Source: an uncultured Bacilli bacterium (GTDB lineage Bacteria > Bacillota_I > Bacilli_A > RF39 > UBA660). From it: 64,000 nucleotides of DNA. Shown here piece by piece: positions 1 through 64,000 of the stretch. The translations under genes were made by a program, and so were the position numbers. How positions within the stretch are numbered: position 1 is the stretch's first letter; each line of letters starts with the position of its first letter. Under the pieces are notes generated by a model. It did not search any database, had not been told where the DNA came from, and saw only the letters and a program-made list of their open reading frames with translations. Location: contig CAJUKB010000004.1 in the NCBI GenBank assembly GCA_910587325.1, forward strand, positions 16,988 to 80,987, written 5' to 3'.

Positions 1-832
1 CTACATCCCCTTGTAATAAACGATTCATTTTCTTACTGCTTTTTAAATCATTTAAACAATCCTCCACTGCTGTTATTTGGTCTTCCGTTAAAGAAAAAGG
101 TAGATTCTTTATAAATGTATTCACTTTTTTTTCATCAAATGTTTTGGCAGTTCCAAGTACTTCTTTATTCTTGTTTTTTAAATAATTGATTTTTAACATA
201 AAAATAAAAAACTCTTCATAAATTAAACGTAGTTTGGCTTTCTTAACTTCTTCAATATTTTTAGGAGTATGTATGATTTTAATCGCCTCTTCTTTGCTTA
301 TAAATTGGTATTTATCTTTTAAGTATTCGGGGATAAAGTCTTCTATGTTAGAAATTTCTTCTAAAGCACTATTAATATAACTCCCAATTTGATTGTTCTT
401 AAGCCCCTTGATTGTATGATAAACTGGCTCTATTTTGGTTTCATAAAGTGATCCTAATTTGATTTCACTTGCTACAAAAGTATTTTTCTTTTTATCATAC
501 TTTCCTACTAACATAATGTTTTTGCCAACATCTAAATTTTTATAAAGGAAAGCACGATTAAAAATCGTAACATTGATAAGTAAATTGTTCGTTAGTGCTT
601 TAAAGGATAAACGATTAAAATTTCTTCTTATATAAGAAAGTCTCGGTGTAGATTCAATGGTGGCATTTATTGTTACATTTGTATTTTCTTCACAATTCTC
701 TAAATTAATTGGTTTATAAACATTGTAGCGATATGGATAAAATTCTAGTAAATCCTCAATCGTATAAATGTTTAGTTTATTCAAAAGTGTTATCGATTTT
801 GGTCCAATTCCTTTTACATCTGTTAGTTCCAT
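1..832 (-). CDS. recG: ATP-dependent DNA helicase RecG, N-terminal part. The gene starts at 832 and runs off the window start.
   Basis: Minus-strand translation from the ATG at 830-832 gives MELTDVKGIGPKSITLLNKLNIYTIEDLLEFYPYRY..., the typical RecG N-terminal/wedge region. The ORF stays open to position 1. Confidence 0.65.
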   Translation of the reverse strand, partial: MELTDVKGIGPKSITLLNKLNIYTIEDLLEFYPYRYNVYKPINLENCEENTNVTINATIESTPRLSYIRRNFNRLSFKALTNNLLINVTIFNRAFLYKNLDVGKNIMLVGKYDKKKNTFVASEIKLGSLYETKIEPVYHTIKGLKNNQIGSYINSALEEISNIEDFIPEYLKDKYQFISKEEAIKIIHTPKNIEEVKKAKLRLIYEEFFIFMLKINYLKNKNKEVLGTAKTFDEKKVNTFIKNLPFSLTEDQITAVEDCLNDLKSSKKMNRLLQGDV

Positions 833-893
833 ACATTATCACCTTATATAGTTTTATTATAGCGTATAGACAAACAAATGTATAGTTTTAAAA

Positions 894-1412
894 TTATAAG
901 ATATGCGTTTCATTAGTTTCATAAACATTTACTATATAAGAAACGAAATCTTTATACCCTACTAATATTTCTAAATAATTTTCTTCTTCCAAGCTTGAGA
1001 TTAACACTCTTCCTGAAGACGATTTCGCATGAATAAATTGATTGTCCCCTAAATAAAGAGCTACATGCCCTGGATACCAATTTTCTCTAGTCGGTTCAAA
1101 ATCGCTTAAAGATTGGGTATGAAAAAATAAGATATCTCCTATTTGTATATTAAAAATTTTTTCTTTTTTCTCTTTTATTGTTAAATTTCGAAAATTATAA
1201 AAATCACCTATAGAGCTTGTCATAACCTTTGTAGTACTACTCTTTCCATAACCATTTTGCCTAATAGAAAAATGAAATAAATCTCTATATATTGTATTTA
1301 TTAATTGCTCACAATCAAAGCAATCATATTCTTTATTAGGTACTTGCGCGATTTTATTTAAATGTTTTAAACTTTCTATTTTAATTTTTTCTCTAATTTG
1401 ATTTTCATTCAT
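894..1412 (-). CDS. NlpC/P60 (C40) family peptidoglycan peptidase
   Basis: 172 aa. Catalytic Cys context YDCFDCEQLI and His context GDILFF...GHVALYLGDNQFIHA are typical of NlpC/P60. Confidence 0.7.
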   Translation of the reverse strand: MNENQIREKIKIESLKHLNKIAQVPNKEYDCFDCEQLINTIYRDLFHFSIRQNGYGKSSTTKVMTSSIGDFYNFRNLTIKEKKEKIFNIQIGDILFFHTQSLSDFEPTRENWYPGHVALYLGDNQFIHAKSSSGRVLISSLEEENYLEILVGYKDFVSYIVNVYETNETHIL

Positions 1413-1592
1413 AAATAAGACATCCTCTTTTTTAGTATAATTTCTTATTCAAAAATACGCAATCTTTCTTTTTTCTACTTCTTACCAATAAGATTCCACT
1501 TACCTTTTCATTAAAAATTTCTTTATTTTTTACATATAGGAAACGTTTGAAAATAAAAGTGAAAAAAAGTTTAAAAAAAATGAAAAAAAGTG

Positions 1593-1621
1593 TTGACAAA
1601 ATAAGCCTTTTCGATTAGGAT
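1593..1621 (+). promoter_or_regulatory. Consensus sigma-A-like promoter (TTGACA-17-TAGGAT) pointing into the 3' end of the convergent PFOR gene
   Basis: TTGACA at 1593-1598, 17-nt spacer, TAGGAT at 1616-1621, A-rich UP-like region upstream. Downstream lie two hairpins, CACCAATTC...GAATTGGTG and GAAGCTG...CAGCTTC. Confidence 0.35.
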
Positions 1622-1749
1622 ATAAATCACCAATTCACTTGAGAAGGCGAATTGGTGCTAGTATCACACTAGTCAACCCCTTTTTATTCTTTTAGAAGCT
1701 GTCTTCAGGGGGCAGCTTCAAATTGGGAAATTAAAAAGCATTAACAAAC

Positions 1750-4700
1750 TTATTTGTTAGTGCTTTTTTCTTTGTATTCTTGGTAACGTTTTATGGCATT
1801 TTGTTTATTGATTTCTAATAGCTCGCTCGCTAATTTTTCATCTTTAATTTTTAAAGCATGGTATCTTGTTTCATTATCTAAAAAACTTTCATAAAGCTCA
1901 AAATTCGGTTCTTTAGAGTCCAAATACAATTTTTCTTCTTGTGGATGGTAACGCATTAAAAGTTGATAACCGACTTCTACTGCTAAAGCTTGCTCTTGAT
2001 TTGTACAAGATAGGCCTCCCTTTATACCATGTTCTACACATGGAGAATAAGCAATTACGATACTTGGGCCATCATGTGCTTCTGCTTCTTTTAAAGTTTT
2101 AATTGTATGAGCAAAATCTGCCCCTAGACAAATACTACCAACATAGCAATTTGGGTAACACATGGCAATTTTAAATAAATCTTTTTTGGCATTCTTTTTA
2201 CCAAAGTCAGCAAATTCTGCCACTTGTCCTACTTTAGATGATTTAGACATTTGGCCTCCGGTATTAGAGTATACCTCTGTATCAAGTACAAGTACTTTTA
2301 TTTTTTCATTGCTTGATAAAACATGGTCGATTCCTCCAAATCCAATATCATAAGCCCAACCATCCCCACCGATTGCCCAAACACTACGAGCCGGAATATA
2401 ATCTAGTAAATCTTTTAAATCATTTGGAATTGGTAAAGAGGCCAGTTCTTCTTTTAAAGTATACGTTATTTCAAAATCTTCTTTATTTTTTAGCCACAAT
2501 TCAAATTTTTCTTTTAATTCGTCCTCTACAGCAGGTAGAGATGTTTTCATAATGGATTCAATATGATTCCGTTTTTGTTTATAAGACATAAGCATTCCAA
2601 AGGAAAACTCAGCATTATCTTCAAATAAGGAATTTGCCCATGGAATCGTATACGGAGTAGAGGGAATACTTCCTCCATAAATACTAGAACACCCAGTAGC
2701 ATTCGCAATAACTAACTTTTTACCAACAAGTTGCGTAAGAAGCCTTATATAAGATGTTTCTCCACAACCGGCGCAAGCTCCTGAAAATTCAAAATAGGGA
2801 CGTACAAAACTTAAATCTTTTACTGTATCTTTTTTCTCGCTTTCTGGATTCTCATAATGGTTAAAATAGTAATCACTTATCTTTTGGTTCTCTTCCTCAT
2901 ATTCTCCAAAAGTAAGGGCTTTTTCTCCTTTTAATCCCGGGCAAATATTGATGCATAAGCCACAACTTGTACAATCAGCTTCACTAACGCTAACAAGATA
3001 GTTGTACTTTTCACTTCCAAGCATTGGTTTTCCAAACCTTTTATCTTCCGTTTTAAAAGAACGAATGACACTATGAGGGCAAACAAAGCTACAACGTCCA
3101 CATTCTATACAATTTTCGGGAATCCATTTTGCAACCTTATCCGCAATTTTACGCTTTTCTAATTTAGAAGTTCCACCAACAAACGAGCCGATGCAAACAC
3201 TTTCAAGTGCACTAACAGGAATATCGTAGCCTTCTCTTCTATTAATACATTCAAATAAGGTTTGGGGATTATTTTTAGTATAGCCATCTTCCTTTAAGGT
3301 GATTTCTATCACACTATCTATAGCACTTTCTATTGCTTTTTTATTATTTAAAATGACTTCTTCACCTTTGTTTTTAAAAAGTTCTTCAATCGTTTTACTT
3401 ACCAACTCTAATGAATTAGGAATACCTATAAGGTTTAAAATGACAACTTCCATAATTTTATTGATTTTGCCTTTGATTTTGTTTTCTAAAGCAATTTCAC
3501 TTGCATTAATGGTTAGGACTTTAATATGTTTCTTTTTAATAATCTCTTTATCTTCTTTACTAATTTTCTCTTCTAGTAAATGAGCATTTGAGGTATTAAC
3601 AAGTAAAATTCCATTTTCTTTTATCGTATTTAACATACTATATTTTTTAAAATATTCATCTTTTGTCACGACAACTAACATAGGATTCGTAACATAAAAA
3701 GGAGAATAAAATTCTTGATTCTTTATTCGTAAATTGCTAACGGTTACGCCGCCACTTTTTTTAGAATCGTATTCGAAGTAACCATCTCCAAACTTGTCAA
3801 GTTTCGAAAGAGCAAGGCTTAAAATATCTTTGCTTGCACTTACCATTCCATCGCTTCCAAAACCATAGATTAGGATTTCTTTTACATCTAAAGAAATAGA
3901 ATAGTCGTTTTTTTCTAAACTTAGATTGGTCACATCATCGGCAATACCAATTGTAAAGTTATCTTTTAGTTCGTTGTCAAGCATTTTAAATACGCTGTAA
4001 ATGTCACTTGGTGTTGTATTTTTGCTAGAAAGCCCGAATCTTCCTCCCACAATTTGAATATGTTCGTTTTTTAAAGCAGATAAAACATCCAAGTAAAGAG
4101 GTTCTCCTATACTGCCTGCTTCTTTCGTTCTATCTAAAACGGCAATTTTTTTAACGGTCTTTGGTAAAACTTTTTTTAGGTATTCCACACTAAAAGGACG
4201 ATACAAATGCACTTCTACAACCCCTATTTTAGCGCCTTTTTTGTTTTCTTCTTCTACTACTAGTTTAATGGTATCTACAACACTTCCCATGGCAATAATT
4301 ACGTTTTCGGCGTCCTCACTTCCATAGTAATTAAAAGGTTTAACTTGTGTACCACAAATTGCATTTACTTTTTCCATATACTGATTTACAATATTTGGCA
4401 TTGCGTTGTAATATTTATTTCTAGCTTCAACACTTTGAAAGTAAATATCTTCATTGGAAGCAAGTCCTTTTTCAATATTGTTGTCGACATTCAACATTTT
4501 ACGTTTGTATTCATTTATTTTGTCGTAATTGATTAACTTTAAAAATTCGGTATCTTCTATTTCTTCTACAGAATGAAGTTCATGACTTGTACGAAATCCA
4601 TCAAAGAAGTGAAGAAAAGGTAGACTTCCTTCGATACTAGAAAGATGAGCAACCGCTGCATTAGTGCGTACATCTTCTATATTTGTGCTTGCTAACATAC

Positions 4701-5106
4701 AAAAGCCAGTTCCCCTTGCTGCATAGATATCACTATGGTCTCCAAAAATAGATAAAGCGTGTGTTGCAATTGTACGACTTGCAACATGTATAACACCCGG
4801 TAAACATTCTCCTGCCATTTTATACATATTAGGAAGCATTAACAAAAGTCCTTGACTTGCAGTGAATGTTGTTGCAAGTGACCCAGTAATTAAAGCCCCA
4901 TGCATGGCACCTGATGCACCTGCTTCACTTTGCATTTCAATAAGTTCTACTTTGTTATTAAAAAGATTTCTTTTTCTAGTATGATTCAAATAATCGATAT
5001 TTGAAGCCATTGGACTTGAAGGCGTTATAGGGTAAATTGAAGCTACCTCACTAAATAGATAAGCTATATTAGAGCACATCTTATTGGCATCCATCACTTT
5101 TTTCAT
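1750..5106 (-). CDS. nifJ: Pyruvate:ferredoxin (flavodoxin) oxidoreductase (PFOR)
   Basis: 1118 aa. Two 4Fe-4S ferredoxin motifs (CIECGRCSFVCP and CTSCGLCINICP), TPP-binding GDGWAYDIGFGG, and typical PFOR domain order. Confidence 0.9.
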   Translation of the reverse strand: MKKVMDANKMCSNIAYLFSEVASIYPITPSSPMASNIDYLNHTRKRNLFNNKVELIEMQSEAGASGAMHGALITGSLATTFTASQGLLLMLPNMYKMAGECLPGVIHVASRTIATHALSIFGDHSDIYAARGTGFCMLASTNIEDVRTNAAVAHLSSIEGSLPFLHFFDGFRTSHELHSVEEIEDTEFLKLINYDKINEYKRKMLNVDNNIEKGLASNEDIYFQSVEARNKYYNAMPNIVNQYMEKVNAICGTQVKPFNYYGSEDAENVIIAMGSVVDTIKLVVEEENKKGAKIGVVEVHLYRPFSVEYLKKVLPKTVKKIAVLDRTKEAGSIGEPLYLDVLSALKNEHIQIVGGRFGLSSKNTTPSDIYSVFKMLDNELKDNFTIGIADDVTNLSLEKNDYSISLDVKEILIYGFGSDGMVSASKDILSLALSKLDKFGDGYFEYDSKKSGGVTVSNLRIKNQEFYSPFYVTNPMLVVVTKDEYFKKYSMLNTIKENGILLVNTSNAHLLEEKISKEDKEIIKKKHIKVLTINASEIALENKIKGKINKIMEVVILNLIGIPNSLELVSKTIEELFKNKGEEVILNNKKAIESAIDSVIEITLKEDGYTKNNPQTLFECINRREGYDIPVSALESVCIGSFVGGTSKLEKRKIADKVAKWIPENCIECGRCSFVCPHSVIRSFKTEDKRFGKPMLGSEKYNYLVSVSEADCTSCGLCINICPGLKGEKALTFGEYEEENQKISDYYFNHYENPESEKKDTVKDLSFVRPYFEFSGACAGCGETSYIRLLTQLVGKKLVIANATGCSSIYGGSIPSTPYTIPWANSLFEDNAEFSFGMLMSYKQKRNHIESIMKTSLPAVEDELKEKFELWLKNKEDFEITYTLKEELASLPIPNDLKDLLDYIPARSVWAIGGDGWAYDIGFGGIDHVLSSNEKIKVLVLDTEVYSNTGGQMSKSSKVGQVAEFADFGKKNAKKDLFKIAMCYPNCYVGSICLGADFAHTIKTLKEAEAHDGPSIVIAYSPCVEHGIKGGLSCTNQEQALAVEVGYQLLMRYHPQEEKLYLDSKEPNFELYESFLDNETRYHALKIKDEKLASELLEINKQNAIKRYQEYKEKSTNK

Positions 5107-5213
5107 TAAAACACTTCCTTTATTTTTTTATATTATATCACGATTTTTATAAATATACGTTGTTTTCATTTCTTTTGTACGCTATAATTTTCTTAAGAAG
5201 AAGGAAAACAAAT

Positions 5214-5562
5214 ATGAACGAAGAAATGCAAAAGTTATATGAAAACATGTGCTCTGTAGCTAGAAGTACAAATGACAAATTAGATTATTTAAAATGGATT
5301 TTAAATGGATAATGGCATTAAAATAGGAATGGATTACTTCTCCTTCTAGTTTAGAGTACCAAATCATCGAAACGCCCTATGGAAAACAAGAAATAAGCAA
5401 AGAAGAATTAAAAACATTGTTTTCTATTGTAAACTCTATTCACGAAGATGTGGAACAATTAACTAAGAAAACCAATCAAATTCAATTTGACAACGGTTTA
5501 TCTTCTTCCCTTCGTTCAAGTTTTTCATCTATACAAGAAGAACCGAATTTTTTAGCTAAATA
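5214..5562 (+). pseudogene. Small hypothetical gene (~110 aa if contiguous) disrupted by a 35-nt repeat-flanked insertion or frameshift
   Basis: ORF1 5214-5312 (MNEEMQKLYENMCSVARSTNDKLDYLKWILNG*) continues in the +2 frame (WITSPSSLEYQIIETPYGKQ...FLAK*) after a 35-nt segment at 5301-5335 flanked by 8-bp direct repeats AATGGATT. Promoter-like and RBS (AAGGAA) elements lie upstream. Confidence 0.3.
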
Positions 5563-5657
5563 ATTTGTAAGTCTAATTGTGTAAACTAGTGTCAAGAAAT
5601 GTTGTATAACTTTCTTTTTTTCCTTTATAATAAAATTAGGAAATAGAGGAGGAAAAT

Positions 5658-6017
5658 ATGTTAAAAGAGATATTAAATAATAAATTAGATAACTTATCAG
5701 CAGATTTAATTGAAGTTCAAAAAGATTTAGATGTTTGTTATAGGGGTTTTAAAAATATTAACTCAGATGATGAACGACATGAAATGATACAATTTTTATT
5801 AACAGTTCAAAATAATATGCTAAAAAATAGAGAAGAAATAGATAAAACTCTAAAACAACTTAAATTAGTGATAGAAGTTGAACAAGTTGAAAATGCTAAT
5901 GATTATGTAAAAGCTCTTTCAGAGGAAGATGTGCAATTATTAAGAGAAGCTTTTTATACCCCTTCACATCAAAATGATACACAATCGGAGGTTTTTGATA
6001 GTTCAATAACAAGATAA
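5658..6017 (+). CDS. Hypothetical coiled-coil protein
   Basis: 119 aa with strong RBS GGAGGAAAATATG. I recognise no conserved motif. Confidence 0.45.
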   Translation: MLKEILNNKLDNLSADLIEVQKDLDVCYRGFKNINSDDERHEMIQFLLTVQNNMLKNREEIDKTLKQLKLVIEVEQVENANDYVKALSEEDVQLLREAFYTPSHQNDTQSEVFDSSITR

Positions 6018-6035
6018 AAGTTATATTTAAGCATG

Positions 6036-6076
6036 AAAAAAGTATGTTCTTTTTATTTAGAAATCATACTTTTTTT
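6036..6076. terminator. Hairpin (11-bp stem AAAAAAGTATG/CATACTTTTTT) between convergent genes, putative bidirectional terminator
   Basis: Inverted repeat followed by a T-run, located between the stop of 5658-6017 (+) and the stop of 6075-7358 (-). Confidence 0.45.
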
Positions 6077-7358
6077 ATATATTCTTTTTCTTACTTACGA
6101 ATAAATAACCAATTCCTACAAGAGAGACAACAGCAAGTCCACTATGTAAGAAAACATTTAAGGTACCCGTTTGAGCATTATTGGTATTTTCTACTAAGAC
6201 ATATTCACTGCAATGTTCTAAAGCAAATTCTACAAAACCATTTTTTACTTCTAAGTTTTTAGCTGCTTCTTCTAACTTACCATTTTCATTATAATAATAT
6301 AATGTTAATTTTTTGCCGTTTTTAAATTGTTCTTCCACATTTACTTTTACTTTTGTTCCAGTTGGTAAAATTCCATGATAAGCAAATTCTAATACTACTG
6401 ATTTGCGATTTTTAGAAATTAAATTTTCAATTTTCTCTTTGTTAGTACTTTTACCAACATTTATATTTAAGTTTATGTTTAAATCGGTATTTTCTATTTT
6501 GCTACCATCAAAAGTCCAAGTATATAAAAGCTTATTTTCATCATTGTATGTAGAAATATTGGCTATATAACCACTTTGTTTAAACGCTTCTAAAGTATCT
6601 TTTGTTACTCCTGTTTCTCCTATGTATAATTCTACTTCATTGTTCTCAAAAACCGGTTTTACTTCTTCTAGCATTTCTTCAAGTGTTTTTTTATCCCAAT
6701 CCTTTATTGTAATAGTTTTAAAAATTTCAACTTCTTTAAAATTGATATTACGAAAACTCATAGAGAAGCCTTCTTCGTCTCCTCCGCCACCATAAGCTTG
6801 CCAATCAGGATATTTTTGAGGAATGACTTTATCAATTAATTCGTTAAGAACATCATGACCCTTTTCAATGCTTTCTACTTTGTTTTCTTTTGTATTATAA
6901 ATGATTGTTTCATAGTCATAATTCTTATCTTGTAAAAAGATTTCTACTAAAATGTCTGTAGTTGTAAAACTTTCATTTTGCATTTCATAAAATTGAGCAA
7001 TTGTCATACCAGAGGTTAACGCTGTATTTTCATCTACAATTGTTCCTTCTTCTTTATTTGCACTACATGTTGTGGAAGTAACAATTTTTAAACCATCTGT
7101 TTCACATTTGCCATCTGAACAACTTCCACCAAATTGTTCATTATTTACATTTCTAATTAGAAGATTAATTCTCTCTGTTTGATTATTTAAAGTCATATTT
7201 TTAAGTAATTTAAATTTAACTCCTAATTTATTATCTTCTTTCTTTACACATAAATTGTTTAAATCAATAAAGTTAGAAGTCTGTTCTTCTGCTTGGACAT
7301 TTGCAGAAATACTTAAAGTAAATAATGCAAGTAATATTCCTATTATTTTCTTTTTCAT
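6075..7358 (-). CDS. Sortase-anchored surface protein with C-terminal NAQTG sorting signal (paralog of 8415-9926)
   Basis: 427 aa. Signal peptide MKKKIIGILLALFTLSISANVQA. C-terminus is NAQTGTLNV followed by a hydrophobic stretch and a KKKNI tail. The C-terminal region is homologous to that of 8415-9926. Confidence 0.7.
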   Translation of the reverse strand: MKKKIIGILLALFTLSISANVQAEEQTSNFIDLNNLCVKKEDNKLGVKFKLLKNMTLNNQTERINLLIRNVNNEQFGGSCSDGKCETDGLKIVTSTTCSANKEEGTIVDENTALTSGMTIAQFYEMQNESFTTTDILVEIFLQDKNYDYETIIYNTKENKVESIEKGHDVLNELIDKVIPQKYPDWQAYGGGGDEEGFSMSFRNINFKEVEIFKTITIKDWDKKTLEEMLEEVKPVFENNEVELYIGETGVTKDTLEAFKQSGYIANISTYNDENKLLYTWTFDGSKIENTDLNINLNINVGKSTNKEKIENLISKNRKSVVLEFAYHGILPTGTKVKVNVEEQFKNGKKLTLYYYNENGKLEEAAKNLEVKNGFVEFALEHCSEYVLVENTNNAQTGTLNVFLHSGLAVVSLVGIGYLFVSKKKNI

Positions 7359-7386
7359 TTTTTCTTTCCTTTCCTATGATAAGCTC

Positions 7387-7415
7387 ATTATACCCCCACC
7401 CGAAGGCTTTGTCAA
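7387..7415 (-). promoter_or_regulatory. Consensus promoter TTGACA-N17-TATAAT with an interrupted G-tract (GGGGGTGGG) in the spacer
   Basis: Minus strand: -35 TTGACA at 7410-7415, -10 TATAAT at 7387-7392, RBS AGGAAAGGAAAG before the ATG at 7358. Paralogous to the G10 promoter at 9970-10000. Confidence 0.5.
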
Positions 7416-7433
7416 GGTTTTTCGAGTATAAAA

Positions 7434-8309
7434 TTAATCTATTCGTTTGGCATGAATTACCCGTCTTTTGGTCGTTCCTCTTGCACCAGCGCAAGTAGAA
7501 AGCGTAAGGATTTTATCATTCGTATTCACAGTTACATCTCTAAAGCCAAAACTTCTATTTTTTATGGTCGTTATAAATTCTTGAAAGGCATTTTTATTTT
7601 CAAAAGAAGTTGTAATATAGTATTCTTCCATTTCAATTGTATAATAACTAAAGATTTGGTATTTATGTAACGTATGTTCCAAATCAAATAAATAAATCAT
7701 ATCGGCATTTTCTTCTTCAAAGTAATTTTTTTTAAAGATATCACTTAAAGAACCAAACATTGTATTATTAGGAGTGTGATGACCAAATAAAACCACATTG
7801 TCATCTTCTAAAGAAGTATTTCGATAATCCATAAAGATACTTCCAATTGAATTTTCTTTTTTCTTAAAAGAATGATTTAGATAGTAAGTATTATCACTTG
7901 CTTGGACGATGGGATTATTAACGTATTTATGGTTTAATACTAACCATCCGACAATATCATTATTCGTTTGTTTTAATTTAGAAAAATCAATTTTCATTTC
8001 TTCCACGTTTTCTTTTTCCTCAATTCCTTCATAAACTTCTGGTGGTTCGATAAATTCATCTAAAAGTTCTTCGATTTCATTTTGATTTTCTTTTAACTCT
8101 TTTTTAAACGTAATTAATTGATACATAGAAAAAAGGAAAACACTAATAAAAAACAAAAGTAAAAGCAAACGAATTATTTTTTTATATTTCAATTTTAATT
8201 TTCTTTTTGATTTTTTTCCTTTCTTTTTTGATTTTATTTTTTGCTTATTTTTTGAAGTTTTTAAATTAGCATGAGCAATATCATTGTTTTTCTTTTTGTT
8301 TTTATTCAT
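7434..8309 (-). CDS. srtB: Class B sortase
   Basis: 291 aa. Lys-rich N-terminus plus TM. Motifs DIVGWL, LFGHH and catalytic LTLSTC, typical of SrtB-type sortases. Flanked by two proteins carrying an N-A-Q-T-G signal. Confidence 0.75.
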   Translation of the reverse strand: MNKNKKKNNDIAHANLKTSKNKQKIKSKKKGKKSKRKLKLKYKKIIRLLLLLFFISVFLFSMYQLITFKKELKENQNEIEELLDEFIEPPEVYEGIEEKENVEEMKIDFSKLKQTNNDIVGWLVLNHKYVNNPIVQASDNTYYLNHSFKKKENSIGSIFMDYRNTSLEDDNVVLFGHHTPNNTMFGSLSDIFKKNYFEEENADMIYLFDLEHTLHKYQIFSYYTIEMEEYYITTSFENKNAFQEFITTIKNRSFGFRDVTVNTNDKILTLSTCAGARGTTKRRVIHAKRID

Positions 8310-8336
8310 GTATTATCCTTCCATTCTTTATAAACC

Positions 8337-8366
8337 ATCTTACGATTAAAGCAAAAAGATTGTCAA
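8337..8366 (-). promoter_or_regulatory. Putative sortase promoter (TTGACA-18-TAAGAT)
   Basis: Minus strand: -35 TTGACA at 8361-8366, -10 TAAGAT at 8337-8342. An AT-rich hairpin GTTTTAAAA/TTTTAAAAC lies just upstream and may be a terminator for the preceding gene. Confidence 0.35.
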
Positions 8367-8414
8367 TAAAAAAGTTTTAAAACCAAATATTTCAATTTTA
8401 AAACTCTTTTTGTT

Positions 8415-9926
8415 TTATTGTTCTTTTTTCTTACTTATAATTAAGTACCCTATTCCTAACAAAGAAACAACAGCAAGTCCACTATACAAGACAACATTTA
8501 AAGTACCCGTCTGCGCATTGTTATTCTTTTTATGGTATCCATCACTTGGAACCAAAACATAGGTTGAGAAATGAGTAAATGTTAATTTTACATTGCCATC
8601 GGTTGCTTTTAAATTTTCTGCTACAACTTCCATTTGGTTTGTTTCAGGATTAAGGTATAATAGGGTTAAAGTTTTATTTTGTAGATAGTCCTTTACTTTT
8701 TCATTTACTTCTTTTTCTTGGACTGTCCAGCAAGCATTATATTTGTCTGGCTCTTTCTTATAATCGTATTGACTACATTGATATTTCTCATCTAATTTTT
8801 CCCAATATAAATTTCTAATATATTGTTCAATATTCACATTTAATTCATAATTCGTTGGTAAATTACCATGGTAGGTAAAATCAATATACAAAGCGTCATT
8901 TAAATCCATTAAATTGGCAATTTTGTCTTTGTTAATGCTTGTTTTCATTGAAATTTGATGTTCATAAGTAAAGCCTTTTTCCACCGTATTTTTTATATCT
9001 TTACCATTTAAATAGTAAGTCGAAGTTCCTACACTCGTGTCTTGAATAAACAAAACGGTTAAGTCTTTTCCTTTTAAAGCGTTAATTACTTCTGATATAT
9101 CTTCTTTAGAACTTCGAACTGAAAAATTATATTTTCCATAGCCATAAATACAGTCATGTGGAGAGTCTGGCATCACTTCTTGATACTTATCCAAATGGTT
9201 CAATATTTGAGTTAAACCTGCCGCACTTGAACCCATTTCACCGAAATCTCTTGCAGATATTGTCCAGTCAATTTTTATATCTTGTTTTCCAGTAGCACTT
9301 ACTGTTATACTAGATTTGCCTAAATCTTTTGCTTTGGTTACAACTTCTACTCCTGTAGGTTCACTGCTATATCCATAAGCTTCCCACCAAGTTTTCGGTT
9401 CACTTTTATAGTTACTAAACCCATATTCATTTGTATATTCCCACCAAGTTGGTTTTGAGGTGTAAGTAGATTTGCAATATTCACTATCCTTTGAGAAGTT
9501 ACCGTTTTCATCTTGACAATATTCATAATTTTTTAAGAACTCTTCAAAAGTGGCCTTGTTAAAATCTTCAACGTATCTTTCCCAATTTTGTTTTTCATTG
9601 GCATAATCATAAGGTTTTACTTCTACATCTAAAATGTTTGTGTTACTACTAACTGCAGAAACATTAGACACATTCTCAAAAAGAATATTTTCATTGTAAG
9701 GTTTGTTGTGAAAAGGCTTGTGAGGGTCCCAACTTCCTCGTCCTCCTTCATCATTATGCGCAATGCTATATTCCATTTGCATGTTTTCCCATTTTGTAGC
9801 ACCATAAGTTCTTGAAAGCGCTCTATCTTTAAAATACTCTTCCCAGTATCCATCCGCATAAACATTTGCACTTCCTAAAAATAAAAGTGTTGCAAATATC
9901 CCCAAGTAAGTAATTATTTTTTTCAT
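8415..9926 (-). CDS. Sortase-anchored surface protein with NAQTG sorting signal
   Basis: 503 aa. Signal peptide MKKIITYLGIFATLLFLGSANVYA. C-terminus NNAQTGTLNVVLYSGLAVVSLLGIGYLIISKKKEQ. Confidence 0.7.
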   Translation of the reverse strand: MKKIITYLGIFATLLFLGSANVYADGYWEEYFKDRALSRTYGATKWENMQMEYSIAHNDEGGRGSWDPHKPFHNKPYNENILFENVSNVSAVSSNTNILDVEVKPYDYANEKQNWERYVEDFNKATFEEFLKNYEYCQDENGNFSKDSEYCKSTYTSKPTWWEYTNEYGFSNYKSEPKTWWEAYGYSSEPTGVEVVTKAKDLGKSSITVSATGKQDIKIDWTISARDFGEMGSSAAGLTQILNHLDKYQEVMPDSPHDCIYGYGKYNFSVRSSKEDISEVINALKGKDLTVLFIQDTSVGTSTYYLNGKDIKNTVEKGFTYEHQISMKTSINKDKIANLMDLNDALYIDFTYHGNLPTNYELNVNIEQYIRNLYWEKLDEKYQCSQYDYKKEPDKYNACWTVQEKEVNEKVKDYLQNKTLTLLYLNPETNQMEVVAENLKATDGNVKLTFTHFSTYVLVPSDGYHKKNNNAQTGTLNVVLYSGLAVVSLLGIGYLIISKKKEQ

Positions 9927-9969
9927 AATTTTTCTTTCCCTTCCTTAGAATATCTCTATTCTTAAGGCT

Positions 9970-10000
9970 ATTATACCCCCCCCCCGAAAACGTTTGTCAA
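9970..10000 (-). promoter_or_regulatory. Consensus promoter TTGACA-N19-TATAAT with a G10 homopolymer in the spacer (candidate phase-variable promoter)
   Basis: Minus strand: TTGACA at 9995-10000, G10 at 9976-9985 within a 19-nt spacer, TATAAT at 9970-9975, RBS AAGGAAGGG before the ATG at 9926. Confidence 0.55.
9976..9985. repeat. C10/G10 homopolymeric tract
   Basis: Ten consecutive C on the plus strand in DNA of about 25-28 % GC. Confidence 0.9.
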
Positions 10001-10019
10001 TACCCAAACTGTTTTTATT

Positions 10020-10979
10020 CTAATTTTCTCTTTTTGTTCTTTCCTTATCCATTTCTTTAATAATATACACAGGTCTTTTCTTTGCTTCTAAATATGTTTT
10101 AGAAAGATATTCTCCAATGATTCCTAAACAAAACAATTGAATGCCACTAACCAAAAATAAAATGCAAATCATAGAAGGCCAACCACTGGTTGGGTCTCCA
10201 AATAAAATGGTTTTTAAAACAATCACTAAAATCATTATAAAAGAAATGACACAAAATAGAATACCTATAAACGCTGAAATTGTTAAAGGCATTGTTGAAA
10301 ACGAAACTATTCCCTCAATGGCATATTTAAAAAGACTAAAAAAAGACCAACTTGTTTCTCCAGCAATTCTTTCTTTGTTTTCATATTCGAGCCATTTCGT
10401 ATTAAAGCCTACAAATCCAAATAATCCTTTAGAAAAACGATTGTATTCTTTTAAACTTAAAATGGCATTTCTAACATTCTTTCGCATTAAACGATAATCT
10501 CTTGCTCCATCAACAACTTCAATGTTGCTAATTTTGTTTATCAATTTATAAAACATTCTGGCAAAAAAACTACGAATTTTTGGTTCTCCCATTCTGGTAA
10601 CTCTTCTAGTAGCAACGCAATCTACATCTTTTTCACTTTTTAAAATGGCAAACATTTCAAGGAGAAGTTCAGGAGGGTCTTGTAAGTCAGCATCCATTAA
10701 AGCAACATAATCTCCTTTGGCATATGTAAGACCTGCTAACATAGCCGCTTCTTTACCAAAATTTCTTGATAAAGAAAGATAGTGAATACTTGAATTACGT
10801 TTACATAAGTCTTTCATTATTTTTAAGGTATTGTCTTTGGAACCATCATTGACAAGAATAAGTTCAACGTCTGTTTTTTTGAGTTCTTTTTTGATTTTTA
10901 AGATTTCATGATAAAAGAGTGGCAATGCCTCTTCTTCGTTATAACAAGCAACTACAATACTTATGGTTTCCTTTTTCAT
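10020..10979 (-). CDS. GT2 polyprenyl-phosphate glycosyltransferase (GtrB/CsbB/ArnC-like)
   Basis: 319 aa. SIVVACYNEE, DGSKDNT and DADLQD motifs, with two C-terminal TM helices typical of GtrB-like enzymes. Confidence 0.8.
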   Translation of the reverse strand: MKKETISIVVACYNEEEALPLFYHEILKIKKELKKTDVELILVNDGSKDNTLKIMKDLCKRNSSIHYLSLSRNFGKEAAMLAGLTYAKGDYVALMDADLQDPPELLLEMFAILKSEKDVDCVATRRVTRMGEPKIRSFFARMFYKLINKISNIEVVDGARDYRLMRKNVRNAILSLKEYNRFSKGLFGFVGFNTKWLEYENKERIAGETSWSFFSLFKYAIEGIVSFSTMPLTISAFIGILFCVISFIMILVIVLKTILFGDPTSGWPSMICILFLVSGIQLFCLGIIGEYLSKTYLEAKKRPVYIIKEMDKERTKREN

Positions 10980-12634
10980 TTTGTTTTCTCCTTTTTAATG
11001 ATTAAATAGATTGCAAATAAACCTACAGTGAATAAACTTATTTTATTTCCTACTCTACCTAGTGTAGTATTTTCATAAGTTACTTCGATGATTGCTTCTT
11101 GATTGGCTTCCATTTCGATAAAGCCATACTGGTTTTCTTTATAGTTGAGAAAAGTACTTTCACCGTTATAACCCATCATTTTTATGGTATATCCCAAATA
11201 ATATAATCTAGGTAGTTCTAGCTTTGCATAGTTTGTATTGGTAATTTTAAATCTTAAATTAGGAGTACTGTCTTCTATAATGCTTATATCGGCGTTTCCA
11301 TCGACGACTAAAATTTCTGTACTTCGATTGTGAAAGTAATCGATATGGTTTTTTGCATTCATCGGCAGATACTCTTCTTGGTACCCCATACCAACCTGAC
11401 TTAAATCGTAATAGCTCAAATCTTCTTTATGATACGTTTGCATGAGTATCGGAAGAATGGCAAAAAGAAAACAAGAAAAAATACAAAGTGCGAGCACTTT
11501 TTTTGATTTTAATTCGTTTAGAGCATAGTAAGACAATATGCTTAATCCAAAACATGTAAGTACTCCTAAGCGATAAGGAAATTGAATCATCAGTAAAAAG
11601 TTTGGCATTAAAAACCACGGGAATAAATGGGAAGAAAACCATATTCCTAGACATGTACAAATAACGCCCAAACAAAATAAAAAATCATTCTGAAGTTTTT
11701 CTTTAAATTTGTGTCTCTTCTTTAATTCATAAAGCAAATAAATGACTAGACCAAGAGCTACCCAATTTAGCATGTGAAAACCTATTTTTTTGCCACCAAG
11801 CAAGAATTGAAATAAGAACAAAGCATTGCCATACACACCAAAACGATTAGACATTTCGCCCTTTGTAAAAGCAACGTAATTTCCATTTAACAGATGAGTA
11901 AATAGTGGAATTAGAAACGGAAGGCTGATTAAAATGACTAAAAAGGTTGCGCATAATAAACGAAGAATAGTTTTTTTATTCCAAACTTTTTTAAAATGAA
12001 AAATAAGAAATATGCTTAAGAAAAGAGTTACGTAAATACTCATTACTAAGTGGGAGTTCAGTAGTCCAACGTATCCTAAGACAAAATAAAAATAAAATTT
12101 TTTAGACTGATTGTGGAACAAATAATAAATACCTAAAAAAATGAGAGGTAAAAATACAAAAACAAAAGATTCCGCTAATGCATCACGATATAAATAATCG
12201 TAAATTTTATAAGGTGCCGTTATATAAAATAGTGTAGCAATAAAGGATAAGTTCTTATGTTTTGTAATGGTTTTCATAAAAGTATACATCGTAATACCCG
12301 ATAAAAAGTTCAGTAAAAAATCGGTTATTTTGATGGATGTAAAAATAGTTCCAGGGGTATATTTATAAATAAGTGCTGTTATAAAATGAGGAAGATTGGG
12401 ATAGAAAATATTGGTTCCATAGCCAAAGTTATTGGCAATGAACGGAAGAATTTTTAAGTTTGCTATATTGGACCATTGTAAATTTTTAATAAAAGAGAGA
12501 ACATTAGCTACATGAAAACCCGTATCATGGCCATAAAAATAGTTATTACTTAATAGTGGAAAAAGTAGAAAGATTGAAATTAAAAAAATAAAAAAATAAT
12601 ATTTATCTATTTTAATTGGTATTCTTTTGTGCAT
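10976..12634 (-). CDS. Polytopic membrane protein, putative GT-C type glycosyltransferase (GtrC/YfhO-like partner of GtrB)
   Basis: 552 aa with more than 10 predicted TM segments. Start overlaps the stop of the GtrB-like gene. RBS AAAGGAGAAA. Confidence 0.45.
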   Translation of the reverse strand: MHKRIPIKIDKYYFFIFLISIFLLFPLLSNNYFYGHDTGFHVANVLSFIKNLQWSNIANLKILPFIANNFGYGTNIFYPNLPHFITALIYKYTPGTIFTSIKITDFLLNFLSGITMYTFMKTITKHKNLSFIATLFYITAPYKIYDYLYRDALAESFVFVFLPLIFLGIYYLFHNQSKKFYFYFVLGYVGLLNSHLVMSIYVTLFLSIFLIFHFKKVWNKKTILRLLCATFLVILISLPFLIPLFTHLLNGNYVAFTKGEMSNRFGVYGNALFLFQFLLGGKKIGFHMLNWVALGLVIYLLYELKKRHKFKEKLQNDFLFCLGVICTCLGIWFSSHLFPWFLMPNFLLMIQFPYRLGVLTCFGLSILSYYALNELKSKKVLALCIFSCFLFAILPILMQTYHKEDLSYYDLSQVGMGYQEEYLPMNAKNHIDYFHNRSTEILVVDGNADISIIEDSTPNLRFKITNTNYAKLELPRLYYLGYTIKMMGYNGESTFLNYKENQYGFIEMEANQEAIIEVTYENTTLGRVGNKISLFTVGLFAIYLIIKKEKTK

Positions 12635-12655
12635 ATAATTTTCTCCTTTTTAATA

Positions 12656-12686
12656 ATTATAACCCCCCCCCCAATGAAAAAGACAA
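12656..12686 (-). promoter_or_regulatory. Promoter-like TTGTCT-N19-TATAAT with a G10 tract in the spacer
   Basis: Minus strand: TTGTCT at 12681-12686, G10 at 12663-12672, TATAAT at 12656-12661, RBS AAAGGAG before the ATG at 12634. Confidence 0.5.
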
Positions 12687-12805
12687 ATACAATCGAGTTC
12701 AATTTAGGGCTATGAATTCAAAAGAAAAATAACCTTTTTTAAATAAGAGTTATTTTTTCTAAATTATATGCTGTAAGATTTCTTTTAAGTATCATACTAT
12801 AAAAC

Positions 12806-14422
12806 TTATTTTTCATAAGAAAGTAAAGGAATTAAAAAATCAAAAGGAAGCATTAATACAAATATATAAACATACCTTAAACTAAAAGCAATGGGCACTC
12901 CTATCATAATGGGAATCCAAATAAATAATCCAGGTATATATAAAATTAAATATCTATATTTTTTAGTTAAAAACGTAATGGTTATGCTTAAGAAGAAGAG
13001 CCAAATAAAGAATGCAGATGAAATAATTGGAAATGAATCTATTGTTTTTCGTAAAGAAAAATGAAACAATTCCTGTAGCAAATCTCTTTGCTCTACTAAA
13101 TCCGTATGTGTAGGCCATGTATAGGTTTGGATATAGGCGACACTGCTATTTTTTTTAATATCCCAATAACCAAGTGTTTGTAAAAGATAAGCCTCTATAT
13201 AGTTGTTAAAATTTTTGGGTAACAATCTAAACCAAATGTTAAAAAACTCTATTTTGTGAGAATTCAAAAAATCTTTATTAAAATCGTTGTTCCATTTTGT
13301 TGTATCAAAATTAAGGGGTTTAGCAGCAGTTTTCAAAACCTCTATTGGAATAATTTGATTTAGAAATTCTTTATCTTTTTCTTCTAAAGAAGCATCTTTT
13401 TTAACAGAATAAGAAATTTGTTGGAAAGGAATAGAAACACTTTCAATGAAATTATCCCCTTTTAAATGCAAATAGGAATAAATAGGTCCTTGTATCGCAA
13501 CGACAATTAAAATTAAACTCAAAATCGATAGTAAGAATTGTTTATTTATACTTTTTTTACATCTATAGTGACAAATAATAAGTACAAGAGTTGTTCCTAA
13601 AACTACAAAAAAACCATTATTCCTTAAGAAACAAACAAATAAAGATAATATGCAATAGAAAATTATGTCTTTTTTATTTTTGAAATCTGCTCGTGAACTC
13701 GTAAAAATATCAAAAAGAAAAGCAATATAAATGATTAAAACAAAATTAAATGGAGTATCTTTCCATATAGAAATAACATATAAAGGTATAAGCGGAAATA
13801 GTGCAAAGAAAGCAAGTACTAAAAAAGTCACCCTTTTTGGCAAGTTTTTCTTATGAATCACATATATAACATAACTTAATGCTAAGGCACAACCGATATA
13901 TTGAAAGAACCCAAAAAGAAGAATTCCCCCTGTTAAACCACTGCCTAAAATAGAACTTCCTAATGAAGTAAAGATTTTTAATGTAATGGTATACAAAATT
14001 GGATTATTATTGGATAAAAGACCAATTCCATTTACTTTAAAATTGGAAAGTTGTACGATAGAAGCATAAGTATCCGAATAAATTCCTCCTGGAAAATAGG
14101 ATAAAAAATAAGGAAGCCACGTAAGTAGTAATACACCAAAAGCAATCCAAAACAGATGAGGTATTTTTTTCGTATTTGCTTTTTCCATTTTTTTATTTAT
14201 ATGTTCATATATCTTTTGAAAAAAAGTAATAAAAATATAAGTAATGAAAAAGAAAATAATTTCTTTTCCAAAATCCTTAACGTGAAAGGAAGCAAAGGAA
14301 ACATCTGAAAAAACATTTATTTCTTCATTGCATATTAATTTTGAATCAAGCACTAACATGAAAGAAAAGACAAAAGAAAAAATGCTTTTTATAAAAATTG
14401 GTTTTTTCCATAATTTTTTCAA
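12806..14422 (-). CDS. Polytopic membrane protein, putative GT-C family glycosyltransferase
   Basis: 538 aa, multiple TM helices. The start may be an internal Met (MEKANTKK). Confidence 0.4.
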   Translation of the reverse strand: MKKLWKKPIFIKSIFSFVFSFMLVLDSKLICNEEINVFSDVSFASFHVKDFGKEIIFFFITYIFITFFQKIYEHINKKMEKANTKKIPHLFWIAFGVLLLTWLPYFLSYFPGGIYSDTYASIVQLSNFKVNGIGLLSNNNPILYTITLKIFTSLGSSILGSGLTGGILLFGFFQYIGCALALSYVIYVIHKKNLPKRVTFLVLAFFALFPLIPLYVISIWKDTPFNFVLIIYIAFLFDIFTSSRADFKNKKDIIFYCILSLFVCFLRNNGFFVVLGTTLVLIICHYRCKKSINKQFLLSILSLILIVVAIQGPIYSYLHLKGDNFIESVSIPFQQISYSVKKDASLEEKDKEFLNQIIPIEVLKTAAKPLNFDTTKWNNDFNKDFLNSHKIEFFNIWFRLLPKNFNNYIEAYLLQTLGYWDIKKNSSVAYIQTYTWPTHTDLVEQRDLLQELFHFSLRKTIDSFPIISSAFFIWLFFLSITITFLTKKYRYLILYIPGLFIWIPIMIGVPIAFSLRYVYIFVLMLPFDFLIPLLSYEK

Positions 14423-14441
14423 TTTTATTCACTCCTTACTT

Positions 14442-15986
14442 TTAATATAAAAATGTTGTTATCATTTCGAGCATAACTATATAATTCAAAACTATAGTTA
14501 TATAGGCAAGAATATATTTATTGATTTTTATAGGATTTTTCACTTTAAAAAATAGTAAAGCACAAATTATTGGGAAAAAGTATCTACCCTGAATGCCTAT
14601 AATAGTTCTTGCTCCTTCATAAGTACATAAATATAAAGCAGTACAAATGAGCACAAATATGCTACCTAAAATTCCTACTATGAAAATCGTTTTTTTCCAA
14701 ACATTATCTCTATTTTTCTCTTCTGAAAGAAAAGCAAATAAATTAACCATAATAAATCCAAAATTTACAATAGGAAAAGGCCTTACTTGCCAATGACATA
14801 GAAATTCTCCAGCGAAAATATTTTCTAAATAATTATAACCATTTTGAGCAATTGTATTTAATACTACCATAAGATAGCGAATAGGCTGTTGCATAATCCA
14901 ATTATTTGGAGCTTCAGTATTACTAGCCATAGCAGCTTCAGATGTGGCAGTCCATTTTAATAGTTCTTGCCAACCTAAATTCATAGAAATTCCTATAGCT
15001 ATATATATAATCTTTACTATTATTTCTTGCTTTTTACTTTTAAAACATTCATGTGGTAATAGAAGAATTAGAAAGACAAATGGCAAATACACTACTTTGG
15101 CTAAAGATACACAAATTGTTAGTAAGAATAAAAGGAAATAGTCTTGCCATTTGAAACTTTTTTTCTCTTTTATTTTACTTAAAATATAGCTTATAAACAG
15201 GAAGGAATAAGCTATCGTTGTTCCATCTGCTGAAAAAGAAGCACTATAAGATAAAAAGGTAGGAGATAGCATTAAAATAAGAGCAAAAAACTTTCCATTT
15301 GGAAGCAATTTAATTCCAACAGATACCAAAGATACACAAAATAGTAAACTTAAAAAACGACCAATTATGCCACAAAAATATGGATTTAAATGAAATAATT
15401 TTCCAAGCAATATTCCTAAAACATGAGGAATATAGTTTACAATCGAATAATTTGCTGCACTGATTTTTAAATTTCCCTTTTCTCCTTGGTTTAGTTGAAT
15501 TTTAGATATCTTTAACATATCTTCGTATTTTTTATATTCGGCTTGCTTTTCATTATTATAAATACTATCAATAACACTTTTATCAAAGCTATTCTGTCGA
15601 CTATTCTCATAATAGGGAGTGGTAAAGTAGCCTTCACTTAATTCATATGCTCTTAAATAATGCGCAGGTTCATCGCTTTGTGTAAAAAGAGGCATTATAA
15701 ACAAATAACAAATTCCTAGTAGCATAGCAATAATGAAATATTGCTTATGTAATTTTTTCACTTTTGTTGTATCTATAAAAGAAGTGGCAATTAAAGTAAA
15801 AACAAGTGTAATTAACCCTAAAATGATATATCCGTTTAAATACTTTGTGTCTAGCGCATCTGCATATAAATCGGCTTGCAAATTTTTATAATAAAAAAGA
15901 AAAGCAGTCAATAAAATAATTGCTATAGCTACTAATCTAATTACTTTTCCTTTTTTTTCATGATTTAAAATTGTTTTTAGCTTCAA
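14442..15986 (-). CDS. Polytopic membrane protein (DUF2142-like), putative glycan-modifying GT-C
   Basis: 514 aa, many TM helices. The SDEPAHYLRAYE motif resembles the DUF2142 family. Confidence 0.4.
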   Translation of the reverse strand: MKLKTILNHEKKGKVIRLVAIAIILLTAFLFYYKNLQADLYADALDTKYLNGYIILGLITLVFTLIATSFIDTTKVKKLHKQYFIIAMLLGICYLFIMPLFTQSDEPAHYLRAYELSEGYFTTPYYENSRQNSFDKSVIDSIYNNEKQAEYKKYEDMLKISKIQLNQGEKGNLKISAANYSIVNYIPHVLGILLGKLFHLNPYFCGIIGRFLSLLFCVSLVSVGIKLLPNGKFFALILMLSPTFLSYSASFSADGTTIAYSFLFISYILSKIKEKKSFKWQDYFLLFLLTICVSLAKVVYLPFVFLILLLPHECFKSKKQEIIVKIIYIAIGISMNLGWQELLKWTATSEAAMASNTEAPNNWIMQQPIRYLMVVLNTIAQNGYNYLENIFAGEFLCHWQVRPFPIVNFGFIMVNLFAFLSEEKNRDNVWKKTIFIVGILGSIFVLICTALYLCTYEGARTIIGIQGRYFFPIICALLFFKVKNPIKINKYILAYITIVLNYIVMLEMITTFLY

Positions 15987-15999
15987 TTTTAACTACTCC

Positions 16000-17193
16000 T
16001 TACTCTTCCTCATATACTTCATAACATTTGACATAAAATTTCATTATTATTTTCACAAGAAAATTTGGCCAAAATTTACGAAACATAATCGTATCTTCAA
16101 TTTGTCTTGTACTATTTTTAATCCAAGAGGCTGTGGTTGCTTCTTCATGTATGCGAAATGAAATTAATTTCATAGGAATATATTTTACTTTTCCCTTTTT
16201 AGAATAAATTTTATGAAAAGTATCCCAATCAAGCGCAAACTTTAATTCACTCGTAAATATAGGCTCTCCAAGTAACTTTTTATTATACGTTACAGAAGGA
16301 CAATTTATGGTATTCCCAAAAGCAAGAGTTAATTTACGAATCCACCTTATATTTGCAAATCCAGGAACACGTAATGGAGATTTAATCAGTTTTTTAATAA
16401 TTAAATTCTTATCTGCAATGTTTTTTCCATCTTTCAGAAAATAATTTTCTGTTGAAATCATTAATTCTTTGCCAGTGTAATTATTTAATATATTTTCTAA
16501 ATAATAGGGATCATAAACATCATCTTGATGAGCAACAGTTACAAGTTCAGTATGAGACATTTCTACTCCATAATTCCAATCCTCTTGAATATCACTTTCT
16601 CCTTTACGATAATATACATCTAGTTTATGTTTCTTTGCTAAATTATCAATATGTTTATTCTTTGTAGAAGAAACTATAATAATATTAGATTTTAAACTTT
16701 GTGTTTTTAAAGATTTTATACATTCTTCTAAATAAGGCGATTCTTTATAGGCACAAATGGCAAAGGTATGATACTTTTTTGGATGTTTCAAATACTTATT
16801 CTCTTTCCCACTAAATACCCAAATTCTACTAAACAAAAAGTTATAAGGAACAGTAACGCAAAGAGTAAGAATAGGAGCCAACATTTCTGAAAATCCTAGA
16901 ACATCTACTAATAAATACATACATCCTAAATTGATAAAATAACTACTTCCATACACAACATAATATTTCATAATAGAACGATTATCATAAACATTTTTCT
17001 TAAATACCCATCCATTGTTTAAAAGAAAACCAAGAATAGAACTTAGGAAAAAAGCAATGGTAGTTGCAATTAAATAATTGATATTTAAAAACAAAAAACT
17101 ATAATAAAATATCCAAGAACTAAAGGTATTGATACACCCTACTATGCCAAATTTAACAAATTGTTTTACTAATTGTTCTACTTTTGTTTTCAT
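16000..17193 (-). CDS. GtrA-like flippase domain fused to a GT2 glycosyltransferase
   Basis: The N-terminal ~120 aa have GtrA-family 4-TM architecture (KFGIVGCINT...NNGWVF). The C-terminal GT2 domain contains TFAICAYKESPYLEECIKSLKTQS ... HQDD. Confidence 0.55.
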   Translation of the reverse strand: MKTKVEQLVKQFVKFGIVGCINTFSSWIFYYSFLFLNINYLIATTIAFFLSSILGFLLNNGWVFKKNVYDNRSIMKYYVVYGSSYFINLGCMYLLVDVLGFSEMLAPILTLCVTVPYNFLFSRIWVFSGKENKYLKHPKKYHTFAICAYKESPYLEECIKSLKTQSLKSNIIIVSSTKNKHIDNLAKKHKLDVYYRKGESDIQEDWNYGVEMSHTELVTVAHQDDVYDPYYLENILNNYTGKELMISTENYFLKDGKNIADKNLIIKKLIKSPLRVPGFANIRWIRKLTLAFGNTINCPSVTYNKKLLGEPIFTSELKFALDWDTFHKIYSKKGKVKYIPMKLISFRIHEEATTASWIKNSTRQIEDTIMFRKFWPNFLVKIIMKFYVKCYEVYEEE

Positions 17194-18782
17194 TTTCTAA
17201 CTTCCTCATATATATCAACCCAATTAAATTCTACATCTTGTGGTATATTAAAATATTCCAACATCCAATAATTTATAGAGGGCTCTTCATAGGCTCTTGA
17301 TACTCCAAAAGAAGTATCTTTGCTTTTGTATAAAGTAATTACTTTTTCGGTTGTTCCATTATGATTTTTTAAAATGTCATAGTTTAATCTCTCAATAGCA
17401 TAATTAGCTAGATAACCATTATAAACAATACTAAAATTATAAGCACTTTTAAGAGCAAAGGGACAGATGGTGAAAACAATCGCTAAGACAAAATACAATT
17501 TACTATCTTTTAATAACTCATTAATAAATATTGCTATTAGGGCAAAAATGAAGAAGATAAATGGTAAAGCCGTTCTTCCTCCTACCACAGGAGAAACCAC
17601 TAAGCAAAATATAGAGCCACAACCACTAATGGCAATAGGAATAATTTCCATTTTCTTTTTTTGGTAGCTATATATAATCATCCATATTCCTATATATAAA
17701 ATCCAAAGTATTCCATACACAACTCCAATGATTTTAAAATGCTTTTGTAGTAAGACACAAAGAACACTTAGGATTAAAAAAAGAATATTCGATAAATAAA
17801 TGGTTCTATTTTTTATAGTAAGATCCTGACGATATTTTATTAAACAAACTAAAAATACTAGCGTTAATATCATCATAAAAATTGTCATTTCCGAACGAAA
17901 TATTACCAATAGTAGAGAAGGTAAATTTTTCATTACTTTTCCGATAAGACTTAAGCTAGCAAATTCAACATTCGTATCCATTCGAGCAAAATTTCCCGGT
18001 GCTAACAAAAGCAAAGCTAAACTAATGATACAAACCAAAACATTGGGAATATTTAATAAATTAAATTTTTTGAAATTCTTTCCTTGTTTAAAGATTATAA
18101 ATAACGTTAAAAAAGCGAACATCGCAACACCAATTTGTTCTTGAGAAAATGTTGCAAAGAAATTTAATACTAGTAGTACTAGCAGATAAAGATAATAATT
18201 TACTTTTTCTTTGTTTTCTATTTTTTCTGTTAATTTCATATATAAATAAATAAAAATAAACATAGGAAGTAATGGCCATATATACAAAATGGAAGCTGAA
18301 GCCCAATAAATTCCATGTCTTAAAAATGTCATATGAATTAATCCATACAAAATAAATAAAACAATAGGAATTAATAAATGCTTCTGCTTTGTAATTTGTT
18401 CTACTATTTTATATATAAAATAAAATATAAAAGTAATCACAACGCTTTGAATAGCAAAATAAATACCTGCGCCAAATTTTAACAAAGGAATTAAAAATAC
18501 GGATGCCCATAGTATTCTTCCTCCCCAAGTCATATAAATCATCTTACACCATTCCCATAATTGGGTGAAATTATAGTTAGTCCCTATAATATCCTCTGAT
18601 GATTGTCCATAGCTTAAAGAAGCATTTCCAAAGTCATCAAAGTACATGGCTAGCAAATGGTGCATAGCAAATAAAATAACAAAAATGACAAAAAACACAA
18701 GAAAATAATGTAAGTTATCGTTAATTTTTTGTTTTTTACTTTGTAAAAAATTTTCTAACTTTTCAAAGCTATTTCTTATCAT
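17190..18782 (-). CDS. Polytopic membrane protein, putative GT-C family
   Basis: 530 aa, more than 10 TM helices. Translationally coupled to the upstream GtrB-like gene. Confidence 0.4.
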   Translation of the reverse strand: MIRNSFEKLENFLQSKKQKINDNLHYFLVFFVIFVILFAMHHLLAMYFDDFGNASLSYGQSSEDIIGTNYNFTQLWEWCKMIYMTWGGRILWASVFLIPLLKFGAGIYFAIQSVVITFIFYFIYKIVEQITKQKHLLIPIVLFILYGLIHMTFLRHGIYWASASILYIWPLLPMFIFIYLYMKLTEKIENKEKVNYYLYLLVLLVLNFFATFSQEQIGVAMFAFLTLFIIFKQGKNFKKFNLLNIPNVLVCIISLALLLLAPGNFARMDTNVEFASLSLIGKVMKNLPSLLLVIFRSEMTIFMMILTLVFLVCLIKYRQDLTIKNRTIYLSNILFLILSVLCVLLQKHFKIIGVVYGILWILYIGIWMIIYSYQKKKMEIIPIAISGCGSIFCLVVSPVVGGRTALPFIFFIFALIAIFINELLKDSKLYFVLAIVFTICPFALKSAYNFSIVYNGYLANYAIERLNYDILKNHNGTTEKVITLYKSKDTSFGVSRAYEEPSINYWMLEYFNIPQDVEFNWVDIYEEVRK

Positions 18783-19737
18783 TTATTAAAACCTCCTCAA
18801 TCGTATATCTTGGTCTTTGTTTTGTTTCACTATAAATTTTGCCAATATATTCTCCAATAATTCCAATACAAAAAATTTGAAACCCACCAAAGAAACTAAC
18901 TAAAGTAACAATGGTAGTCCATCCTTCTACGTTTCCTGTTATAAAATGACCAATTACTACATAAAGTAGAAATATAAAACTAATAAAAGATATAAATAGA
19001 CCAAACAATGTAATAATTCTTAAAGGTTTTACACTAAAGGATAAAATTCCTTCTATGGCAAAATTCAACATCTTTTTTAAAGGATATTTACTTTCTCCCG
19101 CAAATCTTTCTTGTCTTTCGTAATACACAGTAGAAGTTTTAAATCCAATTAAAGGGATAATTCCTCTTAAAAATAAGTTTACTTCTTTATAATTTGCTAG
19201 TTCTTCTAATGCTCTTTTACTCATAAGTCGATAATCAGCATGGTTATAAACAACATCTACTCCTAAAAACTTCATAAATTTATAAAACATTTGGGCTGTG
19301 TGTTTTTTAAAAAAACTATCTTTCTTACGGTTATTTCTAACACCATATACAATGGCAGAACCTTCTAGATATTCATTCACCATTTGATCCATAACCTCTA
19401 TGTCATCTTGTAAATCGGCGTCCATACTAATCACAATGTCAGCGTATTCTTTGGCTGTCATAAGTCCTGCTAAAAGAGCATTTTGGTGTCCCCTATTTTT
19501 TGATAAATTCACACCTGTGACTAAGTTATTTTCTTGGTTGAATTTTGTAATTAATTCCCAAGTGTTATCCTTTGAGCCATCATTTACATACATGATTTTG
19601 CTTTTTTTATCAATGCGTTTATCTTTAATCATTTGGGTTAGTTTTTCTGTTAATCGTTTGGTTGTTTCTTTTAGTACTTCACTTTCGTTGTAGCAAGGTA
19701 CTACAACATATAATATATTACTTTTTTTAGTTGCCAT
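18769..19737 (-). CDS. GT2 polyprenyl-phosphate glycosyltransferase (second GtrB/CsbB-like copy)
   Basis: 322 aa. VVVPCYNESE, DGSKDNT and DADLQD motifs, with C-terminal TM helices. Confidence 0.8.
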   Translation of the reverse strand: MATKKSNILYVVVPCYNESEVLKETTKRLTEKLTQMIKDKRIDKKSKIMYVNDGSKDNTWELITKFNQENNLVTGVNLSKNRGHQNALLAGLMTAKEYADIVISMDADLQDDIEVMDQMVNEYLEGSAIVYGVRNNRKKDSFFKKHTAQMFYKFMKFLGVDVVYNHADYRLMSKRALEELANYKEVNLFLRGIIPLIGFKTSTVYYERQERFAGESKYPLKKMLNFAIEGILSFSVKPLRIITLFGLFISFISFIFLLYVVIGHFITGNVEGWTTIVTLVSFFGGFQIFCIGIIGEYIGKIYSETKQRPRYTIEEVLINDKK

Positions 19738-19843
19738 GTAAATCCTCCACCCTATATATTTATTATAGCACGTATTTTGGGAATAATTGTAAATAAGTGG
19801 AAATTTGGATCAAAAGAAAAAGTTATATCGTTTCAAATAACTT

Positions 19844-21823
19844 TTATTTCTTTTCATAAATTTTTATATATTTGGCTACTTGTATTTTTTTATCATATTT
19901 TTGAAAATACTCTTCCATTTTGCTTTTCACTATTTTTTTATTTTCAAGTTTATGAATGGCTTCTAGATAATTTTCTAAAGTATCTCCTTTTAACACTATT
20001 CCATTTCCCGAATTTATTAGTTCCTTTACAGCACTTGTTCCTAATACAATTACTGGAGTTCCACAGGCTACCGACTCTAATGTAGTCAACGAAAAAGTTT
20101 CTTCTTTAGAAGGATTTATAAATACGCTTGCTTTTGTATAAAGAACTGCTAATTCATCTTGATTTTCAGTTCGTTGTATACCAATCATATTCGGTTTTAA
20201 CTTTTTTAATTGTATTTTATTTAATCCTACTAAAACTATTTTATATTCATCATCGATTTTTTCTGCTAGTTCTTTAAATACTTTTAATCCTTTTCTCTCA
20301 TCCCAGACACTTGCAACACCTAAGATTATTTTTTTGTTGTTTGGTATATTATATTTGAACAATACATTGGTATCTTCACTTGGCTTAAATAGTTCATAAT
20401 TTATCCAATTATGAACTGTAATAATTGGGTACTTTGAAAAAAAGGATTGTTCTACTAATTTTTTTAACCAATCAGATGGAGTTATAATCGTTAAATTTGA
20501 AATATTTGTGAATAATTCTTTTTTCTCCATATAATTCTTTTTAGAACGATCATAAAATAAACTAATGGGATATTGTTTTTTATTAGGACATTTAAAACAT
20601 TGTTCTTTCCATCTGTTACAATCTATTGCTACAAAATGAGGGCAATGTCCCGTAAAAGGATAACAATCATGGAAAGTCCAAAATAATTTTCCACTAAATT
20701 CATTTTTTAAATACGTAAATAAAACTTTATAGTTTAAATAATATCCATGAATATTATGAAGATGAATAATATCGGGATTTTCTTCTTTTAAAATTCGTAC
20801 TATTTTTTTTGTTTTGAAATAAGAGCCATGCCCATTCAAATCAAAAACAGTTGTAATAAAAACATGAAACCAAAAGGAAAAAAAACCTCCTACTTTAATA
20901 CACTTTAAATCTTTGTATCCTTTTCTTCTAGCATATATTACTAATGTTTCATAGCCTTCGCTATTGGCTTTTCTTCCAATATCTCCCATAATTTTACCAG
21001 TTGAACCATTGCATACTGAATTAATTTGAATTAGTTTTGGTTGCTTTTTTTTTACTTGTAATGCACGTTTAATTTCTTTTTTGTTATTGATAGCAAATCT
21101 TTGGTGATACATTCCAAAAGTTCTTTTTATATTTGTTAGAAACGGAAGTAATACTTTATTCTTTTTTAATACTTTATAGCTTTCTTTAAAATTATTATAG
21201 TATCCTTTTAAACCATTTGTACTGGCTCCTCCTGCACGCATGTAAACAAAATAATCATTTATGTATTTTAAATTCACATTATTTTTTATTAATCTTAACA
21301 TAAAGTCTAAATCCGCAGAAACTCTAAAATTTAAATCAAAGTTTCCATATTTCTCATACACTTCTTTTTTTAAATATAACGTTGGATGTGGCATATGCCA
21401 ACCAAATTTTTTAGATATTTTTTTTGACTTAAATAAACGATATGGTTTCTCTAATTTTTCATCTAGCATTAAAAGATTAGAATAAACACCATCTGTTTTT
21501 TTGATATTCTCTACTACGGATTGGAAAACGTTTGGGTGGGCTAAAATATCATCGGAATTAATAATTCCTATGATATTTCCATTTGCAAGTTTTATTCCCT
21601 TGTTCATAGCATCAAAAAGACCTTTGTCACTTTCTGAAACCCATTTTAATTTTCCATTAAATTTTTTTTCATATTCTTTTACTATGTTTAATGTACTGTC
21701 TTTACTTTTTCCATCTATAATCAAATATTCGTAATTGTCATAGTTTTGCGATAGCACACTTTCTAGAGTGTCTTTTATTGTTTTTTCAGCATTAAAGCAT
21801 ACAGTTATTATAGTTATTTTCAT
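19844..21823 (-). CDS. Bifunctional glycosyltransferase (N-terminal GT2 plus C-terminal GT4)
   Basis: 659 aa. GT2 signature ITVCFNAEKTI...DGKSKDST...NSDD, and a C-terminal GT4 EX7E-like region (SKEETFSLTTLESVACGTPVI). Confidence 0.7.
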   Translation of the reverse strand: MKITIITVCFNAEKTIKDTLESVLSQNYDNYEYLIIDGKSKDSTLNIVKEYEKKFNGKLKWVSESDKGLFDAMNKGIKLANGNIIGIINSDDILAHPNVFQSVVENIKKTDGVYSNLLMLDEKLEKPYRLFKSKKISKKFGWHMPHPTLYLKKEVYEKYGNFDLNFRVSADLDFMLRLIKNNVNLKYINDYFVYMRAGGASTNGLKGYYNNFKESYKVLKKNKVLLPFLTNIKRTFGMYHQRFAINNKKEIKRALQVKKKQPKLIQINSVCNGSTGKIMGDIGRKANSEGYETLVIYARRKGYKDLKCIKVGGFFSFWFHVFITTVFDLNGHGSYFKTKKIVRILKEENPDIIHLHNIHGYYLNYKVLFTYLKNEFSGKLFWTFHDCYPFTGHCPHFVAIDCNRWKEQCFKCPNKKQYPISLFYDRSKKNYMEKKELFTNISNLTIITPSDWLKKLVEQSFFSKYPIITVHNWINYELFKPSEDTNVLFKYNIPNNKKIILGVASVWDERKGLKVFKELAEKIDDEYKIVLVGLNKIQLKKLKPNMIGIQRTENQDELAVLYTKASVFINPSKEETFSLTTLESVACGTPVIVLGTSAVKELINSGNGIVLKGDTLENYLEAIHKLENKKIVKSKMEEYFQKYDKKIQVAKYIKIYEKK

Positions 21824-21883
21824 AATTTTACTCCATTTTTATTTTATATGCATTCATTATATCATAGTTTAATTTACTAGATA

Positions 21884-23020
21884 TTAATTTATTTTTGGGA
21901 TTTCTTTTAAAATTTTTTTCATTTGTTCATTAAAATCATAGTTTTGTGCAATGTCTCTATTTTTTGTAAAAATATCTTGATAAACATTGTTATATTTATT
22001 TATAGTTTCTTCTATTGTTTTTGCTAAATCTTCAGAAGTACTTTCACAGAAAAAAGCCGTATCTAAAAATTTCTCAAATCCTGCAAATTTTGTTGAAATA
22101 AGTACTCTTCCAGAGGCTAAATACTCCATATATTTTGATGGAAAATTATTTTGATTTTCTGGCATATTCATATTTCTTGGATTTATTAAAATATGAGCAG
22201 TTCCTAAAGTATCTAAATACTCCTCATAAGGCATACTACCTTTAAAAATAATTCTTTTGTCTTTTTTTGCTTGCTCTATTATTTCATTTTCGAGTACCCC
22301 CTTACCGCTAAAAATAAATTCTATATTTGGATTTTTTATCTTTTTTATGGCTTCTAACAATAAATCTACACCTGTGACATCTTTTAAGGCCCCTGAATAC
22401 ATTACTCTCAATTTTTCATTTTTAACAAGTGGTAATGCTTTGAATTTTTTTGTTAAGAAGTCCGTTAAATTGATACCACCTTCTATGCAGATAAATTTTT
22501 GTTTTTTTCTTAATTTATTTTTTATATTGCTTGATAAACCTACTACTAAATCATATTTTCTCATATCAAAAAGACATACCTTAGCAAATAATTTCATAAA
22601 TAAACTACTATAACTTTCTGTACCACTATAATCTGCTAAGATGACAATAGACTTACATTTTCTATGGCAAGCCATACATGGTAATAGTAACCAAGGATAA
22701 CAGACATTATAAGCGATAACTGCATCTGTTTCTTTTAATACTTTTTTTAATTTTTTTCTATATATAAACATGCTTTTTATAATATTACCATTTTTAAACA
22801 CATAATCTTTATCTTTTTCATAAGAAATCATTTTCTTTACTAATTCTGTTTTCTCATTCTCAATAGGATATCCTATATAATTCAAAGAAGTTATCTCTTC
22901 ATTATTCTTTTTTAGATATGTATATATATTGTTTTGAAAACGATTTCCAGATAGAGATAAATCATGTAATTCTAAATCTAAACTTTCAGGTAAATTGGTC
23001 CCGCAAAATATTATTTTCAT
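21884..23020 (-). CDS. GT4 (GT1-clan) glycosyltransferase
   Basis: 378 aa. C-terminal motif FPSKYMEYLASGRVLI. Confidence 0.65.
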   Translation of the reverse strand: MKIIFCGTNLPESLDLELHDLSLSGNRFQNNIYTYLKKNNEEITSLNYIGYPIENEKTELVKKMISYEKDKDYVFKNGNIIKSMFIYRKKLKKVLKETDAVIAYNVCYPWLLLPCMACHRKCKSIVILADYSGTESYSSLFMKLFAKVCLFDMRKYDLVVGLSSNIKNKLRKKQKFICIEGGINLTDFLTKKFKALPLVKNEKLRVMYSGALKDVTGVDLLLEAIKKIKNPNIEFIFSGKGVLENEIIEQAKKDKRIIFKGSMPYEEYLDTLGTAHILINPRNMNMPENQNNFPSKYMEYLASGRVLISTKFAGFEKFLDTAFFCESTSEDLAKTIEETINKYNNVYQDIFTKNRDIAQNYDFNEQMKKILKEIPKIN

Positions 23021-23022
23021 TT

Positions 23023-24003
23023 TTATTTTTCCTCTTTTCTTAAACCAAGTAGTATATAAAAAATACTAGGCAATTTTAATTTTTTTATTATTTTTTGATA
23101 GATGATAATTATCATAACTGTAATCCCTAAAGTAATAAATGGACGTATGAATAAAAAGAAACCATTGTTAAATAAGTTACATATTCTAGTGACTACTCCT
23201 GCGATTGGCATATGCATTAAGTAAATTGAAAATGAATTTTTTCCTATGAATTGAACCATTTTATTGTCTAATTTTTTATCATATAGTTTACTTACTAGAA
23301 TTAAGAAGGAAAGTAAGACTGTTATAAATCCAAAATAAGAAAAATAAGATAATTTTATATCAAAAACTAAATGAAGTAAAATAATAACAATAATGCTAAT
23401 ATAAGGAAGTTTTATTTTCTCTTTTATTCTAGGTAATAGTTTGTATTGATTAATATACATGCCAATCATAAAATATATAATCCAATTAAAAATATTGATA
23501 TAGGAAAAACTAGCCAATTTCTCATAAAATACAATAGTTAATATATTACTTATGAGAGATAATAATACCCCTACCACTTCGATTTTTGCATTCTTATGAA
23601 AAAATAATAAGTATAGTAAAAATAAAACAGTTAGGTAATATAAATAAGATCCGTATCCTAATAAAAATAGAAAATAATTTATTAAAGATAGATTTCCATT
23701 AAAATAAAAGACACTTACATATACAATTGTTCCAATAAACATCCAAGGAATACTTATATTTCGTAATTTTAATTTCCAAAATTCTTTAAAAGAATGCTTA
23801 TTATTATAAAAGAAATATCCTGATAAGATAAAAAATATACCTACTCCTAAGCAACCAAAATAATCATAAAATTTGGAAATTATGATACTTATCAAAGAAG
23901 CATTTTCTGTAATTGGTGTAATGTGGGCACAAATAACGCTAAATATAGCAAAGGCTTTTAAATAATAAAAAATGTTTTCTTTATTTTTGAGCATTTTTAT
24001 CAC
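23023..24003 (-). CDS. Acyltransferase family 3 membrane O-acyltransferase
   Basis: 326 aa, polytopic. The N-terminal AFAIFSVICAHIT motif is typical of acyltransferase_3. Confidence 0.55.
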   Translation of the reverse strand: MIKMLKNKENIFYYLKAFAIFSVICAHITPITENASLISIIISKFYDYFGCLGVGIFFILSGYFFYNNKHSFKEFWKLKLRNISIPWMFIGTIVYVSVFYFNGNLSLINYFLFLLGYGSYLYYLTVLFLLYLLFFHKNAKIEVVGVLLSLISNILTIVFYEKLASFSYINIFNWIIYFMIGMYINQYKLLPRIKEKIKLPYISIIVIILLHLVFDIKLSYFSYFGFITVLLSFLILVSKLYDKKLDNKMVQFIGKNSFSIYLMHMPIAGVVTRICNLFNNGFFLFIRPFITLGITVMIIIIYQKIIKKLKLPSIFYILLGLRKEEK

Positions 24004-24007
24004 CTAC

Positions 24008-25531
24008 TCACGCTTTTCTTATCTTTTTTATTATTTTTTTTACTTCTTCCTTAAGATATTGAAATTCTTTTGTTTTAAAATTGAATATTACAAATAATAT
24101 ACTGTAGGTAATTGCAATAATTATACCTTTTGTAATTAGATTAAAGATGTTATTTTCAATATAAATCTTTGAAAGAAAAAGTGTTAATAAAAATCCTGTA
24201 CCAATCAAAAATAATAATTTCATTATGTATTTTATATAATAAGAACTAACAGAACTTTTAAAAATATTTTTATAAATTATTAAAGGGCGAATCCATATGG
24301 TACTTACAAGGTAACTAATCATGGTTCCAAGTAACACCCCTAAAAGGCCAATGTTTTTTACTAAAGCAATTGAAATCATTAAGTTAATAATGGCTTGAAT
24401 TAGTGGAATATATTTGTCTTTTTCATAAATACCTGCTGCACTTTTTACTGTATCTAAAGGAAGTAACATACTCGCAAGATAGAAATTCATACATATGACT
24501 ACAATACAATAGTTATCTATCATATAATTTTCACCAAAACACATGGCAATGAATGGATTTAAAAGAAAATACAATTCTACTACCATAAAAGCCGTTATGC
24601 CAAATACAATAAAATTCATAATGTTAAAAACATTTTCTTGTGTTTTATTGTCTCCTTTAGCGATTAGATTTCCAAAACTGGCTGTAATTCCACTTGTAAT
24701 ACTATTTACAATACTTTTTAAAATTGTGGTTATAGATAGAAAATTAGAGTAAATCCCTACTACACCTATTCCTACAAATTTAGAGATTATAATACTATCT
24801 GTTCCATTTAACAAATAGTTGCCTATTTTTTGGGTGAACATACTTTTTACATTTTTTTTAATCACGTTCAATTCTTTTGTTTCTAATTTTTCTTTTGAGT
24901 TAAAATCTATATCCTTATAAACTTTACTTATATATCTATTAATTATAATTCTTTGGATTGATTGTACTAAGATTTTGATTAAAATATATATCATAAAATT
25001 TTTGGTTAAATATAAGAATATTATTTGTAGTACATTGGTACTAAAAATGGCTATGATATTGTATTTATTTATTTTATAATTTTTTTGGTCTGCAATAATT
25101 AAGACTTCCTTATATGTAATAAGATAAGTCATTGCAGAATCAATTAAGTATAATATATAAATAATATAAAAGTTGGCAATATTAGTATTATCAATAAAAT
25201 GGGTTAAAAATGGCATAATGAGAAAGCCTATTATTAATATAAAAATTCCAACTATTTGATAAATTTTTTTATATAGGGTCATCAAGGAACTTATTTTTTT
25301 TACATTATTTTCAGCAAGAGGTTTATATAAACTAAAACTTATTGATAAAGTAATACCTAACTCTGCTAAAGAAAACATTGAAATTAAATTGACAAAGACA
25401 CTTTCTACTCCAAGGTAGTCCTGTCCTAATATTTTTGTAAAGACAATTCGAACAACAAAAGATAAAATGGTTTGGATAACTAAAACCAATAAATTGGTTA
25501 TAATATTTAATGTTGAAAATTTTGTTCTCAT
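24008..25531 (-). CDS. wzx: Wzx-type oligosaccharide flippase (MOP superfamily polysaccharide biosynthesis protein)
   Basis: 507 aa, about 14 TM helices, typical PST-family N-terminus. Confidence 0.65.
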   Translation of the reverse strand: MRTKFSTLNIITNLLVLVIQTILSFVVRIVFTKILGQDYLGVESVFVNLISMFSLAELGITLSISFSLYKPLAENNVKKISSLMTLYKKIYQIVGIFILIIGFLIMPFLTHFIDNTNIANFYIIYILYLIDSAMTYLITYKEVLIIADQKNYKINKYNIIAIFSTNVLQIIFLYLTKNFMIYILIKILVQSIQRIIINRYISKVYKDIDFNSKEKLETKELNVIKKNVKSMFTQKIGNYLLNGTDSIIISKFVGIGVVGIYSNFLSITTILKSIVNSITSGITASFGNLIAKGDNKTQENVFNIMNFIVFGITAFMVVELYFLLNPFIAMCFGENYMIDNYCIVVICMNFYLASMLLPLDTVKSAAGIYEKDKYIPLIQAIINLMISIALVKNIGLLGVLLGTMISYLVSTIWIRPLIIYKNIFKSSVSSYYIKYIMKLLFLIGTGFLLTLFLSKIYIENNIFNLITKGIIIAITYSILFVIFNFKTKEFQYLKEEVKKIIKKIRKA

Positions 25532-26634
25532 TTCATCTTTTCCTTTTTTATAATGTCTTCAAATATAAGAATGTGGTCTTCTACCATTTGTTCAATATAA
25601 TAGTCTTTAATTTTATTCAGATTATTTTTTCCAATTTCATATAATTCTTTATCATTTAGTTTGTTAAATTTTTCTAATAGAGTTATAAATTGATTTTGAT
25701 TATTTATATCAAGTAAATATTCTTTTGGCAATAATTCTAGTGCAGCGAGTGCTTTGTCACTTGCTATTATAGGTAAACCGTTCGCCATGGCTTCGTTAAC
25801 AACAAGCCCCCAAATATCATAACGAGTGGGAAAGAAAAAAATATCAGACATTTTGTAAAGTTCTAGGATTTCTTTTTTATCTTTAAATCCAATTAAAAAA
25901 ACATTCTCTATTTTATTATGATCAATAAATTTTTGATATTCTACCATTTGATTTCCAATGCCTGCAATTAAAAATGCAGTATCTTTTAATTTTACATTCT
26001 TAATTGCTTCTAAAAAAATATCATATCCTTTTCGATATACTAATTGCCCAACACTAAAAAAAATTCTTTTGTAATTGTATCCTAGTTTTTTTCTTAACTG
26101 TAATTTTTTAGAATATGTTATGGGAGAAGCAAGAATATCTTGCTTATTTAAAGAAGTAAAATGAAACGTATAAATATTTTCTGCTTTTGCGCCATAGGCT
26201 TTTAAATACTCACTTGTCCCTTTTCCAGTTGAAAGCCAATAAGAAGCAGAACTCATAAAAAATGTTTTAATCCATTTGGTAAAGATGTATTTATCTTCAG
26301 CAAAACCGCCATCTGCAGATATAACGTATTTCTTTTTCTTCGACTTTAGAATAAAACGGGCTAAGGCAGAAACTTTAGAAGCATAGTTTCCCATTATTAT
26401 TACATCATAGTCCTCTTTTAAAAATTGATTTAATTCTTTAAAAAAATGTTTTTTTAAAACATAATATTTAAAGTGATAGATATTATCTTTATACCATTCT
26501 TCATTTCGAATGGAATTATTTCTTTCTTCAAATAAAACCGTTAAGTCGCATCTTTTGGCTAATAGGTTGAAAAAAGTAACTCTATATGGAGCCGGAATAT
26601 TGGTCATAAATAAAACTTTCATAGCATAACTCAT
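25528..26634 (-). CDS. GT4 glycosyltransferase
   Basis: 368 aa. FFFPTRYDIWGLVVNEAMANGLPII motif. Confidence 0.7.
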   Translation of the reverse strand: MSYAMKVLFMTNIPAPYRVTFFNLLAKRCDLTVLFEERNNSIRNEEWYKDNIYHFKYYVLKKHFFKELNQFLKEDYDVIIMGNYASKVSALARFILKSKKKKYVISADGGFAEDKYIFTKWIKTFFMSSASYWLSTGKGTSEYLKAYGAKAENIYTFHFTSLNKQDILASPITYSKKLQLRKKLGYNYKRIFFSVGQLVYRKGYDIFLEAIKNVKLKDTAFLIAGIGNQMVEYQKFIDHNKIENVFLIGFKDKKEILELYKMSDIFFFPTRYDIWGLVVNEAMANGLPIIASDKALAALELLPKEYLLDINNQNQFITLLEKFNKLNDKELYEIGKNNLNKIKDYYIEQMVEDHILIFEDIIKKEKMK

Positions 26635-26792
26635 TCCTTTATTTATTTTCTAATAATATTATACAATAGTCAATCTTTGAAATAAAGGAATTTGATACCA
26701 ATTCTTAAAAATTCACATGATCGCAATTATAAAATTTTTATCCTTTCTTTTTAAGAAGGATAATTCATTTTTATCTGTTCTACCATACATTT

Positions 26793-26825
26793 AGATGTTT
26801 TATAAAAAATCATACATTTCGTATG
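26793..26825 (-). terminator. Rho-independent terminator after the GT2/DUF2304 operon
   Basis: 10-bp stem AAAATCATAC/GTATGATTTT with a 5-nt loop, followed by a T-run on the minus strand, just downstream of the stop at 26833. Confidence 0.5.
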
Positions 26826-26832
26826 ATTTTGG

Positions 26833-27174
26833 CTAATTTTTTTGATTATTTTCTATCTTGCATTTTAACAAAGTTAAATTTTGCTCAAGTTCTATAATTT
26901 CTTCTTGTTGTTTGGTAATTCTTTTAGAATTTCTAAAATTCATCAATACCAAAAATAAAATACAGATAACGAATAGTAATGACGGCGGATACGTAACCCC
27001 TAAATAAGTGGCTAAAAAATCGATACATTGTGGAAATATAGCAAGTAGAAGCATTAAAAGAACCCCTAGTATCCAATAAAAACTTTCTTTGATAGAAAAT
27101 CTTTTCTTTCTTACTTCGTTTAGAATATAAAATCCTATTATTAAAGTCCCTACAATAAAATAGATTTTCTTCAT
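26833..27174 (-). CDS. DUF2304-family small membrane protein (partner of DPM1-like GT2)
   Basis: 113 aa with 3 TM helices. It immediately follows and overlaps a DPM1-like GT2 gene. Confidence 0.5.
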   Translation of the reverse strand: MKKIYFIVGTLIIGFYILNEVRKKRFSIKESFYWILGVLLMLLLAIFPQCIDFLATYLGVTYPPSLLFVICILFLVLMNFRNSKRITKQQEEIIELEQNLTLLKCKIENNQKN

Positions 27175-27914
27175 TATTTCACTTTCTTTCTTCCAATATT
27201 TTGTATGACAATTAGTACTATTGCATAAAACATATGCACCATATATTTAATTGGCTTAATAATACCACCATGCATACTTTCACCATTTTCGCGTATTCTC
27301 ATTTTAACAGGCACTTCTTCGATTTTGAATCCTTTATAGAGCATTTCAATTACGAGATTAGCATCTGGAAATTCGGGATATGCCCCTTTTTTAGCATATT
27401 CTTGGATTACTTTCTTATTTAAACATTGGAAGCCTGATAATGGATCGACTATTTTTTTATTACAAAAAATCCTTATCATCATTTCAAATATCTTTGTTCC
27501 AACTCTTCTAAAAAAAGGACAAGGATACCCTAAATCTTTTAAATATCTAGATCCAATCACAATATCACAATTCTTTTTTTTCATTGTTTCAAATAATTTG
27601 ACTGCTTCATTTGGAATATGTTGTCCATCTGCATCCATTTGAATTACGTAATCGTAATCATTTTCATATGCATACTTAATTCCCGTTTGAACTGACATAG
27701 CATATTTCATATTATAGATATTATTCAAATAATTTATTTTATTTTTTATTAATAATTCTTCTGTATTGTCTTTAGAACAATCATTAATCACTAATACATC
27801 AAAGTTTTTTGGAACATCCTTTTTTATTTCTTTGATGACTTTTAAAATATTTTCTGCTTCATTATAAGCAGGGATAACTATTAAAACTTTATCTTTACTC
27901 TTCATTTTCATCAC
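27174..27914 (-). CDS. GT2 glycosyltransferase, dolichol/polyprenyl-phosphate sugar transferase-like
   Basis: 246 aa. VIPAYNEAENI, DCSKDNT and DADGQH motifs. Confidence 0.75.
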   Translation of the reverse strand: MMKMKSKDKVLIVIPAYNEAENILKVIKEIKKDVPKNFDVLVINDCSKDNTEELLIKNKINYLNNIYNMKYAMSVQTGIKYAYENDYDYVIQMDADGQHIPNEAVKLFETMKKKNCDIVIGSRYLKDLGYPCPFFRRVGTKIFEMMIRIFCNKKIVDPLSGFQCLNKKVIQEYAKKGAYPEFPDANLVIEMLYKGFKIEEVPVKMRIRENGESMHGGIIKPIKYMVHMFYAIVLIVIQNIGRKKVK

Positions 27915-27954
27915 TTATATTCATTCTAACACAGAAGATTTTAGAAGTAAAATT

Positions 27955-30150
27955 TTACTTTCTTCTTAATTTTCTCAAAATTCTTTTTAATGGTCTTGGA
28001 AACTTCAGCCTAGATATAATTTTCCATTTTAAAGTCTGTAATATCCAAGAATAATCTGGATAATTTATGGCAGGAATTACAAACCTGCTATTTCTAAGCA
28101 TATTTTTTTCTATTTCATTTGATAGATTTCCTAAACTCTTCGAATTTTCTAAATATATTTTTTCATAATTTTTAGCCATATCTTTGGAAGTGATAATTTT
28201 ATATTTATTAATAGATTCTATTACTTTTTGATATTCGTCTTGGTTAGATAGTATTTTTTCGATTTCTTGGGCAACTATTTTAGTGTCATTTTTGCTATCA
28301 ATTACCCAACCTAGATTATATTTTTTTATTCTTTCAGCAATTGCTCCCACATCAAAAGAAACAACTGGGATTCCACAAGCAATGGCTTCTGTCATTGTAT
28401 AGGAATAAGTTTCAGGCCATATAGAAAATAAACAAATCAATTTAATTTTATTTTTTATTAATAACTCTTTTAATTCATCACGCTTGTAACTACCATGATT
28501 TTCAAAATGTCGATTACTTGTTATATTTGGATTATCGCTAATTCCAAATAAATGTACTTTGCAATTTTTAATCCTTTTCTTCTCTAGAAAATCATTTAAA
28601 TATTTACTTCCTTTATGTACACCAATAGCCCCTATAAAAGCAATGTCATTTTCATTATTATCTAATGATAAATTTGAAGTGGTCTTTTCAATGTCAATTC
28701 CATGTTCTATGACGTCTATTTGAAGACTATTAAATATTTCTAATGTTTCATTTTTGGTTGCTAAAGAAGGTGCAATTACTTTATCTGCACTTAATAATAA
28801 TTTTCCCCAACATTCTCTCCAAAATTCAATACTTCCTGCTCTTTCATAATATTTTAAAATACATTGGTTGCATTTTTCGTTATTTGGATTCCCACAGTAT
28901 TCTGTGCTATCAAATAATTTATTAATAAAAGGGCATTGAGAATAAAAATCATGTAGCGTAATCATATATTTTATATTATGGTTATTCAATACATCTACGA
29001 TGTCAAAAAAATGGCGTTTCATATGATGAATATGAACATAAGAGATTTTATAATTTTCTACTATTTCTGTTAACATTAATTTATAGTGACTATTGTAATA
29101 ATTAAGGTCTGTCATTTCTACTCTTAAAGTATCATAATTAATCACTATTTCAGAATCTTTAAAATAGGAATATACTTTAAAAACTCCATTTTCTGGCGCT
29201 AAAACATGAAAATTAAATTGATTACGTAAATTTTGAATTAAATCCCAAGCATGAAGAGATGTTCCACCTCTGTTTTCTTCAATATTTTGCCAATCATGTA
29301 TAACAAATAAAATATTAGGGTGATTTTCTCTATCGCCTAATGCAAAAGAGATATTTTGAGCAATATAATCGAGCGGTCTTTCTGCTAGCCATATATCCAA
29401 TTTTCTTCTATACTCTGGATATTTTTCTTCTAAAACTTTTAATCCTTCTTTTATTAATTCTTCTTTTGATTCTAAAAATGATTTTGATTCTTTATGAAGA
29501 ATATAAGTATTATCACATAATATATGTCTATATCCAAATTCATAACATCTAAAGCAAAAGTCATTTTCTTCTCCATAGCCTTTTCCAAAAGATTTTTCAT
29601 CAAAGTAACCAACTTTGTTTAACACATCTCTTTTAATATATAAACAAAAACCATGTCCAGTGGGAATTTCTGGATAATAATTATGTGAACACTCTTCTAC
29701 CAACGCAGCCATTTGTTCTAATGTATACCCATTTGGAATATCATTTGGTTCAAACGCTTTTGGAACACTTGCTAATGTTGCATTATTTGATAAAGGAGTT
29801 ACAGTGGCTATATTTTCAGACGAATACGCACACTCTTGTATTTTTTTTAACCAGCCTTCTGTAACCTCTGTATCAGAATTCAAAAGTAGTACATCATTAT
29901 CTTTAGATTGTCGCATTCCTTTATTTACAGTTTTTACAAATCCTAAATTTTCTTCATTACTTAAAAATAAAATACTTTTATTATTAGCATACTTTTTTAA
30001 TAAAGGCTGTATTCTTTCATCTGTACTTTTGTCATCAATTACAATTACTCTATTTTCTTTTAAATCTGTATTTTTAATTACACTCTCTATACATTCCTCT
30101 ACACATTCATAGGCATTATAAATAGGAATAATAATATCACAATTTTTCAT
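27955..30150 (-). CDS. Bifunctional glycosyltransferase (GT2 plus GT4)
   Basis: 731 aa. N-terminal IIIPIYNAYECV...DDKSTD...NSDT. C-terminal TMTEAIACGIPVV. Confidence 0.7.
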   Translation of the reverse strand: MKNCDIIIPIYNAYECVEECIESVIKNTDLKENRVIVIDDKSTDERIQPLLKKYANNKSILFLSNEENLGFVKTVNKGMRQSKDNDVLLLNSDTEVTEGWLKKIQECAYSSENIATVTPLSNNATLASVPKAFEPNDIPNGYTLEQMAALVEECSHNYYPEIPTGHGFCLYIKRDVLNKVGYFDEKSFGKGYGEENDFCFRCYEFGYRHILCDNTYILHKESKSFLESKEELIKEGLKVLEEKYPEYRRKLDIWLAERPLDYIAQNISFALGDRENHPNILFVIHDWQNIEENRGGTSLHAWDLIQNLRNQFNFHVLAPENGVFKVYSYFKDSEIVINYDTLRVEMTDLNYYNSHYKLMLTEIVENYKISYVHIHHMKRHFFDIVDVLNNHNIKYMITLHDFYSQCPFINKLFDSTEYCGNPNNEKCNQCILKYYERAGSIEFWRECWGKLLLSADKVIAPSLATKNETLEIFNSLQIDVIEHGIDIEKTTSNLSLDNNENDIAFIGAIGVHKGSKYLNDFLEKKRIKNCKVHLFGISDNPNITSNRHFENHGSYKRDELKELLIKNKIKLICLFSIWPETYSYTMTEAIACGIPVVSFDVGAIAERIKKYNLGWVIDSKNDTKIVAQEIEKILSNQDEYQKVIESINKYKIITSKDMAKNYEKIYLENSKSLGNLSNEIEKNMLRNSRFVIPAINYPDYSWILQTLKWKIISRLKFPRPLKRILRKLRRK

Positions 30151-30194
30151 TTTACACCGCGCTTTCTTAAGTCATAATACTTTAGTCAATCCCA

Positions 30195-31226
30195 TTATTT
30201 TTTCTTGTTTATCGTAAGTAAACTACATATCTTATTCATGATTCTCCACCTTTTACTGTTATATATTCCATTTAATTCTTCAGTTTTTACTTGTCCTTTC
30301 TTTTCTGATTTTTCTTTTTTAACACTCTCTTTTTTTATCTCTGTTATTTTATTGTTTAAATCTATATTCTCTTCTTTTATATTTTTAAAAGTAACTAACA
30401 TTTTATCAAAAAGATTTGTGTTAATCTCTTTTTTTCCTTTTATATGAACCTTTTCATCATTTGATTTTGTAAGTACAATTATATTCTGCATAATAAAATA
30501 TTCCTCAAGATAATTATTTAAATTATATAGATTATACTCCTCTGCATTGGTAACATAAGGTGGGATAGATAGAATTCTATCCTTACATTCAATATTATAA
30601 AAAATATTGACTGATGTTGCTATATTAGAAACCATATCGCAAAAAGATTTAAATGTAAAAAATCTTAAATGTGTTGTATCAAGTAAACCTAAACTATTAT
30701 AATTAAAGTTGCCATTAATTAATCCTTTTATAATGTCTATATGTGCAATATTAGGAAGAGAAATAATAATTTGACCATGATCTTTTAAAAGATCATGTAT
30801 ACTAATTAAAACATCCCAAGGATTTATTAGATGTTCTAAAATGTCTGCTAAAATTATATAATCATATTTATTTTTTTTTAATATTTCAAAGTTTTTGTTT
30901 TCTTTATCTGTTATGGAAAAATTGAATATATTCCTAAATAACTGACTTTTTTTACATATGTTAAATGCTTCTACATCATATTCAACACCATCTACTGTAC
31001 ATTGCTTTTCATTTACCAATATATTGGCAATTAGTCCTGTTGCACAGCCTATATCTAGAACTGTACTTCTTTCTTGTACAAGATTAATTATGGAAATATG
31101 AGAGTCATTTTTACGATTTTTATCAAATTTAAATTCTTCTAATTTATAATCATATTTATTTTGCTCTTTTATTAAAAACAACTTACTTTTTTCTGCATTT
31201 CCTAATTCATAATTTTTTATCTTCAT
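30195..31226 (-). CDS. Class I SAM-dependent methyltransferase
   Basis: 343 aa. SAM-binding motif VLDIGCATG, and DILEHLINP. Confidence 0.65.
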   Translation of the reverse strand: MKIKNYELGNAEKSKLFLIKEQNKYDYKLEEFKFDKNRKNDSHISIINLVQERSTVLDIGCATGLIANILVNEKQCTVDGVEYDVEAFNICKKSQLFRNIFNFSITDKENKNFEILKKNKYDYIILADILEHLINPWDVLISIHDLLKDHGQIIISLPNIAHIDIIKGLINGNFNYNSLGLLDTTHLRFFTFKSFCDMVSNIATSVNIFYNIECKDRILSIPPYVTNAEEYNLYNLNNYLEEYFIMQNIIVLTKSNDEKVHIKGKKEINTNLFDKMLVTFKNIKEENIDLNNKITEIKKESVKKEKSEKKGQVKTEELNGIYNSKRWRIMNKICSLLTINKKK

Positions 31227-31461
31227 TTTTTCACCTTTCTAGTTTCTTTATTATTTAGTTTGCGAAAAATTATAATCAATATTACTAGTTAATTGTATCA
31301 TGTAAACCTTTAGATGTAAATTCATGCAAAATAAAAAGCAGGATAAAATCATCCGAAAAGGCAAAAATGCCAAGAAGTGAAAATTAGTAGAAAATTAGTA
31401 GAAAATTAGTATATGGATTGTCAACATTTTTTTAGACAATTTTTATAGGGACATTTGCTGT

Positions 31462-32227
31462 CTGTAAACAACGGGAGTTTTATAATCTAAGGAACCATGA
31501 ATGCGAATGTTATTATACCAGTTTACATAATCAAATAACTCGCACTCTAACTCCTCAAATGAGGAAAATCTTCGGTTATAAGCAAACTCCGTTTTTATGA
31601 TTTTATATGTCGCTTCTGCTACCGCATTGTCATAGGGACAGCCTTTTTTAGATAGGGATCTCTTTATTCCAAATGTTTCTATTAATTCCTCTATGATTTT
31701 ATTTTTAAATTCATTTCCTCTGTCTGTATGAAATATATTTATCTTTCTTAAATCATAAGAAATTTTACTGAATGCTTTATAACTAGTTTTGCATCCTTAT
31801 GAATTCCTGCTGCATACCCTATAATTTCTCGATTCCATAAATCGAGTATTAAACAGATGTAATTCCATTTTCCTGCTACATTTACATACGTTAAATCACT
31901 TACGACTACATCTAATTGTTTTTCTCTTTCAAATTCTCGATTTAAGATATTTTCTCCTTCTTCCTCATTGCAAGATGCTTTATGTACTTTAAATTGTTTA
32001 ACTGTATAGTTACTTACTAAACCATTTAAGTCCATAATTTTTCTTATTCTTCTTAGACTTACTTGGTAGCCTAATTCTTGCAATTTTACTTTTATTTTTC
32101 TTGAGCCATAATTATTTCTACTTTCTTTAAATATCTTTATGATTAATTCTTCTAGTTCTTTATCTTCACGTTTGTTTTTTCTTTCGTAGTAGACAAGAGC
32201 TCTGGACACTTTTAGAGTTTTACACAT
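31462..32227 (-). pseudogene. IS3-family transposase OrfB (DDE integrase core), frameshifted
   Basis: The 159-aa ORF 31748-32227 carries the rve-domain N-terminal half. The remaining C-terminus (...HGSLDYKTPVVYRQQMSL*) lies in another frame between 31462 and about 31750. Confidence 0.55.
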
Positions 32228-32268
32228 TGCACTGATACTATACTTGTCTCGATTGGCTTTTATTATTT

Positions 32269-32559
32269 TTATTTTCGTCCCATTATCAGCGCTGCTTGCT
32301 TTAAAATATCATTCTCCATTCGCAACCGTTTATTTTCTTTCTCTAGTTCTATCAAACGATTCTCTTCTTCTGTTCGATTATCTTTTGCTTTAAAGGATCC
32401 TGTGGTGTTAAATTGTTTTATCCAATTGTTTAATGCTGATGGCGTTAATTCATATTCTCTTATTAATTCACATCGTTTTTTTCCGTTATTGTATAAGTTT
32501 ACTACTTGTTGTTTAAATTCTTCTGTATATTGTCTTTTTTCTCTTCGGTTACTTTCCAT
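32269..32559 (-). CDS. IS3-family transposase OrfA (HTH)
   Basis: 96 aa. MESNRREKRQYTEEFKQQVVNLY...LKQAALIMGRK is typical of IS3 OrfA. Confidence 0.75.
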   Translation of the reverse strand: MESNRREKRQYTEEFKQQVVNLYNNGKKRCELIREYELTPSALNNWIKQFNTTGSFKAKDNRTEEENRLIELEKENKRLRMENDILKQAALIMGRK

Positions 32560-32683
32560 TTTCTTTTCCTTCTTTCTTACTTCTCATATTATAATCTGTC
32601 CTTTTCTTTTTTGTCTAATTTATTGTAACCAATCCAATATGAAAATGTACTAATTTTTATTATGATAAAAGTGGTGATAAAAA

Positions 32684-33930
32684 GTGGCAAAAATTGCAAA
32701 AACATTGAAAGAATTAAAAGAAAATTTAGAAATAGAAGATTACATAGAAGAAACAGAAATAGAAAATTATGATTTGCATATTCTAACAAATGAGATAAAT
32801 GAAGAAGCATCTTATTTAATGGATAAACGAGAAGAAGAATATATAAAACACTCTTTAGAAGATATAGTAATCATAGTAATATTAGGATTATTTGCAAATA
32901 GTAACACCTTTGTAGAAATTGAAATATTTGCAAAAAAACATTATGAATGGCTTAGGAATTATCTAGAACTTTCTTATGGTTTGCCTTCTATTTGTACAAT
33001 TAAAAGAGTAATAGCAGCATTGAATCCGAAAGAATTAGAGGAAATGTGTAATCATGTTTTTTTAAACTTTGTAAAAGTAACTCAAAAACCAATATATGTA
33101 AAAAATGGATTAAAATTGATGGATATAAATAGTTTAGATGGAAAAACGGCAAATAATTCTAAAAGAAACACAATAGAAGGATATATAAAACCAACAAATG
33201 CGATGAGTGCCTATTCTGTTGTTAATGAAAAATGTTTAGCAACAGAATTTATAAGTGAAAAGACAAATGAAATACCAACATGTCCAAAATTATTAAAAAG
33301 GTTAAATATCAAAGATGTAGCAATCACATTTGATGCTTTAAACACCCAAAAAGATACAATAGATTACATAGTAAAAAATGAGGGATATTATGTTGCACCC
33401 ATAAAAGATAATCAAAGCATACTAAAGGAAGATTTGGAACTATATTTTCAAGATTTATATTTAATAAAAGTTGGAAATGCCAAAGTGTATGAAGAAATAG
33501 AAAAATCTCATAATCAAGCAGAAAAAAGAACATATATATTTACGAATGATATAGATTGGATATACTAAAAAGAAAAATGGTCAGATTTAAAAAGTATAGG
33601 TGTACTTATAAAAGAGATAAATGGAGAAGAAAAAGAAAGAAAATATTTCATAAGCAATATAAAGGCAAATCATATAGAAATATTATCTAAAATAATTAGA
33701 AATGAATGGAGCATAGAGAATAAGTTACATTGGTATTTAGACATGGTATTTTTAGAAGATAAGAATAAATGTTATATTGAGAATAGTCAAAAAAACTTAA
33801 ATATAATGAGAAAATTTTGTCTTGGAATATTAAAAATAGTGAAATCTCATTACAATATGAGCATGAATTCTATTCGTTTTCAATTGAGTATTGATTTTGA
33901 AAATGAAATAGAGCAACTTCTTAAATTGCT
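32684..33930 (+). pseudogene. ISAs1-family (H-repeat-associated) transposase with an internal TAA stop
   Basis: N-terminal DDE_Tnp_1_assoc-like region (DIVIIVILGLFANSNTFVEIEIFAKKHYEWLRNYLELSYGLPSICTIKRVIAAL). A single in-frame TAA at 33566-33568 (DWIY*KEKWSDLKSIG) is followed by the conserved C-terminus (WSIENKLHWYLDMVFLEDK...). Confidence 0.65.
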
Positions 33931-33990
33931 CTAATCCCTTATCGGATGATTTTATCCTGAATAAAAAGTGCGCATTTTTATAAGCGACAC

Positions 33991-35358
33991 CTAATTTTTT
34001 ATTTTACCTTTTTCTGAAGAAAATAAAGTAATAATTAACATAATAAATAAAACTCTCGTCATATATCTTAAATATGATGGTGCAATTATGGCTTCTGCTC
34101 CAAATTGTACCAAGTAACAAATAATTAAGAACAGTATCGTAAATAAAATACTTAAAACTCCAAAAACAATATATATTCTTTTGGTATCATCAAAAGAATT
34201 CCAGTTTAAAAATAAGGAAATAATGAGGATGGAAATTAAAATTGCCCAAGTCCAATCACAAAACTGCTGATTCCACATATTTACTAATAAAGGATTTAAC
34301 CATTGAATATTAAAAACAATGACAGACCCACCATCGCTCGAAGTATTCGGTATTGAACTAAATGTATTGGAATATAACTTCCAGATTATTCCTATAAAAA
34401 CTATTCCTAAACTATAGCACAAACATTTTTTCCAGTTGATATTTGTTTTTAACTTTAAATTAGTGAATTTTTTTATTATATAATATAAAATTAAAATTCC
34501 AAAATTAAATACTACCATTGGTAATCCATCAATTTTGGTCCAACAGGCTGCATTCATATATAGGATAGATAAAAACATATTTGTTTTACAATCATCATAT
34601 AAAATCCACTCAAATAAATAAAGAATTCCTAAAGTATAAAACGCAGCAAACGGTAAATCAGCATATGTTGAAAAAGTATAATCAGCAAAACTATTATAAG
34701 TGAGCATTATTAAAATTATGAAAAAAAGAAATTTAGTTTTATTTATTTTATGTTTTTGTAATAAACCTAGCAGATTTATAATAAAAAATAAAAATATAAT
34801 TCCTGGGATTATTCTTATTGCATTTTCAACTATTTTTCCAGAAAATAAGTAAAAAGAACTATATACTATAGGCAAAAAATCTGGATATTTCTCTATTCCT
34901 GTATTAAGAAATAGATTTAATTTTTGTTCTAAAAATATTCTTTTTGCATTTAAAGCCCATGCTGCAAATTCATCTGGGTATAATATATTATGAAAATAAG
35001 CATAAGTAATAAAATAGGTAAAAAGAAGAATAAAACTAATCAGTAGTAAGAGAAACTTATAATCCATTTTCTTTTTGGTGTTTATTTTTATTCTTATATT
35101 TTTTTTCTTGAAAAGAAAATGTACAACATACAAAATATCGCATAATATTATAAGATAAAAAAGCGAAAACGAAAGTTTTATATTTAACATTCCTATTATT
35201 AATACATACCAAGAAAAGCAAAGAAATCCTAATAATGAAGAAAAAGAAATTCGTTCTAGTTTATTTATTTTATATTTATTAATCAATCCTATTTTTTCCA
35301 AAATAGATTCAATAAAGAAACCAAAAATAATTAAAATAAATAAGTATACTATTATCAT
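33991..35358 (-). CDS. Polytopic membrane protein of unknown function (possible glycan polymerase/GT-C)
   Basis: 455 aa, more than 10 TM helices. Sits inside the glycosyltransferase cluster. Confidence 0.35.
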   Translation of the reverse strand: MIIVYLFILIIFGFFIESILEKIGLINKYKINKLERISFSSLLGFLCFSWYVLIIGMLNIKLSFSLFYLIILCDILYVVHFLFKKKNIRIKINTKKKMDYKFLLLLISFILLFTYFITYAYFHNILYPDEFAAWALNAKRIFLEQKLNLFLNTGIEKYPDFLPIVYSSFYLFSGKIVENAIRIIPGIIFLFFIINLLGLLQKHKINKTKFLFFIILIMLTYNSFADYTFSTYADLPFAAFYTLGILYLFEWILYDDCKTNMFLSILYMNAACWTKIDGLPMVVFNFGILILYYIIKKFTNLKLKTNINWKKCLCYSLGIVFIGIIWKLYSNTFSSIPNTSSDGGSVIVFNIQWLNPLLVNMWNQQFCDWTWAILISILIISLFLNWNSFDDTKRIYIVFGVLSILFTILFLIICYLVQFGAEAIIAPSYLRYMTRVLFIMLIITLFSSEKGKIKN

Positions 35359-36926
35359 TATTTAACCTCCTCAAGTAAATTTGAAATATCTTTTGCTTCA
35401 TAATTTATAGTGAAAATTTTTCCATTTTCTAGATCCAAGTCATATCCATATGTTATTAATTTTTCGTTATTTCTTACAATTATATAATCTGTTTCTTGTT
35501 TTTTTATAAAATCCATAAAAATTTCGTCTGTAACATAATTAATATATACATAAGTGTTAAAATATTTTGTGGTAAAAGGATACAAATAATATCTTAAATG
35601 ATTATAATATAAATAACCTGTATCTTCTGTATCCAAGTATATGTACTTACAAGAATCTTTTAAACACTTCATTTTATCTTTAACATTGTTAGCAATTTTA
35701 CATGCTCCTTGGCAATGATGAATATACTTCTCCCCATTTTCAACGTTTTTATAGATTTTTGGAATATAAGAAACAGATAAAATGAAAATTAACAATATGC
35801 TTACATAAACGGGAATTTTTTTTATTTTAGCCCAATCTTCTTTTATTAAATTATATACTTTCGTAAAGTTGATTTGATTAATAACCACATCAATGATATA
35901 AGAAATGATAATTAACATTACTATAAGAAAAAGATATCCTACCCAGTTTGAACTTTTGATTATGTTAGAAACTAGACTGCTGTTGTTCACAAGATTATTA
36001 AGAATTAAAAGATGCCATATTAATAATGCATAAGAATGTTCTGCCAAAAAAGATAGAACATTTGATACTCTTTTTGATTTAAAATTGATTTTATTTATAA
36101 AGAAAACAAATAAAGCCACCAATATATCTAAAATGTAAAAATAAAATAATCCTTTTTTAGACATACTATAGATTTGGGCACTCCAAAAATCAAAACTATT
36201 ACTTCCGACAAAAATAATAAAAACTATACCCATTAAAATTAAAGTCGATAAGAATATATTCCAACAATTATTTAATTTGTTTTTATGTTCATATTTAGAA
36301 ATCAGCATTCCCAAAATAAAAATATCTAGAGTTGTGAATAACTGTCTTCCATATATAAAATAGTAGGAAGTATCTAAATTATTTTGAGGCAAAATGACAA
36401 AATATAGTAACCATTTTAGCCCTAAAGATATAAATAATGAGAAAATATATGAGAGTATTGGAAATTTATCTACTGTTTTTTTTAAAATTGGGGCTAGCAA
36501 ATAAAATTGAAAAACTATCCCTATTATCCACAAAATACTATTTATAGAACTATGGCAAGTATAAAATAAGTTATGAAAAAAGAAAAAATGAGAAATTAGA
36601 TTCAAAAAATAGTCTTTACCTATATATATTGTAGCGGAAGTAAACAAAAGACAAATTATTAAAGAAATATAATAATGGGGGGCTAATTTTTTTAACTGCT
36701 TTTTTAAGTAATCTATATAATTATTTTCTTTTTTAGATAAACTTTTATAAATGGCATACCCACATGTAAAAAAGAAAATAGTAGTTCCTAATTCTTCTCC
36801 AAATTTAATAAAATTGGTCAAATATAAATTGCTAAAAACCATATGAGTTACTTTATATATATTGGAAACTGCTATCATCAAAACAGATATAGCCATTAAA
36901 TAATTTATATTTTTATTACTCTTCAC
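35358..36926 (-). CDS. Acyltransferase family 3 protein with a C-terminal extracytoplasmic domain (OatA-like O-acyltransferase)
   Basis: 522 aa. Polytopic N-terminal acyltransferase_3 region (FFFTCGYAIY) and a soluble C-terminal ~130-aa domain. Confidence 0.5.
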   Translation of the reverse strand: MKSNKNINYLMAISVLMIAVSNIYKVTHMVFSNLYLTNFIKFGEELGTTIFFFTCGYAIYKSLSKKENNYIDYLKKQLKKLAPHYYISLIICLLFTSATIYIGKDYFLNLISHFFFFHNLFYTCHSSINSILWIIGIVFQFYLLAPILKKTVDKFPILSYIFSLFISLGLKWLLYFVILPQNNLDTSYYFIYGRQLFTTLDIFILGMLISKYEHKNKLNNCWNIFLSTLILMGIVFIIFVGSNSFDFWSAQIYSMSKKGLFYFYILDILVALFVFFINKINFKSKRVSNVLSFLAEHSYALLIWHLLILNNLVNNSSLVSNIIKSSNWVGYLFLIVMLIIISYIIDVVINQINFTKVYNLIKEDWAKIKKIPVYVSILLIFILSVSYIPKIYKNVENGEKYIHHCQGACKIANNVKDKMKCLKDSCKYIYLDTEDTGYLYYNHLRYYLYPFTTKYFNTYVYINYVTDEIFMDFIKKQETDYIIVRNNEKLITYGYDLDLENGKIFTINYEAKDISNLLEEVK

Positions 36927-36964
36927 ACTACCACTTCCTTTATATTTATCATCTAATTATTTCC

Positions 36965-38845
36965 TCATTCTATATCCCACACTTTTTTTAGAAATTTATA
37001 TCTCTCTTGTATCAATTTCTTTTGGTGTTTGTCAAATTTTATCTTGCTATCTAAATATTCATGCATACTTTGAATTTCTTTTAAGTGTTGTTCTTTTTTT
37101 GTGGTTGACGTAACATTACTTCCATGCACTCGATAATAATTTAATTGTTTATAAGTATATTTAACACTACCATGAAACATTAAATTAGCATAAATGTACC
37201 AATCCCCTACTTGTTTGTATTGGCTTGCTTCTTTAAAGAAATCATAATCACCATTTCTTATAATACAAGAAGAAACATTGGCAATGGTAGTATTTAAAAA
37301 GGCATAATCTTCTAATTCTTTTACGCCATCATTTACAAAACTTTTATTGAAATGACCAGAATGCTGAATATCAATTTCTTTTACTACACTTCCTTGATAG
37401 ACTTTTCCATCTACATCTATAAAAGAAGTATCTGCATATGAAATTACAATGTCTTTTGTCAATCCTTTTTGTAAAAATTGAAGTAATTTTTTATTACAAT
37501 AATCGTCTGCTTCTGCAATCCAGACGTAATCTCCTGTTGCTTCTTTAAAACCTTTATACCATTGTTTAAAAGCAGATCCACTATTTTTCTCATTAAAAAC
37601 CGTTTTCATTTTTATATAAGGCGAAATTATTTTTTCTAGGATTTTAATTGTTTTTTCGCTATCATCTTTTGAACAATCATCGAGTAAAATAATTTCATGA
37701 ATTTTACAAGTTTGGTTTAATATACTGTACATTCTTTGAAATAAAAATTTACTATAATTATAGTTTGGAATGACAACACTTATTTTGAATTTAGAGTGTT
37801 TACTTGCATTTCTTTTGGCTAATTCTTCTATGTCTTTTTCTGTTATATTTTCCTTAATTACTTCTTTGGTAAAATGGTTTCTATAAAATTGATAAAAAGA
37901 AATCAAGAAGTTAGCAAAGAAGATAAAGCCACTACTTGTACTTTTTACTAAAGCCTTATAATAAAGTTGATGTTTGAATCCTTGTAGACTGATAAATTCT
38001 AAAAGGTATTTATTGTTTGCAATATCATATTGTTTTGCTAAGTGTGAATACTCTTTTAATAGTTTATAACGTTTTATTCTCTTTTTTTCTTTTGACAAAA
38101 CAAATAGTAATAGCAAAATAATCTGATTAAAAATGATAACTTCTCTAAATTCTTTCTTTTTTATTTTTTGGAAAGCTAGAGAAACGGTTTTAAAAATATC
38201 AAATCTTTTTCGTTCAATACTTGAATTCTGAATGGAACTTTCCCTTTGCATGTAATTATAATAAACTTCATCTGTGTATTTGACATTTTTTGCATTTGCA
38301 AGTAGTGGCAAAATTACGGCGACATCTTCATTAATAATATCTTTTGGATAACGCATATTTCCAAATAATTCTTTTTTAAATAATTTATTGCAAGCACTTG
38401 CCGCAAGCCCGTTGTTTATTATGTTGATAATTTGATTGTCTTTTGTTCCACATTTTACTAAATTGTTTCCTTTTTCATAAACTAAGTTGATATCACATAC
38501 AACTATATCTGATTCTTTTATATGAGTCGCTAGTACTTTATAATAATCTTTATCTATATAATCGTCACTATCAATAAATCCTATATAGTCTCCTGTTGCT
38601 AAATCTAGTGCTTTATTTCTAGAACTGGCAAGTCCAATGTTTTGGTCATTTTTTAAAACTATAATTCTTTTATCTTTTTTCGCATACTTTTCTATTACTT
38701 TTAATGAACCATCTTTAGAACAATCGTCTACTAAAATAATTTCTAGATTTTGGTAAGTTTGGTTTATTACAGAATCCAAACATTTTTCTAAATATTTTTC
38801 CGTATTGTAAACCGAAATGATAATTGAAATTTTATGACGTTCCAT
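36965..38845 (-). CDS. Tandem GT2-GT2 glycosyltransferase
   Basis: 626 aa. Two GT2 signatures: ISIIISVYNTEKYL...DDCSKDGS...DSDD and ISVVIPNYNYSKFL...DDCSKDDS...AEADD. Confidence 0.7.
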   Translation of the reverse strand: MERHKISIIISVYNTEKYLEKCLDSVINQTYQNLEIILVDDCSKDGSLKVIEKYAKKDKRIIVLKNDQNIGLASSRNKALDLATGDYIGFIDSDDYIDKDYYKVLATHIKESDIVVCDINLVYEKGNNLVKCGTKDNQIINIINNGLAASACNKLFKKELFGNMRYPKDIINEDVAVILPLLANAKNVKYTDEVYYNYMQRESSIQNSSIERKRFDIFKTVSLAFQKIKKKEFREVIIFNQIILLLLFVLSKEKKRIKRYKLLKEYSHLAKQYDIANNKYLLEFISLQGFKHQLYYKALVKSTSSGFIFFANFLISFYQFYRNHFTKEVIKENITEKDIEELAKRNASKHSKFKISVVIPNYNYSKFLFQRMYSILNQTCKIHEIILLDDCSKDDSEKTIKILEKIISPYIKMKTVFNEKNSGSAFKQWYKGFKEATGDYVWIAEADDYCNKKLLQFLQKGLTKDIVISYADTSFIDVDGKVYQGSVVKEIDIQHSGHFNKSFVNDGVKELEDYAFLNTTIANVSSCIIRNGDYDFFKEASQYKQVGDWYIYANLMFHGSVKYTYKQLNYYRVHGSNVTSTTKKEQHLKEIQSMHEYLDSKIKFDKHQKKLIQERYKFLKKVWDIE

Positions 38846-38846
38846 T

Positions 38847-39686
38847 CTATTCTCCTTCTCTCATGTATTTTTCTAATAGGATTAACGATTTTAGTCTTTC
38901 TTGTTCACGAAATAATTTTTTTTCACGTTTGCTTTTTAACGTTGCTTTTAGGGAAGCACCTTCTTTATGATAAACTTCTAAATTTGGATCATAAACGCTG
39001 ATTAAATTATCTTTTTTTATTCTCTCGTATAAAAAATCTTCTTCATGGTATAAGAAAGTTTCTTTATAAAAAGGCTCTTTGTATTTTTCTAAATATTTTT
39101 TTGAGAATATGAGAGCACAACCATGAAGAGGCACTTGTTCTTGTAAATATTTCCCATTTGTCATTTTCACTGGTTTTTTAATTACATGTTTTAGTGTAAT
39201 ATACATTTTTAAAAGAGAAGTTAATAAATCATTTTCATATATTTTGATTAGTTTTCTAGTGTAGGTGATTTCTTTTAAGACCACTTCTCTACTTTCTAGA
39301 GCAGGAAATGGATTGCAAGAATCTCCTGGAGAAATAATTTTTCCTCCTAACATATCAAATTGATATTTCTTGTAATCTTCTTTTATAATGTCAATAAAAT
39401 TTTCTTGGTTAATCACGATATCGTTGTTGATAACTACCACAAATTTGGCGTCATATTTTTCTTTAGCAAGAAGAATTCCTTGATTGTTTGCTTTGGCAAA
39501 ACCTAGATTTTCTTCTAGTAAAAGTAAATCATTGACTTCTTTTTCTAAATTTTTGGATTCTTCTTCATTTAAAGTATGGTTATCCACAACAATAATTTTT
39601 TTTCTTCCTTTTAATTTTTTAATGGAAGCAATACATTCTTTTGTATCGCTAAGATTGTTGTAATGTAAAATGACAAATGTTATCAA
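38847..39686 (-). CDS. GT2 glycosyltransferase
   Basis: 279 aa. ITFVILHYNNLSDT...VVDNHT...NND motifs. Confidence 0.65.
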   Translation of the reverse strand: MITFVILHYNNLSDTKECIASIKKLKGRKKIIVVDNHTLNEEESKNLEKEVNDLLLLEENLGFAKANNQGILLAKEKYDAKFVVVINNDIVINQENFIDIIKEDYKKYQFDMLGGKIISPGDSCNPFPALESREVVLKEITYTRKLIKIYENDLLTSLLKMYITLKHVIKKPVKMTNGKYLQEQVPLHGCALIFSKKYLEKYKEPFYKETFLYHEEDFLYERIKKDNLISVYDPNLEVYHKEGASLKATLKSKREKKLFREQERLKSLILLEKYMREGE

Positions 39687-39688
39687 AA

Positions 39689-40468
39689 TTAAACCTCCTC
39701 TGCAAACCCCTTCGATAACTTTTTAAATATGAAATACCCGATGACACAAAATAGAAGACAACCTCCTATTAAAACCGCTAGCGATATTATATCAGGCATT
39801 TGTTTATAAAAGAAGATATCTCGATAAGAATTTATAATCGTCCCCATCGGATTTAATTTAATTAAGGTAGCAATTGGTGTTCCTGCAAACATTTCAGGAG
39901 AATATAAAATGGGAGTTGCGTAAAATAGCATATTTACAACAAAGTTGATAATGTACTCTAAGTCTCTTATATAAATATCAATGGCACTTGTAATAAAAAC
40001 AATTCCTAAAGAAAATAAAAATTGAGCAAGAACAACTACAGGAAGTAATAGAATGTAAGGGCTAAAACCTATACCAGAGCAAATAAGAAAAATACCAATA
40101 ATTAAACAAGAAATTAAGAAATTAATCATTCCACTTGTTACTACCGAAATAGGTAGAATTTCTCTTGGAAAGTATACTTTTTTTATAATCCCCGCATTTC
40201 CTAAAACGGTTGTTGTTCCAAGGGCAATCGAATTTGTAAACCATGTCCAGGGAAGAATTCCAATAATAATAAATGTTACATAGTGTGGCTCTGTACTTTT
40301 TAAAATAAAGGGGAAAACAATTGCATAGACAAGTGTCATTAAAAGTGGGTTTACAAAAGACCATAAAATTCCTAAAAAGGAACCCTTGTATTTGCCACGA
40401 ATTTCTTTTTTCACGTTTGTTTTTAAAAGTTCTCGATAGTTATATAATTCTTTAATCATCTTAACCAC
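39689..40468 (-). CDS. ABC-2 type polysaccharide/teichoic-acid export permease (Wzm/TagG-like)
   Basis: 259 aa, 6 TM helices, ABC-2 signature region. Overlaps the upstream ATPase gene. Confidence 0.7.
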   Translation of the reverse strand: MVKMIKELYNYRELLKTNVKKEIRGKYKGSFLGILWSFVNPLLMTLVYAIVFPFILKSTEPHYVTFIIIGILPWTWFTNSIALGTTTVLGNAGIIKKVYFPREILPISVVTSGMINFLISCLIIGIFLICSGIGFSPYILLLPVVVLAQFLFSLGIVFITSAIDIYIRDLEYIINFVVNMLFYATPILYSPEMFAGTPIATLIKLNPMGTIINSYRDIFFYKQMPDIISLAVLIGGCLLFCVIGYFIFKKLSKGFAEEV

Positions 40469-41189
40469 ACACCTTCATGTATTCGTCAATCACGTTTTCA
40501 TTTCCATCCATTTTGATTTTTCCTTCATGAATCCATACAAAACGCGTACATAATTTTTTTATAGACTCTAAACTATGGCTTACGATTACAATTGTTTTGT
40601 TACTATTTTTTAGTTCTTCTAATTTAGAAAAACACTTTTCTTGAAAATGAGCATCTCCTACGGCTAGGATTTCGTCAATTAAAAGTATTTCTGCATCTAC
40701 ATTAATGGCAACAGAAAACGCAAGTCGCATGTACATTCCTGATGAATAAGTACGAATAGGACTATCAATAAATTCTTTAAGTTCTGAAAATTCGATAATA
40801 TCTTCTAAACGTTTGTCTATTTCTTGTTTCGTTAAGCCAAATATAGCAGCATTAAAGTAAATATTTTCACGACCTGTAAAATCTGGATGAAACCCTGCCC
40901 CTAATTCTAGTAAAGAGGTTAACTTTCCTTCTGTTGTTATTTTTCCTCTTGTAGGATAAATAATTTTCGTCATTAGTTTTAAAAGAGTTGATTTTCCACT
41001 ACCATTGACGCCAATTAAGGCTACTGTTTCTCCTTTTTTGATATCTAAAGAAACATTTTCTAATACCGTATGAACATCCGCTTTTTTCTTATTCCAAAAT
41101 ACAAGTCTTTCTTTTAATGTGCTTGGTTTGTCATAGTAAAGTTTAAAGTTTTTTGTTACATCTTTTACAACAATTGCATTTTTAGGCAT
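40461..41189 (-). CDS. ABC transporter ATP-binding protein (Wzt/TagH-like)
   Basis: 242 aa. Walker A GVNGSGKST, ABC signature LSSGMYMRLA, Walker B LLIDE. Confidence 0.8.
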   Translation of the reverse strand: MPKNAIVVKDVTKNFKLYYDKPSTLKERLVFWNKKKADVHTVLENVSLDIKKGETVALIGVNGSGKSTLLKLMTKIIYPTRGKITTEGKLTSLLELGAGFHPDFTGRENIYFNAAIFGLTKQEIDKRLEDIIEFSELKEFIDSPIRTYSSGMYMRLAFSVAINVDAEILLIDEILAVGDAHFQEKCFSKLEELKNSNKTIVIVSHSLESIKKLCTRFVWIHEGKIKMDGNENVIDEYMKVCG

Positions 41190-41238
41190 GTCCTTACCTC
41201 CTAACTCTTCTATATAAGAATACCATTAATTTTTTAAT

Positions 41239-42393
41239 TTACCAAATTTTTTTGTAACTCTCTACTACTAGTTTCCATGTATATTCTTTTTTTATTCTAT
41301 CTTTGGCAAGATTCTCATATTTTTTGATTGTTTTGTCATCAAATTTTTCTACTTTTTCAATCTGTCTTTTTAAGTCTCCTTTTTGTTTGCTGAAATAGAA
41401 AGAAGACATCATACCAACTTCTACATTGTAAATTGCATTAAATAAAATATTTAATTTTGTGCTTGCTAGTGCTTCTAAAAGAGAAGGATTTGTTCCTCCT
41501 GCACTATGTCCATGAATATAAGCATAAGCATTTCGTCTTATGTAAAGAAGCGTTGCATGATCGTAAACGGAACCAATAAATTTAATTCTTGCATCACTCG
41601 AAAAGCACGTTTTCTTTTCTAGTTCTTTATAAAACTTATTTTCTTCTACATTGGATACAATGACTAAATCCCTTTTAGTATCGCTACTCATGAACTCTTT
41701 TATCATAAGTTCATAGTTATTTTCTGGTACAAATCGCCCGACAATTAGATAATAGTTATTTTCACTTATTTGATATTTTTTATACAATTCTTTAACAATA
41801 TTTGTTTTACACTCTTTTTCATTTAAATAGGCCCCGTAAGGAATAAAATAAGATGGTTTATGAAACTTTTTATATTTTGTATCTATGTATTCTTTAATCG
41901 CTTTTGAATCACTTATTATTCCATCACTGTGCTTAACCATACAGTATTCACTTATTTTAAAACACTTTTTTATCCACCATGCCCATTTATCACGCATCCA
42001 TTCAAGTCCATCAGGATTTAAATAAATTTTGATTCCTTTCTTTTTTAATGGACGTACTAAAAAAGGATAAAACGGCCCCATACGACAACCCAGTACGTAA
42101 ACCATTGAATTTTCTAAATTATTTTTTTTAATGTATTTTTTCATTCGTTTTAATGCTACTATTGCATAGATAAACATGGTTACAAATCCAACTTTAGGGG
42201 AATAGACTTGCAAACAAGAAACCTGATCTTTTTCGATTATTTTTTTATTCTCTTTTTTATTGTGAGTCAGTTCTGGAACATGAAACTTGGTATTTTTATC
42301 ACAATAGTTTTCTATTAAATTGGTTACAAAGGTTTCCCAACCCCCGTAATTAGATTTGTATCCACGTGCTCCAATTATTATAATATTTTTCAT
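41239..42393 (-). CDS. GT4 glycosyltransferase with a DUF1972-type N-terminal domain
   Basis: IIIIGARGYKSNYGGWETFV N-terminus and a C-terminal GT4 region. I take the start at the Met preceded by RBS AAGAGGAAA (42393). The ORF track's upstream Met is at 42417. Confidence 0.6.
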   Translation of the reverse strand: MKNIIIIGARGYKSNYGGWETFVTNLIENYCDKNTKFHVPELTHNKKENKKIIEKDQVSCLQVYSPKVGFVTMFIYAIVALKRMKKYIKKNNLENSMVYVLGCRMGPFYPFLVRPLKKKGIKIYLNPDGLEWMRDKWAWWIKKCFKISEYCMVKHSDGIISDSKAIKEYIDTKYKKFHKPSYFIPYGAYLNEKECKTNIVKELYKKYQISENNYYLIVGRFVPENNYELMIKEFMSSDTKRDLVIVSNVEENKFYKELEKKTCFSSDARIKFIGSVYDHATLLYIRRNAYAYIHGHSAGGTNPSLLEALASTKLNILFNAIYNVEVGMMSSFYFSKQKGDLKRQIEKVEKFDDKTIKKYENLAKDRIKKEYTWKLVVESYKKIW

Positions 42394-42404
42394 AGTTTTC
42401 CTCT

Positions 42405-43328
42405 TTAATAATTCCATTTTATTTTATTAAAGCAATTTATACCCCCCCCCCGTTTGAATTTGTTATAGAGATTACGAATTTTACTAATGTATGTCCAACT
42501 TTTGCTATTTAATATTTGTTTTAAAGAATCATGAGATTTAGTCAATTCATTATTTAATTTTTTTATTATTGTTTCTTGTTTTTGATTTTGCATTTTCATA
42601 TTATTGAAATCTTTTTCTAGTGTCGTTATTTTTTCATTTAGTTCCTTTATGATAACTTCTTTGCTTTTATTATGTTCGTGGATAAAAAAGTAATCGTTGT
42701 TATACCATAAAACATTTATGAATTGTACTTTTTTGTATTTGTGTTTCCAAAGGGAGTACATAAAGGAAAGTTGATCTCTTCTACTGTATCGTTTTACCAT
42801 ATTCCACCAACAATTTTGTACTTTTTTAATTTTGCTATTATTAGTTTTAAATGCAAAAAAATTATTAGCAGTAAGTCCATAATGTTCGGGAAAATTTTCT
42901 TTTTTTAAAAATGTCATTTCTTCCTCAATAATCTTTTTATCGTCTTTTTTCCAATCAATACATACTATTGCCTCTTCATAAATACAATCTCTATCGGAAT
43001 GGATAAGAGAAAAAAAGTCGTAATTTTTAAGGTCACATTCTTTTTTAATAAACTCACTAACTGGTTTTCTTAATTCTATATTAGCGTCCATATAAATGGC
43101 CAAATCATAATTTTTAAAGATTTCTTCACAACCAAGAATTTTGATTTTTCTTTCTAATCTAATGAAATCTAAGAGTTCTGGATTATCTAAGGACATAATT
43201 TTCCAAGTTTTGCTTTTAATGTTTGGGTTATTTGTAAAACAATAATAATCTATTTCTTTATCTATATACTTTATTTCTTTTAAGGTATCATAATCTCCAG
43301 TTATTGCTGTATATACCATAGTTTTCAT
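42405..43328 (-). CDS. Putative glycosyltransferase-like protein (DUF616/TOD1-MUCI70-like) with a coiled-coil C-terminus
   Basis: 307 aa. N-terminal AITGDYD motif. The C-terminal Gly-Gly-Gly is encoded by the G10 tract. Confidence 0.4.
   Translation of the reverse strand: MKTMVYTAITGDYDTLKEIKYIDKEIDYYCFTNNPNIKSKTWKIMSLDNPELLDFIRLERKIKILGCEEIFKNYDLAIYMDANIELRKPVSEFIKKECDLKNYDFFSLIHSDRDCIYEEAIVCIDWKKDDKKIIEEEMTFLKKENFPEHYGLTANNFFAFKTNNSKIKKVQNCWWNMVKRYSRRDQLSFMYSLWKHKYKKVQFINVLWYNNDYFFIHEHNKSKEVIIKELNEKITTLEKDFNNMKMQNQKQETIIKKLNNELTKSHDSLKQILNSKSWTYISKIRNLYNKFKRGGGINCFNKIKWNY
42442..42451. repeat. C10/G10 homopolymeric tract inside the 3' end of CDS 42405-43328, followed on the minus strand by TATAAA
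   Basis: Encodes RGGGI 16 codons before the stop. On the minus strand G10-TATAAA lies 42-60 nt upstream of the ATG of 41239-42393. Confidence 0.9.
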
Positions 43329-43332
43329 ATTT

Positions 43333-44181
43333 TCACCTCTTAATCCATTTTTCTATTTCTAAACCAAGTAAATAAATATAGTAAAAAATTCTTAATATTA
43401 ATAGTTTGAAGATATTCATTTTATTTATATATTTTTCATAATAATATTGACTTTTTTTTAAAATTTTAAACTTTTCTATTCGATTAATATTTTTATCCAC
43501 ACAAGCACTTAAAGCGTGAATAACTGTCACATTGTTATCAACATAAGTCGCATATCCTTTTTCTTTTAATTTTTTTGCCATAATAATTTCTTCGTAATAT
43601 AAAAAGGTATTTTCATCAAAATAGCCGATATCTTCTAAAACCGTTTTCTTTATAATGAAGAAACATCCCTTTACTACATCTACTTTGGTTAAATCTTTTT
43701 TATATTCTTCATTTTTGTACGTTAATAAAGACAGTTCAAAACGTCTAAAAAATGGAATATTGGCTACAAGTTCTGATAGAAATGTGGGTAATTTCCAACC
43801 ACGAGAAACACCAGTTGGTTCTTTTATATTGGGAGCAATGACTGCTACGTTGTTTTTTTCTAAATTTTCAACTAAATTCTTTATTTCTTTTTCTGTTACT
43901 ATGATATCTGGATTGGAAATAATAATATTATCTACATCATGATTTTTTATTAAATATTGAATTCCTACATTATTTCCAGAAGCGTATCCTTTATTTTCTT
44001 TTGCTTCCACTATTTTAATTTTGTGATTTTCAAATTGTTTTAATTCTTTTAGTGAATTATCAGTGCTTTTATTATCTACTATAATAATAACATCTAGTAT
44101 TTTATAATTTTTGATTTCTTCTAACATTAATTTTGTATTTTCACTATCATTATAATTTAGTATAACTATTCCATTTTTCAT
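43333..44181 (-). CDS. GT2 glycosyltransferase
   Basis: 282 aa. GIVILNYNDSENT...VDNKSTDNS...NPD motifs. RBS AGAGGGTAA. Confidence 0.7.
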   Translation of the reverse strand: MKNGIVILNYNDSENTKLMLEEIKNYKILDVIIIVDNKSTDNSLKELKQFENHKIKIVEAKENKGYASGNNVGIQYLIKNHDVDNIIISNPDIIVTEKEIKNLVENLEKNNVAVIAPNIKEPTGVSRGWKLPTFLSELVANIPFFRRFELSLLTYKNEEYKKDLTKVDVVKGCFFIIKKTVLEDIGYFDENTFLYYEEIIMAKKLKEKGYATYVDNNVTVIHALSACVDKNINRIEKFKILKKSQYYYEKYINKMNIFKLLILRIFYYIYLLGLEIEKWIKR

Positions 44182-44234
44182 ATTTTGTTACCCTCTTTAT
44201 TATTTTATCAAAAGAAGAAAAATCTGTCTATTTG

Positions 44235-44262
44235 TTTCCTAGAAATATGAATTTCTAGGAAA
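44235..44262. promoter_or_regulatory. Perfect 12-bp-arm palindrome TTTCCTAGAAAT-ATGA-ATTTCTAGGAAA, candidate operator
   Basis: Inverted repeat with a 4-bp centre, 54-81 bp upstream of the ATG of the first gene (44181) of the minus-strand glycosyltransferase operon. Confidence 0.4.
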
Positions 44263-44334
44263 GTTTTGACAAAAGAGAATTGTTGTTTTAATACTTCAAA
44301 TAAAAAAAGCACTAGTAATTATATCTAAAAAATA

Positions 44335-44888
44335 TGGCTCTAGATAATTTAGTGGGAATCTAAAATTAAAGATTTCTAAGTAAATAAAAGGGAAAATAGG
44401 TATTTTTTAGATTAATTTCAAAACACCTGTTTTTTTATGGAGAATACGCTTTATTTTTTTGCTTTTCTATCTTTTTTAGTTATTCCACTTATTTTTCCAT
44501 TCAATATGTACATTACCCTTAGTCTAAAAAATCAAAATTTTGATATCCAACTCCAACTCTTTTGATTACTTTTATTTTGTTGTTTAATCCTTCTGCAAAT
44601 CCATTACTAAGTCTTTCATCTATAAATGAATTTACTATTTAAGGTAACCAATTTTCTATTGTTTTATTTGCTTCTATCATTTCCTCCATTTCATAAATTT
44701 TTACTATTTCTGCCCATTCTCTTCATTCTATTTCTACATACTCGTAATTTGTTGTATATGATACATTAAAAAAAAGAGATAACTTTATTCGTTATCTCCT
44801 CACCTAATTTTCTAGTTATCATACAAAAAGTCCCCACTAAAATTTCTTGATGCTGATTTTTTTATCCCCACTAAATTATCTAGAGCCA
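44335..44888. mobile_element. ISL3-family derived non-autonomous (MITE-like) element of about 550 bp
   Basis: 22-bp perfect terminal inverted repeats TGGCTCTAGATAATTTAGTGGG at 44335-44356 and reverse-complemented at 44867-44888. GGCTCT is the typical ISL3 terminus. Flanking 8-bp near-identical direct repeats AAAAAATA/AAAACATA. An internal minus-strand remnant SNGFAEGLNNKIKVIKRVGVGYQNFDF matches an ISL3 transposase C-terminus. Confidence 0.55.
44767..44798 (-). terminator. Rho-independent terminator (GAGATAAC-loop-GTTATCTC plus T8), probably terminating the lic operon
   Basis: 8-bp GC-containing stem with a 7-nt loop, followed by 8 T on the minus strand, downstream of the BCCT gene stop (44988) and inside the ISL3 remnant. 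Confidence 0.55.
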
Positions 44889-44987
44889 AAAACATAGAAA
44901 CGTAGCGTAAAAAGGTGAGCGTTATCTAACTCTCGATAACACATAACTTATGCAAATATTCTTTTTACAGATTTTTCAATAAAGAGT

Positions 44988-46517
44988 TTATTCTTTTTTG
45001 TTGTTTTTAGTAGGTTCTTCTAAATACCGTTTAGCGTCTTTAATAAAACTAATCACAATCATAATTATCACTATTCCTATTGGAAAAGCCGCGACTATGC
45101 TCACAGATTGTAAATTATTCATAGAACTTTGTGAAAATACCAAAGCGATTGGTAATAAAATTAATAAGATGCACCATATTAATTGCATCATTCTATGCGG
45201 TTTTTCATCTTTAGCAAGTTTGTGATAACTATAGCATGATGCCGTATAAGCAATGGAATCGAAAGAAGTTGCGTAAAATGCAATCATTGTAATTAATAAT
45301 AATATTAAAATAAACGGAAAACATGGAATGGTTTTAATTATAGAAATAATAATATTATAAATATCTCCACCATTTTGATACATTGCCACAAAATCAAATT
45401 GCCCACTCATTTGAAGGCCTAAAGAATGATTTCCTAATATTATAAAACTAATAATTGTAGACCCTACACCAAAGATATATCCCCCAATAATCGTTTGTTT
45501 AACAGTTCTTCCTTTTGATATATTACCAATAAAAAAGGGAGCAGCAACACACCAAACCATCCAATAAGCCCAATAATAAATTGTCCAATTTTGTGGAAAA
45601 CTTGTTTCTCTTAAAGGATCTGTTGTCGTCGATAATCCTATAAAATTTTCTATCATTCGTCCTAATGAAGAGAAACCATTTTCAATAATAAATCGCCCTT
45701 GTCCTCCAAAAAATAAAACAAATAATAAAATACCAAAAAATAAATAAATACAAATTTTTGCAAGTAAACTCATTCCTTTAAATCCATGTAAAAGCGTATA
45801 CGTATATACAATACAAGTTATTAAAAGAATAATTATGGTAATTACTGTCCTGCTTATGGTTATATGAAATACTTCTCCAATAATTGCAGCCATTAAAGGA
45901 GTAGCAACGCTAAATGTTGTAGCAGTTCCAGCAAGTAATGCAAATACTGCTAGCAAATCTACTATTCTTCCTGGTAATTTATCTGTAAATTTTCCAAGTA
46001 AAGGCCTACACGCTTCTGAATATTTTTGTTTTTCTCTTTTTCTTACATGTAACATAAAGCCAAAAGCAATTGCAAGAACTAAATAAAAACTCCACGGAAT
46101 AAAACTCCAATGAAATATTGGAAATACGCTTGCCCAATCTTCCATATTTCCTAAATGCGCAATATGACTTTCTCCTGCATACATAATCCATTCCGAAAAT
46201 GAATAGAATAAGATGTCTGCCGCAAGTCCACACGTAAACATCATAGCCCCCCAAGTAAAGAAGGAATATTTTGGTTTTTCATTTTTTTTGCCTAATACAA
46301 TATTTCCATACTTCGAAAACGCAATAATTAAGGACAAAATAAATATCCCTAAACCCATTATCAAATAATATACACCAAAAGTATCCCCAAAAATAAATCT
46401 AATTTTACTTAAAACTAGATTAGATTCTGTAGGTAGAAAAATAAATAGGACGCATAGAGCAATAATTAAAACAAGTGGCATTAAAGTGATTAGCCAATCA
46501 ATTTTCTTTGTTTTCAT
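44988..46517 (-). CDS. BCCT-family (betaine/carnitine/choline) transporter, probable choline importer
   Basis: BCCT signature WTIYYWAYWMVWCVAAPFFIGNISKGRT, about 12 TM helices. Start taken at the internal Met MKTKKIDWL. The ORF track starts at 46565. Confidence 0.7.
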   Translation of the reverse strand: MKTKKIDWLITLMPLVLIIALCVLFIFLPTESNLVLSKIRFIFGDTFGVYYLIMGLGIFILSLIIAFSKYGNIVLGKKNEKPKYSFFTWGAMMFTCGLAADILFYSFSEWIMYAGESHIAHLGNMEDWASVFPIFHWSFIPWSFYLVLAIAFGFMLHVRKREKQKYSEACRPLLGKFTDKLPGRIVDLLAVFALLAGTATTFSVATPLMAAIIGEVFHITISRTVITIIILLITCIVYTYTLLHGFKGMSLLAKICIYLFFGILLFVLFFGGQGRFIIENGFSSLGRMIENFIGLSTTTDPLRETSFPQNWTIYYWAYWMVWCVAAPFFIGNISKGRTVKQTIIGGYIFGVGSTIISFIILGNHSLGLQMSGQFDFVAMYQNGGDIYNIIISIIKTIPCFPFILILLLITMIAFYATSFDSIAYTASCYSYHKLAKDEKPHRMMQLIWCILLILLPIALVFSQSSMNNLQSVSIVAAFPIGIVIIMIVISFIKDAKRYLEEPTKNNKKE

Positions 46518-47244
46518 TTTTTTCGCCTGCTTTCTTAAAATTAGCGTAACTGTTATCAATTGCAATTAATTCTTGATAATTATCTATTTCTACTATATCT
46601 TCCTTTTCTATTTCATAAACGTGTAAATCAAATTCTTCAGGATAACAAAACATTGCAATATTATCCCAATAAATGGTAGTATTGTTTTTATTTATGAACT
46701 CTTCTTCCACATATTTTTTTAATTTTTTTCCATCTTCTTTTGTCCATCTTGAAATGCTCCACAAACGGTATCCATCTTTTCCACCCTCAATACTACAATT
46801 TGTAATTTTTCCACAGTTATCAGTTTGCAAAAACCACTCATTTGTATATTCTTTGCACCACGAACAACTATATCCAGATTTTTCAAAGTATGGATTTAAT
46901 ATGCTTGGATTTTTAATTATTAAGTCGGCGTCTGTAATAATAATTTCTTCTAAAAATTCTCTAGCAACATACAAAGAAGAAATATTGTTGGTTTCTTCAT
47001 AATATTTATTTTCAATTAATTTTATATTCGGATAGTCTTCTAACAAAATATTAAATTTATCTTTTAGGTATCCAACAACAATATATATTTCTTGTATTCC
47101 ATTTTGGTATAAACCCTTTATAATAGTATCAATCATTCTTACGCCATTTACTCTTATTAATGGTTTTGGCGTTTCAATTGTAACAGGGTTTAATCTGCTT
47201 CCCTTGCCCGCTGCTAAAATAAGGGCTCTTTTTATTTTATTCAT
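46498..47244 (-). CDS. licC: CTP:phosphocholine cytidylyltransferase (LicC-like nucleotidyltransferase)
   Basis: 248 aa. ALILAAGKGSRL nucleotidyltransferase motif, in the same operon as a choline kinase and LicD. Confidence 0.65.
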   Translation of the reverse strand: MNKIKRALILAAGKGSRLNPVTIETPKPLIRVNGVRMIDTIIKGLYQNGIQEIYIVVGYLKDKFNILLEDYPNIKLIENKYYEETNNISSLYVAREFLEEIIITDADLIIKNPSILNPYFEKSGYSCSWCKEYTNEWFLQTDNCGKITNCSIEGGKDGYRLWSISRWTKEDGKKLKKYVEEEFINKNNTTIYWDNIAMFCYPEEFDLHVYEIEKEDIVEIDNYQELIAIDNSYANFKKAGEKNENKEN

Positions 47245-49024
47245 TTATTTCTTCCTCCAATTCTTTGGCAACTATTTTATAAAAATCTTTTGCATACCTA
47301 TATTGTTTTATAGAGTATTCTCCAAATTCTATACCTAAGTTTCTTTTGAATTCACACCAATTACTCCAGAGCAAACCGCAAGCCGAAATATAGGCATAGA
47401 TTTTTAGACGAGTTATTTTTTTACATTTGTTTTTGAAATAGATAGAAATTAAATTATCAATTTCTTCCTTATCATATAATGAATATATACAAAACATAGC
47501 AATATCAACATGTGGATCTTGCATACCTGCATATTCCCAGTCAATTAATTTTATTTCATTTTTTGTAATCAAAAAATTATCTGGTACTGCATCAATATGA
47601 GTCAAACTTCTACTTTCTACATTTTTTTCAATAAAAGGTTTTAATTTTCTTACATTTTTTTTAGTTGTTTCATAATCTTCATAAACAGAGGCGTTTCCAT
47701 TCCATAGCAACTCAAAATAATCGATTTGTTTAAAAATATCAAATTTATGTTCCACTTTTAATTTTAAATTATGAAAATCTCTTAGTTTTTTCATACATTT
47801 TTTTATGTCCTCTTGATTATGTGGATTGCATACTTTTGCTCCTTCTATAAATTTTGTAATTTTATAACCATTCTCAGGATTTATATAATAAATGTCATCA
47901 CAAATGTTTTGATTTTTTATTTTTAAGTAAGTTGCTGCTTCTTGTTTTCTATTTATCAGTTGGTCTGTTCCTTCTCCTGGAATACGCATAATGTATTTTT
48001 GATTTTGGCATTCAAATATAAAAGATTTATTGGTCATACCTTTTTTCAATATTTGTATATTTACAATTTCTTTCGTATCTACTTTAAAGACTTCTTTTAT
48101 AATTTCTATTGCATCATTATTTAAACTATTAGAATTAAAATCAAAATCTCTTAATTCTTCATAGGTATTTATTTCTATATAATCTTCATTATTAACAAGA
48201 TTCGGTTTAAAATATTTAGTATTCTCTTGTAATAAAATATCTTCCCAATATGAATTCTTGTATTTTTTCAAATTGTTACATTCTTCTAGGGTTTTTACAA
48301 AAAGTTTTTTATCTTTTTCGCTAATATAGGCAATTCCTATCATTTTATTTCCATATTCTTTTGTATTCACTTTTGTTAATTCAAATTTTTTGTTAATTCT
48401 TAGAATACTATCCTCATCTTTCTCATTATTTAGCATATACCAAGAATACAATTCAACAGTATGAAAGGGATTTTCCTTACAATAAATGTCACAAGGTATA
48501 ATGTAAGAGTTTCCTATATTCTTTTTTGCTAAGTTAAGGGAATACAAATTGTTTCTTTCACTATATTTTGGATTTATTATTAACTCAACATTATATTTGT
48601 CTATTAAGTATTCGTATTTTTCTTTCATAAAGCCTACTATAATTTGGATATTCGTAATGCCAACTTCTTGTAGTTGTTTTATAATACGTTCAATTAGAAC
48701 CTCATTTTTTACTTCTAAAAGTCCTTTTGGTATTTCTGTATTTATAGGAACCATTCGCATTCCGTATCCCGCTGCCAGAATAATGGCATTTCTAGTTTTT
48801 GAAGAATGGATTTCTTTTATCGCTTTTTCTGTTAATTCTTTATTATTTGTTAAATAGCCATATTCTATTAACTTTTTTAAACTTACATTTATTACCCCCA
48901 AAGATGTTTTGGTTATTTTTGATAGTTCTCTTTGAGTTAACTCCCTTTTATTATTAAAAATCGTTATTATAATATCATACATAATTTTGTTCATGAAAAT
49001 CAAATACTCTTTTCTTATGAACAT
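47237..49024 (-). CDS. Fusion protein: HTH, LicC-like nucleotidyltransferase and LicA-like choline kinase
   Basis: 595 aa. N-terminal HTH (RELTQRELSKITKTS), AIILAAGYGMRM nucleotidyltransferase motif, and a C-terminal choline/ethanolamine kinase motif LIDWEYAGMQDPHVDIAMF. Confidence 0.65.
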   Translation of the reverse strand: MFIRKEYLIFMNKIMYDIIITIFNNKRELTQRELSKITKTSLGVINVSLKKLIEYGYLTNNKELTEKAIKEIHSSKTRNAIILAAGYGMRMVPINTEIPKGLLEVKNEVLIERIIKQLQEVGITNIQIIVGFMKEKYEYLIDKYNVELIINPKYSERNNLYSLNLAKKNIGNSYIIPCDIYCKENPFHTVELYSWYMLNNEKDEDSILRINKKFELTKVNTKEYGNKMIGIAYISEKDKKLFVKTLEECNNLKKYKNSYWEDILLQENTKYFKPNLVNNEDYIEINTYEELRDFDFNSNSLNNDAIEIIKEVFKVDTKEIVNIQILKKGMTNKSFIFECQNQKYIMRIPGEGTDQLINRKQEAATYLKIKNQNICDDIYYINPENGYKITKFIEGAKVCNPHNQEDIKKCMKKLRDFHNLKLKVEHKFDIFKQIDYFELLWNGNASVYEDYETTKKNVRKLKPFIEKNVESRSLTHIDAVPDNFLITKNEIKLIDWEYAGMQDPHVDIAMFCIYSLYDKEEIDNLISIYFKNKCKKITRLKIYAYISACGLLWSNWCEFKRNLGIEFGEYSIKQYRYAKDFYKIVAKELEEEINE

Positions 49025-49119
49025 AATATCATATTATCTTTTAAATGGGAAGTAAAAAGCATATTTTTTTCTCTATATAAAATATTTTCCTTATGCTATA
49101 ATTTTAGTAGGTGATAGTA

Positions 49120-49929
49120 ATGAATAAAGCACAAAAACATCAATTAGAAATGGCTTTGGAAGTAGACCGTATCTGTAAGAAATACAATTTAAAGTATAAC
49201 ATTGATGGTGGTACTCTTCTTGGTGCTATTCGTCATAAAGGTTTTATTCCTTGGGATGATGATTTAGATATTGATATGCCAAGACATGATTATGAAAAGT
49301 TTTGTGAAGTAGCACAAAAAGAATTAGGAGACAAATATTTTTTACAAACTTGGGATACAGAACCTAATTATGCTATGACTTTTGCAAAAATAAGAGAAAA
49401 TAATACTATTTATTTAGAAAACGTTGCAAAAAATGTGGATGTTCATCAAGGAATATGGATAGATATATTTCCTCATGATGTGATTACAGATAATGTATTT
49501 TTACAAAAAATATTGGTAAAAAAGGCCGTGCTTTATCGTTTGATGTTGCAAATAAAAAAAGGATATATTATAGAAACACCTTCGTTTAGCAAAAGAGTTA
49601 TTTTAGCCTTCTTAAAGTTTCTTGCTATCTTCACTTCCGCAAAATCTTTAAAGAAAAAGTTACAAAAAATGCAATTGCGTTATCAAAATACGAAAACAAA
49701 CAGTCTAGTAGATTATTCTAGTGTGCTTTTTAATAAAATGATTTACGATAAAAAGGTAATGAATGAATATGCTCCTGTTTCTTTTGAAGGAAAAACACTA
49801 ATGGGGCTTAAAGATTATGATACTTATCTTACCTATCTTTATGGTGATTATATGACGCCTCCTCCAGAGGGACAAAGAGAAAATCGGCATGGTATAATTC
49901 AAATTGACTTTAATGCAAAGCAAAAGTAA
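49120..49929 (+). CDS. licD: LicD-family phosphocholine transferase
   Basis: DGGTLLGAIRHKGFIPWDDDLDIDM and IDIFP motifs. Start taken at the ATG with RBS AGGTGA. The ORF track starts at the GTG at 49111. Confidence 0.75.
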   Translation: MNKAQKHQLEMALEVDRICKKYNLKYNIDGGTLLGAIRHKGFIPWDDDLDIDMPRHDYEKFCEVAQKELGDKYFLQTWDTEPNYAMTFAKIRENNTIYLENVAKNVDVHQGIWIDIFPHDVITDNVFLQKILVKKAVLYRLMLQIKKGYIIETPSFSKRVILAFLKFLAIFTSAKSLKKKLQKMQLRYQNTKTNSLVDYSSVLFNKMIYDKKVMNEYAPVSFEGKTLMGLKDYDTYLTYLYGDYMTPPPEGQRENRHGIIQIDFNAKQK

Positions 49930-49964
49930 ATATCTGTTTATTGAAAATGGATATTTTTTTGTTA

Positions 49965-50012
49965 AAAAAGACAGTTTCTTTTTTTATTTTGATACTGTCT
50001 TTCTTATTTTTT
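49965..50012. terminator. Hairpin AAAGACAGT-N19-ACTGTCTTT plus T-run between convergent genes
   Basis: 9-bp stem followed by CTTATTTTTT, between the licD stop (49929) and the stop of the minus-strand gene at 50018. Confidence 0.5.
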
Positions 50013-50017
50013 CGTTT

Positions 50018-52195
50018 TCAATTTTTAAACACATCTAAAATCACTTTTTTGGTATTTTCACTACTATACTCTTCACTTTTTTTACGTGCATTTTTGATAA
50101 GTTTATTTTTTTTCGTTGTTTTTAGATTTAAAAACGTATCCATTTTATTTGCTAATTCTTTATCATCACTCGGATTAAACGTTAAACTATTTTCACCATC
50201 TATTAGATAGTCACTTGGACCATATTTGTTGCTACCAATTACGAATGTTTCACAGGCCATGGCTTCTAGTCCCGTTAGCCCCAATGACTCACTTTTCATT
50301 CTAGTCGGATAAATAAAAGCGTCTATGGCATTATAAATACTTACAAGTTCTTCTTGGCTTACTAATGGTTTTCTTATGATCACTTTTTCTAATTTATATT
50401 TCTGTATCCACTTTTTTAGTTGAGGTTCTTCACTTCCACTACCAACGAGCAAGAATTTCACATCTTCTTTTTTGTTTATTTTACGGAATTCATGAATGGC
50501 TTTTACATATACATCATATCCTTTGTCTTTTTCAATTCGTGCAATAAAGGCAAAATATGTATATTTACTATCTAATTCTACATTTTTTAATGCCGTCTTT
50601 TTATTCATTTTTTTAAATTTTGCTAAATCGACCCCACCCGATGGGAAAATTACTATTTTTTCTTTTGCAACCTTATAATTTTTAATCAATACTTTTTTAA
50701 AATAGTTAGAGGGAGAAATTACAATATCCGATCCTTTTAGGAAAAGTCTAGTGAGTCCTAAATACCCTTTGTCCACATTTGTATCTGCTACAATATCATT
50801 TCCATGGGTATTTAACACTAGTTTGGTATTTTTTGCGCATAAGGCTGGAATAAATACTCCTGCTGTTGTATGGGAAACAAAATGAACATAGATATAATCG
50901 TAATTATTAAAAACTGCTTTTAATAAAGAGAGACCACACATTTTTATATAAGAAAATAATTTTTTTATTTTTCCTGTTGTTTTATACATTACAACTAAAT
51001 CTATTGTATGATTTGCTTCTACTAATAAATCATATGTATTTTTCACAAATATTCCATAATGAGGATATTCTTTACTTGGATACATATTGCTTACAAATAA
51101 GATATCCTTTTTCATTTTACCATTATCATTTTTTGAAATTAAGAACAATAAACTTAGAAAAGGAATTAAATATGGGTTTATTAAAACATTTCCCAAATTG
51201 GATAAAATAAGTAGAAAGACAAATATAATTGTATAGTTCTTTTTTAAATGACTAAATTTAAATACATACGCAAAGTAGAAAAAATAAAAGAATAGCCCTA
51301 AGATTCCAATGCTATAAAATAAATCAAAAATATCACTTTCTACATAATGAATGGAATTTAGTTTTTCGTATCCTATACCTAATACTTTTTCCATACCACT
51401 ACTTTCTTTAAAACTTTTTTGAACATTTTTTAATAAATCGATTCTTTCATTAATGAAAATCTCTTTCGTACTATATGGTTCTAAAGATGTTTTATCTTTT
51501 GTTAAATCCATCTTAGGTATATAAACGGCAAGCCCTATACATAATGTTAAAACAAGAAGAAGAGATTTTAGTTGGTTCTTTTTTATTGTTTTTGCTATTT
51601 TTCTTAGGTTACCAAAAAGGTAAAAGAGAACTAACATAAGAATACTAATAAAGAAAATTTCATTGTTTATGAATAGAGTTAAAAGGCAAAATGCTATTAA
51701 AAATAATCCTTTTAATAAATAACTATTGCTTTCTATTATATATAATAGTGATACACCAAAAAGAAGAAGAAATAGATTTAAGATTTCATTATTTATGGTA
51801 AAGCCAAATAAAGAGAAAATGAGTAATACTATAATATATAGTAAAGATAAAATAGTAATTGTTTTTTTAGTCATAGTTTCTTTTTGATATTGAGTAAAGA
51901 ATAGAATGAAGGTTGGTAAAGAAAAAATAGTAAGTAGATTGGTAATTTCAAACCAAGGGTTTAGATGGTTTGTAAATACATGGAGAAGATAAATAAAAAA
52001 ATATATTCCTAAAAGGGCAAAAATTTTTTTATGTTTCGTATTTTTTACTAAATAATAAACACTATACAATAGAAATAATCCTTTTAAAGTCAAAGTTATT
52101 AAAAAGGTAGTAGTGTTTATCAAAGATATACCATCTAAAAAAGGTAATAAAAATATAAGTAGGTATAGTCCATCTATTTTTTTTAATTTTGTCAT
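50018..52195 (-). CDS. Fusion of an O-antigen ligase/polymerase-like polytopic membrane domain with a C-terminal GT4 glycosyltransferase
   Basis: 725 aa. About 10 N-terminal TM helices, then a GT4 domain (VGSGSEEPQL...ESLGLTGLEAMACETFVIGS). Confidence 0.55.
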   Translation of the reverse strand: MTKLKKIDGLYLLIFLLPFLDGISLINTTTFLITLTLKGLFLLYSVYYLVKNTKHKKIFALLGIYFFIYLLHVFTNHLNPWFEITNLLTIFSLPTFILFFTQYQKETMTKKTITILSLLYIIVLLIFSLFGFTINNEILNLFLLLFGVSLLYIIESNSYLLKGLFLIAFCLLTLFINNEIFFISILMLVLFYLFGNLRKIAKTIKKNQLKSLLLVLTLCIGLAVYIPKMDLTKDKTSLEPYSTKEIFINERIDLLKNVQKSFKESSGMEKVLGIGYEKLNSIHYVESDIFDLFYSIGILGLFFYFFYFAYVFKFSHLKKNYTIIFVFLLILSNLGNVLINPYLIPFLSLLFLISKNDNGKMKKDILFVSNMYPSKEYPHYGIFVKNTYDLLVEANHTIDLVVMYKTTGKIKKLFSYIKMCGLSLLKAVFNNYDYIYVHFVSHTTAGVFIPALCAKNTKLVLNTHGNDIVADTNVDKGYLGLTRLFLKGSDIVISPSNYFKKVLIKNYKVAKEKIVIFPSGGVDLAKFKKMNKKTALKNVELDSKYTYFAFIARIEKDKGYDVYVKAIHEFRKINKKEDVKFLLVGSGSEEPQLKKWIQKYKLEKVIIRKPLVSQEELVSIYNAIDAFIYPTRMKSESLGLTGLEAMACETFVIGSNKYGPSDYLIDGENSLTFNPSDDKELANKMDTFLNLKTTKKNKLIKNARKKSEEYSSENTKKVILDVFKN

Positions 52196-52338
52196 AGTTT
52201 TTCTTCTCCTTTTTTAATATTATATCAAAAAAAGTATTCTTTTCATTAAATTCTTATAAAAGTGTTTGGTGATAAAACATTTATAATTAAAAAAAATACC
52301 TTCTTTTAAAGAGAAAGTATTTGCTTTCCATATTTTTC

Positions 52339-53424
52339 TTATTTCTTTTTCTTCCCTTTTTTTGTTTCTTTCTTATTTTTCTTCTTTTCATTATTATGTT
52401 TAAATAAAATATCTGTTTTTAAGACAATGAATAGGAAGATAATCATTAATCCTACATAAATGAAAATAACGTAGTAGGTATCTCCTAAAGCGTAAAAGAT
52501 GGATAACGCTGCAAATAAAATATCAATGGCATAAATAATAAGCAAGGAAGTACGTGTAGAAAACTCCATTTTTAATAATTGGTGATGGATATGACCTTTA
52601 TCGGGAGTACTAAATGGATTTTGTTTTTTTAAAACTCTTCTAAAAATCGAGAATACAACATCAATAATTGGAGTGGCTAGTATAATTAAAGGGATGATTA
52701 AAGAAGTAAATGTTGCTGTTTTATATCCAAGTAATGTTGTCACCGCAATAATAAATCCTAAGAAATTGCTTCCAGTATCTCCAAGATAAATTCTTGCGGG
52801 TGGAAAATTATAAACCAAGAATCCTAAAATAGAACCTAACATAATTAAAGCAAGTGTTGTATCAAGGCCTTGTTGTGCATTCATAATAAAAGCAATAATC
52901 GAAATGGTAAGAAAGTAAATGGAACTGATTCCCGAGCATAAACCATCTAAACCATCCGAAAGATTAATAGCATTGATAATAGAAACGATGAGTACTATTG
53001 TAATCATATAATTCCAAGGATAGGAAAATGTAAAATTCATTCCTAGGACACTTATATAATCTAACGTAATTTGTCCATAAAACACAACAATCGACGCCGC
53101 AATAACTTGGACAAGTAACTGATATCTTGTTCTTAAAGGATTAATATCATCCATCATTCCCATGAAAATAAGTAAAAAGCTACCCATTAAAATAGATAAC
53201 ATTTGTACACTACTTCTTGCATACAACATATATCCTAACATAAAGGAGAAGAATATAGCTAGTCCACCAAGCGTTGGCATAGGGACTTTATTCAAGCGCC
53301 TTTCATTCGGATAATCAAGTGCTTTTACATGTCTTGCAATTTTTTCTACAATAGGCGTTACAATTAAACTGCATAAAAAAGTAACAAAGACGATTACAAA
53401 TACGTCATGACCATTTACATACAT
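52339..53424 (-). CDS. tagO: Undecaprenyl-phosphate N-acetylhexosamine-1-phosphate transferase (TagO/WecA/MraY family)
   Basis: NAINLSDGLDGL hallmark, DDxxP-like MGMMDDINPL, and polytopic topology. I prefer the start at the internal ATG (MYVNGHD) preceded by GGAAG. The ORF track begins at a TTG at 53460. Confidence 0.8.
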   Translation of the reverse strand: MYVNGHDVFVIVFVTFLCSLIVTPIVEKIARHVKALDYPNERRLNKVPMPTLGGLAIFFSFMLGYMLYARSSVQMLSILMGSFLLIFMGMMDDINPLRTRYQLLVQVIAASIVVFYGQITLDYISVLGMNFTFSYPWNYMITIVLIVSIINAINLSDGLDGLCSGISSIYFLTISIIAFIMNAQQGLDTTLALIMLGSILGFLVYNFPPARIYLGDTGSNFLGFIIAVTTLLGYKTATFTSLIIPLIILATPIIDVVFSIFRRVLKKQNPFSTPDKGHIHHQLLKMEFSTRTSLLIIYAIDILFAALSIFYALGDTYYVIFIYVGLMIIFLFIVLKTDILFKHNNEKKKNKKETKKGKKKK

Positions 53425-53484
53425 AATTTCACTTCCATCTTTATTATAACGTAATACCAAAAAAAAATGAAGAAAAATGCATAC

Positions 53485-54897
53485 TCACTTTTTTCTTCTT
53501 TTTTCATCTTCCCAAAAATCAAAATTATCAAATTTATCTAATTTTTCTTTTAAGGAAGTGTCTTGGGTTTCTTTTGTTTCTTTCTCTGTATTTTGTTCTA
53601 TTTTTATTTCTTGCACAAGTTCTTCTTTTTCTAGTTTTTTAACATCCGCTTTTGAATTTCTATTTATTTTTTTCTTATGTTTGTTCTTTTTCTTTAATAG
53701 ACATAAAATCAATAAGAAGGCAAATACTAAACCAACTCCAAAAGCAATACAAATATACATATAAGTATTTAAATCTTTAGTTAAACTTTCCACTTCCTCT
53801 TGATTCCATACTTGGAAAGTTCCTTCTTCTGTATCATAACTATAATAATCGTATTTTCCTGTTTCAATGTTCATACCATAGCAAATGACAAAACGACTAT
53901 TTTCACTTAAACGATATATAGGAACTTCTACTTCGTTAATGCTTATTGTTCCATTAGTATAATTTTTAAGTTCGTTAGGAAAATCCGTCAAGTATAGAGT
54001 CAAAGCATTCGCATTTAATTCGTTATAAATAGTGTAAGTATTATTCTCTTCATTGTAGATAGCTAGTATCACTTTGCCTGTTGTATCCTTAAGTCCCACT
54101 AAAGTAAATCCAGTTGTTTCACTATAAAAAGCTGGAATGGTAAATCCATTTATTTCTATTGTTTTTTCTTCATACATATTGAGCTGTGGTAAACTTTTGC
54201 CATTTTTAATAATCGTGTAAGATTTTTCTCCTATCTTGACTTCAATTGGATTCGTATCTTCTACGTTCACATTGATAACATATGTTTTCGTAGCTCCACT
54301 TTCTGCTGTTACCACTACATTAAAGGTATTGATACCTTCTGATACTTCTACTTCTCCTGTTCCTGAAACACTTGCATGTGATTCATTTGCTTTGGCGGCG
54401 ATTTTAACAGAATTGACAGTAGATGGAACTGTTACAGAGTATTCTAAGGTATCTTTGTTGAATGATGGAGTAAGTTCATATCCTTCAATAGATAAAGAGG
54501 CTAGATTTGCATCCGTTGCTTTTTCTCTTACAGGAACCACTGTTACTCTTTTAGAAGCAGATACGTTTGTGGTTGCTCCATCTTTACTAGTAATATCTCC
54601 AGTAGCAGTAAAGGAAATCATTCCTAAACTCGTAGCTTTACATGTCACAGTTAGTGTTTTAGTTGTATTATTTCCGTTACTTGTAGAATCTGCAAAGCTT
54701 TGGGTACACCCACTTGTGGAACCGGCAGAAACAATTTTTACATTCCAAGCTGCCGTTCCTTTTAATGTTAATGTTGCTTTTACAGTACTTCCTAATTCTA
54801 CGCTTGTTGGAGCGCTTAAAGAATAAGTTGCTGCTGCATGCACCATATAGGGGCACAAACTAAACAAACATAACAAACGAATTAACTTTCTTTTCAT
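53485..54897 (-). CDS. Secreted, membrane-anchored surface protein with a cadherin-like beta-sandwich domain
   Basis: 470 aa. Signal peptide, an ANLASLSIEGYELTPSFNKDTLEYSVTVPSTVNSVKIAAKA region typical of the clostridial cadherin-like domain, a C-terminal TM helix and a charged K/E-rich tail. Confidence 0.5.
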   Translation of the reverse strand: MKRKLIRLLCLFSLCPYMVHAAATYSLSAPTSVELGSTVKATLTLKGTAAWNVKIVSAGSTSGCTQSFADSTSNGNNTTKTLTVTCKATSLGMISFTATGDITSKDGATTNVSASKRVTVVPVREKATDANLASLSIEGYELTPSFNKDTLEYSVTVPSTVNSVKIAAKANESHASVSGTGEVEVSEGINTFNVVVTAESGATKTYVINVNVEDTNPIEVKIGEKSYTIIKNGKSLPQLNMYEEKTIEINGFTIPAFYSETTGFTLVGLKDTTGKVILAIYNEENNTYTIYNELNANALTLYLTDFPNELKNYTNGTISINEVEVPIYRLSENSRFVICYGMNIETGKYDYYSYDTEEGTFQVWNQEEVESLTKDLNTYMYICIAFGVGLVFAFLLILCLLKKKNKHKKKINRNSKADVKKLEKEELVQEIKIEQNTEKETKETQDTSLKEKLDKFDNFDFWEDEKRRKK

Positions 54898-54911
54898 TTC
54901 ATCCCTCTATT

Positions 54912-56666
54912 CTATCTTTGTGAAATATTTTGTGTTCCTAAAAGATATTGTCTAAGTCTCAATAAATCTGCGGAATTTATATTACTATTTACAAGTTTTG
55001 CAGCTTCTAAATAAACACCGCTTAATTTCGATGATCCAATCAAGTGTTGACGCATTTTAAGTAAATCTGCGGAGTTGATTGTTCCATCTCCGTTTAAATC
55101 GCCATAAACAACAGCTGTATAGGTTTCGCCGTTATAAGTGAATGTGGTACCTGTTCCAATTTTGTCGGCTTTACTAGTAATTGTTACTTGATTTTGTAAT
55201 TTAGATTTCAAAGTAGAAATACTTTCTCCAACAGTAAATCCTTTCACCAAACCAGAACCTACTTTTAGTCCAACAGAAGCTAGCTTCGTTGTAAGTGTTA
55301 CAGGTATACTCGGACTACTTCCATTACTACTATTTGAACAAATCGTACAAGCACTACCACTTGCAAATACTAATCCCGCTTTATAAGGAGATTCTGCTCC
55401 ACTTGATGCACCTAAATTGTAAAAATTATAAAGTCCGCTATAATTGATTCCCTTATATTCAAAAGCATTTCCTGTTGTAGCTGCACCTCCGCCCATTCCT
55501 GATTCTTGTAAAGCTAAAGCAGCAAGATAAACGGCACTAACTCCTGATGTTTTTCCCGCTTCTATAAAGATAGAAGCATAACTTTGATTGTCAAGAATCG
55601 AAATTCCATCCATAAAACTTCCCTTTATAATACTCCCTATCATTGCTTCTGTATGGCTAGAGTTGTAGCGTAAACTTTCAAATTGAAAGATATATTCTTC
55701 GTTTAAAAAATTTCTTGGGTCCATGTAGTAAGCAAGTGTTTCTCTATTTGGAACGTACCATCCTTTATCATTTCCTGCTTGCACATAACTTCCGTTTTCT
55801 ATTAGATAATATGCTGTACTTCCATTAATAGCAGATACCCCATTTTCATAAGTTAATGCAGTATCAAAATTTTCATTTGTCTGTAATGCTTCAAAAGTCC
55901 AACTTGGATGTTTCGTATGTAAAGCACGTAAATAAGGCTTATAAGAATCAGGAAATCCTGCTTGGCTTAATTTTGTTTCAAATGCCGCATCGGTAATGGT
56001 ATCTTGTCTTGGAACCGTTGTTTTATTTCCTCCTGGTCGATTATAAACATTTGCCATATTATTATAAACCGGAATGGTAAATGTAAATGGTAAATCTAAA
56101 AAATTACTATTTGCATAGGCTTTATACGTTTTAGAAGATTCATTAGAAGGTGCCGCAATATTGGTTTGGTATTGGTGTGAATACATACTATAGTTGCTGT
56201 TTGGATTGACATTGAATTTTTTTAAATAAATCGTATATTGTCCTTGCGCAATGTAAGAACCATTAATATAAATAGCTCCCCCTATAATGGCTTTTTTAGG
56301 TGAAGTCCAAGGCCTTAAGTAAACATCGCTACCATCAATGACAACTCCTGCTGCACATACATACCCGGTGTACTCTCCATAAGTAGCTTTATAAAACCCA
56401 GTAGAACAACCAGATGTTGGAGCAGTTTTGGTAAGACCATGAAGAAATACAATATCATCAGTACTTAAATTCACTAAAATTTGATTATTTTTAGTATCTG
56501 TCGTTGGTTTTACTCTGATTTTTTGCGTATCGTTTTTAATCTTTCCTGGTATTAATTCTTCTGCTTCTACCTGAATAGGAAAAGAAAAGATAGAAGAAAA
56601 AGTAATACTAAAAATAAGGGTTATTGAAAATACTTTTGCAAAAAACTTTTTTACCTTTTTAGGCAT
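54912..56666 (-). CDS. Secreted GH73-like N-acetylglucosaminidase (putative peptidoglycan hydrolase) with C-terminal dockerin type I repeats
   Basis: 584 aa. Signal peptide, a YLAALALQESGMGGG motif resembling the GH73 catalytic region, and C-terminal repeats GDLNGDGTINSADLLKMRQHLIG / INSADLLRLRQYLLG. Confidence 0.5.
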   Translation of the reverse strand: MPKKVKKFFAKVFSITLIFSITFSSIFSFPIQVEAEELIPGKIKNDTQKIRVKPTTDTKNNQILVNLSTDDIVFLHGLTKTAPTSGCSTGFYKATYGEYTGYVCAAGVVIDGSDVYLRPWTSPKKAIIGGAIYINGSYIAQGQYTIYLKKFNVNPNSNYSMYSHQYQTNIAAPSNESSKTYKAYANSNFLDLPFTFTIPVYNNMANVYNRPGGNKTTVPRQDTITDAAFETKLSQAGFPDSYKPYLRALHTKHPSWTFEALQTNENFDTALTYENGVSAINGSTAYYLIENGSYVQAGNDKGWYVPNRETLAYYMDPRNFLNEEYIFQFESLRYNSSHTEAMIGSIIKGSFMDGISILDNQSYASIFIEAGKTSGVSAVYLAALALQESGMGGGAATTGNAFEYKGINYSGLYNFYNLGASSGAESPYKAGLVFASGSACTICSNSSNGSSPSIPVTLTTKLASVGLKVGSGLVKGFTVGESISTLKSKLQNQVTITSKADKIGTGTTFTYNGETYTAVVYGDLNGDGTINSADLLKMRQHLIGSSKLSGVYLEAAKLVNSNINSADLLRLRQYLLGTQNISQR

Positions 56667-56820
56667 AGCTTTCCCTCCTTTTTCTAATACTATTTTAACA
56701 TTTTACATTCTTTTTTTAAAGATTTCGAAGTCTAGATTTGTAAGCATAGTGTCAAGTAAGTGATTATTGTAAATGATAAGCATTTTGGGGTATAATTATA
56801 AAATACGAGAGGATTTGAAT

Positions 56821-58872
56821 ATGAAAGTACTTTGTAAAAAAATTAAGCGTGCCAACAAGATAGCACTCGCTATTTATATTTTATCTATAGGAATGTTTAT
56901 TGCAAGTTATATTTACTTTGCAATTTCCTTATTTAAATTAGAAGGAATTGAAACCGTTATTCGTGCTTCCTTACTTGTTTTCTTTGTGATTTGGTTTTTA
57001 ATTTATTTCTTATTTGGACTATCCACATTAGTCACAAAAAAGCTAAAAAAATTTTTAGTTCTGACCTTTATCCAGCTTTTATTTTTAGGTATTATGCTAT
57101 TTGCATCCTTAGTGATTCATCGTCTTTATGGTAAATTAGAAATGATTAGTAACCAAGACTATACTTTGTATACCACAAACTTAATTGCTCTTAAAGATAC
57201 CGAGTTAAATGGTAGTAGCAAAATCGGAATGATTAGCAACAATGAAGACATAGAAGGTTATATATTAGCCAATACATTAATCAATAAAGAAAATTTGAGT
57301 CATGAAGTAGAATACTTTGATGATTACTATTCCATGTTGAATGCTTTATATAATAAAGAAATTGCTGCAGCATTTGTATCTAGTAACTATATTATTTTAT
57401 TTAGTAGTGAAGAAGTTTATGAACATATAGGGGAAGAAACCAAAGTTTTATACGAATATAGTGAACAAATGAAATCCAAAACCATTACCAATACCAATAA
57501 AAAACTAACTGAACCTTTTACCGTACTTTTAATGGGTGTAGATTCAGAGAAAGATGGTTTAAATGCCAATGCTGCGTTTAATGGAGATACCTTAATGCTC
57601 ATTACGTTTAATCCTAATACTTTAAATGCAACAATGTTAAGTATTCCAAGAGATACATACGTTCCTATTGCTTGTAACAATAACAGAAATCATAAAATAA
57701 ATTCCTCTGCTGCTTACGGAACAGAATGTGTTATTAATACCGTTAAAAATTTAGTGGATGTCGATATTGATTATTATGCTAAAATAAATTTTAATGGAGT
57801 TATTGACTTAGTAAATGCTTTAGGTGGAATTGATGTAGAAGTAGAACAACCGGATTATAAAGTCTATGTCAAACGTTATGGAGAAGGAAAGTTATGCGAA
57901 AGTAATTCCTTACGTAATATGAATGATTTAGTATGTATGGATACCGGAATGCAACATTTAAATGGAGAGCAAGCTCTTGCGTATGCAAGAAATAGACATG
58001 GATTCTTAGAAAGTGATTTAGCAAGAAATAGACACCAACAACAAATTGTAGAAGCGTTATCGAAAAAGCTATTAAGTGTGAGTAGTTTTAGTGATTTTGA
58101 AAACTTACTTGATGTCGTTGGAAAAAATATTGCAACGAACCTTTCTACTTCCCAAATGTTATCTTTTTATCAAACATTAAAAAATATGTTAATGCAAAGT
58201 TTAAAAGGGAATGACTTTATTACGATTCAAAAAACTTATTTAGAAGTTTATAACTTACCTGTCATGGTAGGTGGTATGCAATTGTCTGCTCTTGGTTATT
58301 ATGAAAATAGTTTAGAAAAAATAAAAGAGGCTATGAATGTTAATTTAGGATTAAAGGAAGAAGAAATGATTAAAACCTTCTCCTATGATTATAATGAAGA
58401 GTACGAATCTCCTGTAATTGGAAAAGGAGTACGAAGTGGTACCAAAGAAGCAACAGTGCCAAACTTAATTGGCAGTACCTTAAGAACTGCCGAAGATTGG
58501 GGAAGAAATAATAATGTTACTATCCATACTGAATTTGTTTGTAGTGATGGTATTCCTGGAATTATAGGAAATCAAAGCGTTCGAATTGGGACATCTGTTA
58601 AGAGTATTTCAAGTATGACTATTTATATTAATCAAGCTTGTAATGGAACCACTACTCCAAGTGATGGCAATACAACAGACAATAATAACAATAATAACAA
58701 TAATAACAATAACGACACGCCTAGTTTAATTGACCCTATTCCGGGAGTTCCAACAGAGCCAAATCCTGATGGGGATAATCCAAGTGGTGGAGATAATAAC
58801 GAAGGAGACAATAACCAAACGCCTGACCCAACCATTCCAGGGCTTCCTACAGAAGGAGAAGAAGAAAACTAA
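56821..58872 (+). CDS. LytR-CpsA-Psr (LCP) family glycopolymer ligase with an Asn/Pro/Asp-rich low-complexity C-terminal tail
   Basis: LCP motifs LSIPRDTYV and GEQALAYARNRH, N-terminal TM helices. Start taken at MKVLCKK with RBS GAGAGGA. The ORF track starts at 56773. Confidence 0.75.
   Translation: MKVLCKKIKRANKIALAIYILSIGMFIASYIYFAISLFKLEGIETVIRASLLVFFVIWFLIYFLFGLSTLVTKKLKKFLVLTFIQLLFLGIMLFASLVIHRLYGKLEMISNQDYTLYTTNLIALKDTELNGSSKIGMISNNEDIEGYILANTLINKENLSHEVEYFDDYYSMLNALYNKEIAAAFVSSNYIILFSSEEVYEHIGEETKVLYEYSEQMKSKTITNTNKKLTEPFTVLLMGVDSEKDGLNANAAFNGDTLMLITFNPNTLNATMLSIPRDTYVPIACNNNRNHKINSSAAYGTECVINTVKNLVDVDIDYYAKINFNGVIDLVNALGGIDVEVEQPDYKVYVKRYGEGKLCESNSLRNMNDLVCMDTGMQHLNGEQALAYARNRHGFLESDLARNRHQQQIVEALSKKLLSVSSFSDFENLLDVVGKNIATNLSTSQMLSFYQTLKNMLMQSLKGNDFITIQKTYLEVYNLPVMVGGMQLSALGYYENSLEKIKEAMNVNLGLKEEEMIKTFSYDYNEEYESPVIGKGVRSGTKEATVPNLIGSTLRTAEDWGRNNNVTIHTEFVCSDGIPGIIGNQSVRIGTSVKSISSMTIYINQACNGTTTPSDGNTTDNNNNNNNNNNNDTPSLIDPIPGVPTEPNPDGDNPSGGDNNEGDNNQTPDPTIPGLPTEGEEEN
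58678..58716 (+). repeat. (AATAAC/AAT)n trinucleotide-type repeat encoding a poly-Asn run inside the LCP gene
   Basis: gacaataataacaataataacaataataacaataacgac encodes an 11-residue Asn run (DNNNNNNNNNNND). Confidence 0.8.
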
Positions 58873-58905
58873 CCTTCTTTTTTCATGGTAAAAAACCAAA
58901 AAAGA

Positions 58906-59030
58906 GTTGTATCGAAACACAATATTGTGTACAATATAAATGTAAGTGCTACTAAGTAGATAACGCCTTACAATTTTGGTTGAAAGACGCTATACCATTC
59001 GTCGTATAATTTATGCAAGTTTTGGTTAGC
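58906..59030 (+). ncRNA. Candidate small RNA: strong promoter plus terminator-like hairpin with no ORF
   Basis: TTGTAT-17-TACAAT with extended TG at 58906-58937. Downstream, AGACGCTA...TAGCGTCT (8-bp stem, long loop) is followed by ATTTTTT. Only an 11-codon ORF is possible. Confidence 0.3.
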
Positions 59031-59312
59031 GTCTATTTTTTATATTAAACGTAGTATAACTACTATTAACATAATTATAATGATTAAAAGTACAAATACT
59101 AATAAAAGCATTGAATCTTTTTTCATAACTACTCGCCCCTACTCTACAACTCCCCTTGATTATAAAAAATCTTGATGTTTGTATATGTAAGAAAAAAGTA
59201 GTAAGGCGCCACTTTTTGCTAACACGAATTTGTATTATAATTTATTTACAATAGTTTCGACAAAATAGGACAAAAGTTTTTTTAATCAATAGAAAATAAG
59301 GAAGAATGAAAT

Positions 59313-59846
59313 ATGAAAGATTGGACAAAACATCAGTTACATCGTTTACGTATTGCCCTAATACTGAATAGCGATAAAAGAAATCGTTATATTATTAAAC
59401 ATAATATATTTAGGAGTGTGGGAGAAAACTTTTTCTTTCAACCAAGAATTATTCCACCAGAGCCAAAACTAATCAAATTCCATAATAATGACATTGTCAC
59501 AAGCAACGTTACATTTGTAAATCATGACGTTTTTCATTTAGGACTTAATAAATTAGGAAAAGGGGAATTTTATTATAAAACCGGTTGTATTGAAGTTATG
59601 GATAATGTGTTTATTGGATGTAATAGTATCATTCTTTATAACGTTCGCATAGGACCAAATGCAATTATTGCAGCAGGAAGTGTTGTTACTAAAGATGTGC
59701 CTCCTAATAGTGTTGTGGCAGGAGTACCAGCTAGAGTGATTGGTACATTTGATGATTATGTGAATAAAAGATTAAAAAGTAATCGTATGTATCCTATTGA
59801 TATACTATGGGAAAACTTTGAAAAAGAAAAAAATAACGGGAGTTAA
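59313..59846 (+). CDS. Hexapeptide-repeat (left-handed beta-helix) sugar O-acetyltransferase
   Basis: 177 aa. Hexapeptide repeats IGCNSIILYNVRIGPNAIIAAGSVVTKDVPPNSVVAGVPARVIG, typical of the Mac/WbbJ family. Confidence 0.7.
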   Translation: MKDWTKHQLHRLRIALILNSDKRNRYIIKHNIFRSVGENFFFQPRIIPPEPKLIKFHNNDIVTSNVTFVNHDVFHLGLNKLGKGEFYYKTGCIEVMDNVFIGCNSIILYNVRIGPNAIIAAGSVVTKDVPPNSVVAGVPARVIGTFDDYVNKRLKSNRMYPIDILWENFEKEKNNGS

Positions 59847-59883
59847 ATCTCGTTATTTTTATTTGTATTTTAAATAGGAAAAT

Positions 59884-60726
59884 TTATTGTAGCTTTCTCG
59901 TTAAGCCTACATTTATTTCAGGTTGAATTATATTTATCTTCTCTTCTAAAGTTTTACTTCCATCTTTTAAAGTCACATATACAAATTCATCCATATTTTC
60001 TATTGTAGCATTATCCATTTTGGGAATTTCTGCACTAATTACATATTCTTTATTATTTCCTTTTAAAGAAGTTTTTTCACCTAAAATGACGTAAGTAGGG
60101 TTGTTTTCTTTCAGTACTAAATAGGCACTATTAACACTTCCATCTGAATTTTTAAAATTTCCAAAATAGACAGGTTCTCTATACGTTTTCATAGGTAAAT
60201 CTAAAATGCCAAAATTCGTATAATGATTTTTTATTGCTTCTATCCATTCTTCTTTTTCTCTATTTTTTTCTTGATAATCAACATTTATTTCAGACTGAAT
60301 TATATTTACTTTTTCTTCTAAATTTTTACTCTTGTCTCTTAATGTCATGTATACAAATTGGTCCATATTCTCTATTGTAGCATTATCCATTTTAGGAATT
60401 TCTGCACTAATTACATGTTCTACATGATGAATAGTTACAAATCCTAATTCAGTTTTTGGATATTCTTCAATAGGTTTTTTTGTCCCTACAATTACATAAG
60501 TAGGGATATCTTCTTTCAATGTTAAATAAATTTCATTTATACTTCCATCTAGATTTTCTATAAGTCCAAAGTAAATCGGATTGCAATAAGTTTCCTTATC
60601 TAATCCTGCTACATTAAAATTAGTATAATTTTTTTTATTTTCCTTTTGGTCTTTTCTTACTTCTGCTTTTTCTTCATAAGACATACCATTTTTCTTTTGG
60701 TAGACATGTTTCCAACTTTTTGCCAT
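59884..60726 (-). CDS. Hypothetical protein with an internal tandem duplication of a ~130-aa domain
   Basis: Two repeats (...NFNVAGLDKETYCNPIYFG...VISAEIPKMDNATIENMDQFVYMTL... and ...NFGILDLPMKTYREPVYFG...VISAEIPKMDNATIENMDEFVYVTL...). Start taken at MAKSW with perfect RBS AGGGAGG. The ORF track's longer start would overlap tsaD. Confidence 0.5.
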   Translation of the reverse strand: MAKSWKHVYQKKNGMSYEEKAEVRKDQKENKKNYTNFNVAGLDKETYCNPIYFGLIENLDGSINEIYLTLKEDIPTYVIVGTKKPIEEYPKTELGFVTIHHVEHVISAEIPKMDNATIENMDQFVYMTLRDKSKNLEEKVNIIQSEINVDYQEKNREKEEWIEAIKNHYTNFGILDLPMKTYREPVYFGNFKNSDGSVNSAYLVLKENNPTYVILGEKTSLKGNNKEYVISAEIPKMDNATIENMDEFVYVTLKDGSKTLEEKINIIQPEINVGLTRKLQ

Positions 60727-60757
60727 AAAAACCTCCCTTACTTCCATACTAACATAA

Positions 60758-61771
60758 TTATTGATACTCCACAATAGAAGATTGACTACTTGCATTAAGA
60801 GTAAAATCAGCAAATTTATTTTGTTTAAATAAAGGATACGCAGCTGCTCCTATCATAGCGGCATTATCAGTACAATATTTTTTATCCGGAATACTTAAAT
60901 GTACTTGGTACTTATCAGCAACCTTTTTGATTTTTTCACGTAAATAACCACTAGAAGCGACTCCTCCTGCAATGATTAACTCTTTTACATCCATATTTTT
61001 TAAAGCAAGTTCTACTTTTCTTGTGACTTCCTCTATAGCAGTCGTTTGGAAACTACAAGCCAAATCCTCTTTTCTTATTTCGTTTCCTCTTTGGGTTTCG
61101 TTATGCACTAGATTAATCACAGCACTTTTTAAGCCACTAAAACTAAAGCGATAAGAACCATCTTGTACAGGTTTAGGCATTGGATAACTTGGTGTTCCTA
61201 GGGTAGCTAGTTTTTCCACATTAGGTCCTCCCGGATATTTAAGTCCTAGAACGCGTGCTACTTTATCATAACTTTCTCCAATGGCATCATCTAGAGTACT
61301 TCCTAAAATTTTAAACTTGTAATCATCTTCCATTAAAATTAAATCCGTATGTCCTCCGCTTACTACTAGGGCAAGAAGGGGAAATGTAAGTTTATTATCA
61401 AGTGCATTTGCATAAATATGACCAATCGTATGATGAACTGCAATTAAAGGCTTTTTATAAACAAGAGATAAAGTTTTAGCAAATTCAACGCCAACAAGTA
61501 AACTTCCTAAAAGTCCGGGAGCATATGTTACAGCTATGGCATCAATTTCCTCTATCTTGATACTACTTTTTTTTAATGTTTCTTCTAAAACAAGAGTAAT
61601 ATTCTCTGTGTGCATACGAGAAGCAATTTCGGGAACAACTCCTCCATACTCTGCATGGGTATCCATTTGAGTAAGTACTACAAAAGATTCTACTACTGAA
61701 CCATTTTTAACAATCGCCATACTTGTTTCATCACATGAAGATTCAATACCCAAAATATATACATCTTTCAT
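60758..61771 (-). CDS. tsaD: tRNA N6-adenosine threonylcarbamoyltransferase TsaD (Kae1/Gcp)
   Basis: 337 aa. MKDVYILGIESSCDETSMAIV and HHTIGHIYA metal-binding motifs. Confidence 0.9.
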   Translation of the reverse strand: MKDVYILGIESSCDETSMAIVKNGSVVESFVVLTQMDTHAEYGGVVPEIASRMHTENITLVLEETLKKSSIKIEEIDAIAVTYAPGLLGSLLVGVEFAKTLSLVYKKPLIAVHHTIGHIYANALDNKLTFPLLALVVSGGHTDLILMEDDYKFKILGSTLDDAIGESYDKVARVLGLKYPGGPNVEKLATLGTPSYPMPKPVQDGSYRFSFSGLKSAVINLVHNETQRGNEIRKEDLACSFQTTAIEEVTRKVELALKNMDVKELIIAGGVASSGYLREKIKKVADKYQVHLSIPDKKYCTDNAAMIGAAAYPLFKQNKFADFTLNASSQSSIVEYQ

Positions 61772-62199
61772 CCTCTTAGTCTCCTTCCCATCAAATAAGC
61801 ATCTTCACCATCCAGATAATACTTTTTTCTAATATAGACAACTTCAAAACCAAATTTTTTGTATAGTTGAATCGCCGGAGTATTGCTTTTTCGAACTTCT
61901 AATGTTAATAACTTCACACTTTCCTTAATATCGCTTAACATATAATCCATTAAACAACTAGCAATTCCTTTATTTCGTTCTTCTTCTTTTACAATAATAT
62001 CTCCAATATCAACGGTTTCCTCTAATTCAGTATACATTAAAAATCCTTTAATACTCCCTTCTGCTTCATAGACCAATATTTTTATAAGTTTATTATTTTC
62101 CATTTCTTTCAAGTTGTTGGTTTTGGAAAAATTAGGTGATAAACGATTACCTAGTTCTTCTACTTGCTCTATATCTTCTATTTTTAATTTACGAATCAT
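61768..62199 (-). CDS. rimI: Ribosomal-protein-alanine N-acetyltransferase (GNAT)
   Basis: 143 aa GNAT fold, positioned between tsaB and tsaD as in the canonical operon. Confidence 0.7.
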   Translation of the reverse strand: MIRKLKIEDIEQVEELGNRLSPNFSKTNNLKEMENNKLIKILVYEAEGSIKGFLMYTELEETVDIGDIIVKEEERNKGIASCLMDYMLSDIKESVKLLTLEVRKSNTPAIQLYKKFGFEVVYIRKKYYLDGEDAYLMGRRLRG

Positions 62200-62753
62200 T
62201 TTTGTACCTCAATTAATTTGACATAAAGTGGTTTTACAGAATGTGGATTTATTGCTTCTAAAGATTTAGAAAATTCTATAATTTTTTCATAATCTATTTC
62301 TATATCTTCTACATCATTTTCGTCAGTTTCATACTCTTTATTACTTACATAAGAGTAGTTATCCACTAAGTTATTCTCTTTATCAAACGTTCCTAGAAAA
62401 ACTCCATTTTTTTCTCTTTCCACAATTCTTACCTTTTCATGAGAAAAAGAAACAGCTTTTATAAGAAGGCTTGATAACGTTTTAATCGGAATTTGTAAAG
62501 TATAAGCAAGGGTTTTAGCAATGGTAACTCCAATTCTTACTCCAGTAAAAGAACCAGGTCCATTCACAATTAGTATTTCATTTAATTCTTCTACTTCTAT
62601 TCCTTCTTTCTTTAAAACCTCTATCAAAACAGGCATCGTCGTAATACTTTGATTTTGTAAAGTTTCAACTTCCTTTTTTATTATTACTTTATTTTCTTTA
62701 TATAATACAATGGTAATTTTATTACTATGCGTATCTATAAACAATGTATACAT
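62196..62753 (-). CDS. tsaB: tRNA threonylcarbamoyladenosine biosynthesis protein TsaB (YeaZ)
   Basis: MYTLFIDTHSN...ILIVNGPGSFTGVRIGV. Start taken at the Met with RBS GGAGAGGAAG. The ORF track starts at 62777. Confidence 0.8.
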   Translation of the reverse strand: MYTLFIDTHSNKITIVLYKENKVIIKKEVETLQNQSITTMPVLIEVLKKEGIEVEELNEILIVNGPGSFTGVRIGVTIAKTLAYTLQIPIKTLSSLLIKAVSFSHEKVRIVEREKNGVFLGTFDKENNLVDNYSYVSNKEYETDENDVEDIEIDYEKIIEFSKSLEAINPHSVKPLYVKLIEVQK

Positions 62754-62801
62754 AAACTTACTTCCTCTCCAAAGCACAAAAAAACTCGTACACGAGCCCT
62801 A

Positions 62802-63263
62802 TTATAACACACTATGGCATAAATCTTCATACATATTGCCATGTGGTTCAACAACTAATACTCTTGTATTTTCATCAATGACTTTAAATTTAATATCTAG
62901 TCTTTCTTCGGGTAGACAATCACGAATTAAATCTGACCATTCAATAATGGTTACCCCACCTTTAGAAAAGTAGTCATCTAGTCCCACATTTTCGCGACTT
63001 CCCTCTAAGCGATATACGTCCATATGATATAAAGGAAGTTCTCCATTTGGATATTCTTTTACTAAATTAAACGTTGGAGAAGTGACATTTTCTTCTATTC
63101 CTAAAGCTCCAGCAAACCCTTTTACAAAAACGGTTTTCCCACTTCCTAGTTCTCCTTCTAAGCAAATGACCATATTAGGAAACTTTTCACTTTCTAAATT
63201 TTGTGCTAGTTCTAAAGTATCTTTTTCGTTTCTTGAAGTATATTTGTAATCCATTATTATCAC
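62802..63263 (-). CDS. tsaE: tRNA threonylcarbamoyladenosine biosynthesis ATPase TsaE (YjeE)
   Basis: 153 aa. Walker A LEGELGSGKT, typical TsaE size. Confidence 0.8.
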   Translation of the reverse strand: MIIMDYKYTSRNEKDTLELAQNLESEKFPNMVICLEGELGSGKTVFVKGFAGALGIEENVTSPTFNLVKEYPNGELPLYHMDVYRLEGSRENVGLDDYFSKGGVTIIEWSDLIRDCLPEERLDIKFKVIDENTRVLVVEPHGNMYEDLCHSVL

Positions 63264-63327
63264 CTATTCCTATTATAACAAAAGAAATTTATTTAATTCA
63301 ATTCCTTTGCACGTTAATTGACATTGC

Positions 63328-64000
63328 TTAACTTCTTTTTTTACTCATTATTCTTATCCCATGCAATATTGTTTTACGATTAAAGTTTCTATTTGCTTCT
63401 TTCATAAGTTCTTTTATGGTATCAATTACAATTTTACGGGTTTCTTCTTCTAGTTTTGTAAAACTTTTAAGAATGCTTGGTATCGTTCTCAATTTTAACT
63501 TTGTAAGTTCTTCTACTGTTTCAATATGACTTTTTTCTAATACCTGATACAACGTATTAATGAATATTTCTCTTTCTTTTTTATCAATTTTTTCTAACCA
63601 ACTTGATACCGTTGTTCTTAACTTATTACTTGTTTCATCTACTTCTTTTAAAGTAATAAATTTGGTCCCTTCTACTTGCCAAGTTAAAGCATCATGTTGC
63701 CAAATGCCAATCGAGTCACTTTTGATTACTTTATATTCACTTTTTTGAGTTAAAAGCATTCCAATGATAGAAGTCTCAGGAAGAAACGTTTTTATTTTAG
63801 GAAGCGTATTTAAATAAGATTGAGACATTACAAAGTCTTCTGTAAACCCCGGACCATCATTATTAAAAATGAACTTAATTCTTTTTTGTATTTTCTTCTT
63901 ACATTTTACTCCTGCATAGACAGCTAAATTTCCACCTTTAGAATGTCCTCCTAGATAAATATGACATTTGTTCCAAGAAACCACTTTATTCACGTAATTT
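63328..64000 (-). CDS. Lipase-like alpha/beta hydrolase (DUF2974/Mbeg1-like). The 5' end runs off the window.
   Basis: GGHSKGG lipase-type nucleophile motif. The ORF remains open to the window end. Confidence 0.5.
   Translation of the reverse strand, partial: NYVNKVVSWNKCHIYLGGHSKGGNLAVYAGVKCKKKIQKRIKFIFNNDGPGFTEDFVMSQSYLNTLPKIKTFLPETSIIGMLLTQKSEYKVIKSDSIGIWQHDALTWQVEGTKFITLKEVDETSNKLRTTVSSWLEKIDKKEREIFINTLYQVLEKSHIETVEELTKLKLRTIPSILKSFTKLEEETRKIVIDTIKELMKEANRNFNRKTILHGIRIMSKKRS

Follow-up and report, generated by a model that had tools for sequence, protein, structure and literature searches.

The closest described systems to the locus reported here are the class B sortases (SrtB) of Bacillus anthracis and Staphylococcus aureus, each of which has a substrate gene beside the enzyme gene, the substrate being IsdC with the signal NPKTG or NPQTN, respectively. 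In the B. anthracis enzyme catalytic roles are held by H140, C233 and R243, and recognition reaches past the pentapeptide to P5, P2' and P3' (PMC11987632). SrtB of Listeria monocytogenes serves two neighbouring substrates, Lmo2185/SvpA (NAKTN) and Lmo2186 (NPKSS), the former providing a precedent for Ala at P3 (PMC11987632). Clostridioides difficile, like the present organism a gut Firmicute, uses a class B enzyme for several adhesin-like proteins that carry (S/P)PxTG and are unrelated to iron uptake, and this enzyme did not cleave the similar-looking NVQTG in vitro (PMC4155245), which means that motif likeness alone is no guarantee of processing. Outside the sortase field, a homopolymer between the -10 and -35 elements is an established switch, for example at fetA in Neisseria (PMC5320596).

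The DNA analysed here is a stretch of 64,000 nucleotides (the window), in which open reading frames confirm the gene order substrate, sortase, substrate given in the earlier note, with all three genes on the minus strand. The features of the locus, from SubA to SubB, are as follows.

9970..10000, minus strand: SubA promoter; TTGACA (9995-10000), a 19-nt spacer ending in G10 (C10 on the plus strand, 9976-9985) and TATAAT (9970-9975)
8415-9926, minus strand: SubA, a secreted surface protein of 503 aa; C-terminal end KKNNNAQTGTLNVVLYSGLAVVSLLGIGYLIISKKKEQ
8565..8573, minus strand: candidate autoproteolytic site of SubA, H452-F453-S454, in the turn that joins the final two beta-strands of the stalk module
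8418..8519, minus strand: SubA cell-wall sorting signal; NAQTG (8505-8519), hydrophobic helix and KKKEQ tail
8337..8366, minus strand: sortase promoter; TTGACA-18-TAAGAT, 10/12 consensus matches, without a homopolymer tract
7434-8309, minus strand: sortase, assigned to class B, 291 aa; TLSTC at residues 269-273 (7491-7505)
7387..7415, minus strand: SubB promoter; TTGACA, a 17-nt spacer ending in GGGTGGGGG (7393-7401) and TATAAT, 12/12 consensus
6075-7358, minus strand: SubB, a secreted surface protein of 427 aa; C-terminal end ENTNNAQTGTLNVFLHSGLAVVSLVGIGYLFVSKKKNI
6207..6215, minus strand: candidate autoproteolytic site of SubB, H382-C383-S384, where the stalk module passes into its last beta-strand
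6078..6179, minus strand: SubB cell-wall sorting signal; NAQTG (6165-6179), hydrophobic helix and KKKNI tail

The class B call had been made from the TLSTC motif, and profile searches, which could have placed the enzyme outside that class, uphold it: the sortase scored 188.9 bits against the TIGR03064 'class B sortase' model (curated NCBI cut-off 153.75), compared to 17.5 against the class E model (cut-off 160) and 69.9 against the LPKTxAVK-specific SrtB model (cut-off 200). The Pfam Sortase domain was also matched. The PDB search matched 15 sequences, every one an SrtB or SrtB-family chain, led by B. anthracis 1rz2 (E 2.9e-38) and followed by SrtB of S. aureus (about 2e-35), C. difficile (5gyj and 4ux7, about E 1e-33), L. 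monocytogenes (5jcv, E 9e-29) and C. perfringens, by 4y4q ('Sortase, SrtB family') and by S. pyogenes 3psq. The protein has a Lys-rich cytoplasmic N-terminus, a single membrane anchor and a catalytic domain. Its residues H177, C273 (in TLSTC) and R282 are invariant across 25 homologues (alignment A1) and correspond in sequence alignment to H140, C233 and R243 of the B. anthracis enzyme, so that the His-Cys-Arg triad and the TLxTC motif are common to the present enzyme and those of B. anthracis and S. aureus. These sequence data support the assignment of the sortase to class B (TIGR03064 / MEROPS C60B).

SubA and SubB each begin with a Sec signal peptide, consisting of MKK... and a hydrophobic stretch, that ends in ANVYA before Asp in the one and ANVQA before Glu in the other. 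In SubA the signal peptide (residues 1-24) is followed by an Ig-like beta-sandwich ectodomain, a C-terminal stalk module and the sorting signal, and in SubB by a beta-rich ectodomain, the stalk module (about 6183-6545) and the sorting signal. The description of the two substrates as paralogs stands for their C-terminal parts only: similarity is limited to the last ~150-200 residues (36% identity, E 2e-25), comprising a shared module of about 120 residues and the sorting signal, and the N-terminal two-thirds of the two proteins have no detectable similarity. Searches of Pfam and NCBIfam found no domains in either protein, and the models suggest that the ectodomains are non-enzymatic Ig-like and ZU5-like beta-sandwiches. 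An Isd-type haem-uptake system was considered and rejected, as the substrates lack the NEAT and haem-uptake domains of the B. anthracis and S. aureus systems and the neighbours of the cassette are PFOR and glycosyltransferases.

Both substrates combine their signal peptides with the remaining parts of a tripartite sorting signal, namely a motif 17-45 residues from the C-terminus (NAQTG, 34 residues from the end in each), a hydrophobic stretch and a basic tail, with 27/34 positions of the signal identical between them. In extended form the signal reads N-N-A-Q-T-G-T-L-N-V, and behind it come the transmembrane helix and the Lys-rich tail (KKK). All six frames of the 64-kb window were scanned for N-[APVS]-x-[TS]-x, LPxTG or [SP]PxTG with a hydrophobic stretch and then a basic tail behind the motif. 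Matches were obtained at three positions, 8519 (SubA), 6179 (SubB) and 40771, and none of them has the LPxTG or [SP]PxTG form; with only three matches, two of them in the substrates, the arrangement is not a chance pattern, and the NAQTG, helix and Lys-rich tail reported earlier for both proteins are confirmed. The match at 40771 reads NSLSS and lies outside all listed genes. The isolated C-terminal fragment of SubA passes the TIGR01167 LPXTG_anchor model from T-G onward (18.6 bits, cut-off 15.9), while that of SubB falls below it (12.3), and dedicated SrtB-target models matched neither substrate in the profile search. In agreement with the earlier note, which did not count NAQTG among the characterised class B motifs, neither it nor its commoner sister form NAQTS was found as a sorting signal in the literature searched.

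Comparison with relatives shows that the signal is not peculiar to this locus. Among 73 N-A-x-T signals, Asn is present at P5 in 71 and at P4 in all 73, Gln is present at P2 in 63, P1' is Gly (37) or Ser (34), and P2' to P5' are conserved too. Across the lineage the signal is the extended block N-N-A-Q-T-[G/S]-[S/T]-[L/M]-[N/D]-[V/I]. In the SubA family (30-sequence alignment A2) the NNAQTG position alternates with NNPQTS, ANPKTG and ENPQTG, and since homologues sometimes carry NPQT[G/S], NNAQTG is a form that the class B signal takes throughout this lineage. Asn at P4 and Thr at P1 are shared with the B. anthracis and S. aureus signals, and the extended conserved block is reminiscent of the recognition beyond the pentapeptide seen in B. 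anthracis SrtB. The differences are in P3, which is Ala here and Pro there, and in the flanks, with P5 Asn and, past the scissile bond, T/S-L/M-N here as against Asp and Asp-Glu there; R116 of B. anthracis SrtB, which reads the P3' Glu, is replaced by Ser154 in the present sortase. In comparison with Listeria, a P1' other than Gly is paralleled by NAQTS, but P2 and P1' are Gln and Gly here and Lys and Asn there, and the substrates are unrelated. From C. difficile the locus differs in motif class. From these alignments we infer that sortases of this clade have NNAQT[G/S] as their cognate signal and that the block is functionally equivalent to NPQT[G/S].

A set of 61 loci encoding a relative of the sortase, from metagenome-assembled genomes (MAGs) of uncultured gut Bacilli/'Tenericutes', provides a further line of support. 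In 46 of the 61 loci an ORF with a sorting signal ends immediately upstream of the sortase gene and on its strand, and in 49 such an ORF is adjacent, so that comparative genomics supports the link between enzyme and substrate. L001 and L002, at 66-68% sortase identity, retain the gene order SubA, sortase, SubB, and Lachnospiraceae relatives of the sortase adjoin SPQTG and NPRTG substrates. Two substrates, as for Listeria SrtB, distinguish the locus from the B. anthracis and S. aureus systems with one each, as do the several sortase-substrate cassettes per genome in relatives (L012 and L042 come from one MAG). That the sortase is dedicated to SubA and SubB, as judged from one window, is plausible.

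The stalk module common to SubA and SubB occurs in > 3,000 protein clusters, yet no Pfam family covers it at E <= 1, no sequence-profile relationship to ZU5, GPS or FIIND was detected, and a profile search of PDB sequences returned nothing meaningful. Models nevertheless raise the possibility that it folds like the ZU5/FIIND/GAIN autoproteolytic domains, in which the sites are HFS (PIDD and Nup98) and SFS (CARD8/NLRP1), cut before the Ser, and HLT (adhesion GPCRs), cut before the Thr. The module has a His-hydrophobic-Ser/Thr motif in the loop that precedes its last strand: H452, F453 and S454 of SubA are all invariant in alignment A2 and lie between DSSP strands 445-450 and 455-460, and in SubB (strands 375-379 and 382-390) S384 is one of only five invariant columns of the 39-sequence alignment A3, with H382 and C383 at least 90% conserved. 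This position between the last two strands is taken from two AF2 models only, those of SubA and SubB, and it is the placement described for HFS and SFS sites (PMC3210808). Of the 204 fetched proteins, 195 have an H-x-S close to the C-terminus, followed by the conserved pattern of the last strand (HCS in 150, HFS in 29). As in GAIN, the module is directly beside the membrane or wall anchor, but its position -1 is usually Cys, and its best structural matches are the non-cleaving ZU5 domains of ankyrins. Self-cleavage at H-[F/C]-S, a feature absent from the earlier note, is offered purely as a hypothesis.

Each substrate has its own promoter, as had been proposed, with TTGACA-17-TATAAT for SubB and TTGACA-19-TATAAT for SubA; the latter escaped the consensus scan because its spacer exceeds 18 nt. 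The G tracts within these promoters had not been remarked on before. Only three G/C runs of at least 7 are present in the window, one of which is in the SubA promoter, and in SubB a T interrupts the run (GGGTGGGGG) with optimal spacing. In ten near-identical contigs (L062-L071, 99.3-99.6% identity over 2.7-9.5 kb) the SubA tract is G9, G10 or G12 and the SubB tract an uninterrupted G9 to G12. The design TTGACAAA-N-G(8-10)-TATAAT recurs ahead of substrate genes in the diverged loci L001, L002, L005, L045, L047 and L053, and just downstream of the sortase in L042 and L052, where the next gene in L042 encodes a membrane-anchored protein. Homopolymers of at least 8 between -35 and -10 that differ in length among near-identical strains are characteristic of phase-variable promoters, and spacer position, tract lengths of 9-14 and between-strain differences are likewise seen for the Neisseria fetA poly-C and porA poly-G (PMC5320596), the difference being that the present tracts stand ahead of sortase substrates in a Gram-positive-type gut commensal lineage. 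Near-identical contigs have essentially no indels other than those in tract length, a pattern suggestive of slipped-strand phase variation, and the slippery G run probably switches each substrate gene on and off at random. The Listeria SrtB substrates are not known to be under repeat-tract phase variation, and some C. difficile SrtB substrates are under c-di-GMP riboswitches, not homopolymer tracts.

The tract-length differences could instead be sequencing or assembly artefacts, or neutral strain polymorphism, with the substrate promoters constitutive. All related contigs are short-read metagenome assemblies, in which poly-G and other homopolymers of at least 10 are error-prone, G10 is shared by most of them, and the commonest SubA spacer, of 19 nt, is not an obvious 'on' state; with most SubA promoters at this spacing, the tract could have a role other than on/off switching. 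We regard this explanation as unlikely, given that up to 9.5 kb of AT-rich sequence contains no indel outside the two tracts, save one codon indel common to all ten contigs, and that the tracts vary independently within one contig (G12 and G11 in L062, G9 and G9 in L071). Furthermore, G8-G10 tracts are conserved in the corresponding place of the promoter even where sortase identity is down to 45-68%, in genomes of roughly 27% GC, which argues for selection on the tract itself.

Far less probable are two readings that concern the sortase and its substrates and not their promoters. The C-terminal helices might be plain membrane anchors, with NNAQTG a conserved juxtamembrane linker and the sortase acting on other proteins, as many stalk-module relatives do end in a simple, motif-free transmembrane anchor (P0210, P0216, P0186-P0188). 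This is very doubtful, as the block keeps exactly to the N-[A/P]-x-T-[G/S] register and has the canonical spacing from the C-terminus, is exchanged for NPQT[G/S] and NPKTG in orthologues and co-occurs with the sortase gene in 46-49 of the 61 related loci, and as the window scan gave no other candidate substrate in a listed gene. We give marginally less credence still to the sortase being a pilus polymerase that joins SubA and SubB as pilins to each other and not to the wall. One sortase and two flanking substrates that share a signal do resemble small pilus islands, and in Streptococcus pyogenes the class-B-type SrtB encoded at the FCT pilus locus is a pilus polymerase, with SipA as its cofactor (PMC11987632), but that enzyme (3psq) is the weakest PDB match at E 6e-21, compared to E 1e-35 to 1e-38 for the wall-anchoring SrtBs of S. 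aureus and B. anthracis. Pfam found no pilin, CnaB or isopeptide domain in the substrates, and the neighbours scanned include no gene resembling SipA or a signal peptidase. In addition, only one substrate is present at most of the related loci, and enzymes, GH85 among them, carry this stalk module and signal too.

Wall anchoring of SubA and SubB by the class B sortase would, by analogy with the biochemistry of the class, begin after Sec export with the precursors held in the membrane by helix and basic tail, where Cys273 would attack the Thr-Gly bond of NAQTG and a peptidoglycan precursor would resolve the acyl-enzyme, leaving the proteins covalently on the cell wall; we infer from this analogy that both are substrates cleaved in this way. 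The bacterium has a wall, as indicated by further genes of the window, which specify an LCP ligase with a fused PASTA domain and an NlpC/P60 hydrolase and include a large cluster for wall glycopolymers. Comparative sequence suggests that expression would be stochastic for each substrate and not for the sortase, with slipped-strand mispairing in a G run of 8-12 shifting the -35/-10 spacing between ~17 nt (on) and 19-21 nt (weak or off). In the window, SubB looks locked on by its interrupted tract and 17-nt spacer, and SubA would be in a weak register with its 19-nt spacer. We hold with good confidence that a class B sortase anchors the NNAQTG proteins SubA and SubB and that these are stochastically expressed, and the locus is best explained as a cassette for surface display, complete in itself, in a low-GC gut bacterium that has a cell wall.

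The earlier note described a dedicated class B sortase between two paralogous secreted proteins, and the finding is real and its interpretation essentially correct, although cleavage, anchoring, switching and autoproteolysis are all processes that we infer. The cassette consists of three minus-strand genes within 6075-9926, in the proposed order substrate, sortase, substrate:

8415-9926, minus strand, SubA, secreted surface protein of 503 aa
7434-8309, minus strand, sortase of 291 aa
6075-7358, minus strand, SubB, secreted surface protein of 427 aa

The assignment of the sortase to class B holds, as the NCBIfam equivalog model for these enzymes (TIGR03064) gives 188.9 bits, above its curated cut-off of 153.75, the other NCBIfam sortase models stay far under their own cut-offs, the Pfam Sortase domain is present, and every one of the 15 PDB sequence matches is a SrtB or SrtB-family protein. 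The best of these is Bacillus anthracis SrtB (BaSrtB; 1rz2, E 2.9e-38), followed by the SrtB enzymes of S. aureus, C. difficile, L. monocytogenes and C. perfringens, and an S. pyogenes chain is the weakest. H177, C273 (in TLSTC) and R282 are invariant in 25 homologues and align with H140, C233 and R243, the catalytic residues of BaSrtB (PMC11987632). Where BaSrtB has R116, the reader of an acidic P3' residue, this sortase has Ser154, which fits the non-acidic T-L-N after the predicted scissile bond. The N-terminus of the protein is cytoplasmic and rich in Lys over ~45 residues, one segment anchors the protein in the membrane, and on the sequence evidence this is an ordinary class B enzyme.

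SubA and SubB each carry an N-terminal Sec-type signal peptide and end in NNAQTG-TLNV, a hydrophobic stretch of ~20 residues and KKK. Scanning all six frames of the 64-kb window for class A, class B and C. difficile-type sorting signals gave three matches, two of which are the signals of SubA and SubB and the third of which, NSLSS at 40771, lies outside any listed gene. The description of the two proteins as paralogous stands for their last ~150-200 residues (36% identity, E 2e-25) and fails for the remainder; what they have in common is a ~120-residue module, here called the stalk module, and the sorting signal. Neither protein found a match in Pfam or NCBIfam, and at relaxed Pfam thresholds the C-terminal part of SubA gave chance TIR-like matches alone. 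The sorting signals (8418-8519 in SubA, 6078-6179 in SubB) are identical at 27 of 34 positions here and at 16 of 34 in the related locus L001, and the identity seen here suggests either concerted evolution or a shared constraint from one sortase. Convergent with SubB lies a 119-aa plus-strand ORF without a family match (5658-6017), annotated as a gene solely in the near-identical contigs.

A scan with an alignment of sortase homologues, limited to one genome per species, yielded 61 loci, every one from an uncultured MAG. These MAGs carry various labels, among them Tenericutes, Bacilli, Erysipelotrichaceae and Lachnospiraceae, and many of the isolate names point to mouse and rabbit gut catalogues. 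In 46 of the 61 an ORF with signal, hydrophobic stretch and basic tail ends just 5' of the sortase on the same strand, and a signal-bearing ORF adjoins the sortase in 49. The full order SubA-sortase-SubB is preserved in L001 and L002, at a sortase identity of 66-68%. These pairings make SubA and SubB the putative substrates of the neighbouring sortase. In the closest genomes (L001-L003) the cassette adjoins, upstream, a large membrane protein of ~720-740 aa and neither PFOR nor the polysaccharide cluster, so its neighbourhood differs between species. Relatives have several substrate-sortase B cassettes per genome, some in tandem and each with an NNAQTS substrate; L012, for example, has sortases at 2822-3496 and 7001-7744, and L042 comes from the same MAG. 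To judge from these loci, sortase B is expanded in this lineage.

The conserved signal extends well past the pentapeptide. Among 73 N-A-x-T signals, numbered from the predicted scissile bond, P5 is Asn in 71, P4 is Asn in all and P2 is Gln in 63; P1' is Gly (37) or Ser (34), followed by S/T at P2', L/M at P3', N/D at P4' and V/I at P5'. Conservation from P5 to P5' gives a unit of ~10 residues, in line with experiments in which BaSrtB, too, showed extended recognition (PMC11987632). Among the SubA orthologues the signal alternates with NNPQTS, NNLQTS, ANPKTG and ENPQTG, and Lachnospiraceae relatives of the sortase adjoin SPQTG or NPRTG proteins; NAQT[G/S] is therefore a lineage-typical class B variant and not a different kind of signal. 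We take the extended NNAQT[G/S] to be an uncharacterised, lineage-wide variant of the class B signal. NAQTG had been noted as not being among the characterised motifs, and in the literature searched neither NAQTG nor NAQTS was found as a sorting signal. Listeria Lmo2185, with NAKTN, provides an earlier case of Ala at P3 (PMC11987632), and caution comes from NVQTG, which C. difficile SrtB leaves uncleaved in vitro (PMC4155245). Searching NCBIfam with the C-terminal fragments found no dedicated SrtB-target model, and only the generic LPXTG_anchor model responded.

Each substrate gene does have its own promoter, as had been claimed, and in both the spacer holds a G tract:

SubA promoter, minus strand, TTGACA - aacgttttc - G10 - TATAAT, 19-nt spacer
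SubB promoter, minus strand, TTGACA - aagccttc - GGGTGGGGG - TATAAT, 17-nt spacer, 12/12 consensus match
Sortase promoter, minus strand, its own and without a homopolymer tract by consensus scan

The window, at ~27-30% GC, has just three G/C runs of at least 7 and no A/T run of at least 10. Ten contigs from other samples (SubA 97% identical; 99.3-99.6% identical to the window over 2.7-9.5 kb) differ from it by indels that all fall in G tracts, bar one common to all ten, which lack a codon present in the SubA of the window (~9755-9757). The SubA tract is G9 in L071, G10 in most contigs and G12 in L062, and the SubB tract is G9 in L063 and L071, G10 in five contigs, G11 in L062 and G12 in L070. 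The design TTGACAAA-N-G(8-10)-TATAAT also precedes substrate genes in the diverged loci L001, L002, L005, L045, L047 and L053, and the whole design lies just 3' of the sortase in L042 and L052, the next gene in L042 encoding a membrane-anchored protein. That a G run is kept in genomes so rich in AT is an argument for selection acting on the tract. Neisseria fetA and porA have a homopolymer placed between -10 and -35, a classical switch for transcriptional phase variation (PMC5320596), and the literature searched contained nothing that combined phase-variable promoters with a sortase. From these tracts we infer that each substrate is expressed stochastically, in an on/off or a graded manner, and the sortase independently of them, the main caveat being that all the evidence is from short-read assemblies; for SubB in the window, the optimal register appears to be fixed by a G-to-T interruption. 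A further minus-strand G10 run, followed by TATAAA, occupies 42442-42451, within the 3' end of a TOD1/MUCI70-like glycosyltransferase ORF (42405-43328) and ~50 nt 5' of the likely start of a DUF1972/GT1 gene. A change in its length would put the tail of the upstream gene into another frame, affect a promoter, or do both.

Two other roles for the cassette were considered and rejected. The Pgf system of S. mutans glycosylates its own adhesins, and beside the cassette lies an operon of a YfhO-like gene (10976-12634) and a PgfS-like GT2 (10020-10979), whose products might likewise glycosylate the substrates. This operon is preceded by a third poly-G tract (12663-12672; C10 on the plus strand, G10 on the minus) just 5' of a TATAAT-like box; of the near-identical contigs, L065 has G11 in this tract and the rest have G10, so the glycosylation operon may be phase-variable too. 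In L001, L002 and the remaining related loci this pair was not found beside the sortase, the sole exception being a 38%-identical GT2 ~4 kb upstream in L046; a conserved link is therefore rejected, and one to protein glycosylation is unsupported. Pilus assembly is likewise unlikely, because Pfam gives no pilin domain in either substrate, because the neighbouring genes scanned include none like SipA, and because the pilus-type SrtB is the weakest structural relative of the enzyme.

The stalk module is covered by no Pfam model. At E <= 1e-3 a profile of the SubB family matched 3,267 representative clusters, and at E <= 1e-10 it matched 1,707, mostly through this C-terminal module, which is joined to GH85 endo-beta-N-acetylglucosaminidases and LRR, FIVAR and Big_2 proteins, among others. 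What follows the module directly is always either a sortase signal, of one type or another, or a simple transmembrane anchor. Against PDB sequences the module profile gave chance matches alone, and a Foldseek search of the PDB with the SubA model returned no match with E < 0.03; the best structural matches are non-cleaving ZU5 domains. Self-cleavage of FIIND and GAIN domains takes place at H-F|S, S-F|S or H-L|T, in the loop before a long C-terminal strand (PMC3210808, PMC3482391). At the corresponding position the stalk module bears H-[C/F]-S, which in both models falls at the turn that links the final two strands. The SubA family keeps H452-F453-S454 without variation, S384 is among five invariant columns in the SubB family, and the H-x-S motif occurs in 195 of 204 fetched proteins. 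ZU5-type processing of bacterial surface proteins was predicted by Zhang et al. (PMC3482391). As a tentative reading, and one we consider rather improbable, the module could be an undescribed, autoproteolytic bacterial counterpart of the ZU5, FIIND and GAIN domains. It would then cleave itself at H-F|S in SubA or H-C|S in SubB, a stub of ~14-20 residues would remain covalently linked to the wall via the sortase, and the ectodomain, held just by the last beta-strand as in adhesion GPCRs, might be shed under force.

The cassette sits at the edge of a ~45 kb wall-glycopolymer cluster (~10000-53500) with many GT2/GT4 enzymes, GtrA, acyltransferases, a flippase, an O-antigen-ligase-like fusion, several GT-C-like membrane proteins (DUF6020, DUF2142, DUF6056) and a glycosyl transferase family 4 protein (PF00953), a family which we take to include MraY and TagO. 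Choline uptake and activation genes together with LicD form a phosphocholine decoration set within the cluster. The features concerned, with two wall-related genes beyond the cluster, are:

894-1412, NlpC/P60 hydrolase
39689-41189, ABC-2 exporter, within the cluster
44988-46565, BCCT transporter, phosphocholine set
46498-47244, LicC-like, phosphocholine set
47237-49024, choline kinase, phosphocholine set
49111-49929, LicD, phosphocholine set
56773-58872, LCP (LytR-CpsA-Psr) ligase fused to a PASTA domain, an unusual fusion

The LCP-PASTA fusion indicates that the organism has peptidoglycan, and this gene, the cluster and the NlpC/P60 hydrolase make peptidoglycan plausible as the acceptor despite the 'Tenericutes' labels on related MAGs. 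Transposase-related fragments at 31748-33568 (an HTH_21 ORF and a DDE_Tnp_1-associated ORF) break the polysaccharide cluster, and the GC skew flips sign locally there. Two more likely secreted proteins are encoded at 53485-54897 and 54912-56666, one with a Cadherin-like beta-sandwich domain and the other weakly matching dockerin type I close to the C-terminus. Both lack the stalk module and a sorting signal, and since the stalk-module HMM matched SubA and SubB alone in the window, they are unrelated to that module.

To our knowledge, the specificity of sortase B is known from just a handful of cultured pathogens. The present comparison defines a ten-residue signal, NNAQT[G/S][S/T][L/M][N/D][V/I], from ~100 natural examples, which a whole clade of uncultured gut Bacilli apparently uses. 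As the substrates stay hypothetical proteins in current annotation, the signal provides a search pattern for surface proteomes, and with its sortase it is a candidate orthogonal sortase/tag pair for protein ligation. Both the poly-G promoters and the unannotated ZU5-like stalk with its candidate self-cleavage motif go beyond what is described for sortase B systems. Slipped-strand switching is documented mostly in Gram-negative pathogens and mycoplasmas, and the promoters point to its use by gut commensals of this lineage to vary the proteins anchored in their walls. Should the ZU5-like module prove autoproteolytic, a function would be gained for a domain family that has thousands of members and no annotation. 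As this module is found in more than 3,000 protein clusters, among them those of GH85 glycosidases and LRR adhesins, the processing of Firmicute surface proteins would then include a new and widespread step. Combined with the poly-G promoters, a self-cleaving stalk would give the lineage a surface coat that is both switchable and releasable.

Follow-up and report, generated by a model that had tools for sequence, protein, structure and literature searches.

The site at 7415–7387 on the minus strand of the window (the whole 64-kb stretch of DNA that was analyzed) is best explained as a locked allele of a contingency promoter, a reading that we consider probable as a whole. A G homopolymer between the −35 and −10 hexamers, unbroken and of varying length in most contigs of the same species, appears to have been interrupted by a G-to-T substitution in the lineage of the window. 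As judged from the compared contigs, the locked state would be a derived, minority, and lineage-specific allele.

Read on the minus strand, the site is TTGACA-aagccttc-GGGTGGGGG-TATAAT with a spacer of 17 nt (Table 1). The original prediction, made from the letters of the window, had placed a TTGACA...TATAAT architecture 5′ of a gene for a NAQTG protein, with the tract broken by a T and the spacer at the optimal 17 nt, and direct reading confirmed each of these points. The spacer had been divided as aagccttcg-GGTGGGGG; the total length stands, and the boundary was moved after comparison with relatives, which places the tract in the nine positions following an 8-nt flank. GGGTGGGGG equals G9 in length. 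The end of the −10 hexamer lies 28 nt from the ATG of the 427-aa protein gene (7358), and AGGAAAGGAAAG, a purine-rich RBS, is located between them. The site was the sole 12/12 promoter match within 5000–13000. Perfect TTGACA-N16-19-TATAAT matches were found only twice in the 64-kb window (7387–7415 and 9970–10000; expected count 0.23, with two reached in 4 of 100 shuffles), both of them 5′ of NAQTG genes. When the two upstream regions were compared, the promoter elements (cTTGACAaa..ttc-G tract-TATAAT) and the RBS region were common to both, which bears out the proposed homology to the G10 promoter at 9970–10000.

Table 1. Features of the studied locus and of the other G-tract sites in the window (functional names are predictions)
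Feature	Position	Strand	Remarks
−35 hexamer TTGACA	7410–7415	−	part of the 12/12 consensus match, spacer 17
8-nt fixed flank aagccttc	7409–7402	−	direct read
Interrupted tract GGGTGGGGG	7393–7401	−	equivalent in position to conspecific G9–G12
Tract makeup	GGG 7401–7399, T 7398, GGGGG 7397–7393	−	
−10 hexamer TATAAT	7387–7392	−	part of the 12/12 consensus match
427-aa secreted NNAQTG protein gene	6075–7358	−	signal peptide, TM helix, KKK tail
AT-rich hairpin then U run, terminator-like, after 427-aa gene	6034–6075	−	−10.7 kcal/mol, z −4.75
Class B sortase gene	7434–8309	−	TIGR03064 188.9 bits, cutoff 153.75; Pfam Sortase
Promoter-like TTGACA-18-TAAGAT before sortase gene	8337–8366	−	promoter scan
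AT-rich hairpin and U run, terminator-like, after 503-aa gene	8368–8410	−	−14 kcal/mol, z −5.4, 0/200 shuffles
503-aa NAQTG paralogue gene	8415–9926	−	homology to 427-aa protein
Paralogous promoter TTGACA-aacgttttc-G10-TATAAT	9970–10000	−	spacer 19, tract 9976–9985
GT2, PgfS/CsbB-like glycosyltransferase gene	10020–10979	−	
YfhO-like membrane protein gene	10976–12634	−	
TTGTCT-ttttcatt-G10-t-TATAAT	12656–12686	−	spacer 19, tract 12663–12672; 5′ of YfhO-like/GT2 operon
Cps2T/DUF1972 rhamnosyltransferase gene	41239–42393	−	Wzm/Wzt-type ABC exporter genes next
G10 and TATAAA	42436–42451	−	tract 42442–42451; 5′ of Cps2T-like rhamnosyltransferase (ATG 42393)

The layout, with a tract between recognizable −35 and −10 elements and 5′ of a gene, fits a homopolymer promoter-spacer contingency locus. 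The allele of the window, G3-T-G5, lacks the long unbroken tract that could slip at high frequency, and it is therefore read as a decayed or locked allele of such a locus, not as an active switch. The G run was also considered as an RNA structure or attenuator and rejected, as the folding of 7380–7440 was no better than that of shuffled sequences (z −0.34). A riboswitch or leader reading was left without support, as an Rfam search of the whole window at the gathering threshold returned no RNA family.

On the minus strand, the order at the locus is G10 promoter, 503-aa gene, hairpin, promoter-like site, sortase gene, studied promoter, 427-aa gene, and hairpin. The sortase stop codon is 18 nt from the studied −35 hexamer, and the same folding of 7380–7440 revealed no hairpin or terminator between the stop codon and the studied promoter. 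A consensus terminator scan of 5000–13000 found none, because it demands GC-rich stems and AT-rich stems are missed. Given the terminator-like hairpin and the separate promoter-like site 5′ of its gene, expression of the sortase probably does not depend on the G10 switch. A site resembling the latter, TTGACA-N18-TATTAT, is found 5′ of the sortase gene in a related species as well (L168).

Both NAQTG proteins have a signal peptide, NNAQTG(T/S), a hydrophobic helix (a TM helix predicted at 402–426 in the 427-aa protein), and a KKK tail. The sortase exceeds the cutoff of the class B model, and the adjacent genes have the features of its substrates; the 427-aa and 503-aa proteins are thus predicted to be substrates of sortase B. 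The two had been described as surface-protein paralogs, which holds for the C-terminal ~150–200 aa (36% identity, E 2e-25), comprising NNAQTGTLNV, the TM segment, and the KKK tail; no homology was found beyond this region. The family of the 427-aa protein is small (39 homologues, with N-A-Q-T conserved), and the protein gave no hit in Pfam or NCBIfam. Its AF2 model, of good confidence (pLDDT 85), is beta-rich and matched nothing at E ≤ 0.001 when searched with Foldseek against PDB. Conserved features of the NAQTG family are the HCSEYVL motif and N-A-Q-T-(G/S). A 3-nt (one-codon) indel at 9750–9758 distinguishes the 503-aa allele of the window from the 502-aa allele of most conspecific contigs.

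Conspecific contigs were retrieved by exact-protein look-up from independent metagenome assemblies and were 97–99.8% identical to the window. Among 17 independent conspecific contigs, GGGTGGGGG was present only in the window and in L023, and the other 15 carried an uninterrupted G9–G12 at the 427-aa gene promoter: G9 in three (L001/L027, L028, and L030), G10 in nine, G11 in two (L008 and L024), and G12 in one (L006). At the 503-aa gene promoter, G10 was found in ten contigs (the window and nine others) and G12 in one (L024); at the promoter of the YfhO-like operon, G10 in four and G11 in one (L004); and at the tract of the Cps2T-like gene, G9 in one, G10 in five, and G11 in two. All these lengths are consensus values of metagenome assemblies, in which poly-G is error-prone. 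Tract length thus varies among contigs of this identity while the flanks are conserved, as is characteristic of contingency loci, and the variation in tract length foreseen for related genomes does occur. Net 1-base length differences among the aligned conspecific contigs were confined to the four G tracts, the remaining 1-nt gaps being compensated insertion/deletion pairs. Four A/T runs showed no length change among the contigs, although at only 8 nt they are a weaker control than G10 would require. Four contigs (L006, L032, L042, and L169), of which three are conspecific and the other belongs to a related species, start or end exactly at a G tract, which suggests length heterogeneity within samples, or poor read quality in poly-G.

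The T at 7398 might be a sequencing or assembly artefact in a homopolymer whose true allele is G9, since runs of G are prone to error and L001, the nearest contig whose sortase is identical, carries a G9 of equal length. L023, however, shares the T in exactly this position of the tract, yet is distinct from the window, with 11 mismatches and 2 indels across 5.9 kb. It belongs to the NCBI MAG GCA_948716395.1, a different assembly, with a contig of 24.7 kb compared with 82 kb for the source of the window. The two share the same 427-aa protein allele, I246, with which the T co-segregates, and the T was found in 0 of the 15 other contigs. An artefact is therefore highly improbable, and the T is most simply taken as an inherited substitution of one sublineage, not a random error, with the reservation that the two MAG assemblies from which it is known are possibly not independent in study or sample. 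Relative to the window, L023 also has a 10-nt insertion around 5942 and, at 3422 inside the PFOR gene (there called as two ORFs), a 5-nt deletion. Both may be genuine lesions, or else errors in the assembly of the MAG.

In related species, the module was traced through the sortase. In L020 and L021, whose sortases are 73–78% identical, both promoters are present with G10 at each, and the 5′UTRs are almost identical; the near-identity of the 5′UTRs of the two genes in L020 upholds the notion of a paralogous promoter module. In the group with 59–68% sortase identity, the upstream gene has a tract of G8 (spacer 17), G9, or G10. Within it, the upstream gene of L168 has G8 (spacer 17) and the downstream gene an uninterrupted G10, and L016/L017 have G10/G9 at the upstream gene and an interrupted tract, G6AGG vs G7AGG, at the downstream gene. 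The latter arose as an independent interruption, and it still differs in length (G6 vs G7). Another relative at 68% (L010–L015) has an ordinary promoter with a TG-extended −10 and no tract. Homologues at 40% identity have AT-rich upstream regions, and more distant relatives are without the module. A scan of genome contigs with the sortase yielded nothing closer than an Oscillospiraceae hit of 29% identity. Its presence in relatives and absence farther out indicate a duplicated, conserved, and clade-restricted promoter device, as far as the compared sequences tell, in which the tract was interrupted more than once.

The original prediction had gone further and taken the two paralogs as a phase-variable gene paired with a constitutive one, i.e., as a duplication followed by a division of labour in which the 427-aa gene is constitutive and the 503-aa gene phase-variable. 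The two promoters of the window match this picture (spacer 17 with a broken tract vs spacer 19 with G10), and so does the interruption at the downstream paralogue in a related species (G6-7AGG). As a property of the pair it is nevertheless very unlikely, and at the level of the species the sequences contradict it. The promoter of the 427-aa gene is unbroken in 15 of the 17 contigs, and its tract is more polymorphic than that of the 503-aa gene, opposite to the supposed contrast. Furthermore, L020/L021 and L168 carry G10 at the downstream gene, and the interrupted tract of L016/L017 is itself variable in length. The uninterrupted tracts of the 15 other contigs lead us to regard both paralogue promoters as contingency promoters in the species, with the locked allele restricted to the sublineage of the window and L023.

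For the locked contingency promoter, the following mechanism is proposed. The site would be the core sigma-A-type promoter of a gene for a sortase-B-anchored protein in a Gram-positive bacterium of 28% GC that is uncultured and has been encountered solely in metagenomes. The spacer, in this species and its relatives, would consist of 8–9 fixed bases (8 at the 427-aa gene and 9 at the 503-aa gene) and the G homopolymer, and slipped-strand mispairing would alter the number of Gs and hence the spacer length. The predicted spacers at the 427-aa gene are 17 nt for G9 or GGGTGGGGG, 18 nt for G10, 19 nt for G11, and 20 nt for G12, and those at the 503-aa gene 19 nt for G10 and 17 nt for G8. At sigma-70/sigma-A promoters, a 17-nt spacer is optimal and activity drops steeply beyond 18 nt. 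Longer spacers would grade transcription from maximal to poor, making this a porA-like contingency promoter with a "volume-control" function. In the lineage of the window, the G-to-T change at tract position 4 (7398) would have split a tract of G9 length into G3 and G5, so that slippage is largely abolished and the spacer stays at its optimum of 17 nt, with the switch naturally phase-locked and probably ON. The earlier designation of the promoter as locked ON is, given the interruption and the spacer, a fair prediction for this genome. The site itself, its polymorphism, and the recurrence of the interruption in a second assembly are seen directly in the sequences; that the promoter is active, that expression follows the length of the tract, and that switching has been lost is what we infer from them.

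Switching by a tract in the promoter spacer is already textbook knowledge from porA and PPA1880, and the present locus is a further example. In N. meningitidis porA, which has its tract between −35 and −10, 11G gives high surface expression, 10G about 2-fold lower, and 9G about 13-fold lower expression (PMC3639595). The likeness to porA (and opc) lies in a homopolymer (poly-G or poly-C) between the −35 and −10 of a surface-protein gene, in which 1-base slippage changes the spacer. The difference is that porA encodes an outer-membrane porin of a Gram-negative pathogen with switching proven by experiment, whereas the window holds an interrupted allele at the gene of a predicted sortase B substrate in an uncultured low-GC Gram-positive. 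For P. acnes PPA1880, the account drawn on here gives 11, 13, and 15 G with spacers of 18, 20, and 23 nt, and only the strain nearest to the consensus length secretes the protein (PMC3224659). That system (Propionibacterium/Cutibacterium acnes) is likewise Gram-positive, with a G tract in a putative promoter spacer and a secreted, adhesin-like protein, but the host is a high-GC actinobacterium and the protein is unrelated, and the same account describes no natural interrupted allele. In Bifidobacterium breve, also a gut commensal, replication slippage in a G tract controls sortase-dependent pili (PMC9187656) and thus sortase-dependent surface structures; there the tract lies inside a gene and, by frameshift, affects the translational reading frame of class C sortase pili and not the spacing of a promoter. 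Finally, in engineered poly-G of C. jejuni (MuGENT-SSR), replacing G residues in the run abolishes detectable switching (PMC8437040). By analogy, the allele of the window would be the natural equivalent of such a phase-lock, set at the strongest position, with the difference that the engineered tract is intragenic and has every third G replaced, whereas here one natural substitution leaves G5 and G3.

The tract might instead be hypermutable with little regulatory effect, either with read-through dominating or with the tract serving as a length-insensitive element (a regulator site or a substitute for the −16 region). That no hairpin or terminator follows the sortase stop codon ahead of the promoter is compatible with this, as is the promoter-like site 5′ of the sortase gene. 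The modal tract, G10, corresponds to spacers of 18–19 nt, which would be odd if expression were needed and counts against a simple ON assignment. We regard this explanation as rather unlikely: the perfect −35 and −10 hexamers that frame the tract are conserved across several species and at both paralogous genes, the dependence on the spacer is established for this class of promoters (porA, PMC3639595), and the same arrangement recurs in metagenomes, mostly 5′ of secreted proteins and lipoproteins and with lengths that differ between copies (see below). Part of it can be accommodated in the contingency promoter. With no terminator before the studied site, the 427-aa gene probably receives a basal level of expression by read-through from the sortase promoter, and the tract in unlocked strains would then be more a volume control than a strict ON/OFF switch.

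A metagenome scan for TTGACA-N7-11-G≥9-TATAAT matched at least 120 stretches, and the G-tract-spacer design is therefore common, not peculiar to the window. Eighty of these stretches were taken as loci (L043–L122; 81 sites); they range from 25 to 66% G+C, and many are from the human gut. Among the listed matches, the downstream ORFs (68 sites) had a signal-peptide-like N-terminus in 43 cases (~63%) and a lipobox-like motif in 25 (~37%), and copies of the same locus differed by 1–2 G. In the literature that could be searched, no description of G-tract-spacer promoters in low-GC gut Gram-positives was found. We tentatively suggest, with confidence somewhat short of even, that such promoters form a widespread and largely undescribed contingency class in gut and environmental Gram-positives, serving secreted proteins, lipoproteins, and wall-glycosylation operons; that at least four of them in the 64 kb of this species make up a combinatorial "phasotype"; and that point interruptions recurrently lock the switches by lineage.

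Most work on homopolymer promoter switches concerns a small number of pathogens, and the locus extends the device to an uncultured low-GC Gram-positive, where it would control sortase-B-anchored proteins and probably also cell-wall glycosylation. Its most useful aspect is a natural locked allele beside unlocked relatives, as such allele pairs allow the ON lengths and host-specific selection for locking to be tested with metagenome and metatranscriptome data. For annotation, the locus is a warning that an interrupted tract in one genome does not equal a constitutive gene unless the population is checked.

The G+C content of the window is 27.7%, and runs of at least nine G or C occur only at 9976–9985, 12663–12672, and 42442–42451. 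Each lies on the minus strand 5′ of a gene and abuts TATAAT or TATAAA (with one t between in the case of 12663–12672). The studied site is the only interrupted tract of the window with such a layout; a search of the whole window for interrupted G tracts abutting TATAA found none besides these four sites, bar a marginal, G-poor one at 5959–5967. The G10 promoter site at 12656–12686, 5′ of the YfhO-like/GT2 operon, looks like a switch by which a wall or teichoic polymer is glycosylated in a phase-variable manner, judging by the genes that follow. The tract at 42442–42451 sits within the last codons of a TOD1_MUCI70-like ORF (42405–43328), where it encodes RGGG, and gene calling gives this ORF 307, 300, or 296 aa depending on the tract length.

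The window also contains a cell-wall polysaccharide cluster of ~40 kb, with many GT2/GT4 genes, a Wzx-like flippase, an acyltransferase, LicD, choline-type kinase/nucleotidyltransferase genes, a BCCT transporter, and an LCP protein with a PASTA domain. Inside it, transposase fragments (HTH_21; DDE_Tnp_1_assoc) were observed at 31748–33568. Two adjacent genes on the minus strand at 53485–56666 encode cadherin-like beta-sandwich and dockerin type I domains, an unusual pair beside a wall-polysaccharide cluster.

What the first reader, a model, noticed from the sequence alone, without database searches (positions are those of the whole stretch)
9970..10000. G10 homopolymer inside the spacer of a perfect TTGACA/TATAAT promoter upstream of a sortase-anchored surface protein
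On the minus strand the sequence reads TTGACA-aacgttttc-GGGGGGGGGG-TATAAT, with a good RBS and the ATG of the 503-aa NAQTG protein 44 nt downstream. The current spacer is 19 nt, and loss of two G would give the optimal 17. A 10-nt G/C run in DNA of about 25-28 % GC is highly non-random. Together with the three sister tracts in this window it strongly suggests slipped-strand phase variation of promoter strength, as in Neisseria and Haemophilus contingency loci. I do not know this mechanism to be characterised for a sortase substrate in a low-GC Gram-positive organism.
Basis: partly seen in the sequence, partly recalled or inferred. Interest (0 to 1): 0.85.

Follow-up and report, generated by a model that had tools for sequence, protein, structure and literature searches.

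The report
Poly-G switch promoters for surface genes
An uncultured low-GC gut bacterium places unstable runs of about ten G's inside the promoters of two wall-anchored surface proteins and two cell-wall sugar operons; this is the classic pathogen "contingency locus" trick, seen here in a commensal-type Gram-positive and apparently common in gut metagenomes.

Summary
On the minus strand the sequence reads TTGACA(10000-9995)-aacgttttc-G10(9985-9976)-TATAAT(9975-9970). The spacer is 19 bp, and the ATG of a 503-aa NAQTG-anchored protein lies at 9926.

The window (27.7 % GC) has only three G/C runs of 7 or more. All three are exactly G10, and each sits directly 5' of a -10 box. A fourth copy, before the paralogous 427-aa protein, is interrupted (GGGTGGGGG, spacer 17).

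About 20 independent metagenome assemblies of the same species were compared. The flanks are invariant, but the tracts vary:
- T1: G9, G10 or G12
- T2: G10 or G11
- T3: G9 to G11
- T4: G9 to G12

Samples with 0 SNPs over 2.35 kb still differ in tract length. Seven contig ends fall at or next to tracts. A/T7 runs never vary (0 of 376 observations).

A related species (52 % protein identity) keeps the same architecture, with G7-G8 (spacer 16-17) and G9-G10.

Slipped-strand variation of promoter spacing is therefore well supported. The effect on transcription is inferred, not shown. The mechanism is classic (porA, opc, C. acnes PPA1880), so this is a new member of a known kind. A broader scan suggests such promoters are widespread upstream of secreted proteins in gut Firmicutes.

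The parts
9995..10000 (-). T1 -35 hexamer, TTGACA (6/6 match to consensus)
   Evidence: Read directly. Invariant in 12 other samples.
9976..9985 (-). T1 poly-G tract (G10). With aacgttttc (9986-9994) it forms a 19-bp spacer.
   Evidence: Length is G9 in 1 sample, G10 in 11 and G12 in 1. One contig starts exactly at the tract.
9970..9975 (-). T1 -10 hexamer, TATAAT (6/6)
8415..9926 (-). 503-aa secreted protein with a C-terminal NNAQTG sorting signal, a hydrophobic segment and a KKK tail. It belongs to an orphan family.
   Evidence: sequence. No Pfam or NCBIfam hit. 34 homologues, all unnamed. AF2 model has pLDDT 82.9, with no PDB fold match at E<=0.001.
7434..8309 (-). Class B sortase. It has its own promoter-like site, TTGACA-18-TAAGAT, at 8366-8337.
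   Evidence: TIGR03064 scores 188.9 bits against a cut-off of 153.75. Pfam Sortase. Promoter scan.
7387..7415 (-). T4 promoter: TTGACA (7415-7410), aagccttc, interrupted tract GGGTGGGGG (7401-7393), TATAAT (7392-7387). The spacer is 17. This is probably a phase-locked variant.
   Evidence: In other samples the tract is pure G9 (1), G10 (7), G11 (1) or G12 (1).
6075..7358 (-). 427-aa paralogous NNAQTG-anchored surface protein
   Evidence: It shares the C-terminal region with the 503-aa protein (29 % identity in the alignment).
12656..12686 (-). T2 promoter-like site: TTGTCT (12686-12681), ttttcatt, G10 (12672-12663), t, TATAAT (12661-12656). The spacer is 19, and the ATG at 12634 lies 21 nt after the -10.
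   Evidence: The tract is G10 in 8 samples and G11 in 1.
10020..12634 (-). Two-gene operon downstream of T2. It encodes a 552-aa polytopic membrane protein (weak YfhO/GT-C likeness) and a 319-aa GT2 of the polyprenyl-phosphate glycosyltransferase type (PgfS/CsbB/GtrB-like).
   Evidence: Pfam YfhO scores 22.3 bits, below the 28.5 cut-off. Glycos_transf_2 scores 120.7 bits. NCBIfam PgfS scores 313.7 bits, below the 500 cut-off.
42436..42466 (-). T3 promoter-like site: ATAACA (42466-42461), aattcaaac, G10 (42451-42442), TATAAA (42441-42436). The spacer is 19. The tract also lies in the last codons of the upstream 307-aa TOD1-like glycosyltransferase ORF (42405-43328).
   Evidence: The tract is G9 (1), G10 (7) or G11 (2). 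Two contigs end in or 12 nt after the tract. The upstream ORF becomes 296, 307 or 300 aa with G9, G10 or G11.
41239..42393 (-). 384-aa DUF1972/GT1 rhamnosyltransferase (Cps2T/RgpA-like). The RBS-supported ATG is at 42393. It is followed by ABC-transporter and GT2 genes of a cell-wall polysaccharide cluster.
   Evidence: Pfam DUF1972 scores 169.7 bits. NCBIfam Cps2T scores 458 bits, below the 500 cut-off. Gene calls in 10 other assemblies start at this ATG.

Best explanation
The G10 run is a hypermutable simple-sequence repeat in the spacer of a sigma-A-type promoter. It is one of four such promoters in this window.

Proposed mechanism: slipped-strand mispairing during replication adds or removes G's. 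This changes the distance, and the rotational phasing, between the -35 and -10 hexamers. Transcription of the downstream gene is thereby turned up or down, heritably and reversibly.

The four switches control:
- T1 and T4: two paralogous NAQTG surface proteins that are anchored by a class B sortase with its own separate promoter.
- T2: a GT-C-like membrane protein plus a polyprenyl-phosphate GT2 pair, i.e. a surface-glycosylation module.
- T3: a rhamnosyltransferase/ABC-transporter block of a wall-polysaccharide cluster.

Together they would give a clonal population combinatorial variation of its surface.

What is shown: the architecture, its conservation, and tract-length polymorphism on identical backgrounds.

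What is inferred: that these are the active promoters, that 17 bp (G8 at T1) is the high-expression state, that the modal G10 is a low or intermediate state, and that switching is frequent within a clone.
For: (1) T1 and T4 have perfect 12/12 hexamers flanking the tract, and each tract abuts a -10 box 21-43 nt before an RBS and ATG.

(2) The only G/C runs of 7 or more in 64 kb are these. About 3e-4 runs of 10 or more are expected by composition.

(3) Tract lengths in independent assemblies: T1 G9/G10/G12; T2 G10/G11; T3 G9/G10/G11; T4 G9/G10/G11/G12. That is 9 non-modal lengths out of about 40 observations. A/T7 runs gave 0 of 376, and A/T8 runs gave 3 of 69, all three at one terminator T-run.

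(4) Five samples with 0 SNPs over 2,350 nt carry T1 = 12/10/10/10 and T4 = 11/10/10/12. A second 0-SNP group carries T1 = 10/10/9.

(5) Seven contig ends lie in, or within 14 nt of, a tract: L087, L090, L091, L109, L110 and both ends of L113. This is the signature of an assembly-graph branch caused by mixed lengths within a sample.

(6) A related species (52 % protein identity) has cTTGACA-aaaagtttc-G8-TATAAT (spacer 17) in three samples and G7 in one. It also has TTGACA-aaagttttc-G10/G9-TATAAT before its second paralogue.

(7) In the window strain T4 carries a G-to-T interruption that leaves exactly 17 bp, as expected for a locked-ON allele.

Run lengths peaked at 8-9, which is not a geometric decay. 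The same promoters carried different G numbers in different samples. 75 % of downstream ORFs (G>=9) had a signal-peptide-like N-terminus, against a 26 % background, by a crude heuristic.

(9) Precedent: a G tract in the promoter spacer of C. acnes PPA1880, expressed only at 18 bp (PMC3224659).
Against: No transcript data exist, so neither the TSS nor any dependence of expression on length is shown.

The modal state is G10 at all four loci (spacers 19, 19, 19, 18). It is nominally weak and is not explained. It could reflect mutational equilibrium, selection for low expression in the gut, or a different optimum for G-tract spacers.

T2 and T3 have only 4/6 -35 matches. T3 is intra-operonic and overlaps the end of a coding sequence.

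No terminator separates the GT2 gene from the 503-aa gene, so read-through could supply transcription whatever the state of T1.

Some length differences could be Illumina or assembly homopolymer errors. In the 4.6x assembly L112 both tracts are one G shorter than in the 12x assembly L111.

More distant homologues (39-45 % identity) have no tract upstream.
Confidence: 0.75

Rival explanations
1. The tracts are mutational hot spots, but G10 itself is the functional, selected form. Examples would be a binding site for a regulator, or a rigid A-form-like spacer that makes an 18-19 bp promoter work. Length variants would then be mildly deleterious noise rather than a switch.
For: G10 is the mode at all four loci and in about 78 % of observations. 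All three intact tracts in the window are exactly 10. The G at -14 gives a partial extended -10, which could lessen dependence on the -35 (read).
Against: The related species keeps the same promoter with G8 or G7 at one locus and G10 or G9 at the other. The window's own T4 is a 9-nt interrupted tract giving 17 bp. Metagenome homologues of the architecture show G7 to G12. No fixed length is conserved. A protein-binding site would not tolerate a range of 7-12.
Confidence: 0.12
2. The length differences are sequencing or assembly artefacts of long G homopolymers in Illumina data, and the tract is in fact stable.
For: Homopolymer indel errors and coverage drops at poly-G are known. The low-coverage assembly L112 (4.6x) is one G shorter at both tracts than L111 (12x). 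Contig breaks at tracts could reflect error-induced loss of coverage.
Against: Both expansions (+1, +2) and contractions are seen. Within one 61.8-kb contig (SRR35979018), T1 is G12 and T4 is G11 while T2 and T3 are G10, so there is no uniform bias. The G6 run and the A/T7 runs never vary. The interrupted allele is a substitution, not a length error. An artefact cannot explain why G10 runs exist only next to -10 boxes in a 27.7 % GC genome.
Confidence: 0.06
3. At T3, and possibly elsewhere, the tract acts through the upstream coding sequence or on a read-through mRNA rather than as a promoter spacer. Routes would be a frameshift of the C-terminal tail, altered translational coupling, or an RNA-level G-run.
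For: The T3 tract lies in the last codons of the 307-aa TOD1-like glycosyltransferase. G9, G10 and G11 give products of 296, 307 and 300 aa. T3 has only a 4/6 -35 and a TATAAA -10. The genes are co-oriented in one cluster.
Against: All three frames stop within 1-17 codons after the tract, so only a short tail changes (read). T1, T2 and T4 are intergenic. The position directly 5' of a -10 box, 42 nt before an RBS-supported ATG, is the same as at T1. Rfam finds no RNA family anywhere in the window.
Confidence: 0.07

Closest known systems
Neisseria meningitidis porA and opc promoters (poly-G / poly-C tract between or at the -35 and -10; own knowledge)
   Same: A homopolymeric G/C tract inside the promoter spacer. 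The number of repeats sets the spacing and hence graded expression of a surface protein. Several such loci occur per genome, concentrated in surface genes.
   Different: The host is a Gram-negative pathogen, and the products are outer-membrane proteins. There the expression-versus-length relation is measured; here it is only inferred. Here the hexamers are perfect consensus, and the modal spacer is 18-19 rather than 16-17.
Cutibacterium (Propionibacterium) acnes PPA1880 (PMC3224659)
   Same: A Gram-positive organism with a guanine tract in the putative promoter spacer of a secreted or surface protein. Strains carry G11, G13 or G15, giving spacers of 18, 20 or 23 nt. The protein is secreted only by the 18-nt strain.
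   Different: A high-GC actinobacterium. It is a single locus. It was also only inferred, from three strains. No sortase B or paralogue pair is involved.
Bifidobacterium breve sortase-dependent pilus G-tract switch (PMC9187656)
   Same: Replication slippage at a G tract switches sortase-dependent surface structures in a gut commensal.
   Different: That tract acts as an ON/OFF frameshift within the pilus locus, not as a promoter spacer. The host is a high-GC actinobacterium. Those are pili assembled by class C sortases, not a class B sortase substrate.
Mycoplasma hyorhinis vlp promoters (poly-A tract in the spacer) and Treponema pallidum tpr poly-G promoter tracts (own knowledge; tpr tracts mentioned in PMC7864442)
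   Same: A homopolymer within or next to the promoter controls transcription of variable surface proteins. In mycoplasmas, this occurs in a low-GC, Firmicute-related lineage.
   Different: The repeat base is poly-A in Mycoplasma, and the organisms are wall-less or spirochaetal. The products are lipoproteins or outer-membrane proteins, not sortase substrates or wall-glycan genes.
Campylobacter jejuni poly-G contingency loci (PMC8355987, PMC8437040)
   Same: A low-GC genome (about 30 %) in which G8-G11 tracts stand out and cluster in surface-glycan and surface-structure genes. The modal lengths of G9-G10 are similar.
   Different: In C. jejuni most tracts are intragenic and act by frameshift. 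Here all four sit in promoter spacers.

Membership tests
SSR-mediated phase-variable promoter (spacer-length type) | A simple-sequence repeat long enough to be hypermutable (G/C run of about 7-8 or more) | tested here: met
   G10 at 9976-9985. These are the only G/C runs of 7 or more in 64 kb of 27.7 % GC DNA.
SSR-mediated phase-variable promoter (spacer-length type) | The repeat lies between recognisable -35 and -10 elements upstream of a gene | tested here: met
   Perfect TTGACA and TATAAT flank the tract at T1 and T4. T2 and T3 have 4/6 -35 matches at the same 19-bp distance. This is sequence-level only; the TSS is not mapped.
SSR-mediated phase-variable promoter (spacer-length type) | Repeat number differs between closely related isolates while the flanks are conserved | tested here: met
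   G9/G10/G12 at T1 and G9 to G12 at the sister loci. Haplotype groups with 0 SNPs differ in tract length. The A/T7 control gave 0 of 376.
SSR-mediated phase-variable promoter (spacer-length type) | High-frequency, reversible length change within a clonal population | tested here: inconclusive
   Seven contig ends fall at or next to tracts, which suggests mixed lengths within samples. No reads could be examined, and error-induced breaks are not excluded.
SSR-mediated phase-variable promoter (spacer-length type) | Transcription or expression depends on the repeat number | not testable with these tools
   No transcript or reporter data are available. Indirect support comes from the locked T4 allele, which has exactly 17 bp, and from the related species, which has G8 = 17 bp in 3 of 4 samples.
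SSR-mediated phase-variable promoter (spacer-length type) | The controlled genes encode surface or host/phage-interaction functions | tested here: met
   Two sortase-signal proteins, a GT-C-like plus GT2 pair, and a Cps2T-like rhamnosyltransferase with an ABC transporter.
Class B sortase with dedicated substrates | The enzyme matches the class B sortase model above its curated cut-off | tested here: met
   TIGR03064 scores 188.9 bits against a cut-off of 153.75 for 7434-8309.
Class B sortase with dedicated substrates | Adjacent substrates carry a C-terminal sorting signal: an NxxTG-type motif, a hydrophobic segment and a basic tail | tested here: met
   NNAQTGTLNV...SKKKEQ and NNAQTGTLNV...SKKKNI were read in both paralogues. 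The motif is conserved in the family consensus NNAQT. Cleavage and anchoring themselves are not testable here.
CsbB/GtrB-type GT2 plus YfhO/GT-C surface-glycosylation pair (PgfS-like) | The GT2 matches the polyprenyl-phosphate glycosyltransferase family | tested here: inconclusive
   Pfam Glycos_transf_2 is clear (120.7 bits). The best NCBIfam hit, PgfS, scores 313.7 bits, below the equivalog cut-off of 500.
CsbB/GtrB-type GT2 plus YfhO/GT-C surface-glycosylation pair (PgfS-like) | The partner is a YfhO/GT-C polytopic membrane glycosyltransferase | tested here: inconclusive
   Pfam YfhO scores 22.3 bits, below the gathering cut-off of 28.5, and DUF6541 scores 21.9 bits, below 29. A 4-nt overlap with the GT2 gene suggests an operon.

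The most novel reading that the evidence does not exclude
Poly-G-in-spacer promoters are not a peculiarity of this organism. They would be a widespread, so far overlooked class of contingency loci in gut Firmicutes across a GC range of 26-68 %, placed preferentially before secreted, lipoprotein and sortase-anchored proteins. In this organism four of them would form a small 'phasome' that combinatorially varies two sortase-B-anchored paralogues and two wall-glycan modifications. This would complement the invertible promoters that currently dominate thinking about phase variation in the gut microbiome.
Probability: 0.45. Interest if true: 0.7.

Novelty: new member of a known kind. Interest (0 to 1): 0.55.

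Why it matters
Phase variation in the gut microbiota is known mainly from invertible promoters in Bacteroides and Clostridioides. SSR contingency loci are known mainly from Gram-negative pathogens and mycoplasmas.

This locus gives sequence-level population evidence that an uncultured low-GC Gram-positive gut bacterium uses poly-G promoter switches for surface proteins and wall glycans. The metagenome scan suggests the same design is common in gut Firmicutes.

If so, the following would vary stochastically within strains:
- surface antigenicity
- phage receptors
- IgA targets

Metagenomic assemblies would also systematically break, or mis-call, at exactly these regulatory sites.

The claim is directly testable from existing SRA reads.

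Tried and rejected
(1) Protein function of the 503-aa and 427-aa proteins. Pfam, NCBIfam and a PDB Foldseek search of a good AF2 model (pLDDT 82.9) gave nothing significant. Their function stays unknown beyond 'sortase-B-anchored surface protein'.

(2) A family scan of the metagenome-contig collection with alignment A1 found no relative.

(3) The genome-contig scan with the GT2 gene returned only relatives of 71 % identity or less, from MAGs labelled Tenericutes, Bacilli or Clostridia. The species could not be named. Only one of the low-GC relatives (L010) had a G10 run, in a different context.

(4) More distant homologues (P0013 and P0026, 41-44 % identity) have no G tract upstream, so the switch is confined to a sub-clade.

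(5) An alternative sigma factor. GGGTAT resembles a SigB -10 box, but no GTTTAA-like -35 lies 12-15 nt upstream (read). Rejected.

(6) A G-quadruplex. A single G10-G12 run cannot supply four G-runs with loops. Rejected by inspection.

(7) A known RNA element. Rfam at gathering thresholds gave 0 hits in the window.

(8) The apparent split of the YfhO-like gene in MAG GCA_948716395.1 is a scaffold gap of N's, not biology.

(9) Five completed literature searches (a sixth failed on term syntax) found no description of poly-G promoter switches in low-GC gut Firmicutes. The library is incomplete, so absence is weak evidence.

Full report
**1. Observation**

Reading the minus strand gives TTGACA (10000-9995), aacgttttc (9994-9986), G10 (9985-9976) and TATAAT (9975-9970). 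The spacer is therefore 19 bp. A further 43 nt, carrying a purine-rich RBS, lead to the ATG at 9926.

The ORF 8415-9926 encodes 503 aa. It has an N-terminal signal peptide and a C-terminal NNAQTG motif, followed by a hydrophobic segment and KKKEQ.

The window is 27.7 % GC. Its only G/C runs of 7 or more are three runs of exactly 10 (+ strand C10 at 9976-9985, 12663-12672 and 42442-42451). There are two runs of 6 and none of 7-9. By composition about 3e-4 runs of 10 or more are expected in 64 kb, so the tracts are not chance. The tool's promoter scan omitted T1 only because it accepts spacers of 16-18 nt.

**2. Anatomy of the four sites**

All tracts are G on the sense strand and abut a -10 box.

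| Site | Architecture (minus strand) | Spacer | Downstream gene |
|---|---|---|---|
| T1 | TTGACA-N9-G10-TATAAT | 19 | 503-aa protein |
| T2 | TTGTCT-N8-G10-t-TATAAT (12686-12656) | 19 | ATG at 12634, 21 nt after the -10: 552-aa polytopic membrane protein overlapping a 319-aa GT2 |
| T3 | ATAACA-N9-G10-TATAAA (42466-42436) | 19 | RBS-supported ATG at 42393, 42 nt after the -10: DUF1972/GT1 rhamnosyltransferase |
| T4 | TTGACA-aagccttc-GGGTGGGGG-TATAAT (7415-7387) | 17 | 427-aa paralogue with the same NNAQTG signal |

Supporting annotation:
- T2 operon. The membrane protein shows only a weak YfhO likeness (22.3 bits, below the cut-off). The GT2 is PgfS/CsbB/GtrB-like (313.7 bits, below the 500 cut-off).
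- T3 gene. The rhamnosyltransferase is Cps2T-like (458 bits, below the 500 cut-off). It is followed by ABC-transporter, GT2 and acyltransferase genes.
- T3 overlap. The T3 tract also lies in the last codons of the upstream 307-aa TOD1-like glycosyltransferase. That ORF becomes 296 or 300 aa with G9 or G11.
- T4 was found only by comparison with other assemblies.
- Between the two surface-protein genes lies a class B sortase (TIGR03064, 188.9 bits against a cut-off of 153.75). It has its own promoter-like site, TTGACA-18-TAAGAT.

**3. Is the tract hypermutable?**

Exact-protein look-ups retrieved the locus from a MAG (GCA_948716395.1) and about 20 Logan/SRA assemblies. The flanks are identical or differ by single SNPs. 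The tracts vary as follows:

| Tract | G9 | G10 | G11 | G12 | Other |
|---|---|---|---|---|---|
| T1 | 1 | 11 | 0 | 1 | |
| T2 | 0 | 8 | 1 | 0 | |
| T3 | 1 | 7 | 2 | 0 | |
| T4 | 1 | 7 | 1 | 1 | interrupted allele in the window |

Controls in the same loci:
- 46 A/T7 runs: 0 of 376 observations varied.
- 10 A/T8 runs: 3 of 69 varied, all at one T-run.
- The single G6 run: 0 of 9 varied.

Over 2,350 nt downstream of T1, five samples are identical (0 SNPs) yet carry T1 = 12/10/10/10 and T4 = 11/10/10/12. One of them also carries T2 = 11. A second 0-SNP group carries T1 = 10/10/9. Tract changes therefore occur much faster than substitutions.

Seven contig ends fall in, or within 14 nt of, a tract: the L090 start, the L091, L087, L109 and L110 ends, and both ends of L113. 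This is what a k=31 assembly graph does when two lengths coexist in a sample. Error-driven loss of coverage at poly-G is an alternative explanation.

**4. Conservation of the architecture**

The family of the 503-aa protein has 34 members, all unnamed. The 52 %-identical homologue (P0004) sits in a different genomic context, after copper/cation-efflux genes. It keeps cTTGACA-aaaagtttc-Gn-TATAAT, with G8 (spacer 17) in three samples and G7 in one. One of those contigs starts at the tract. Its second paralogue, downstream of the sortase, has TTGACA-aaagttttc-G10 or G9-TATAAT.

So the hexamers and the 9-nt non-G part are conserved, while the G number ranges from 7 to 12 across loci and species. 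This argues against G10 being a fixed recognition element. Homologues at 41-44 % identity (P0013, P0026) lack a tract.

**5. Mechanism proposed**

Slipped-strand mispairing at the G run changes the -35/-10 spacing, and with it promoter strength. This is inferred from established knowledge of sigma-70/sigma-A promoters and of porA/opc-type loci.

Two observations fit 17 bp as the favoured 'on' geometry:
- The only allele in which the tract is broken by a substitution (window T4) has exactly 17 bp.
- The related species' first locus is at 17 bp in three of four samples.

It remains unexplained why G10, giving 18-19 bp, is the mode at all four loci. Possible reasons are:
- mutational equilibrium around G9-G10, as in Campylobacter;
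- selection for low expression in the gut;
- residual activity through the G at -14, a partial extended -10;
- altered geometry of poly(dG).poly(dC).

No terminator separates the GT2 gene from the 503-aa gene, so read-through from T2 may add a basal level of transcription.

**6. Rivals**

- Artefact. The low-coverage assembly L112 is one G shorter at both tracts than L111, so some single-step differences may be errors. An artefact does not explain +1/+2 expansions, non-uniform changes within one contig, the invariant controls, the substitution allele, or the existence and placement of the tracts.
- G10 as a fixed functional element. This is contradicted by the 7-12 range.
- Coding or RNA-level action at T3. 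This is possible as a secondary effect, because only a short C-terminal tail changes.
- A SigB-type promoter (GGGTAT) was rejected because no suitable -35 is present.
- A G-quadruplex was rejected on length.
- Rfam finds nothing in the window.

**7. Wider occurrence (beyond the finding)**

G-run lengths were:

| G-run length | 7 | 8 | 9 | 10 | 11 | 12 |
|---|---|---|---|---|---|---|
| Stretches | 26 | 34 | 37 | 15 | 5 | 3 |

This is not the geometric decay expected by chance. Contig GC spans 26-68 %.

Several promoters recur in different samples with different G numbers. One example is CGCTTGACAAATCTGC-G10 against G9. Another is ATATTGACAGGTTGGCA-G9 against G7.

Downstream ORFs often begin with signal peptides or lipoboxes, or end in sortase signals (NPRTG, VPKTG). 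By a crude hydrophobic-window heuristic:
- 36 of 48 (75 %) of the G>=9 cases had a signal-peptide-like N-terminus;
- 23 of 37 (62 %) of the G7-8 cases did;
- 26 % of all ORFs of 100 aa or more in the same loci did.

The scan was restricted to 15-17 bp spacers, and the heuristic is rough, so this is a lead and not a result.

**8. Comparison with the known**

The mechanism class is classic:
- N. meningitidis porA/opc, H. influenzae hif, M. hyorhinis vlp and T. pallidum tpr (own knowledge);
- C. acnes PPA1880, where G11/13/15 give spacers of 18/20/23 nt and the protein is secreted only by the 18-nt strain (PMC3224659);
- B. breve sortase-dependent pili, switched by a G tract (PMC9187656).

The five completed literature searches and a 2025 review of phase variation (PMC11868660) gave no example in low-GC gut Firmicutes. 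For Clostridioides they mention only invertible promoters.

I therefore rate this a new member of a known kind. The paired sortase-B substrates, the glycan operons under the same type of switch, and the apparent breadth in gut metagenomes are the interesting parts.

**9. Limits**

The nearest species representatives are MAGs labelled Tenericutes, Bacilli or Clostridia, at 71 % GT2 identity or less.
- No reads, transcripts or experiments were available.
- The surface proteins have no recognisable domain or fold match.

Noticed in passing
window 7387-7415 (minus strand): A fourth promoter of the same design sits before the 427-aa paralogue. In this strain its tract is interrupted (GGGTGGGGG), which leaves exactly 17 bp. 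Ten other samples have pure G9 to G12 here, and an eleventh contig (SRR31203351) ends inside the tract. It looks like a natural phase-locked allele.
   Followed up: yes
L124-L243 (metagenome contigs): The TTGACA-N-G(7-12)-TATAAT architecture is frequent in metagenome contigs of 26-68 % GC. G number is polymorphic between samples, and the downstream ORFs are enriched for signal-peptide, lipoprotein or sortase-signal proteins (75 % against a 26 % background by a crude heuristic).
   Followed up: partly
L111 5960-5967 and 8876-8885; L112 to L114: A related species (52 % identical surface protein) carries the same two-paralogue-plus-sortase cassette in a different neighbourhood, after copper/cation-efflux genes. 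It has G8/G7 before the first gene and G10/G9 before the second. Contig L113 is bounded by the two tracts.
   Followed up: yes
window 44768-44775 (minus strand T8): The T-run of an intrinsic-terminator-like hairpin (GAGATAAC-gaataaa-GTTATCTC-T8), about 210 nt after the BCCT transporter gene, is T8 in 7 samples and T7 in 3. It is the only A/T run of 7-8 in the compared regions that varies.
   Followed up: partly
window 44988-49024: A lic-like gene set is present: a BCCT transporter, a LicC-like nucleotidyltransferase, and a 595-aa fusion of HTH, nucleotidyltransferase and choline kinase domains. It suggests phosphocholine decoration of a wall polymer, next to the polysaccharide cluster that contains T3. 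No repeat tract was seen there.
   Followed up: no
window 32684-33568 (+ strand): A DDE transposase (DDE_Tnp_1 plus DDE_Tnp_1_assoc) is the only sizeable + strand gene inside the otherwise minus-strand glycan-biosynthesis region.
   Followed up: no
window 8415-9926 and 6075-7358: The NAQTG surface-protein family has no Pfam or NCBIfam match. A confident AF2 model (pLDDT 82.9, pTM 0.73) has no PDB fold match at E<=0.001. It is an orphan family of gut-MAG surface proteins, always next to a class B sortase.
   Followed up: partly
L001 / L099 (GCA_948716395.1): The apparent split of the YfhO-like gene (403 + 137 aa) in this MAG is caused by a run of N's (a scaffold gap) at a position equivalent to window ~11432-11438. 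It is not a frameshift. The loss of the DUF6020 gene call in the same MAG was not examined.
   Followed up: yes
L010 6715-6724: A related low-GC MAG ('uncultured Bacilli', 71 % GT2 identity) has a G10 run in a different context (ctcctcaG10tttacatttt), not next to a TATAAT box.
   Followed up: no

Follow-up and report, generated by a model that had tools for sequence, protein, structure and literature searches.

A wall-glycopolymer locus of an uncultured gut Bacilli lineage with several putative extracytoplasmic glycosylation modules, one of them probably phase-variable

Introduction

Gram-positive wall polymers are glycosylated by CsbB/YfhO in B. subtilis, S. aureus and Listeria, by CsdAB/CD/EF in L. 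lactis and by GacI-J-K-L in S. pyogenes (PMC8035078). In these systems, as in the locus described here, the gene for a GT2 undecaprenyl-phosphate (Und-P) sugar synthase adjoins that for a polytopic GT-C protein, a GtrA- or Wzx-type flippase is present, there are several modules per genome (L. lactis and B. subtilis have three each), and the modules lie in or beside a wall-polysaccharide locus with an ABC exporter and a GacI/GacJ-type pair. The gtrABC O-antigen glucosylation operons of Salmonella and its phages, including STM0557-0559, use the same three-component logic. The Salmonella gtr operons are phase-variable, and the glycan heterogeneity that results affects recognition by phages and antibodies (PMC2909390). 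In the lactococcal and S. thermophilus cwps/rgp loci, which combine an ABC-dependent backbone with a Wzx-dependent side chain, a DUF2142 polytopic protein (WpsI/WpsJ-like) likewise belongs to a bipartite wall-polysaccharide locus, where its role as polymerase or side-chain ligase comes from prediction only. Poly-G tracts occupy the promoter spacers of N. meningitidis porA and of T. pallidum tp0126 and tpr genes (PMC7864442). As here, the promoter of a surface component is of the sigma-70 type and has 8–11 consecutive G's between its −35 and −10 hexamers, a number that varies between and within isolates.

The locus differs from each of these systems. Compared with the Gram-positive systems, it encodes four GT-C proteins of four sequence families within 9 kb, none of which passes the Pfam threshold of YfhO or PMT_2, to which the characterised enzymes belong; its sole GtrA domain is fused to a GT2 domain, one module has a hypermutable G-tract promoter, and the host is an uncultured gut Bacilli/Tenericutes-like bacterium. 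In Salmonella, the switch is epigenetic (Dam methylation, OxyR) and not a slipped-strand tract, and the acceptor is the LPS O-antigen of a Gram-negative bacterium, whereas the gtrA of the present locus is fused to GT2 and the GT-C protein under tract control belongs to another family. The porA, tp0126 and tpr promoters drive outer-membrane proteins in a Gram-negative bacterium and a spirochaete, while the host here is a low-GC Gram-positive-type gut commensal, the putatively regulated genes encode a lipid-linked glycosylation module, a rhamnosyltransferase and sortase substrates, and the modal spacer is 19 nt at G10. In contrast to the cwps/rgp loci, DUF2142 here belongs to a conserved block with GtrB-2, DUF6056 and a GtrA-GT2 fusion. 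Each component and mechanism has been described before; what is new is their combination, the lineage of the host and the uncharacterised families.

Seven genes at the edge of a glycopolymer locus

We analysed a 64-kb stretch of DNA (27% GC; hereafter the window) from an uncultured, walled gut Bacilli/"Tenericutes"-like lineage. The seven open reading frames predicted between 10020 and 19737 are all present at exactly the expected positions, all on the minus strand. This segment is best explained as the distal part, or edge, of a cell-envelope (wall) glycopolymer locus of about 50 kb that also contains genes for a WecA-type initiating enzyme, a Cps2T-type rhamnosyltransferase, an ABC-2 exporter, a Wzx protein, an LCP ligase and LicD/choline functions. 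The genes appear to form two units. One would comprise five tightly packed genes (GtrB-2, DUF6056, GtrA-GT2, DUF2142 and DUF6020) behind an ordinary extended −10 promoter; the other would comprise a YfhO-like GT-C gene and GtrB-1, translationally coupled, with a G10 tract in the −35/−10 spacer of its promoter. Overlaps within modules are 4 nt and 14 nt.

Our analysis establishes the families and folds of these proteins, the pairings of their genes and the conservation of the pairings across species. With a probability of about 0.7, we read the segment as several bactoprenol-dependent extracytoplasmic glycosylation modules, as originally predicted and as supported by the domain, fold and GtrB matches, and we take one of them, like the neighbouring sortase-anchored proteins and a rhamnosyltransferase, to be under slipped-strand phase variation.

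Two GtrB-type synthases pair with different GT-C genes

The two GtrB-like GT2 genes of the original prediction are borne out by homology to polyprenyl-phosphate sugar synthases. GtrB-1 (10020-10979) and GtrB-2 (18769-19737) match NCBIfam PgfS over their full lengths (314 and 245 bits, respectively, both well below the equivalog cut-off of 500) and likewise ArnC (152 and 150 bits). In addition, GtrB-1 matches the solved GtrB structure 5EKP (sll0501) over its full length with 256 bits and, in the same search, ArnC with 135 bits, while GtrB-2 matches the Pfam GT2 family with 87 bits. The two proteins are 37% identical over their full lengths, have the DADLQD motif in common and carry two C-terminal transmembrane (TM) helices each, as judged by hydropathy.

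The GtrB-2 gene, with a ribosome-binding site (GGAGG) ahead of its ATG at 19737, overlaps the DUF6056 gene by 14 nt. A candidate extended −10 promoter for the five-gene block, TGcTATAAT (19762-19770, minus strand), is a consensus match only and has no G tract. The GtrB-2/DUF6056 adjacency is kept in a related locus (L024), which repeats the order GtrB-2, DUF6056, GtrA-GT2, DUF2142, and the adjacency of the YfhO-like and GtrB-1 genes is kept in three others (L029, L031 and L035).

A GtrA-GT2 fusion resembles an archaeal synthase in reverse order

The predicted GtrA-GT2 fusion is present at 16000-17193, but its GT2 half is not GtrB-like by sequence. The GtrA domain (residues 14–127; Pfam GtrA_DPMS_TM, 82 bits) is followed from residue 144 by a catalytic domain of generic GT-A type that contains an HQDD motif. 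The profile of the fusion (A3) matches the TM domain of the Dol-P-Man synthase 5MLZ with E = 2.8e-9. In both this archaeal DPMS, from P. furiosus, and the fusion, a GtrA-like membrane domain of four helices accompanies a GT2 catalytic domain, so the arrangement corresponds to a known synthase architecture, here in reverse order with GtrA at the N terminus; the catalytic domains themselves lack specific similarity.

The fusion may be a third lipid-sugar synthase. A possible, though less probable, alternative is that it is an ordinary cytoplasmic GT-A enzyme whose acceptor is lipid-linked or a polymer, and that the GtrA flippase domain attached to it works for the GtrB modules. Consistent with the alternative, the profile of the GT2 half finds only generic GT2 enzymes (chondroitin synthase, 6P61, 9OMJ and SpsA) and neither GtrB, ArnC nor the DPMS catalytic domain, and unfused GT2-only relatives exist. 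Furthermore, the 64-kb window contains no second GtrA-family domain, so the other modules would need this one as their flippase. However, the GtrA domain matches a Dol-P-binding membrane domain, the fusion architecture is unchanged in 2,181 homologs, and the gene is flanked by two GT-C genes in a conserved order, all of which favour the synthase.

Four polytopic proteins of four GT-C families

Instead of the five polytopic proteins predicted, the segment encodes four large ones, with about 8–12 TM helices each, plus the GtrA domain of the fusion. Profile searches of these proteins, as the original prediction had proposed, gave domain contents that fit its guesses, and the DUF2142 profile and the DUF6056 family place the proteins with GT-C enzymes and not with unrelated transporters or polymerases.

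The DUF6056 protein (17190-18782, ~12 TM) matches PF19528 with 99 bits, a family whose current Pfam name, GT_STM0557_N, refers to the GtrC protein STM0557 of Salmonella (PMC2909390). Its motif YFDDFGN (D49 and D50) directly follows TM1 and is kept in L017, the other of the two sequences compared. On this homology, the protein is a candidate GtrC-type transferase paired with GtrB-2. The DUF2142 protein (14442-15986, ~9–11 TM; PF09913, 149 bits) belongs to a family of 8,762 representative clusters with invariant residues D105, H109, R210, K232 and D254. Alignment of its profile with a fold-confirmed GT-C profile (A1) by hhalign gives a probability of 92.5% and E = 4.7e-7 over 309 columns, with the conserved acidic motifs of the first loop in register, identifying it as a GT-C homolog. 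The DUF6020 protein (12806-14422, ~10 TM; DUF6020, 119 bits) has a GT-C fold, with ALG12, ALG3, Pmt4, GPI-MT-I and ArnT as its closest structural neighbours. The 552-aa product of 10976-12634 is a divergent YfhO/DUF6541/PTPS_related-like GT-C glycosyltransferase with sub-threshold matches to YfhO and DUF6541 (22 bits) and with a C-terminal beta-sandwich domain followed by a terminal TM helix.

Outside the segment, 26833-27914 (minus strand) encodes a GacI/GacJ-like pair, which the original prediction had overlooked. The GacI-like GT2 (27174-27914, 246 aa) has no TM helix and best matches PpgS (79.5 bits), AglJ and a Dol-P-hexose transferase; its partner (26833-27174, 113 aa) is a DUF2304 membrane protein (86 bits) like GacJ, the 113-aa activator of GacI. 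This pair is a fourth candidate for a lipid-sugar synthase, so that candidate synthases and GT-C enzymes both number four.

Not every GT-C protein here need be a GtrC-type mono-glycosylase; the DUF2142 protein could be either a mono-glycosylase or a WpsJ-like side-chain ligase. We find it rather unlikely that at least one of the four, most probably DUF2142 and/or DUF6020, is a WpsI-like polymerase or a WpsJ-like ligase that would couple an Und-PP-linked oligosaccharide or polymer, flipped by Wzx, to the backbone exported by the ABC transporter. For DUF2142 proteins of lactococcal, Pseudolactococcus and S. thermophilus loci, roles as WpsI polymerase or as WpsJ GT-C transferase have been put forward. 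In addition, the window contains a Wzx/MOP-type flippase (24008-25531, minus strand, ~10 TM; PF01943, weak NCBIfam WZX_like match), a candidate for flipping Und-PP-oligosaccharide or, like GacK, Und-P-sugar. Together with many upstream cytoplasmic glycosyltransferases, it implies a side-chain pathway for which a ligase is needed. Neither DUF2142 nor DUF6020 directly adjoins a GtrB-type gene, and DUF2142 comes after the fusion, whose synthase role is uncertain. However, candidate synthases equal GT-C proteins in number, the nearest structural neighbours of DUF6020 use Dol-P-monosaccharide donors, the block order from GtrB-2 to DUF2142 is conserved, and the window offers other candidates for the ligase or polymerase, namely an O-antigen-ligase-like/GT4 fusion (50018-52195) and an unassigned 455-aa polytopic protein (33991-35358).

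In the mechanism that we favour, GT2 enzymes on the cytoplasmic face (GtrB-1 and GtrB-2, with the GacI/GacJ-like pair as a probable and the GtrA-GT2 fusion as a possible further member) would transfer sugars from nucleotide sugars to undecaprenyl phosphate. Either the fusion's GtrA domain or the Wzx protein would then flip the lipid-linked sugars, and the DUF6056, DUF2142, DUF6020 and YfhO-like enzymes would add them, outside the membrane, to wall polymers already exported. In this scheme, the donor sugars, the acceptors and the assignment of synthases to DUF2142 and DUF6020 are inferred.

G tracts in promoter spacers vary in length

Consistent with the predicted G10 promoter ahead of one module, promoter A (12656-12686, minus strand) consists of TTGTCT, 8 nt, a hypermutable G10 tract (12663-12672), t and TATAAT, giving a 19-nt spacer; the tract lies 29 nt upstream of the ATG of the YfhO-like gene at 12634. 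Promoter B (9970-10000, minus strand), upstream of a 503-aa surface protein, consists of TTGACA, 9 nt, G10 (9976-9985) and TATAAT, also with a 19-nt spacer. Promoter C (42436-42466, minus strand) consists of ATAACA, 9 nt, G10 (42442-42451) and TATAAA; it is contained in the final 14 codons of the glycosyltransferase gene upstream, and its tract is hypermutable. Promoter D (7387-7415, minus strand) carries an interrupted tract, GGGTGGGGG (9 nt), and is a perfect TTGACA-17-TATAAT promoter (12/12 consensus match), while its counterparts in relatives have G10 (18 nt) or G9. All four tracts thus lie between −35 and −10 boxes. G runs of eight or longer occur at three sites in the window (9 overlapping G8 matches versus 0.09 expected), and the window holds no other G or C run longer than six. 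The G10 run is about 100-fold over-represented for DNA of 27% GC and is confined to promoter spacers. The same promoter design precedes LPXTG adhesins and lipoproteins in 88 metagenome contigs; across 52 unrelated contexts its modal geometry, that of promoter B, is a fixed 19-nt spacer at G10.

Tract A varies in length between metagenomic contigs, with G10 and G11 alleles on two independent haplotypes and no flanking mismatch over 4.5 kb. Tract C has G9, G10 and G11 alleles in backgrounds with 0–1 SNP over 2.7 kb, giving upstream glycosyltransferase products of 307, 300 or 296 aa. All 13 complete contigs have G10 at tract B. Contigs repeatedly end at G tracts, and an assembly consensus conceals heterogeneity of tract length within a sample.

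Because tract A changes length between otherwise identical strains, it probably acts as a random on/off switch for the YfhO-like/GtrB-1 pair. Replication slippage lengthens and shortens the tract, a variation that is observed; by analogy to porA and tp0126, a changed tract length would change the spacer and hence promoter strength, leaving subpopulations with and without the decoration. At the modal G10, spacer length is 19 nt, or 18 nt at one site, which the sigma-70 rule rates as suboptimal. Both tract A alleles (19- and 20-nt spacers) could therefore be OFF, or the 17-nt rule may fail for G-rich spacers. The hairpin separating the two transcription units is weak (z = −1.2), and transcriptional read-through could therefore dampen any switching.

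It is improbable that the tracts are static promoter or structural elements, or that the length differences are assembly or sequencing artefacts, in either case without meaningful phase variation. In favour of such a reading, G10 greatly predominates at all sites, tract B is uniform, the recurrent 19-nt spacer could reflect a selected functional length, and sequencing of homopolymers is error-prone. However, tract length is the sole difference over 2.7–4.5 kb (apart from the 0–1 SNP at tract C), and the differences recur on independent haplotypes and in independent sequencing projects. The three alleles at tract C, the contig ends, the perfect 17-nt consensus of the interrupted allele and the confinement of over-represented G10 runs to promoter spacers also argue for phase variation, as do the downstream adhesins, lipoproteins and glycan genes, which are classic contingency-locus cargo; moreover, experiments in T. 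pallidum and N. meningitidis have established this mechanism (PMC7864442).

The same design would also drive two adjacent sortase-anchored proteins and the rhamnosyltransferase of the ABC-dependent polysaccharide. Several surface structures are therefore probably varied independently, most plausibly as an escape from phages and host antibody.

Sortase-anchored neighbours and the acceptor

Directly downstream of the tract-controlled module lies the gene for the 503-aa protein (8415-9926, minus strand), a secreted sortase substrate with NNAQTGT, a TM helix and a KKK tail at its C-terminus. The protein has a signal peptide and is not polytopic, and a Pfam search of it gave no match. Its C-terminal half is paralogous to a 427-aa sortase substrate (6075-7358, minus strand; NNAQTGT), and a sortase gene (7434-8309, minus strand; PF04203, 52.8 bits) lies between the two.

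This arrangement raises the question of whether some or all modules glycosylate proteins instead of wall polysaccharides or teichoic acids, in the manner of S. mutans Pgf or of the streptococcal system in which GtrB and a GT-C enzyme O-glycosylate disordered regions rich in Ser/Thr. We judge this unlikely. PgfS is the best NCBIfam match of both GtrB paralogs, GtrB-dependent O-glycosylation of disordered regions of streptococcal membrane proteins has been described (PMC12041528), and three proteins at 53485-58872, an LCP-PASTA protein included, have moderately Ser/Thr-rich stretches. However, the PgfS scores fall well short of the equivalog level, Ser/Thr-rich regions are absent from both adjacent sortase substrates, and relatives have the YfhO-like/GtrB-1 pair without surface-protein genes between it and PFOR.

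Wall-polymer glycosylation, by contrast, agrees with the embedding of the modules in a polysaccharide/teichoic-type biosynthesis locus. There, a Cps2T/WchF-type beta-1,4-rhamnosyltransferase (DUF1972-GT4; 41239-42393, minus strand) matches NCBIfam Cps2T with 458 bits (cut-off 500) and DUF1972 with 170 bits. The window contains no rml (dTDP-rhamnose) genes, so a rhamnan backbone is only suggested, by this Cps2T-like enzyme. Its gene is the first of the ABC-transporter-dependent polysaccharide block, with the ABC-2 permease and ATPase genes downstream.

Gene content and organization of the glycosylation block

All open reading frames of the original prediction are present on the minus strand at 10020-19737, and profile searches bear out nearly all of its domain guesses. 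Two genes encode GT2 enzymes: GtrB-1 (10020-10979, 319 aa), which is PgfS-like over its full length (314 bits; ArnC-like, 152 bits), and GtrB-2 (18769-19737, 322 aa; PgfS-like, 245 bits; ArnC-like, 150 bits). The gene at 16000-17193 (397 aa) joins a GtrA/DPMS membrane domain (residues 14-127) to a GT2 domain. Large polytopic proteins are encoded at 17190-18782 (530 aa; DUF6056, 99 bits), 14442-15986 (514 aa; DUF2142, 149 bits), 12806-14422 (538 aa; DUF6020, 119 bits) and 10976-12634 (552 aa; YfhO-like, with sub-threshold YfhO/DUF6541 matches only, at 22 bits). Five polytopic proteins had been predicted; there are four large ones, besides the GtrA domain of the fusion. The 503-aa protein was ruled out as a fifth, since it carries only a signal peptide and a C-terminal anchor and is a sortase substrate.

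By hydropathy, each GtrB-like protein has two C-terminal TM helices (hydrophobic segments at residues 223-292 and 231-295), and the four large proteins have 8-12 TM segments. GtrB-2 overlaps the DUF6056 gene by 14 nt, the DUF6056 gene overlaps the fusion gene by 4 nt, and the YfhO-like gene overlaps GtrB-1 by 4 nt. The YfhO-like and GtrB-1 genes are also adjacent in three loci of related species (L029, L031 and L035), and the order GtrB-2, DUF6056, fusion, DUF2142 is found again in a fourth (L024). The polytopic proteins therefore combine a number of helices within the range of 8-13 with linkage to a lipid-sugar synthase, through overlaps with GtrB genes and an adjacency that is kept across species.

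In some strains (L012 and L014, positions 1-1134), the segment directly upstream of GtrB-2 encodes a DegT-type aminotransferase and a hexapeptide acyltransferase, where the window has a 659-aa GT2-GT4 fusion (19844-21823). Given this swap, the glycan region varies between strains and the block forms its conserved border.

Candidate lipid-sugar synthases

GtrB-1 aligns over its whole length with the Synechocystis GtrB crystal structure 5EKP (sll0501; 256 bits, residues 6-310 against 28-329) and also matches ArnC 9HWJ (135 bits). GtrB-2 is a full-length paralog, 37% identical to GtrB-1, and the DADLQD motif is common to both. Each combines an N-terminal GT-A domain bearing a DxD motif with two C-terminal TM helices, and each shows full-length homology to defined members of the GtrB/CsbB/ArnC type. 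By sequence, GtrB-1 and GtrB-2 are polyprenyl-phosphate glycosyltransferases of this type, with synthesis of Und-P-monosaccharide from a nucleotide sugar as their putative activity. Neither reaches the NCBIfam cut-off of 500 bits for the equivalog of PgfS from S. mutans (314 and 245 bits, respectively), and they are therefore members of the family rather than orthologs of any named enzyme.

The GtrA-GT2 fusion belongs to a family with 2,181 matches, identical in layout down to 45% identity, that NCBI labels merely as "GtrA family protein". A PDB sequence search with the fusion returned nothing useful. The family profile matches the membrane domain of the archaeal Dol-P-Man synthase 5MLZ through its GtrA half, and its GT2 half matches generic GT-A enzymes only. 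No stand-alone GtrA was found in the 64-kb window, in which the fusion holds the sole GtrA-family domain.

Outside the block, a GT2 gene without TM helices (27174-27914) is followed directly by a gene for a DUF2304 protein of 113 aa (26833-27174; 86 bits). The best matches of the GT2 are polyprenyl-phosphate sugar synthases (PpgS at 79.5 bits, AglJ and a Dol-P-hexose transferase), all below equivalog cut-offs. GacI/GacJ (PpgS/Rv3632), the two-protein Und-P-HexNAc synthase that in S. pyogenes makes GlcNAc-P-Und, has this same arrangement of a TM-less GT2 and, right after it, a small DUF2304 membrane protein. A Wzx-type flippase gene lies near the pair. Counting this pair, there are up to four candidate lipid-sugar synthases for the four putative GT-C enzymes.

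The polytopic proteins as GT-C candidates

Searches of the PDB with the polytopic proteins, including the YfhO-like and DUF2142 proteins and the DUF2142 profile, gave no useful sequence match, so alignments of metagenomic homologs were built and two structures were predicted. Comparison of the models with solved structures places them in the GT-C fold. The model of the DUF6020 protein has a pLDDT of 91, and its best 19 structural matches are all GT-C enzymes, as for the other model. The top matches use Dol-P-monosaccharide donors (ALG12 17.5, ALG3 15.1, Pmt4 14.7, GPI-MT-I 14.7 and ArnT 14.2).

The DUF2142 protein was compared by sequence profile only, using a profile of 60 sequences from a representative library in which DUF2142 accounts for 8,762 clusters. 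In hhalign, this profile aligns over 309 columns with that of the YfhO-like protein, whose fold is confirmed, with a probability of 92.5% (E = 4.7e-7). The same alignment puts the invariant D105 and H109 of DUF2142, together with E106, onto D37 and H41 of the YfhO-like protein, in the first extracytoplasmic loop. For DUF2142 proteins of lactococcal and streptococcal loci, a role as side-chain ligase or polymerase has been proposed. For the protein at 17190-18782, the GT-C link rests on family membership: DUF6056 is the Pfam family currently named GT_STM0557_N, and STM0557 is gtrC of the Salmonella gtr-LT2_I cluster (PMC2909390). Single-sequence against profile hhalign was uninformative for both DUF2142 and DUF6056, and the alignments of the YfhO-like profile (A1) with profile A2 and of profile A4 with A2 were weak (probabilities of 48% and 25%).

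In the GT-C candidates, the first extracytoplasmic loop bears a conserved acidic motif that resembles DxD. D37 and H41 occur in at least 90% of 61 YfhO-like sequences, D117 is invariant in the DUF6020 family (n = 51), and in the DUF2142 family D105 is invariant and E106 is present in at least 90% of sequences (n = 60). The DUF6056 protein has YFDDFGN straight after TM1, with D49 and D50 present in the two sequences compared.

The YfhO-like protein scores 22.3 bits against Pfam YfhO (PF09586), below the gathering threshold of 28.5 bits, and a search of the contigs of species representatives found no relative. Among its 61 homologs, YfhO is matched by 11, PTPS_related by 21 and DUF6541 by 14. 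On these profile matches, the protein is a separate lineage between the YfhO, PTPS_related and DUF6541 families.

Had the membrane proteins been transporters or unrelated polymerases, the proposal of glycosylation modules would have fallen; the DUF6020 model, the DUF2142 profile alignment and the renaming of DUF6056 as GT_STM0557_N point the other way. The gene arrangement is real and the proposal is supported. Biochemically, the block contributes further members to a type of system already known. What sets it apart is that a single block unites four different putative GT-C families and includes a member of an uncharacterised GtrA-GT2 fusion family, that its host belongs to a little-known gut lineage, and that one GtrB/GT-C module has a putative slipped-strand G-tract promoter next to surface proteins that would vary with it. 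If the assignments are true, 9 kb holds four decorating enzymes that are mechanistically similar and evolutionarily distinct. Putative functions would follow for three poorly understood families, DUF6020, DUF2142 and the YfhO-like lineage, which has no Pfam model, and also for the GtrA-GT2 fusion family with its more than 2,000 members. In practical terms, the block yields a short list of testable enzyme pairs. In Gram-positive bacteria, decorations of wall glycans determine how phages adsorb, how lectins and antibodies recognise the cell, and how well it withstands lytic enzymes.

A wall-glycopolymer super-locus surrounds the block

The window around the block is a wall-glycopolymer super-locus, containing a WecA-type initiating enzyme, an ABC-2 exporter, many GT2 and GT4 enzymes, acyltransferases, Wzx, an LCP ligase and a Cps2T/WchF-type rhamnosyltransferase (458 bits). 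A phosphocholine set at 44988-49929 comprises a BCCT choline transporter, a LicC-like nucleotidyltransferase, a 595-aa HTH/nucleotidyltransferase/choline-kinase fusion and, on the opposite strand, LicD; it implies wall polymers substituted with choline, as pneumococcus has. Adjoining the WecA-type enzyme, a 725-aa fusion (50018-52195) links an O-antigen-ligase-like polytopic domain (about 11 TM) to a GT4 domain. A 455-aa open reading frame (33991-35358) with about nine TM segments and no Pfam or NCBIfam match lies beside an acyltransferase gene, and could encode a Wzy-type polymerase or another GT-C enzyme.

Transposase remnants (31748-33568; an HTH_21/rve fragment and a DDE_Tnp_1 gene) lie between the Wzx-type and ABC-transporter-type clusters, which suggests that mobile elements assembled the super-locus or still rearrange it.

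Two paralogous secreted proteins (6075-7358 and 8415-9926), devoid of Pfam domains, have an unusual sorting signal in common at the C terminus, NNAQTGT, with a TM helix and KKK after it. Their genes flank a sortase gene (7434-8309), and each has its own G-tract promoter. Cadherin-like and dockerin-containing proteins are encoded at 53485-58872 together with a 699-aa LCP-PASTA fusion, the tail of which is Thr/Asn-rich and of low complexity. Moderately Ser/Thr-rich stretches occur in the window only here, and these proteins are therefore the sole obvious acceptor candidates if the modules glycosylate proteins.

The organism groups with metagenome-assembled genomes of uncultured gut Bacilli/"Tenericutes" from mouse and rabbit, with a best identity of 87% in the neighbouring PFOR; PFOR identity to Mycoplasma sp. 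CAG:776 is 64%. A search of the window for tRNA genes found none.

G-tract promoters in the window

Exactly three G/C runs longer than six occur in the window, and each is a G10 on the gene-sense strand flanked by a −35-like and a −10 hexamer. Tract A (12656-12686; TTGTCT-N8-G10-t-TATAAT) precedes the YfhO-like/GtrB-1 module, so that the G10 promoter predicted ahead of one module is real. Tract B (9970-10000; TTGACA-N9-G10-TATAAT) lies upstream of the 503-aa surface-protein gene, and tract C (42436-42466; ATAACA-N9-G10-TATAAA) upstream of the rhamnosyltransferase gene. At a fourth site, tract D (7387-7415), upstream of the 427-aa surface-protein gene, the tract is interrupted (GGGTGGGGG) within a perfect 12/12 TTGACA-17-TATAAT promoter. 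Other strains have G10 or G9 here, and the interrupted form of the window strain is apparently a locked allele of a switch. All four sites match, as judged by consensus, the layout of slipped-strand promoters of the porA or tp0126 type, and at most sites with G10 the spacer is 19 nt.

Tract C (G10 at 42442-42451) falls within the last 14 codons of a TOD1/MUCI70-like glycosyltransferase gene (42405-43328), and a change in its length therefore alters both the tail of this enzyme and the internal rhamnosyltransferase promoter. Between the two putative transcription units of the block, a scan for intrinsic terminators found none, and the AT-rich hairpin present there (about 12715-12760) falls short of significance (z = −1.2). 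The hairpin being weak, transcription may read through from the upstream block into the YfhO-like/GtrB-1 module.

Tract length varies among near-identical strains

About 26 metagenomic contigs, obtained through exact-protein look-ups, are 99-99.8% identical to the window. Tract A is G10 or G11 on two separate haplotypes, with 0 mismatches over 4.5 kb of flank, and tract C is G9, G10 or G11 with 0-1 SNP over 2.7 kb; the upstream glycosyltransferase accordingly has 307, 300 or 296 aa in different contigs. Tract B showed no length variation among the retrieved contigs. Several Logan contigs (L008, L009, L010, L190 and L194) start or end exactly at a G tract, suggesting that within-sample length heterogeneity breaks assemblies at these sites. 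Given the variation of tracts A and C on near-identical flanks and the contig ends, the G tracts are hypermutable. Because assemblies break at the tracts, the interpretation of strain-level metagenomics would be affected as well. Apparently frameshifted genes in an NCBI MAG contig (L015) stem from N-runs or assembly artefacts, and their reading as pseudogenes was dropped.

By analogy with porA of N. meningitidis and tp0126 of T. pallidum, tract length would govern transcription. In promoters of this type a 17-nt spacing is optimal, and T. pallidum tprL is active with G8 and near background with G10 (PMC7864442).

The promoter architecture recurs in metagenome contigs

Among the related species, 12 loci carry G8-G11 tracts, in every case on the sense strand and frequently close to TTGACA-like boxes; in these species (L017-L072), all 17 such tracts share the strand of the PFOR gene and of most other genes. 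When JGI metagenomes were scanned for exact copies of TTC-G10-TATAAT, 88 contigs (L097-L184) of 30-62% GC were retrieved, many from the human gut. A TTGACA match of at least 5/6 giving a 19-nt spacer occurs in 23 of 52 unique contexts, and any other spacing in 5 or fewer. Genes downstream of the scanned promoters often encode LPXTG adhesins or lipoproteins; in 21 contigs, the product is a PucR-type regulator.

So far, slipped-strand contingency variation is known chiefly from Gram-negative pathogens, spirochaetes and mycoplasmas. Our most far-reaching reading, a tentative one to which we give a probability of about 0.4, is that the stereotyped TTGACA-N9-G10-TATAAT promoter would be a general contingency switch in this lineage and, judging by the metagenomes, in many other gut Firmicutes. 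Here, independent switches would act on a lipid-linked wall-glycan decoration module, on initiation of a rhamnose-containing polysaccharide and on two sortase-anchored proteins, generating combinatorial surface variation by slipped-strand mispairing, and this would be the first case of promoter-homopolymer switching of extracytoplasmic GtrB/GT-C glycosylation. A literature search, incomplete in coverage and thus weak evidence of absence, turned up neither G-tract promoter switching in gut Firmicutes nor any description of GtrA-GT2 fusions. Hypermutable G-tract promoters suggest stochastic surface diversification in abundant uncultured gut commensals, which would bear on phage-host dynamics and IgA targeting, and their sequence is a simple signature with which to search gut Firmicutes for contingency loci.

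Two side observations concern tract geometry. With G10, the modal spacing is 19 nt and not 17 nt. In one related-species locus (L032), the tract seems to be placed just after an ATG and could act as a translational switch.
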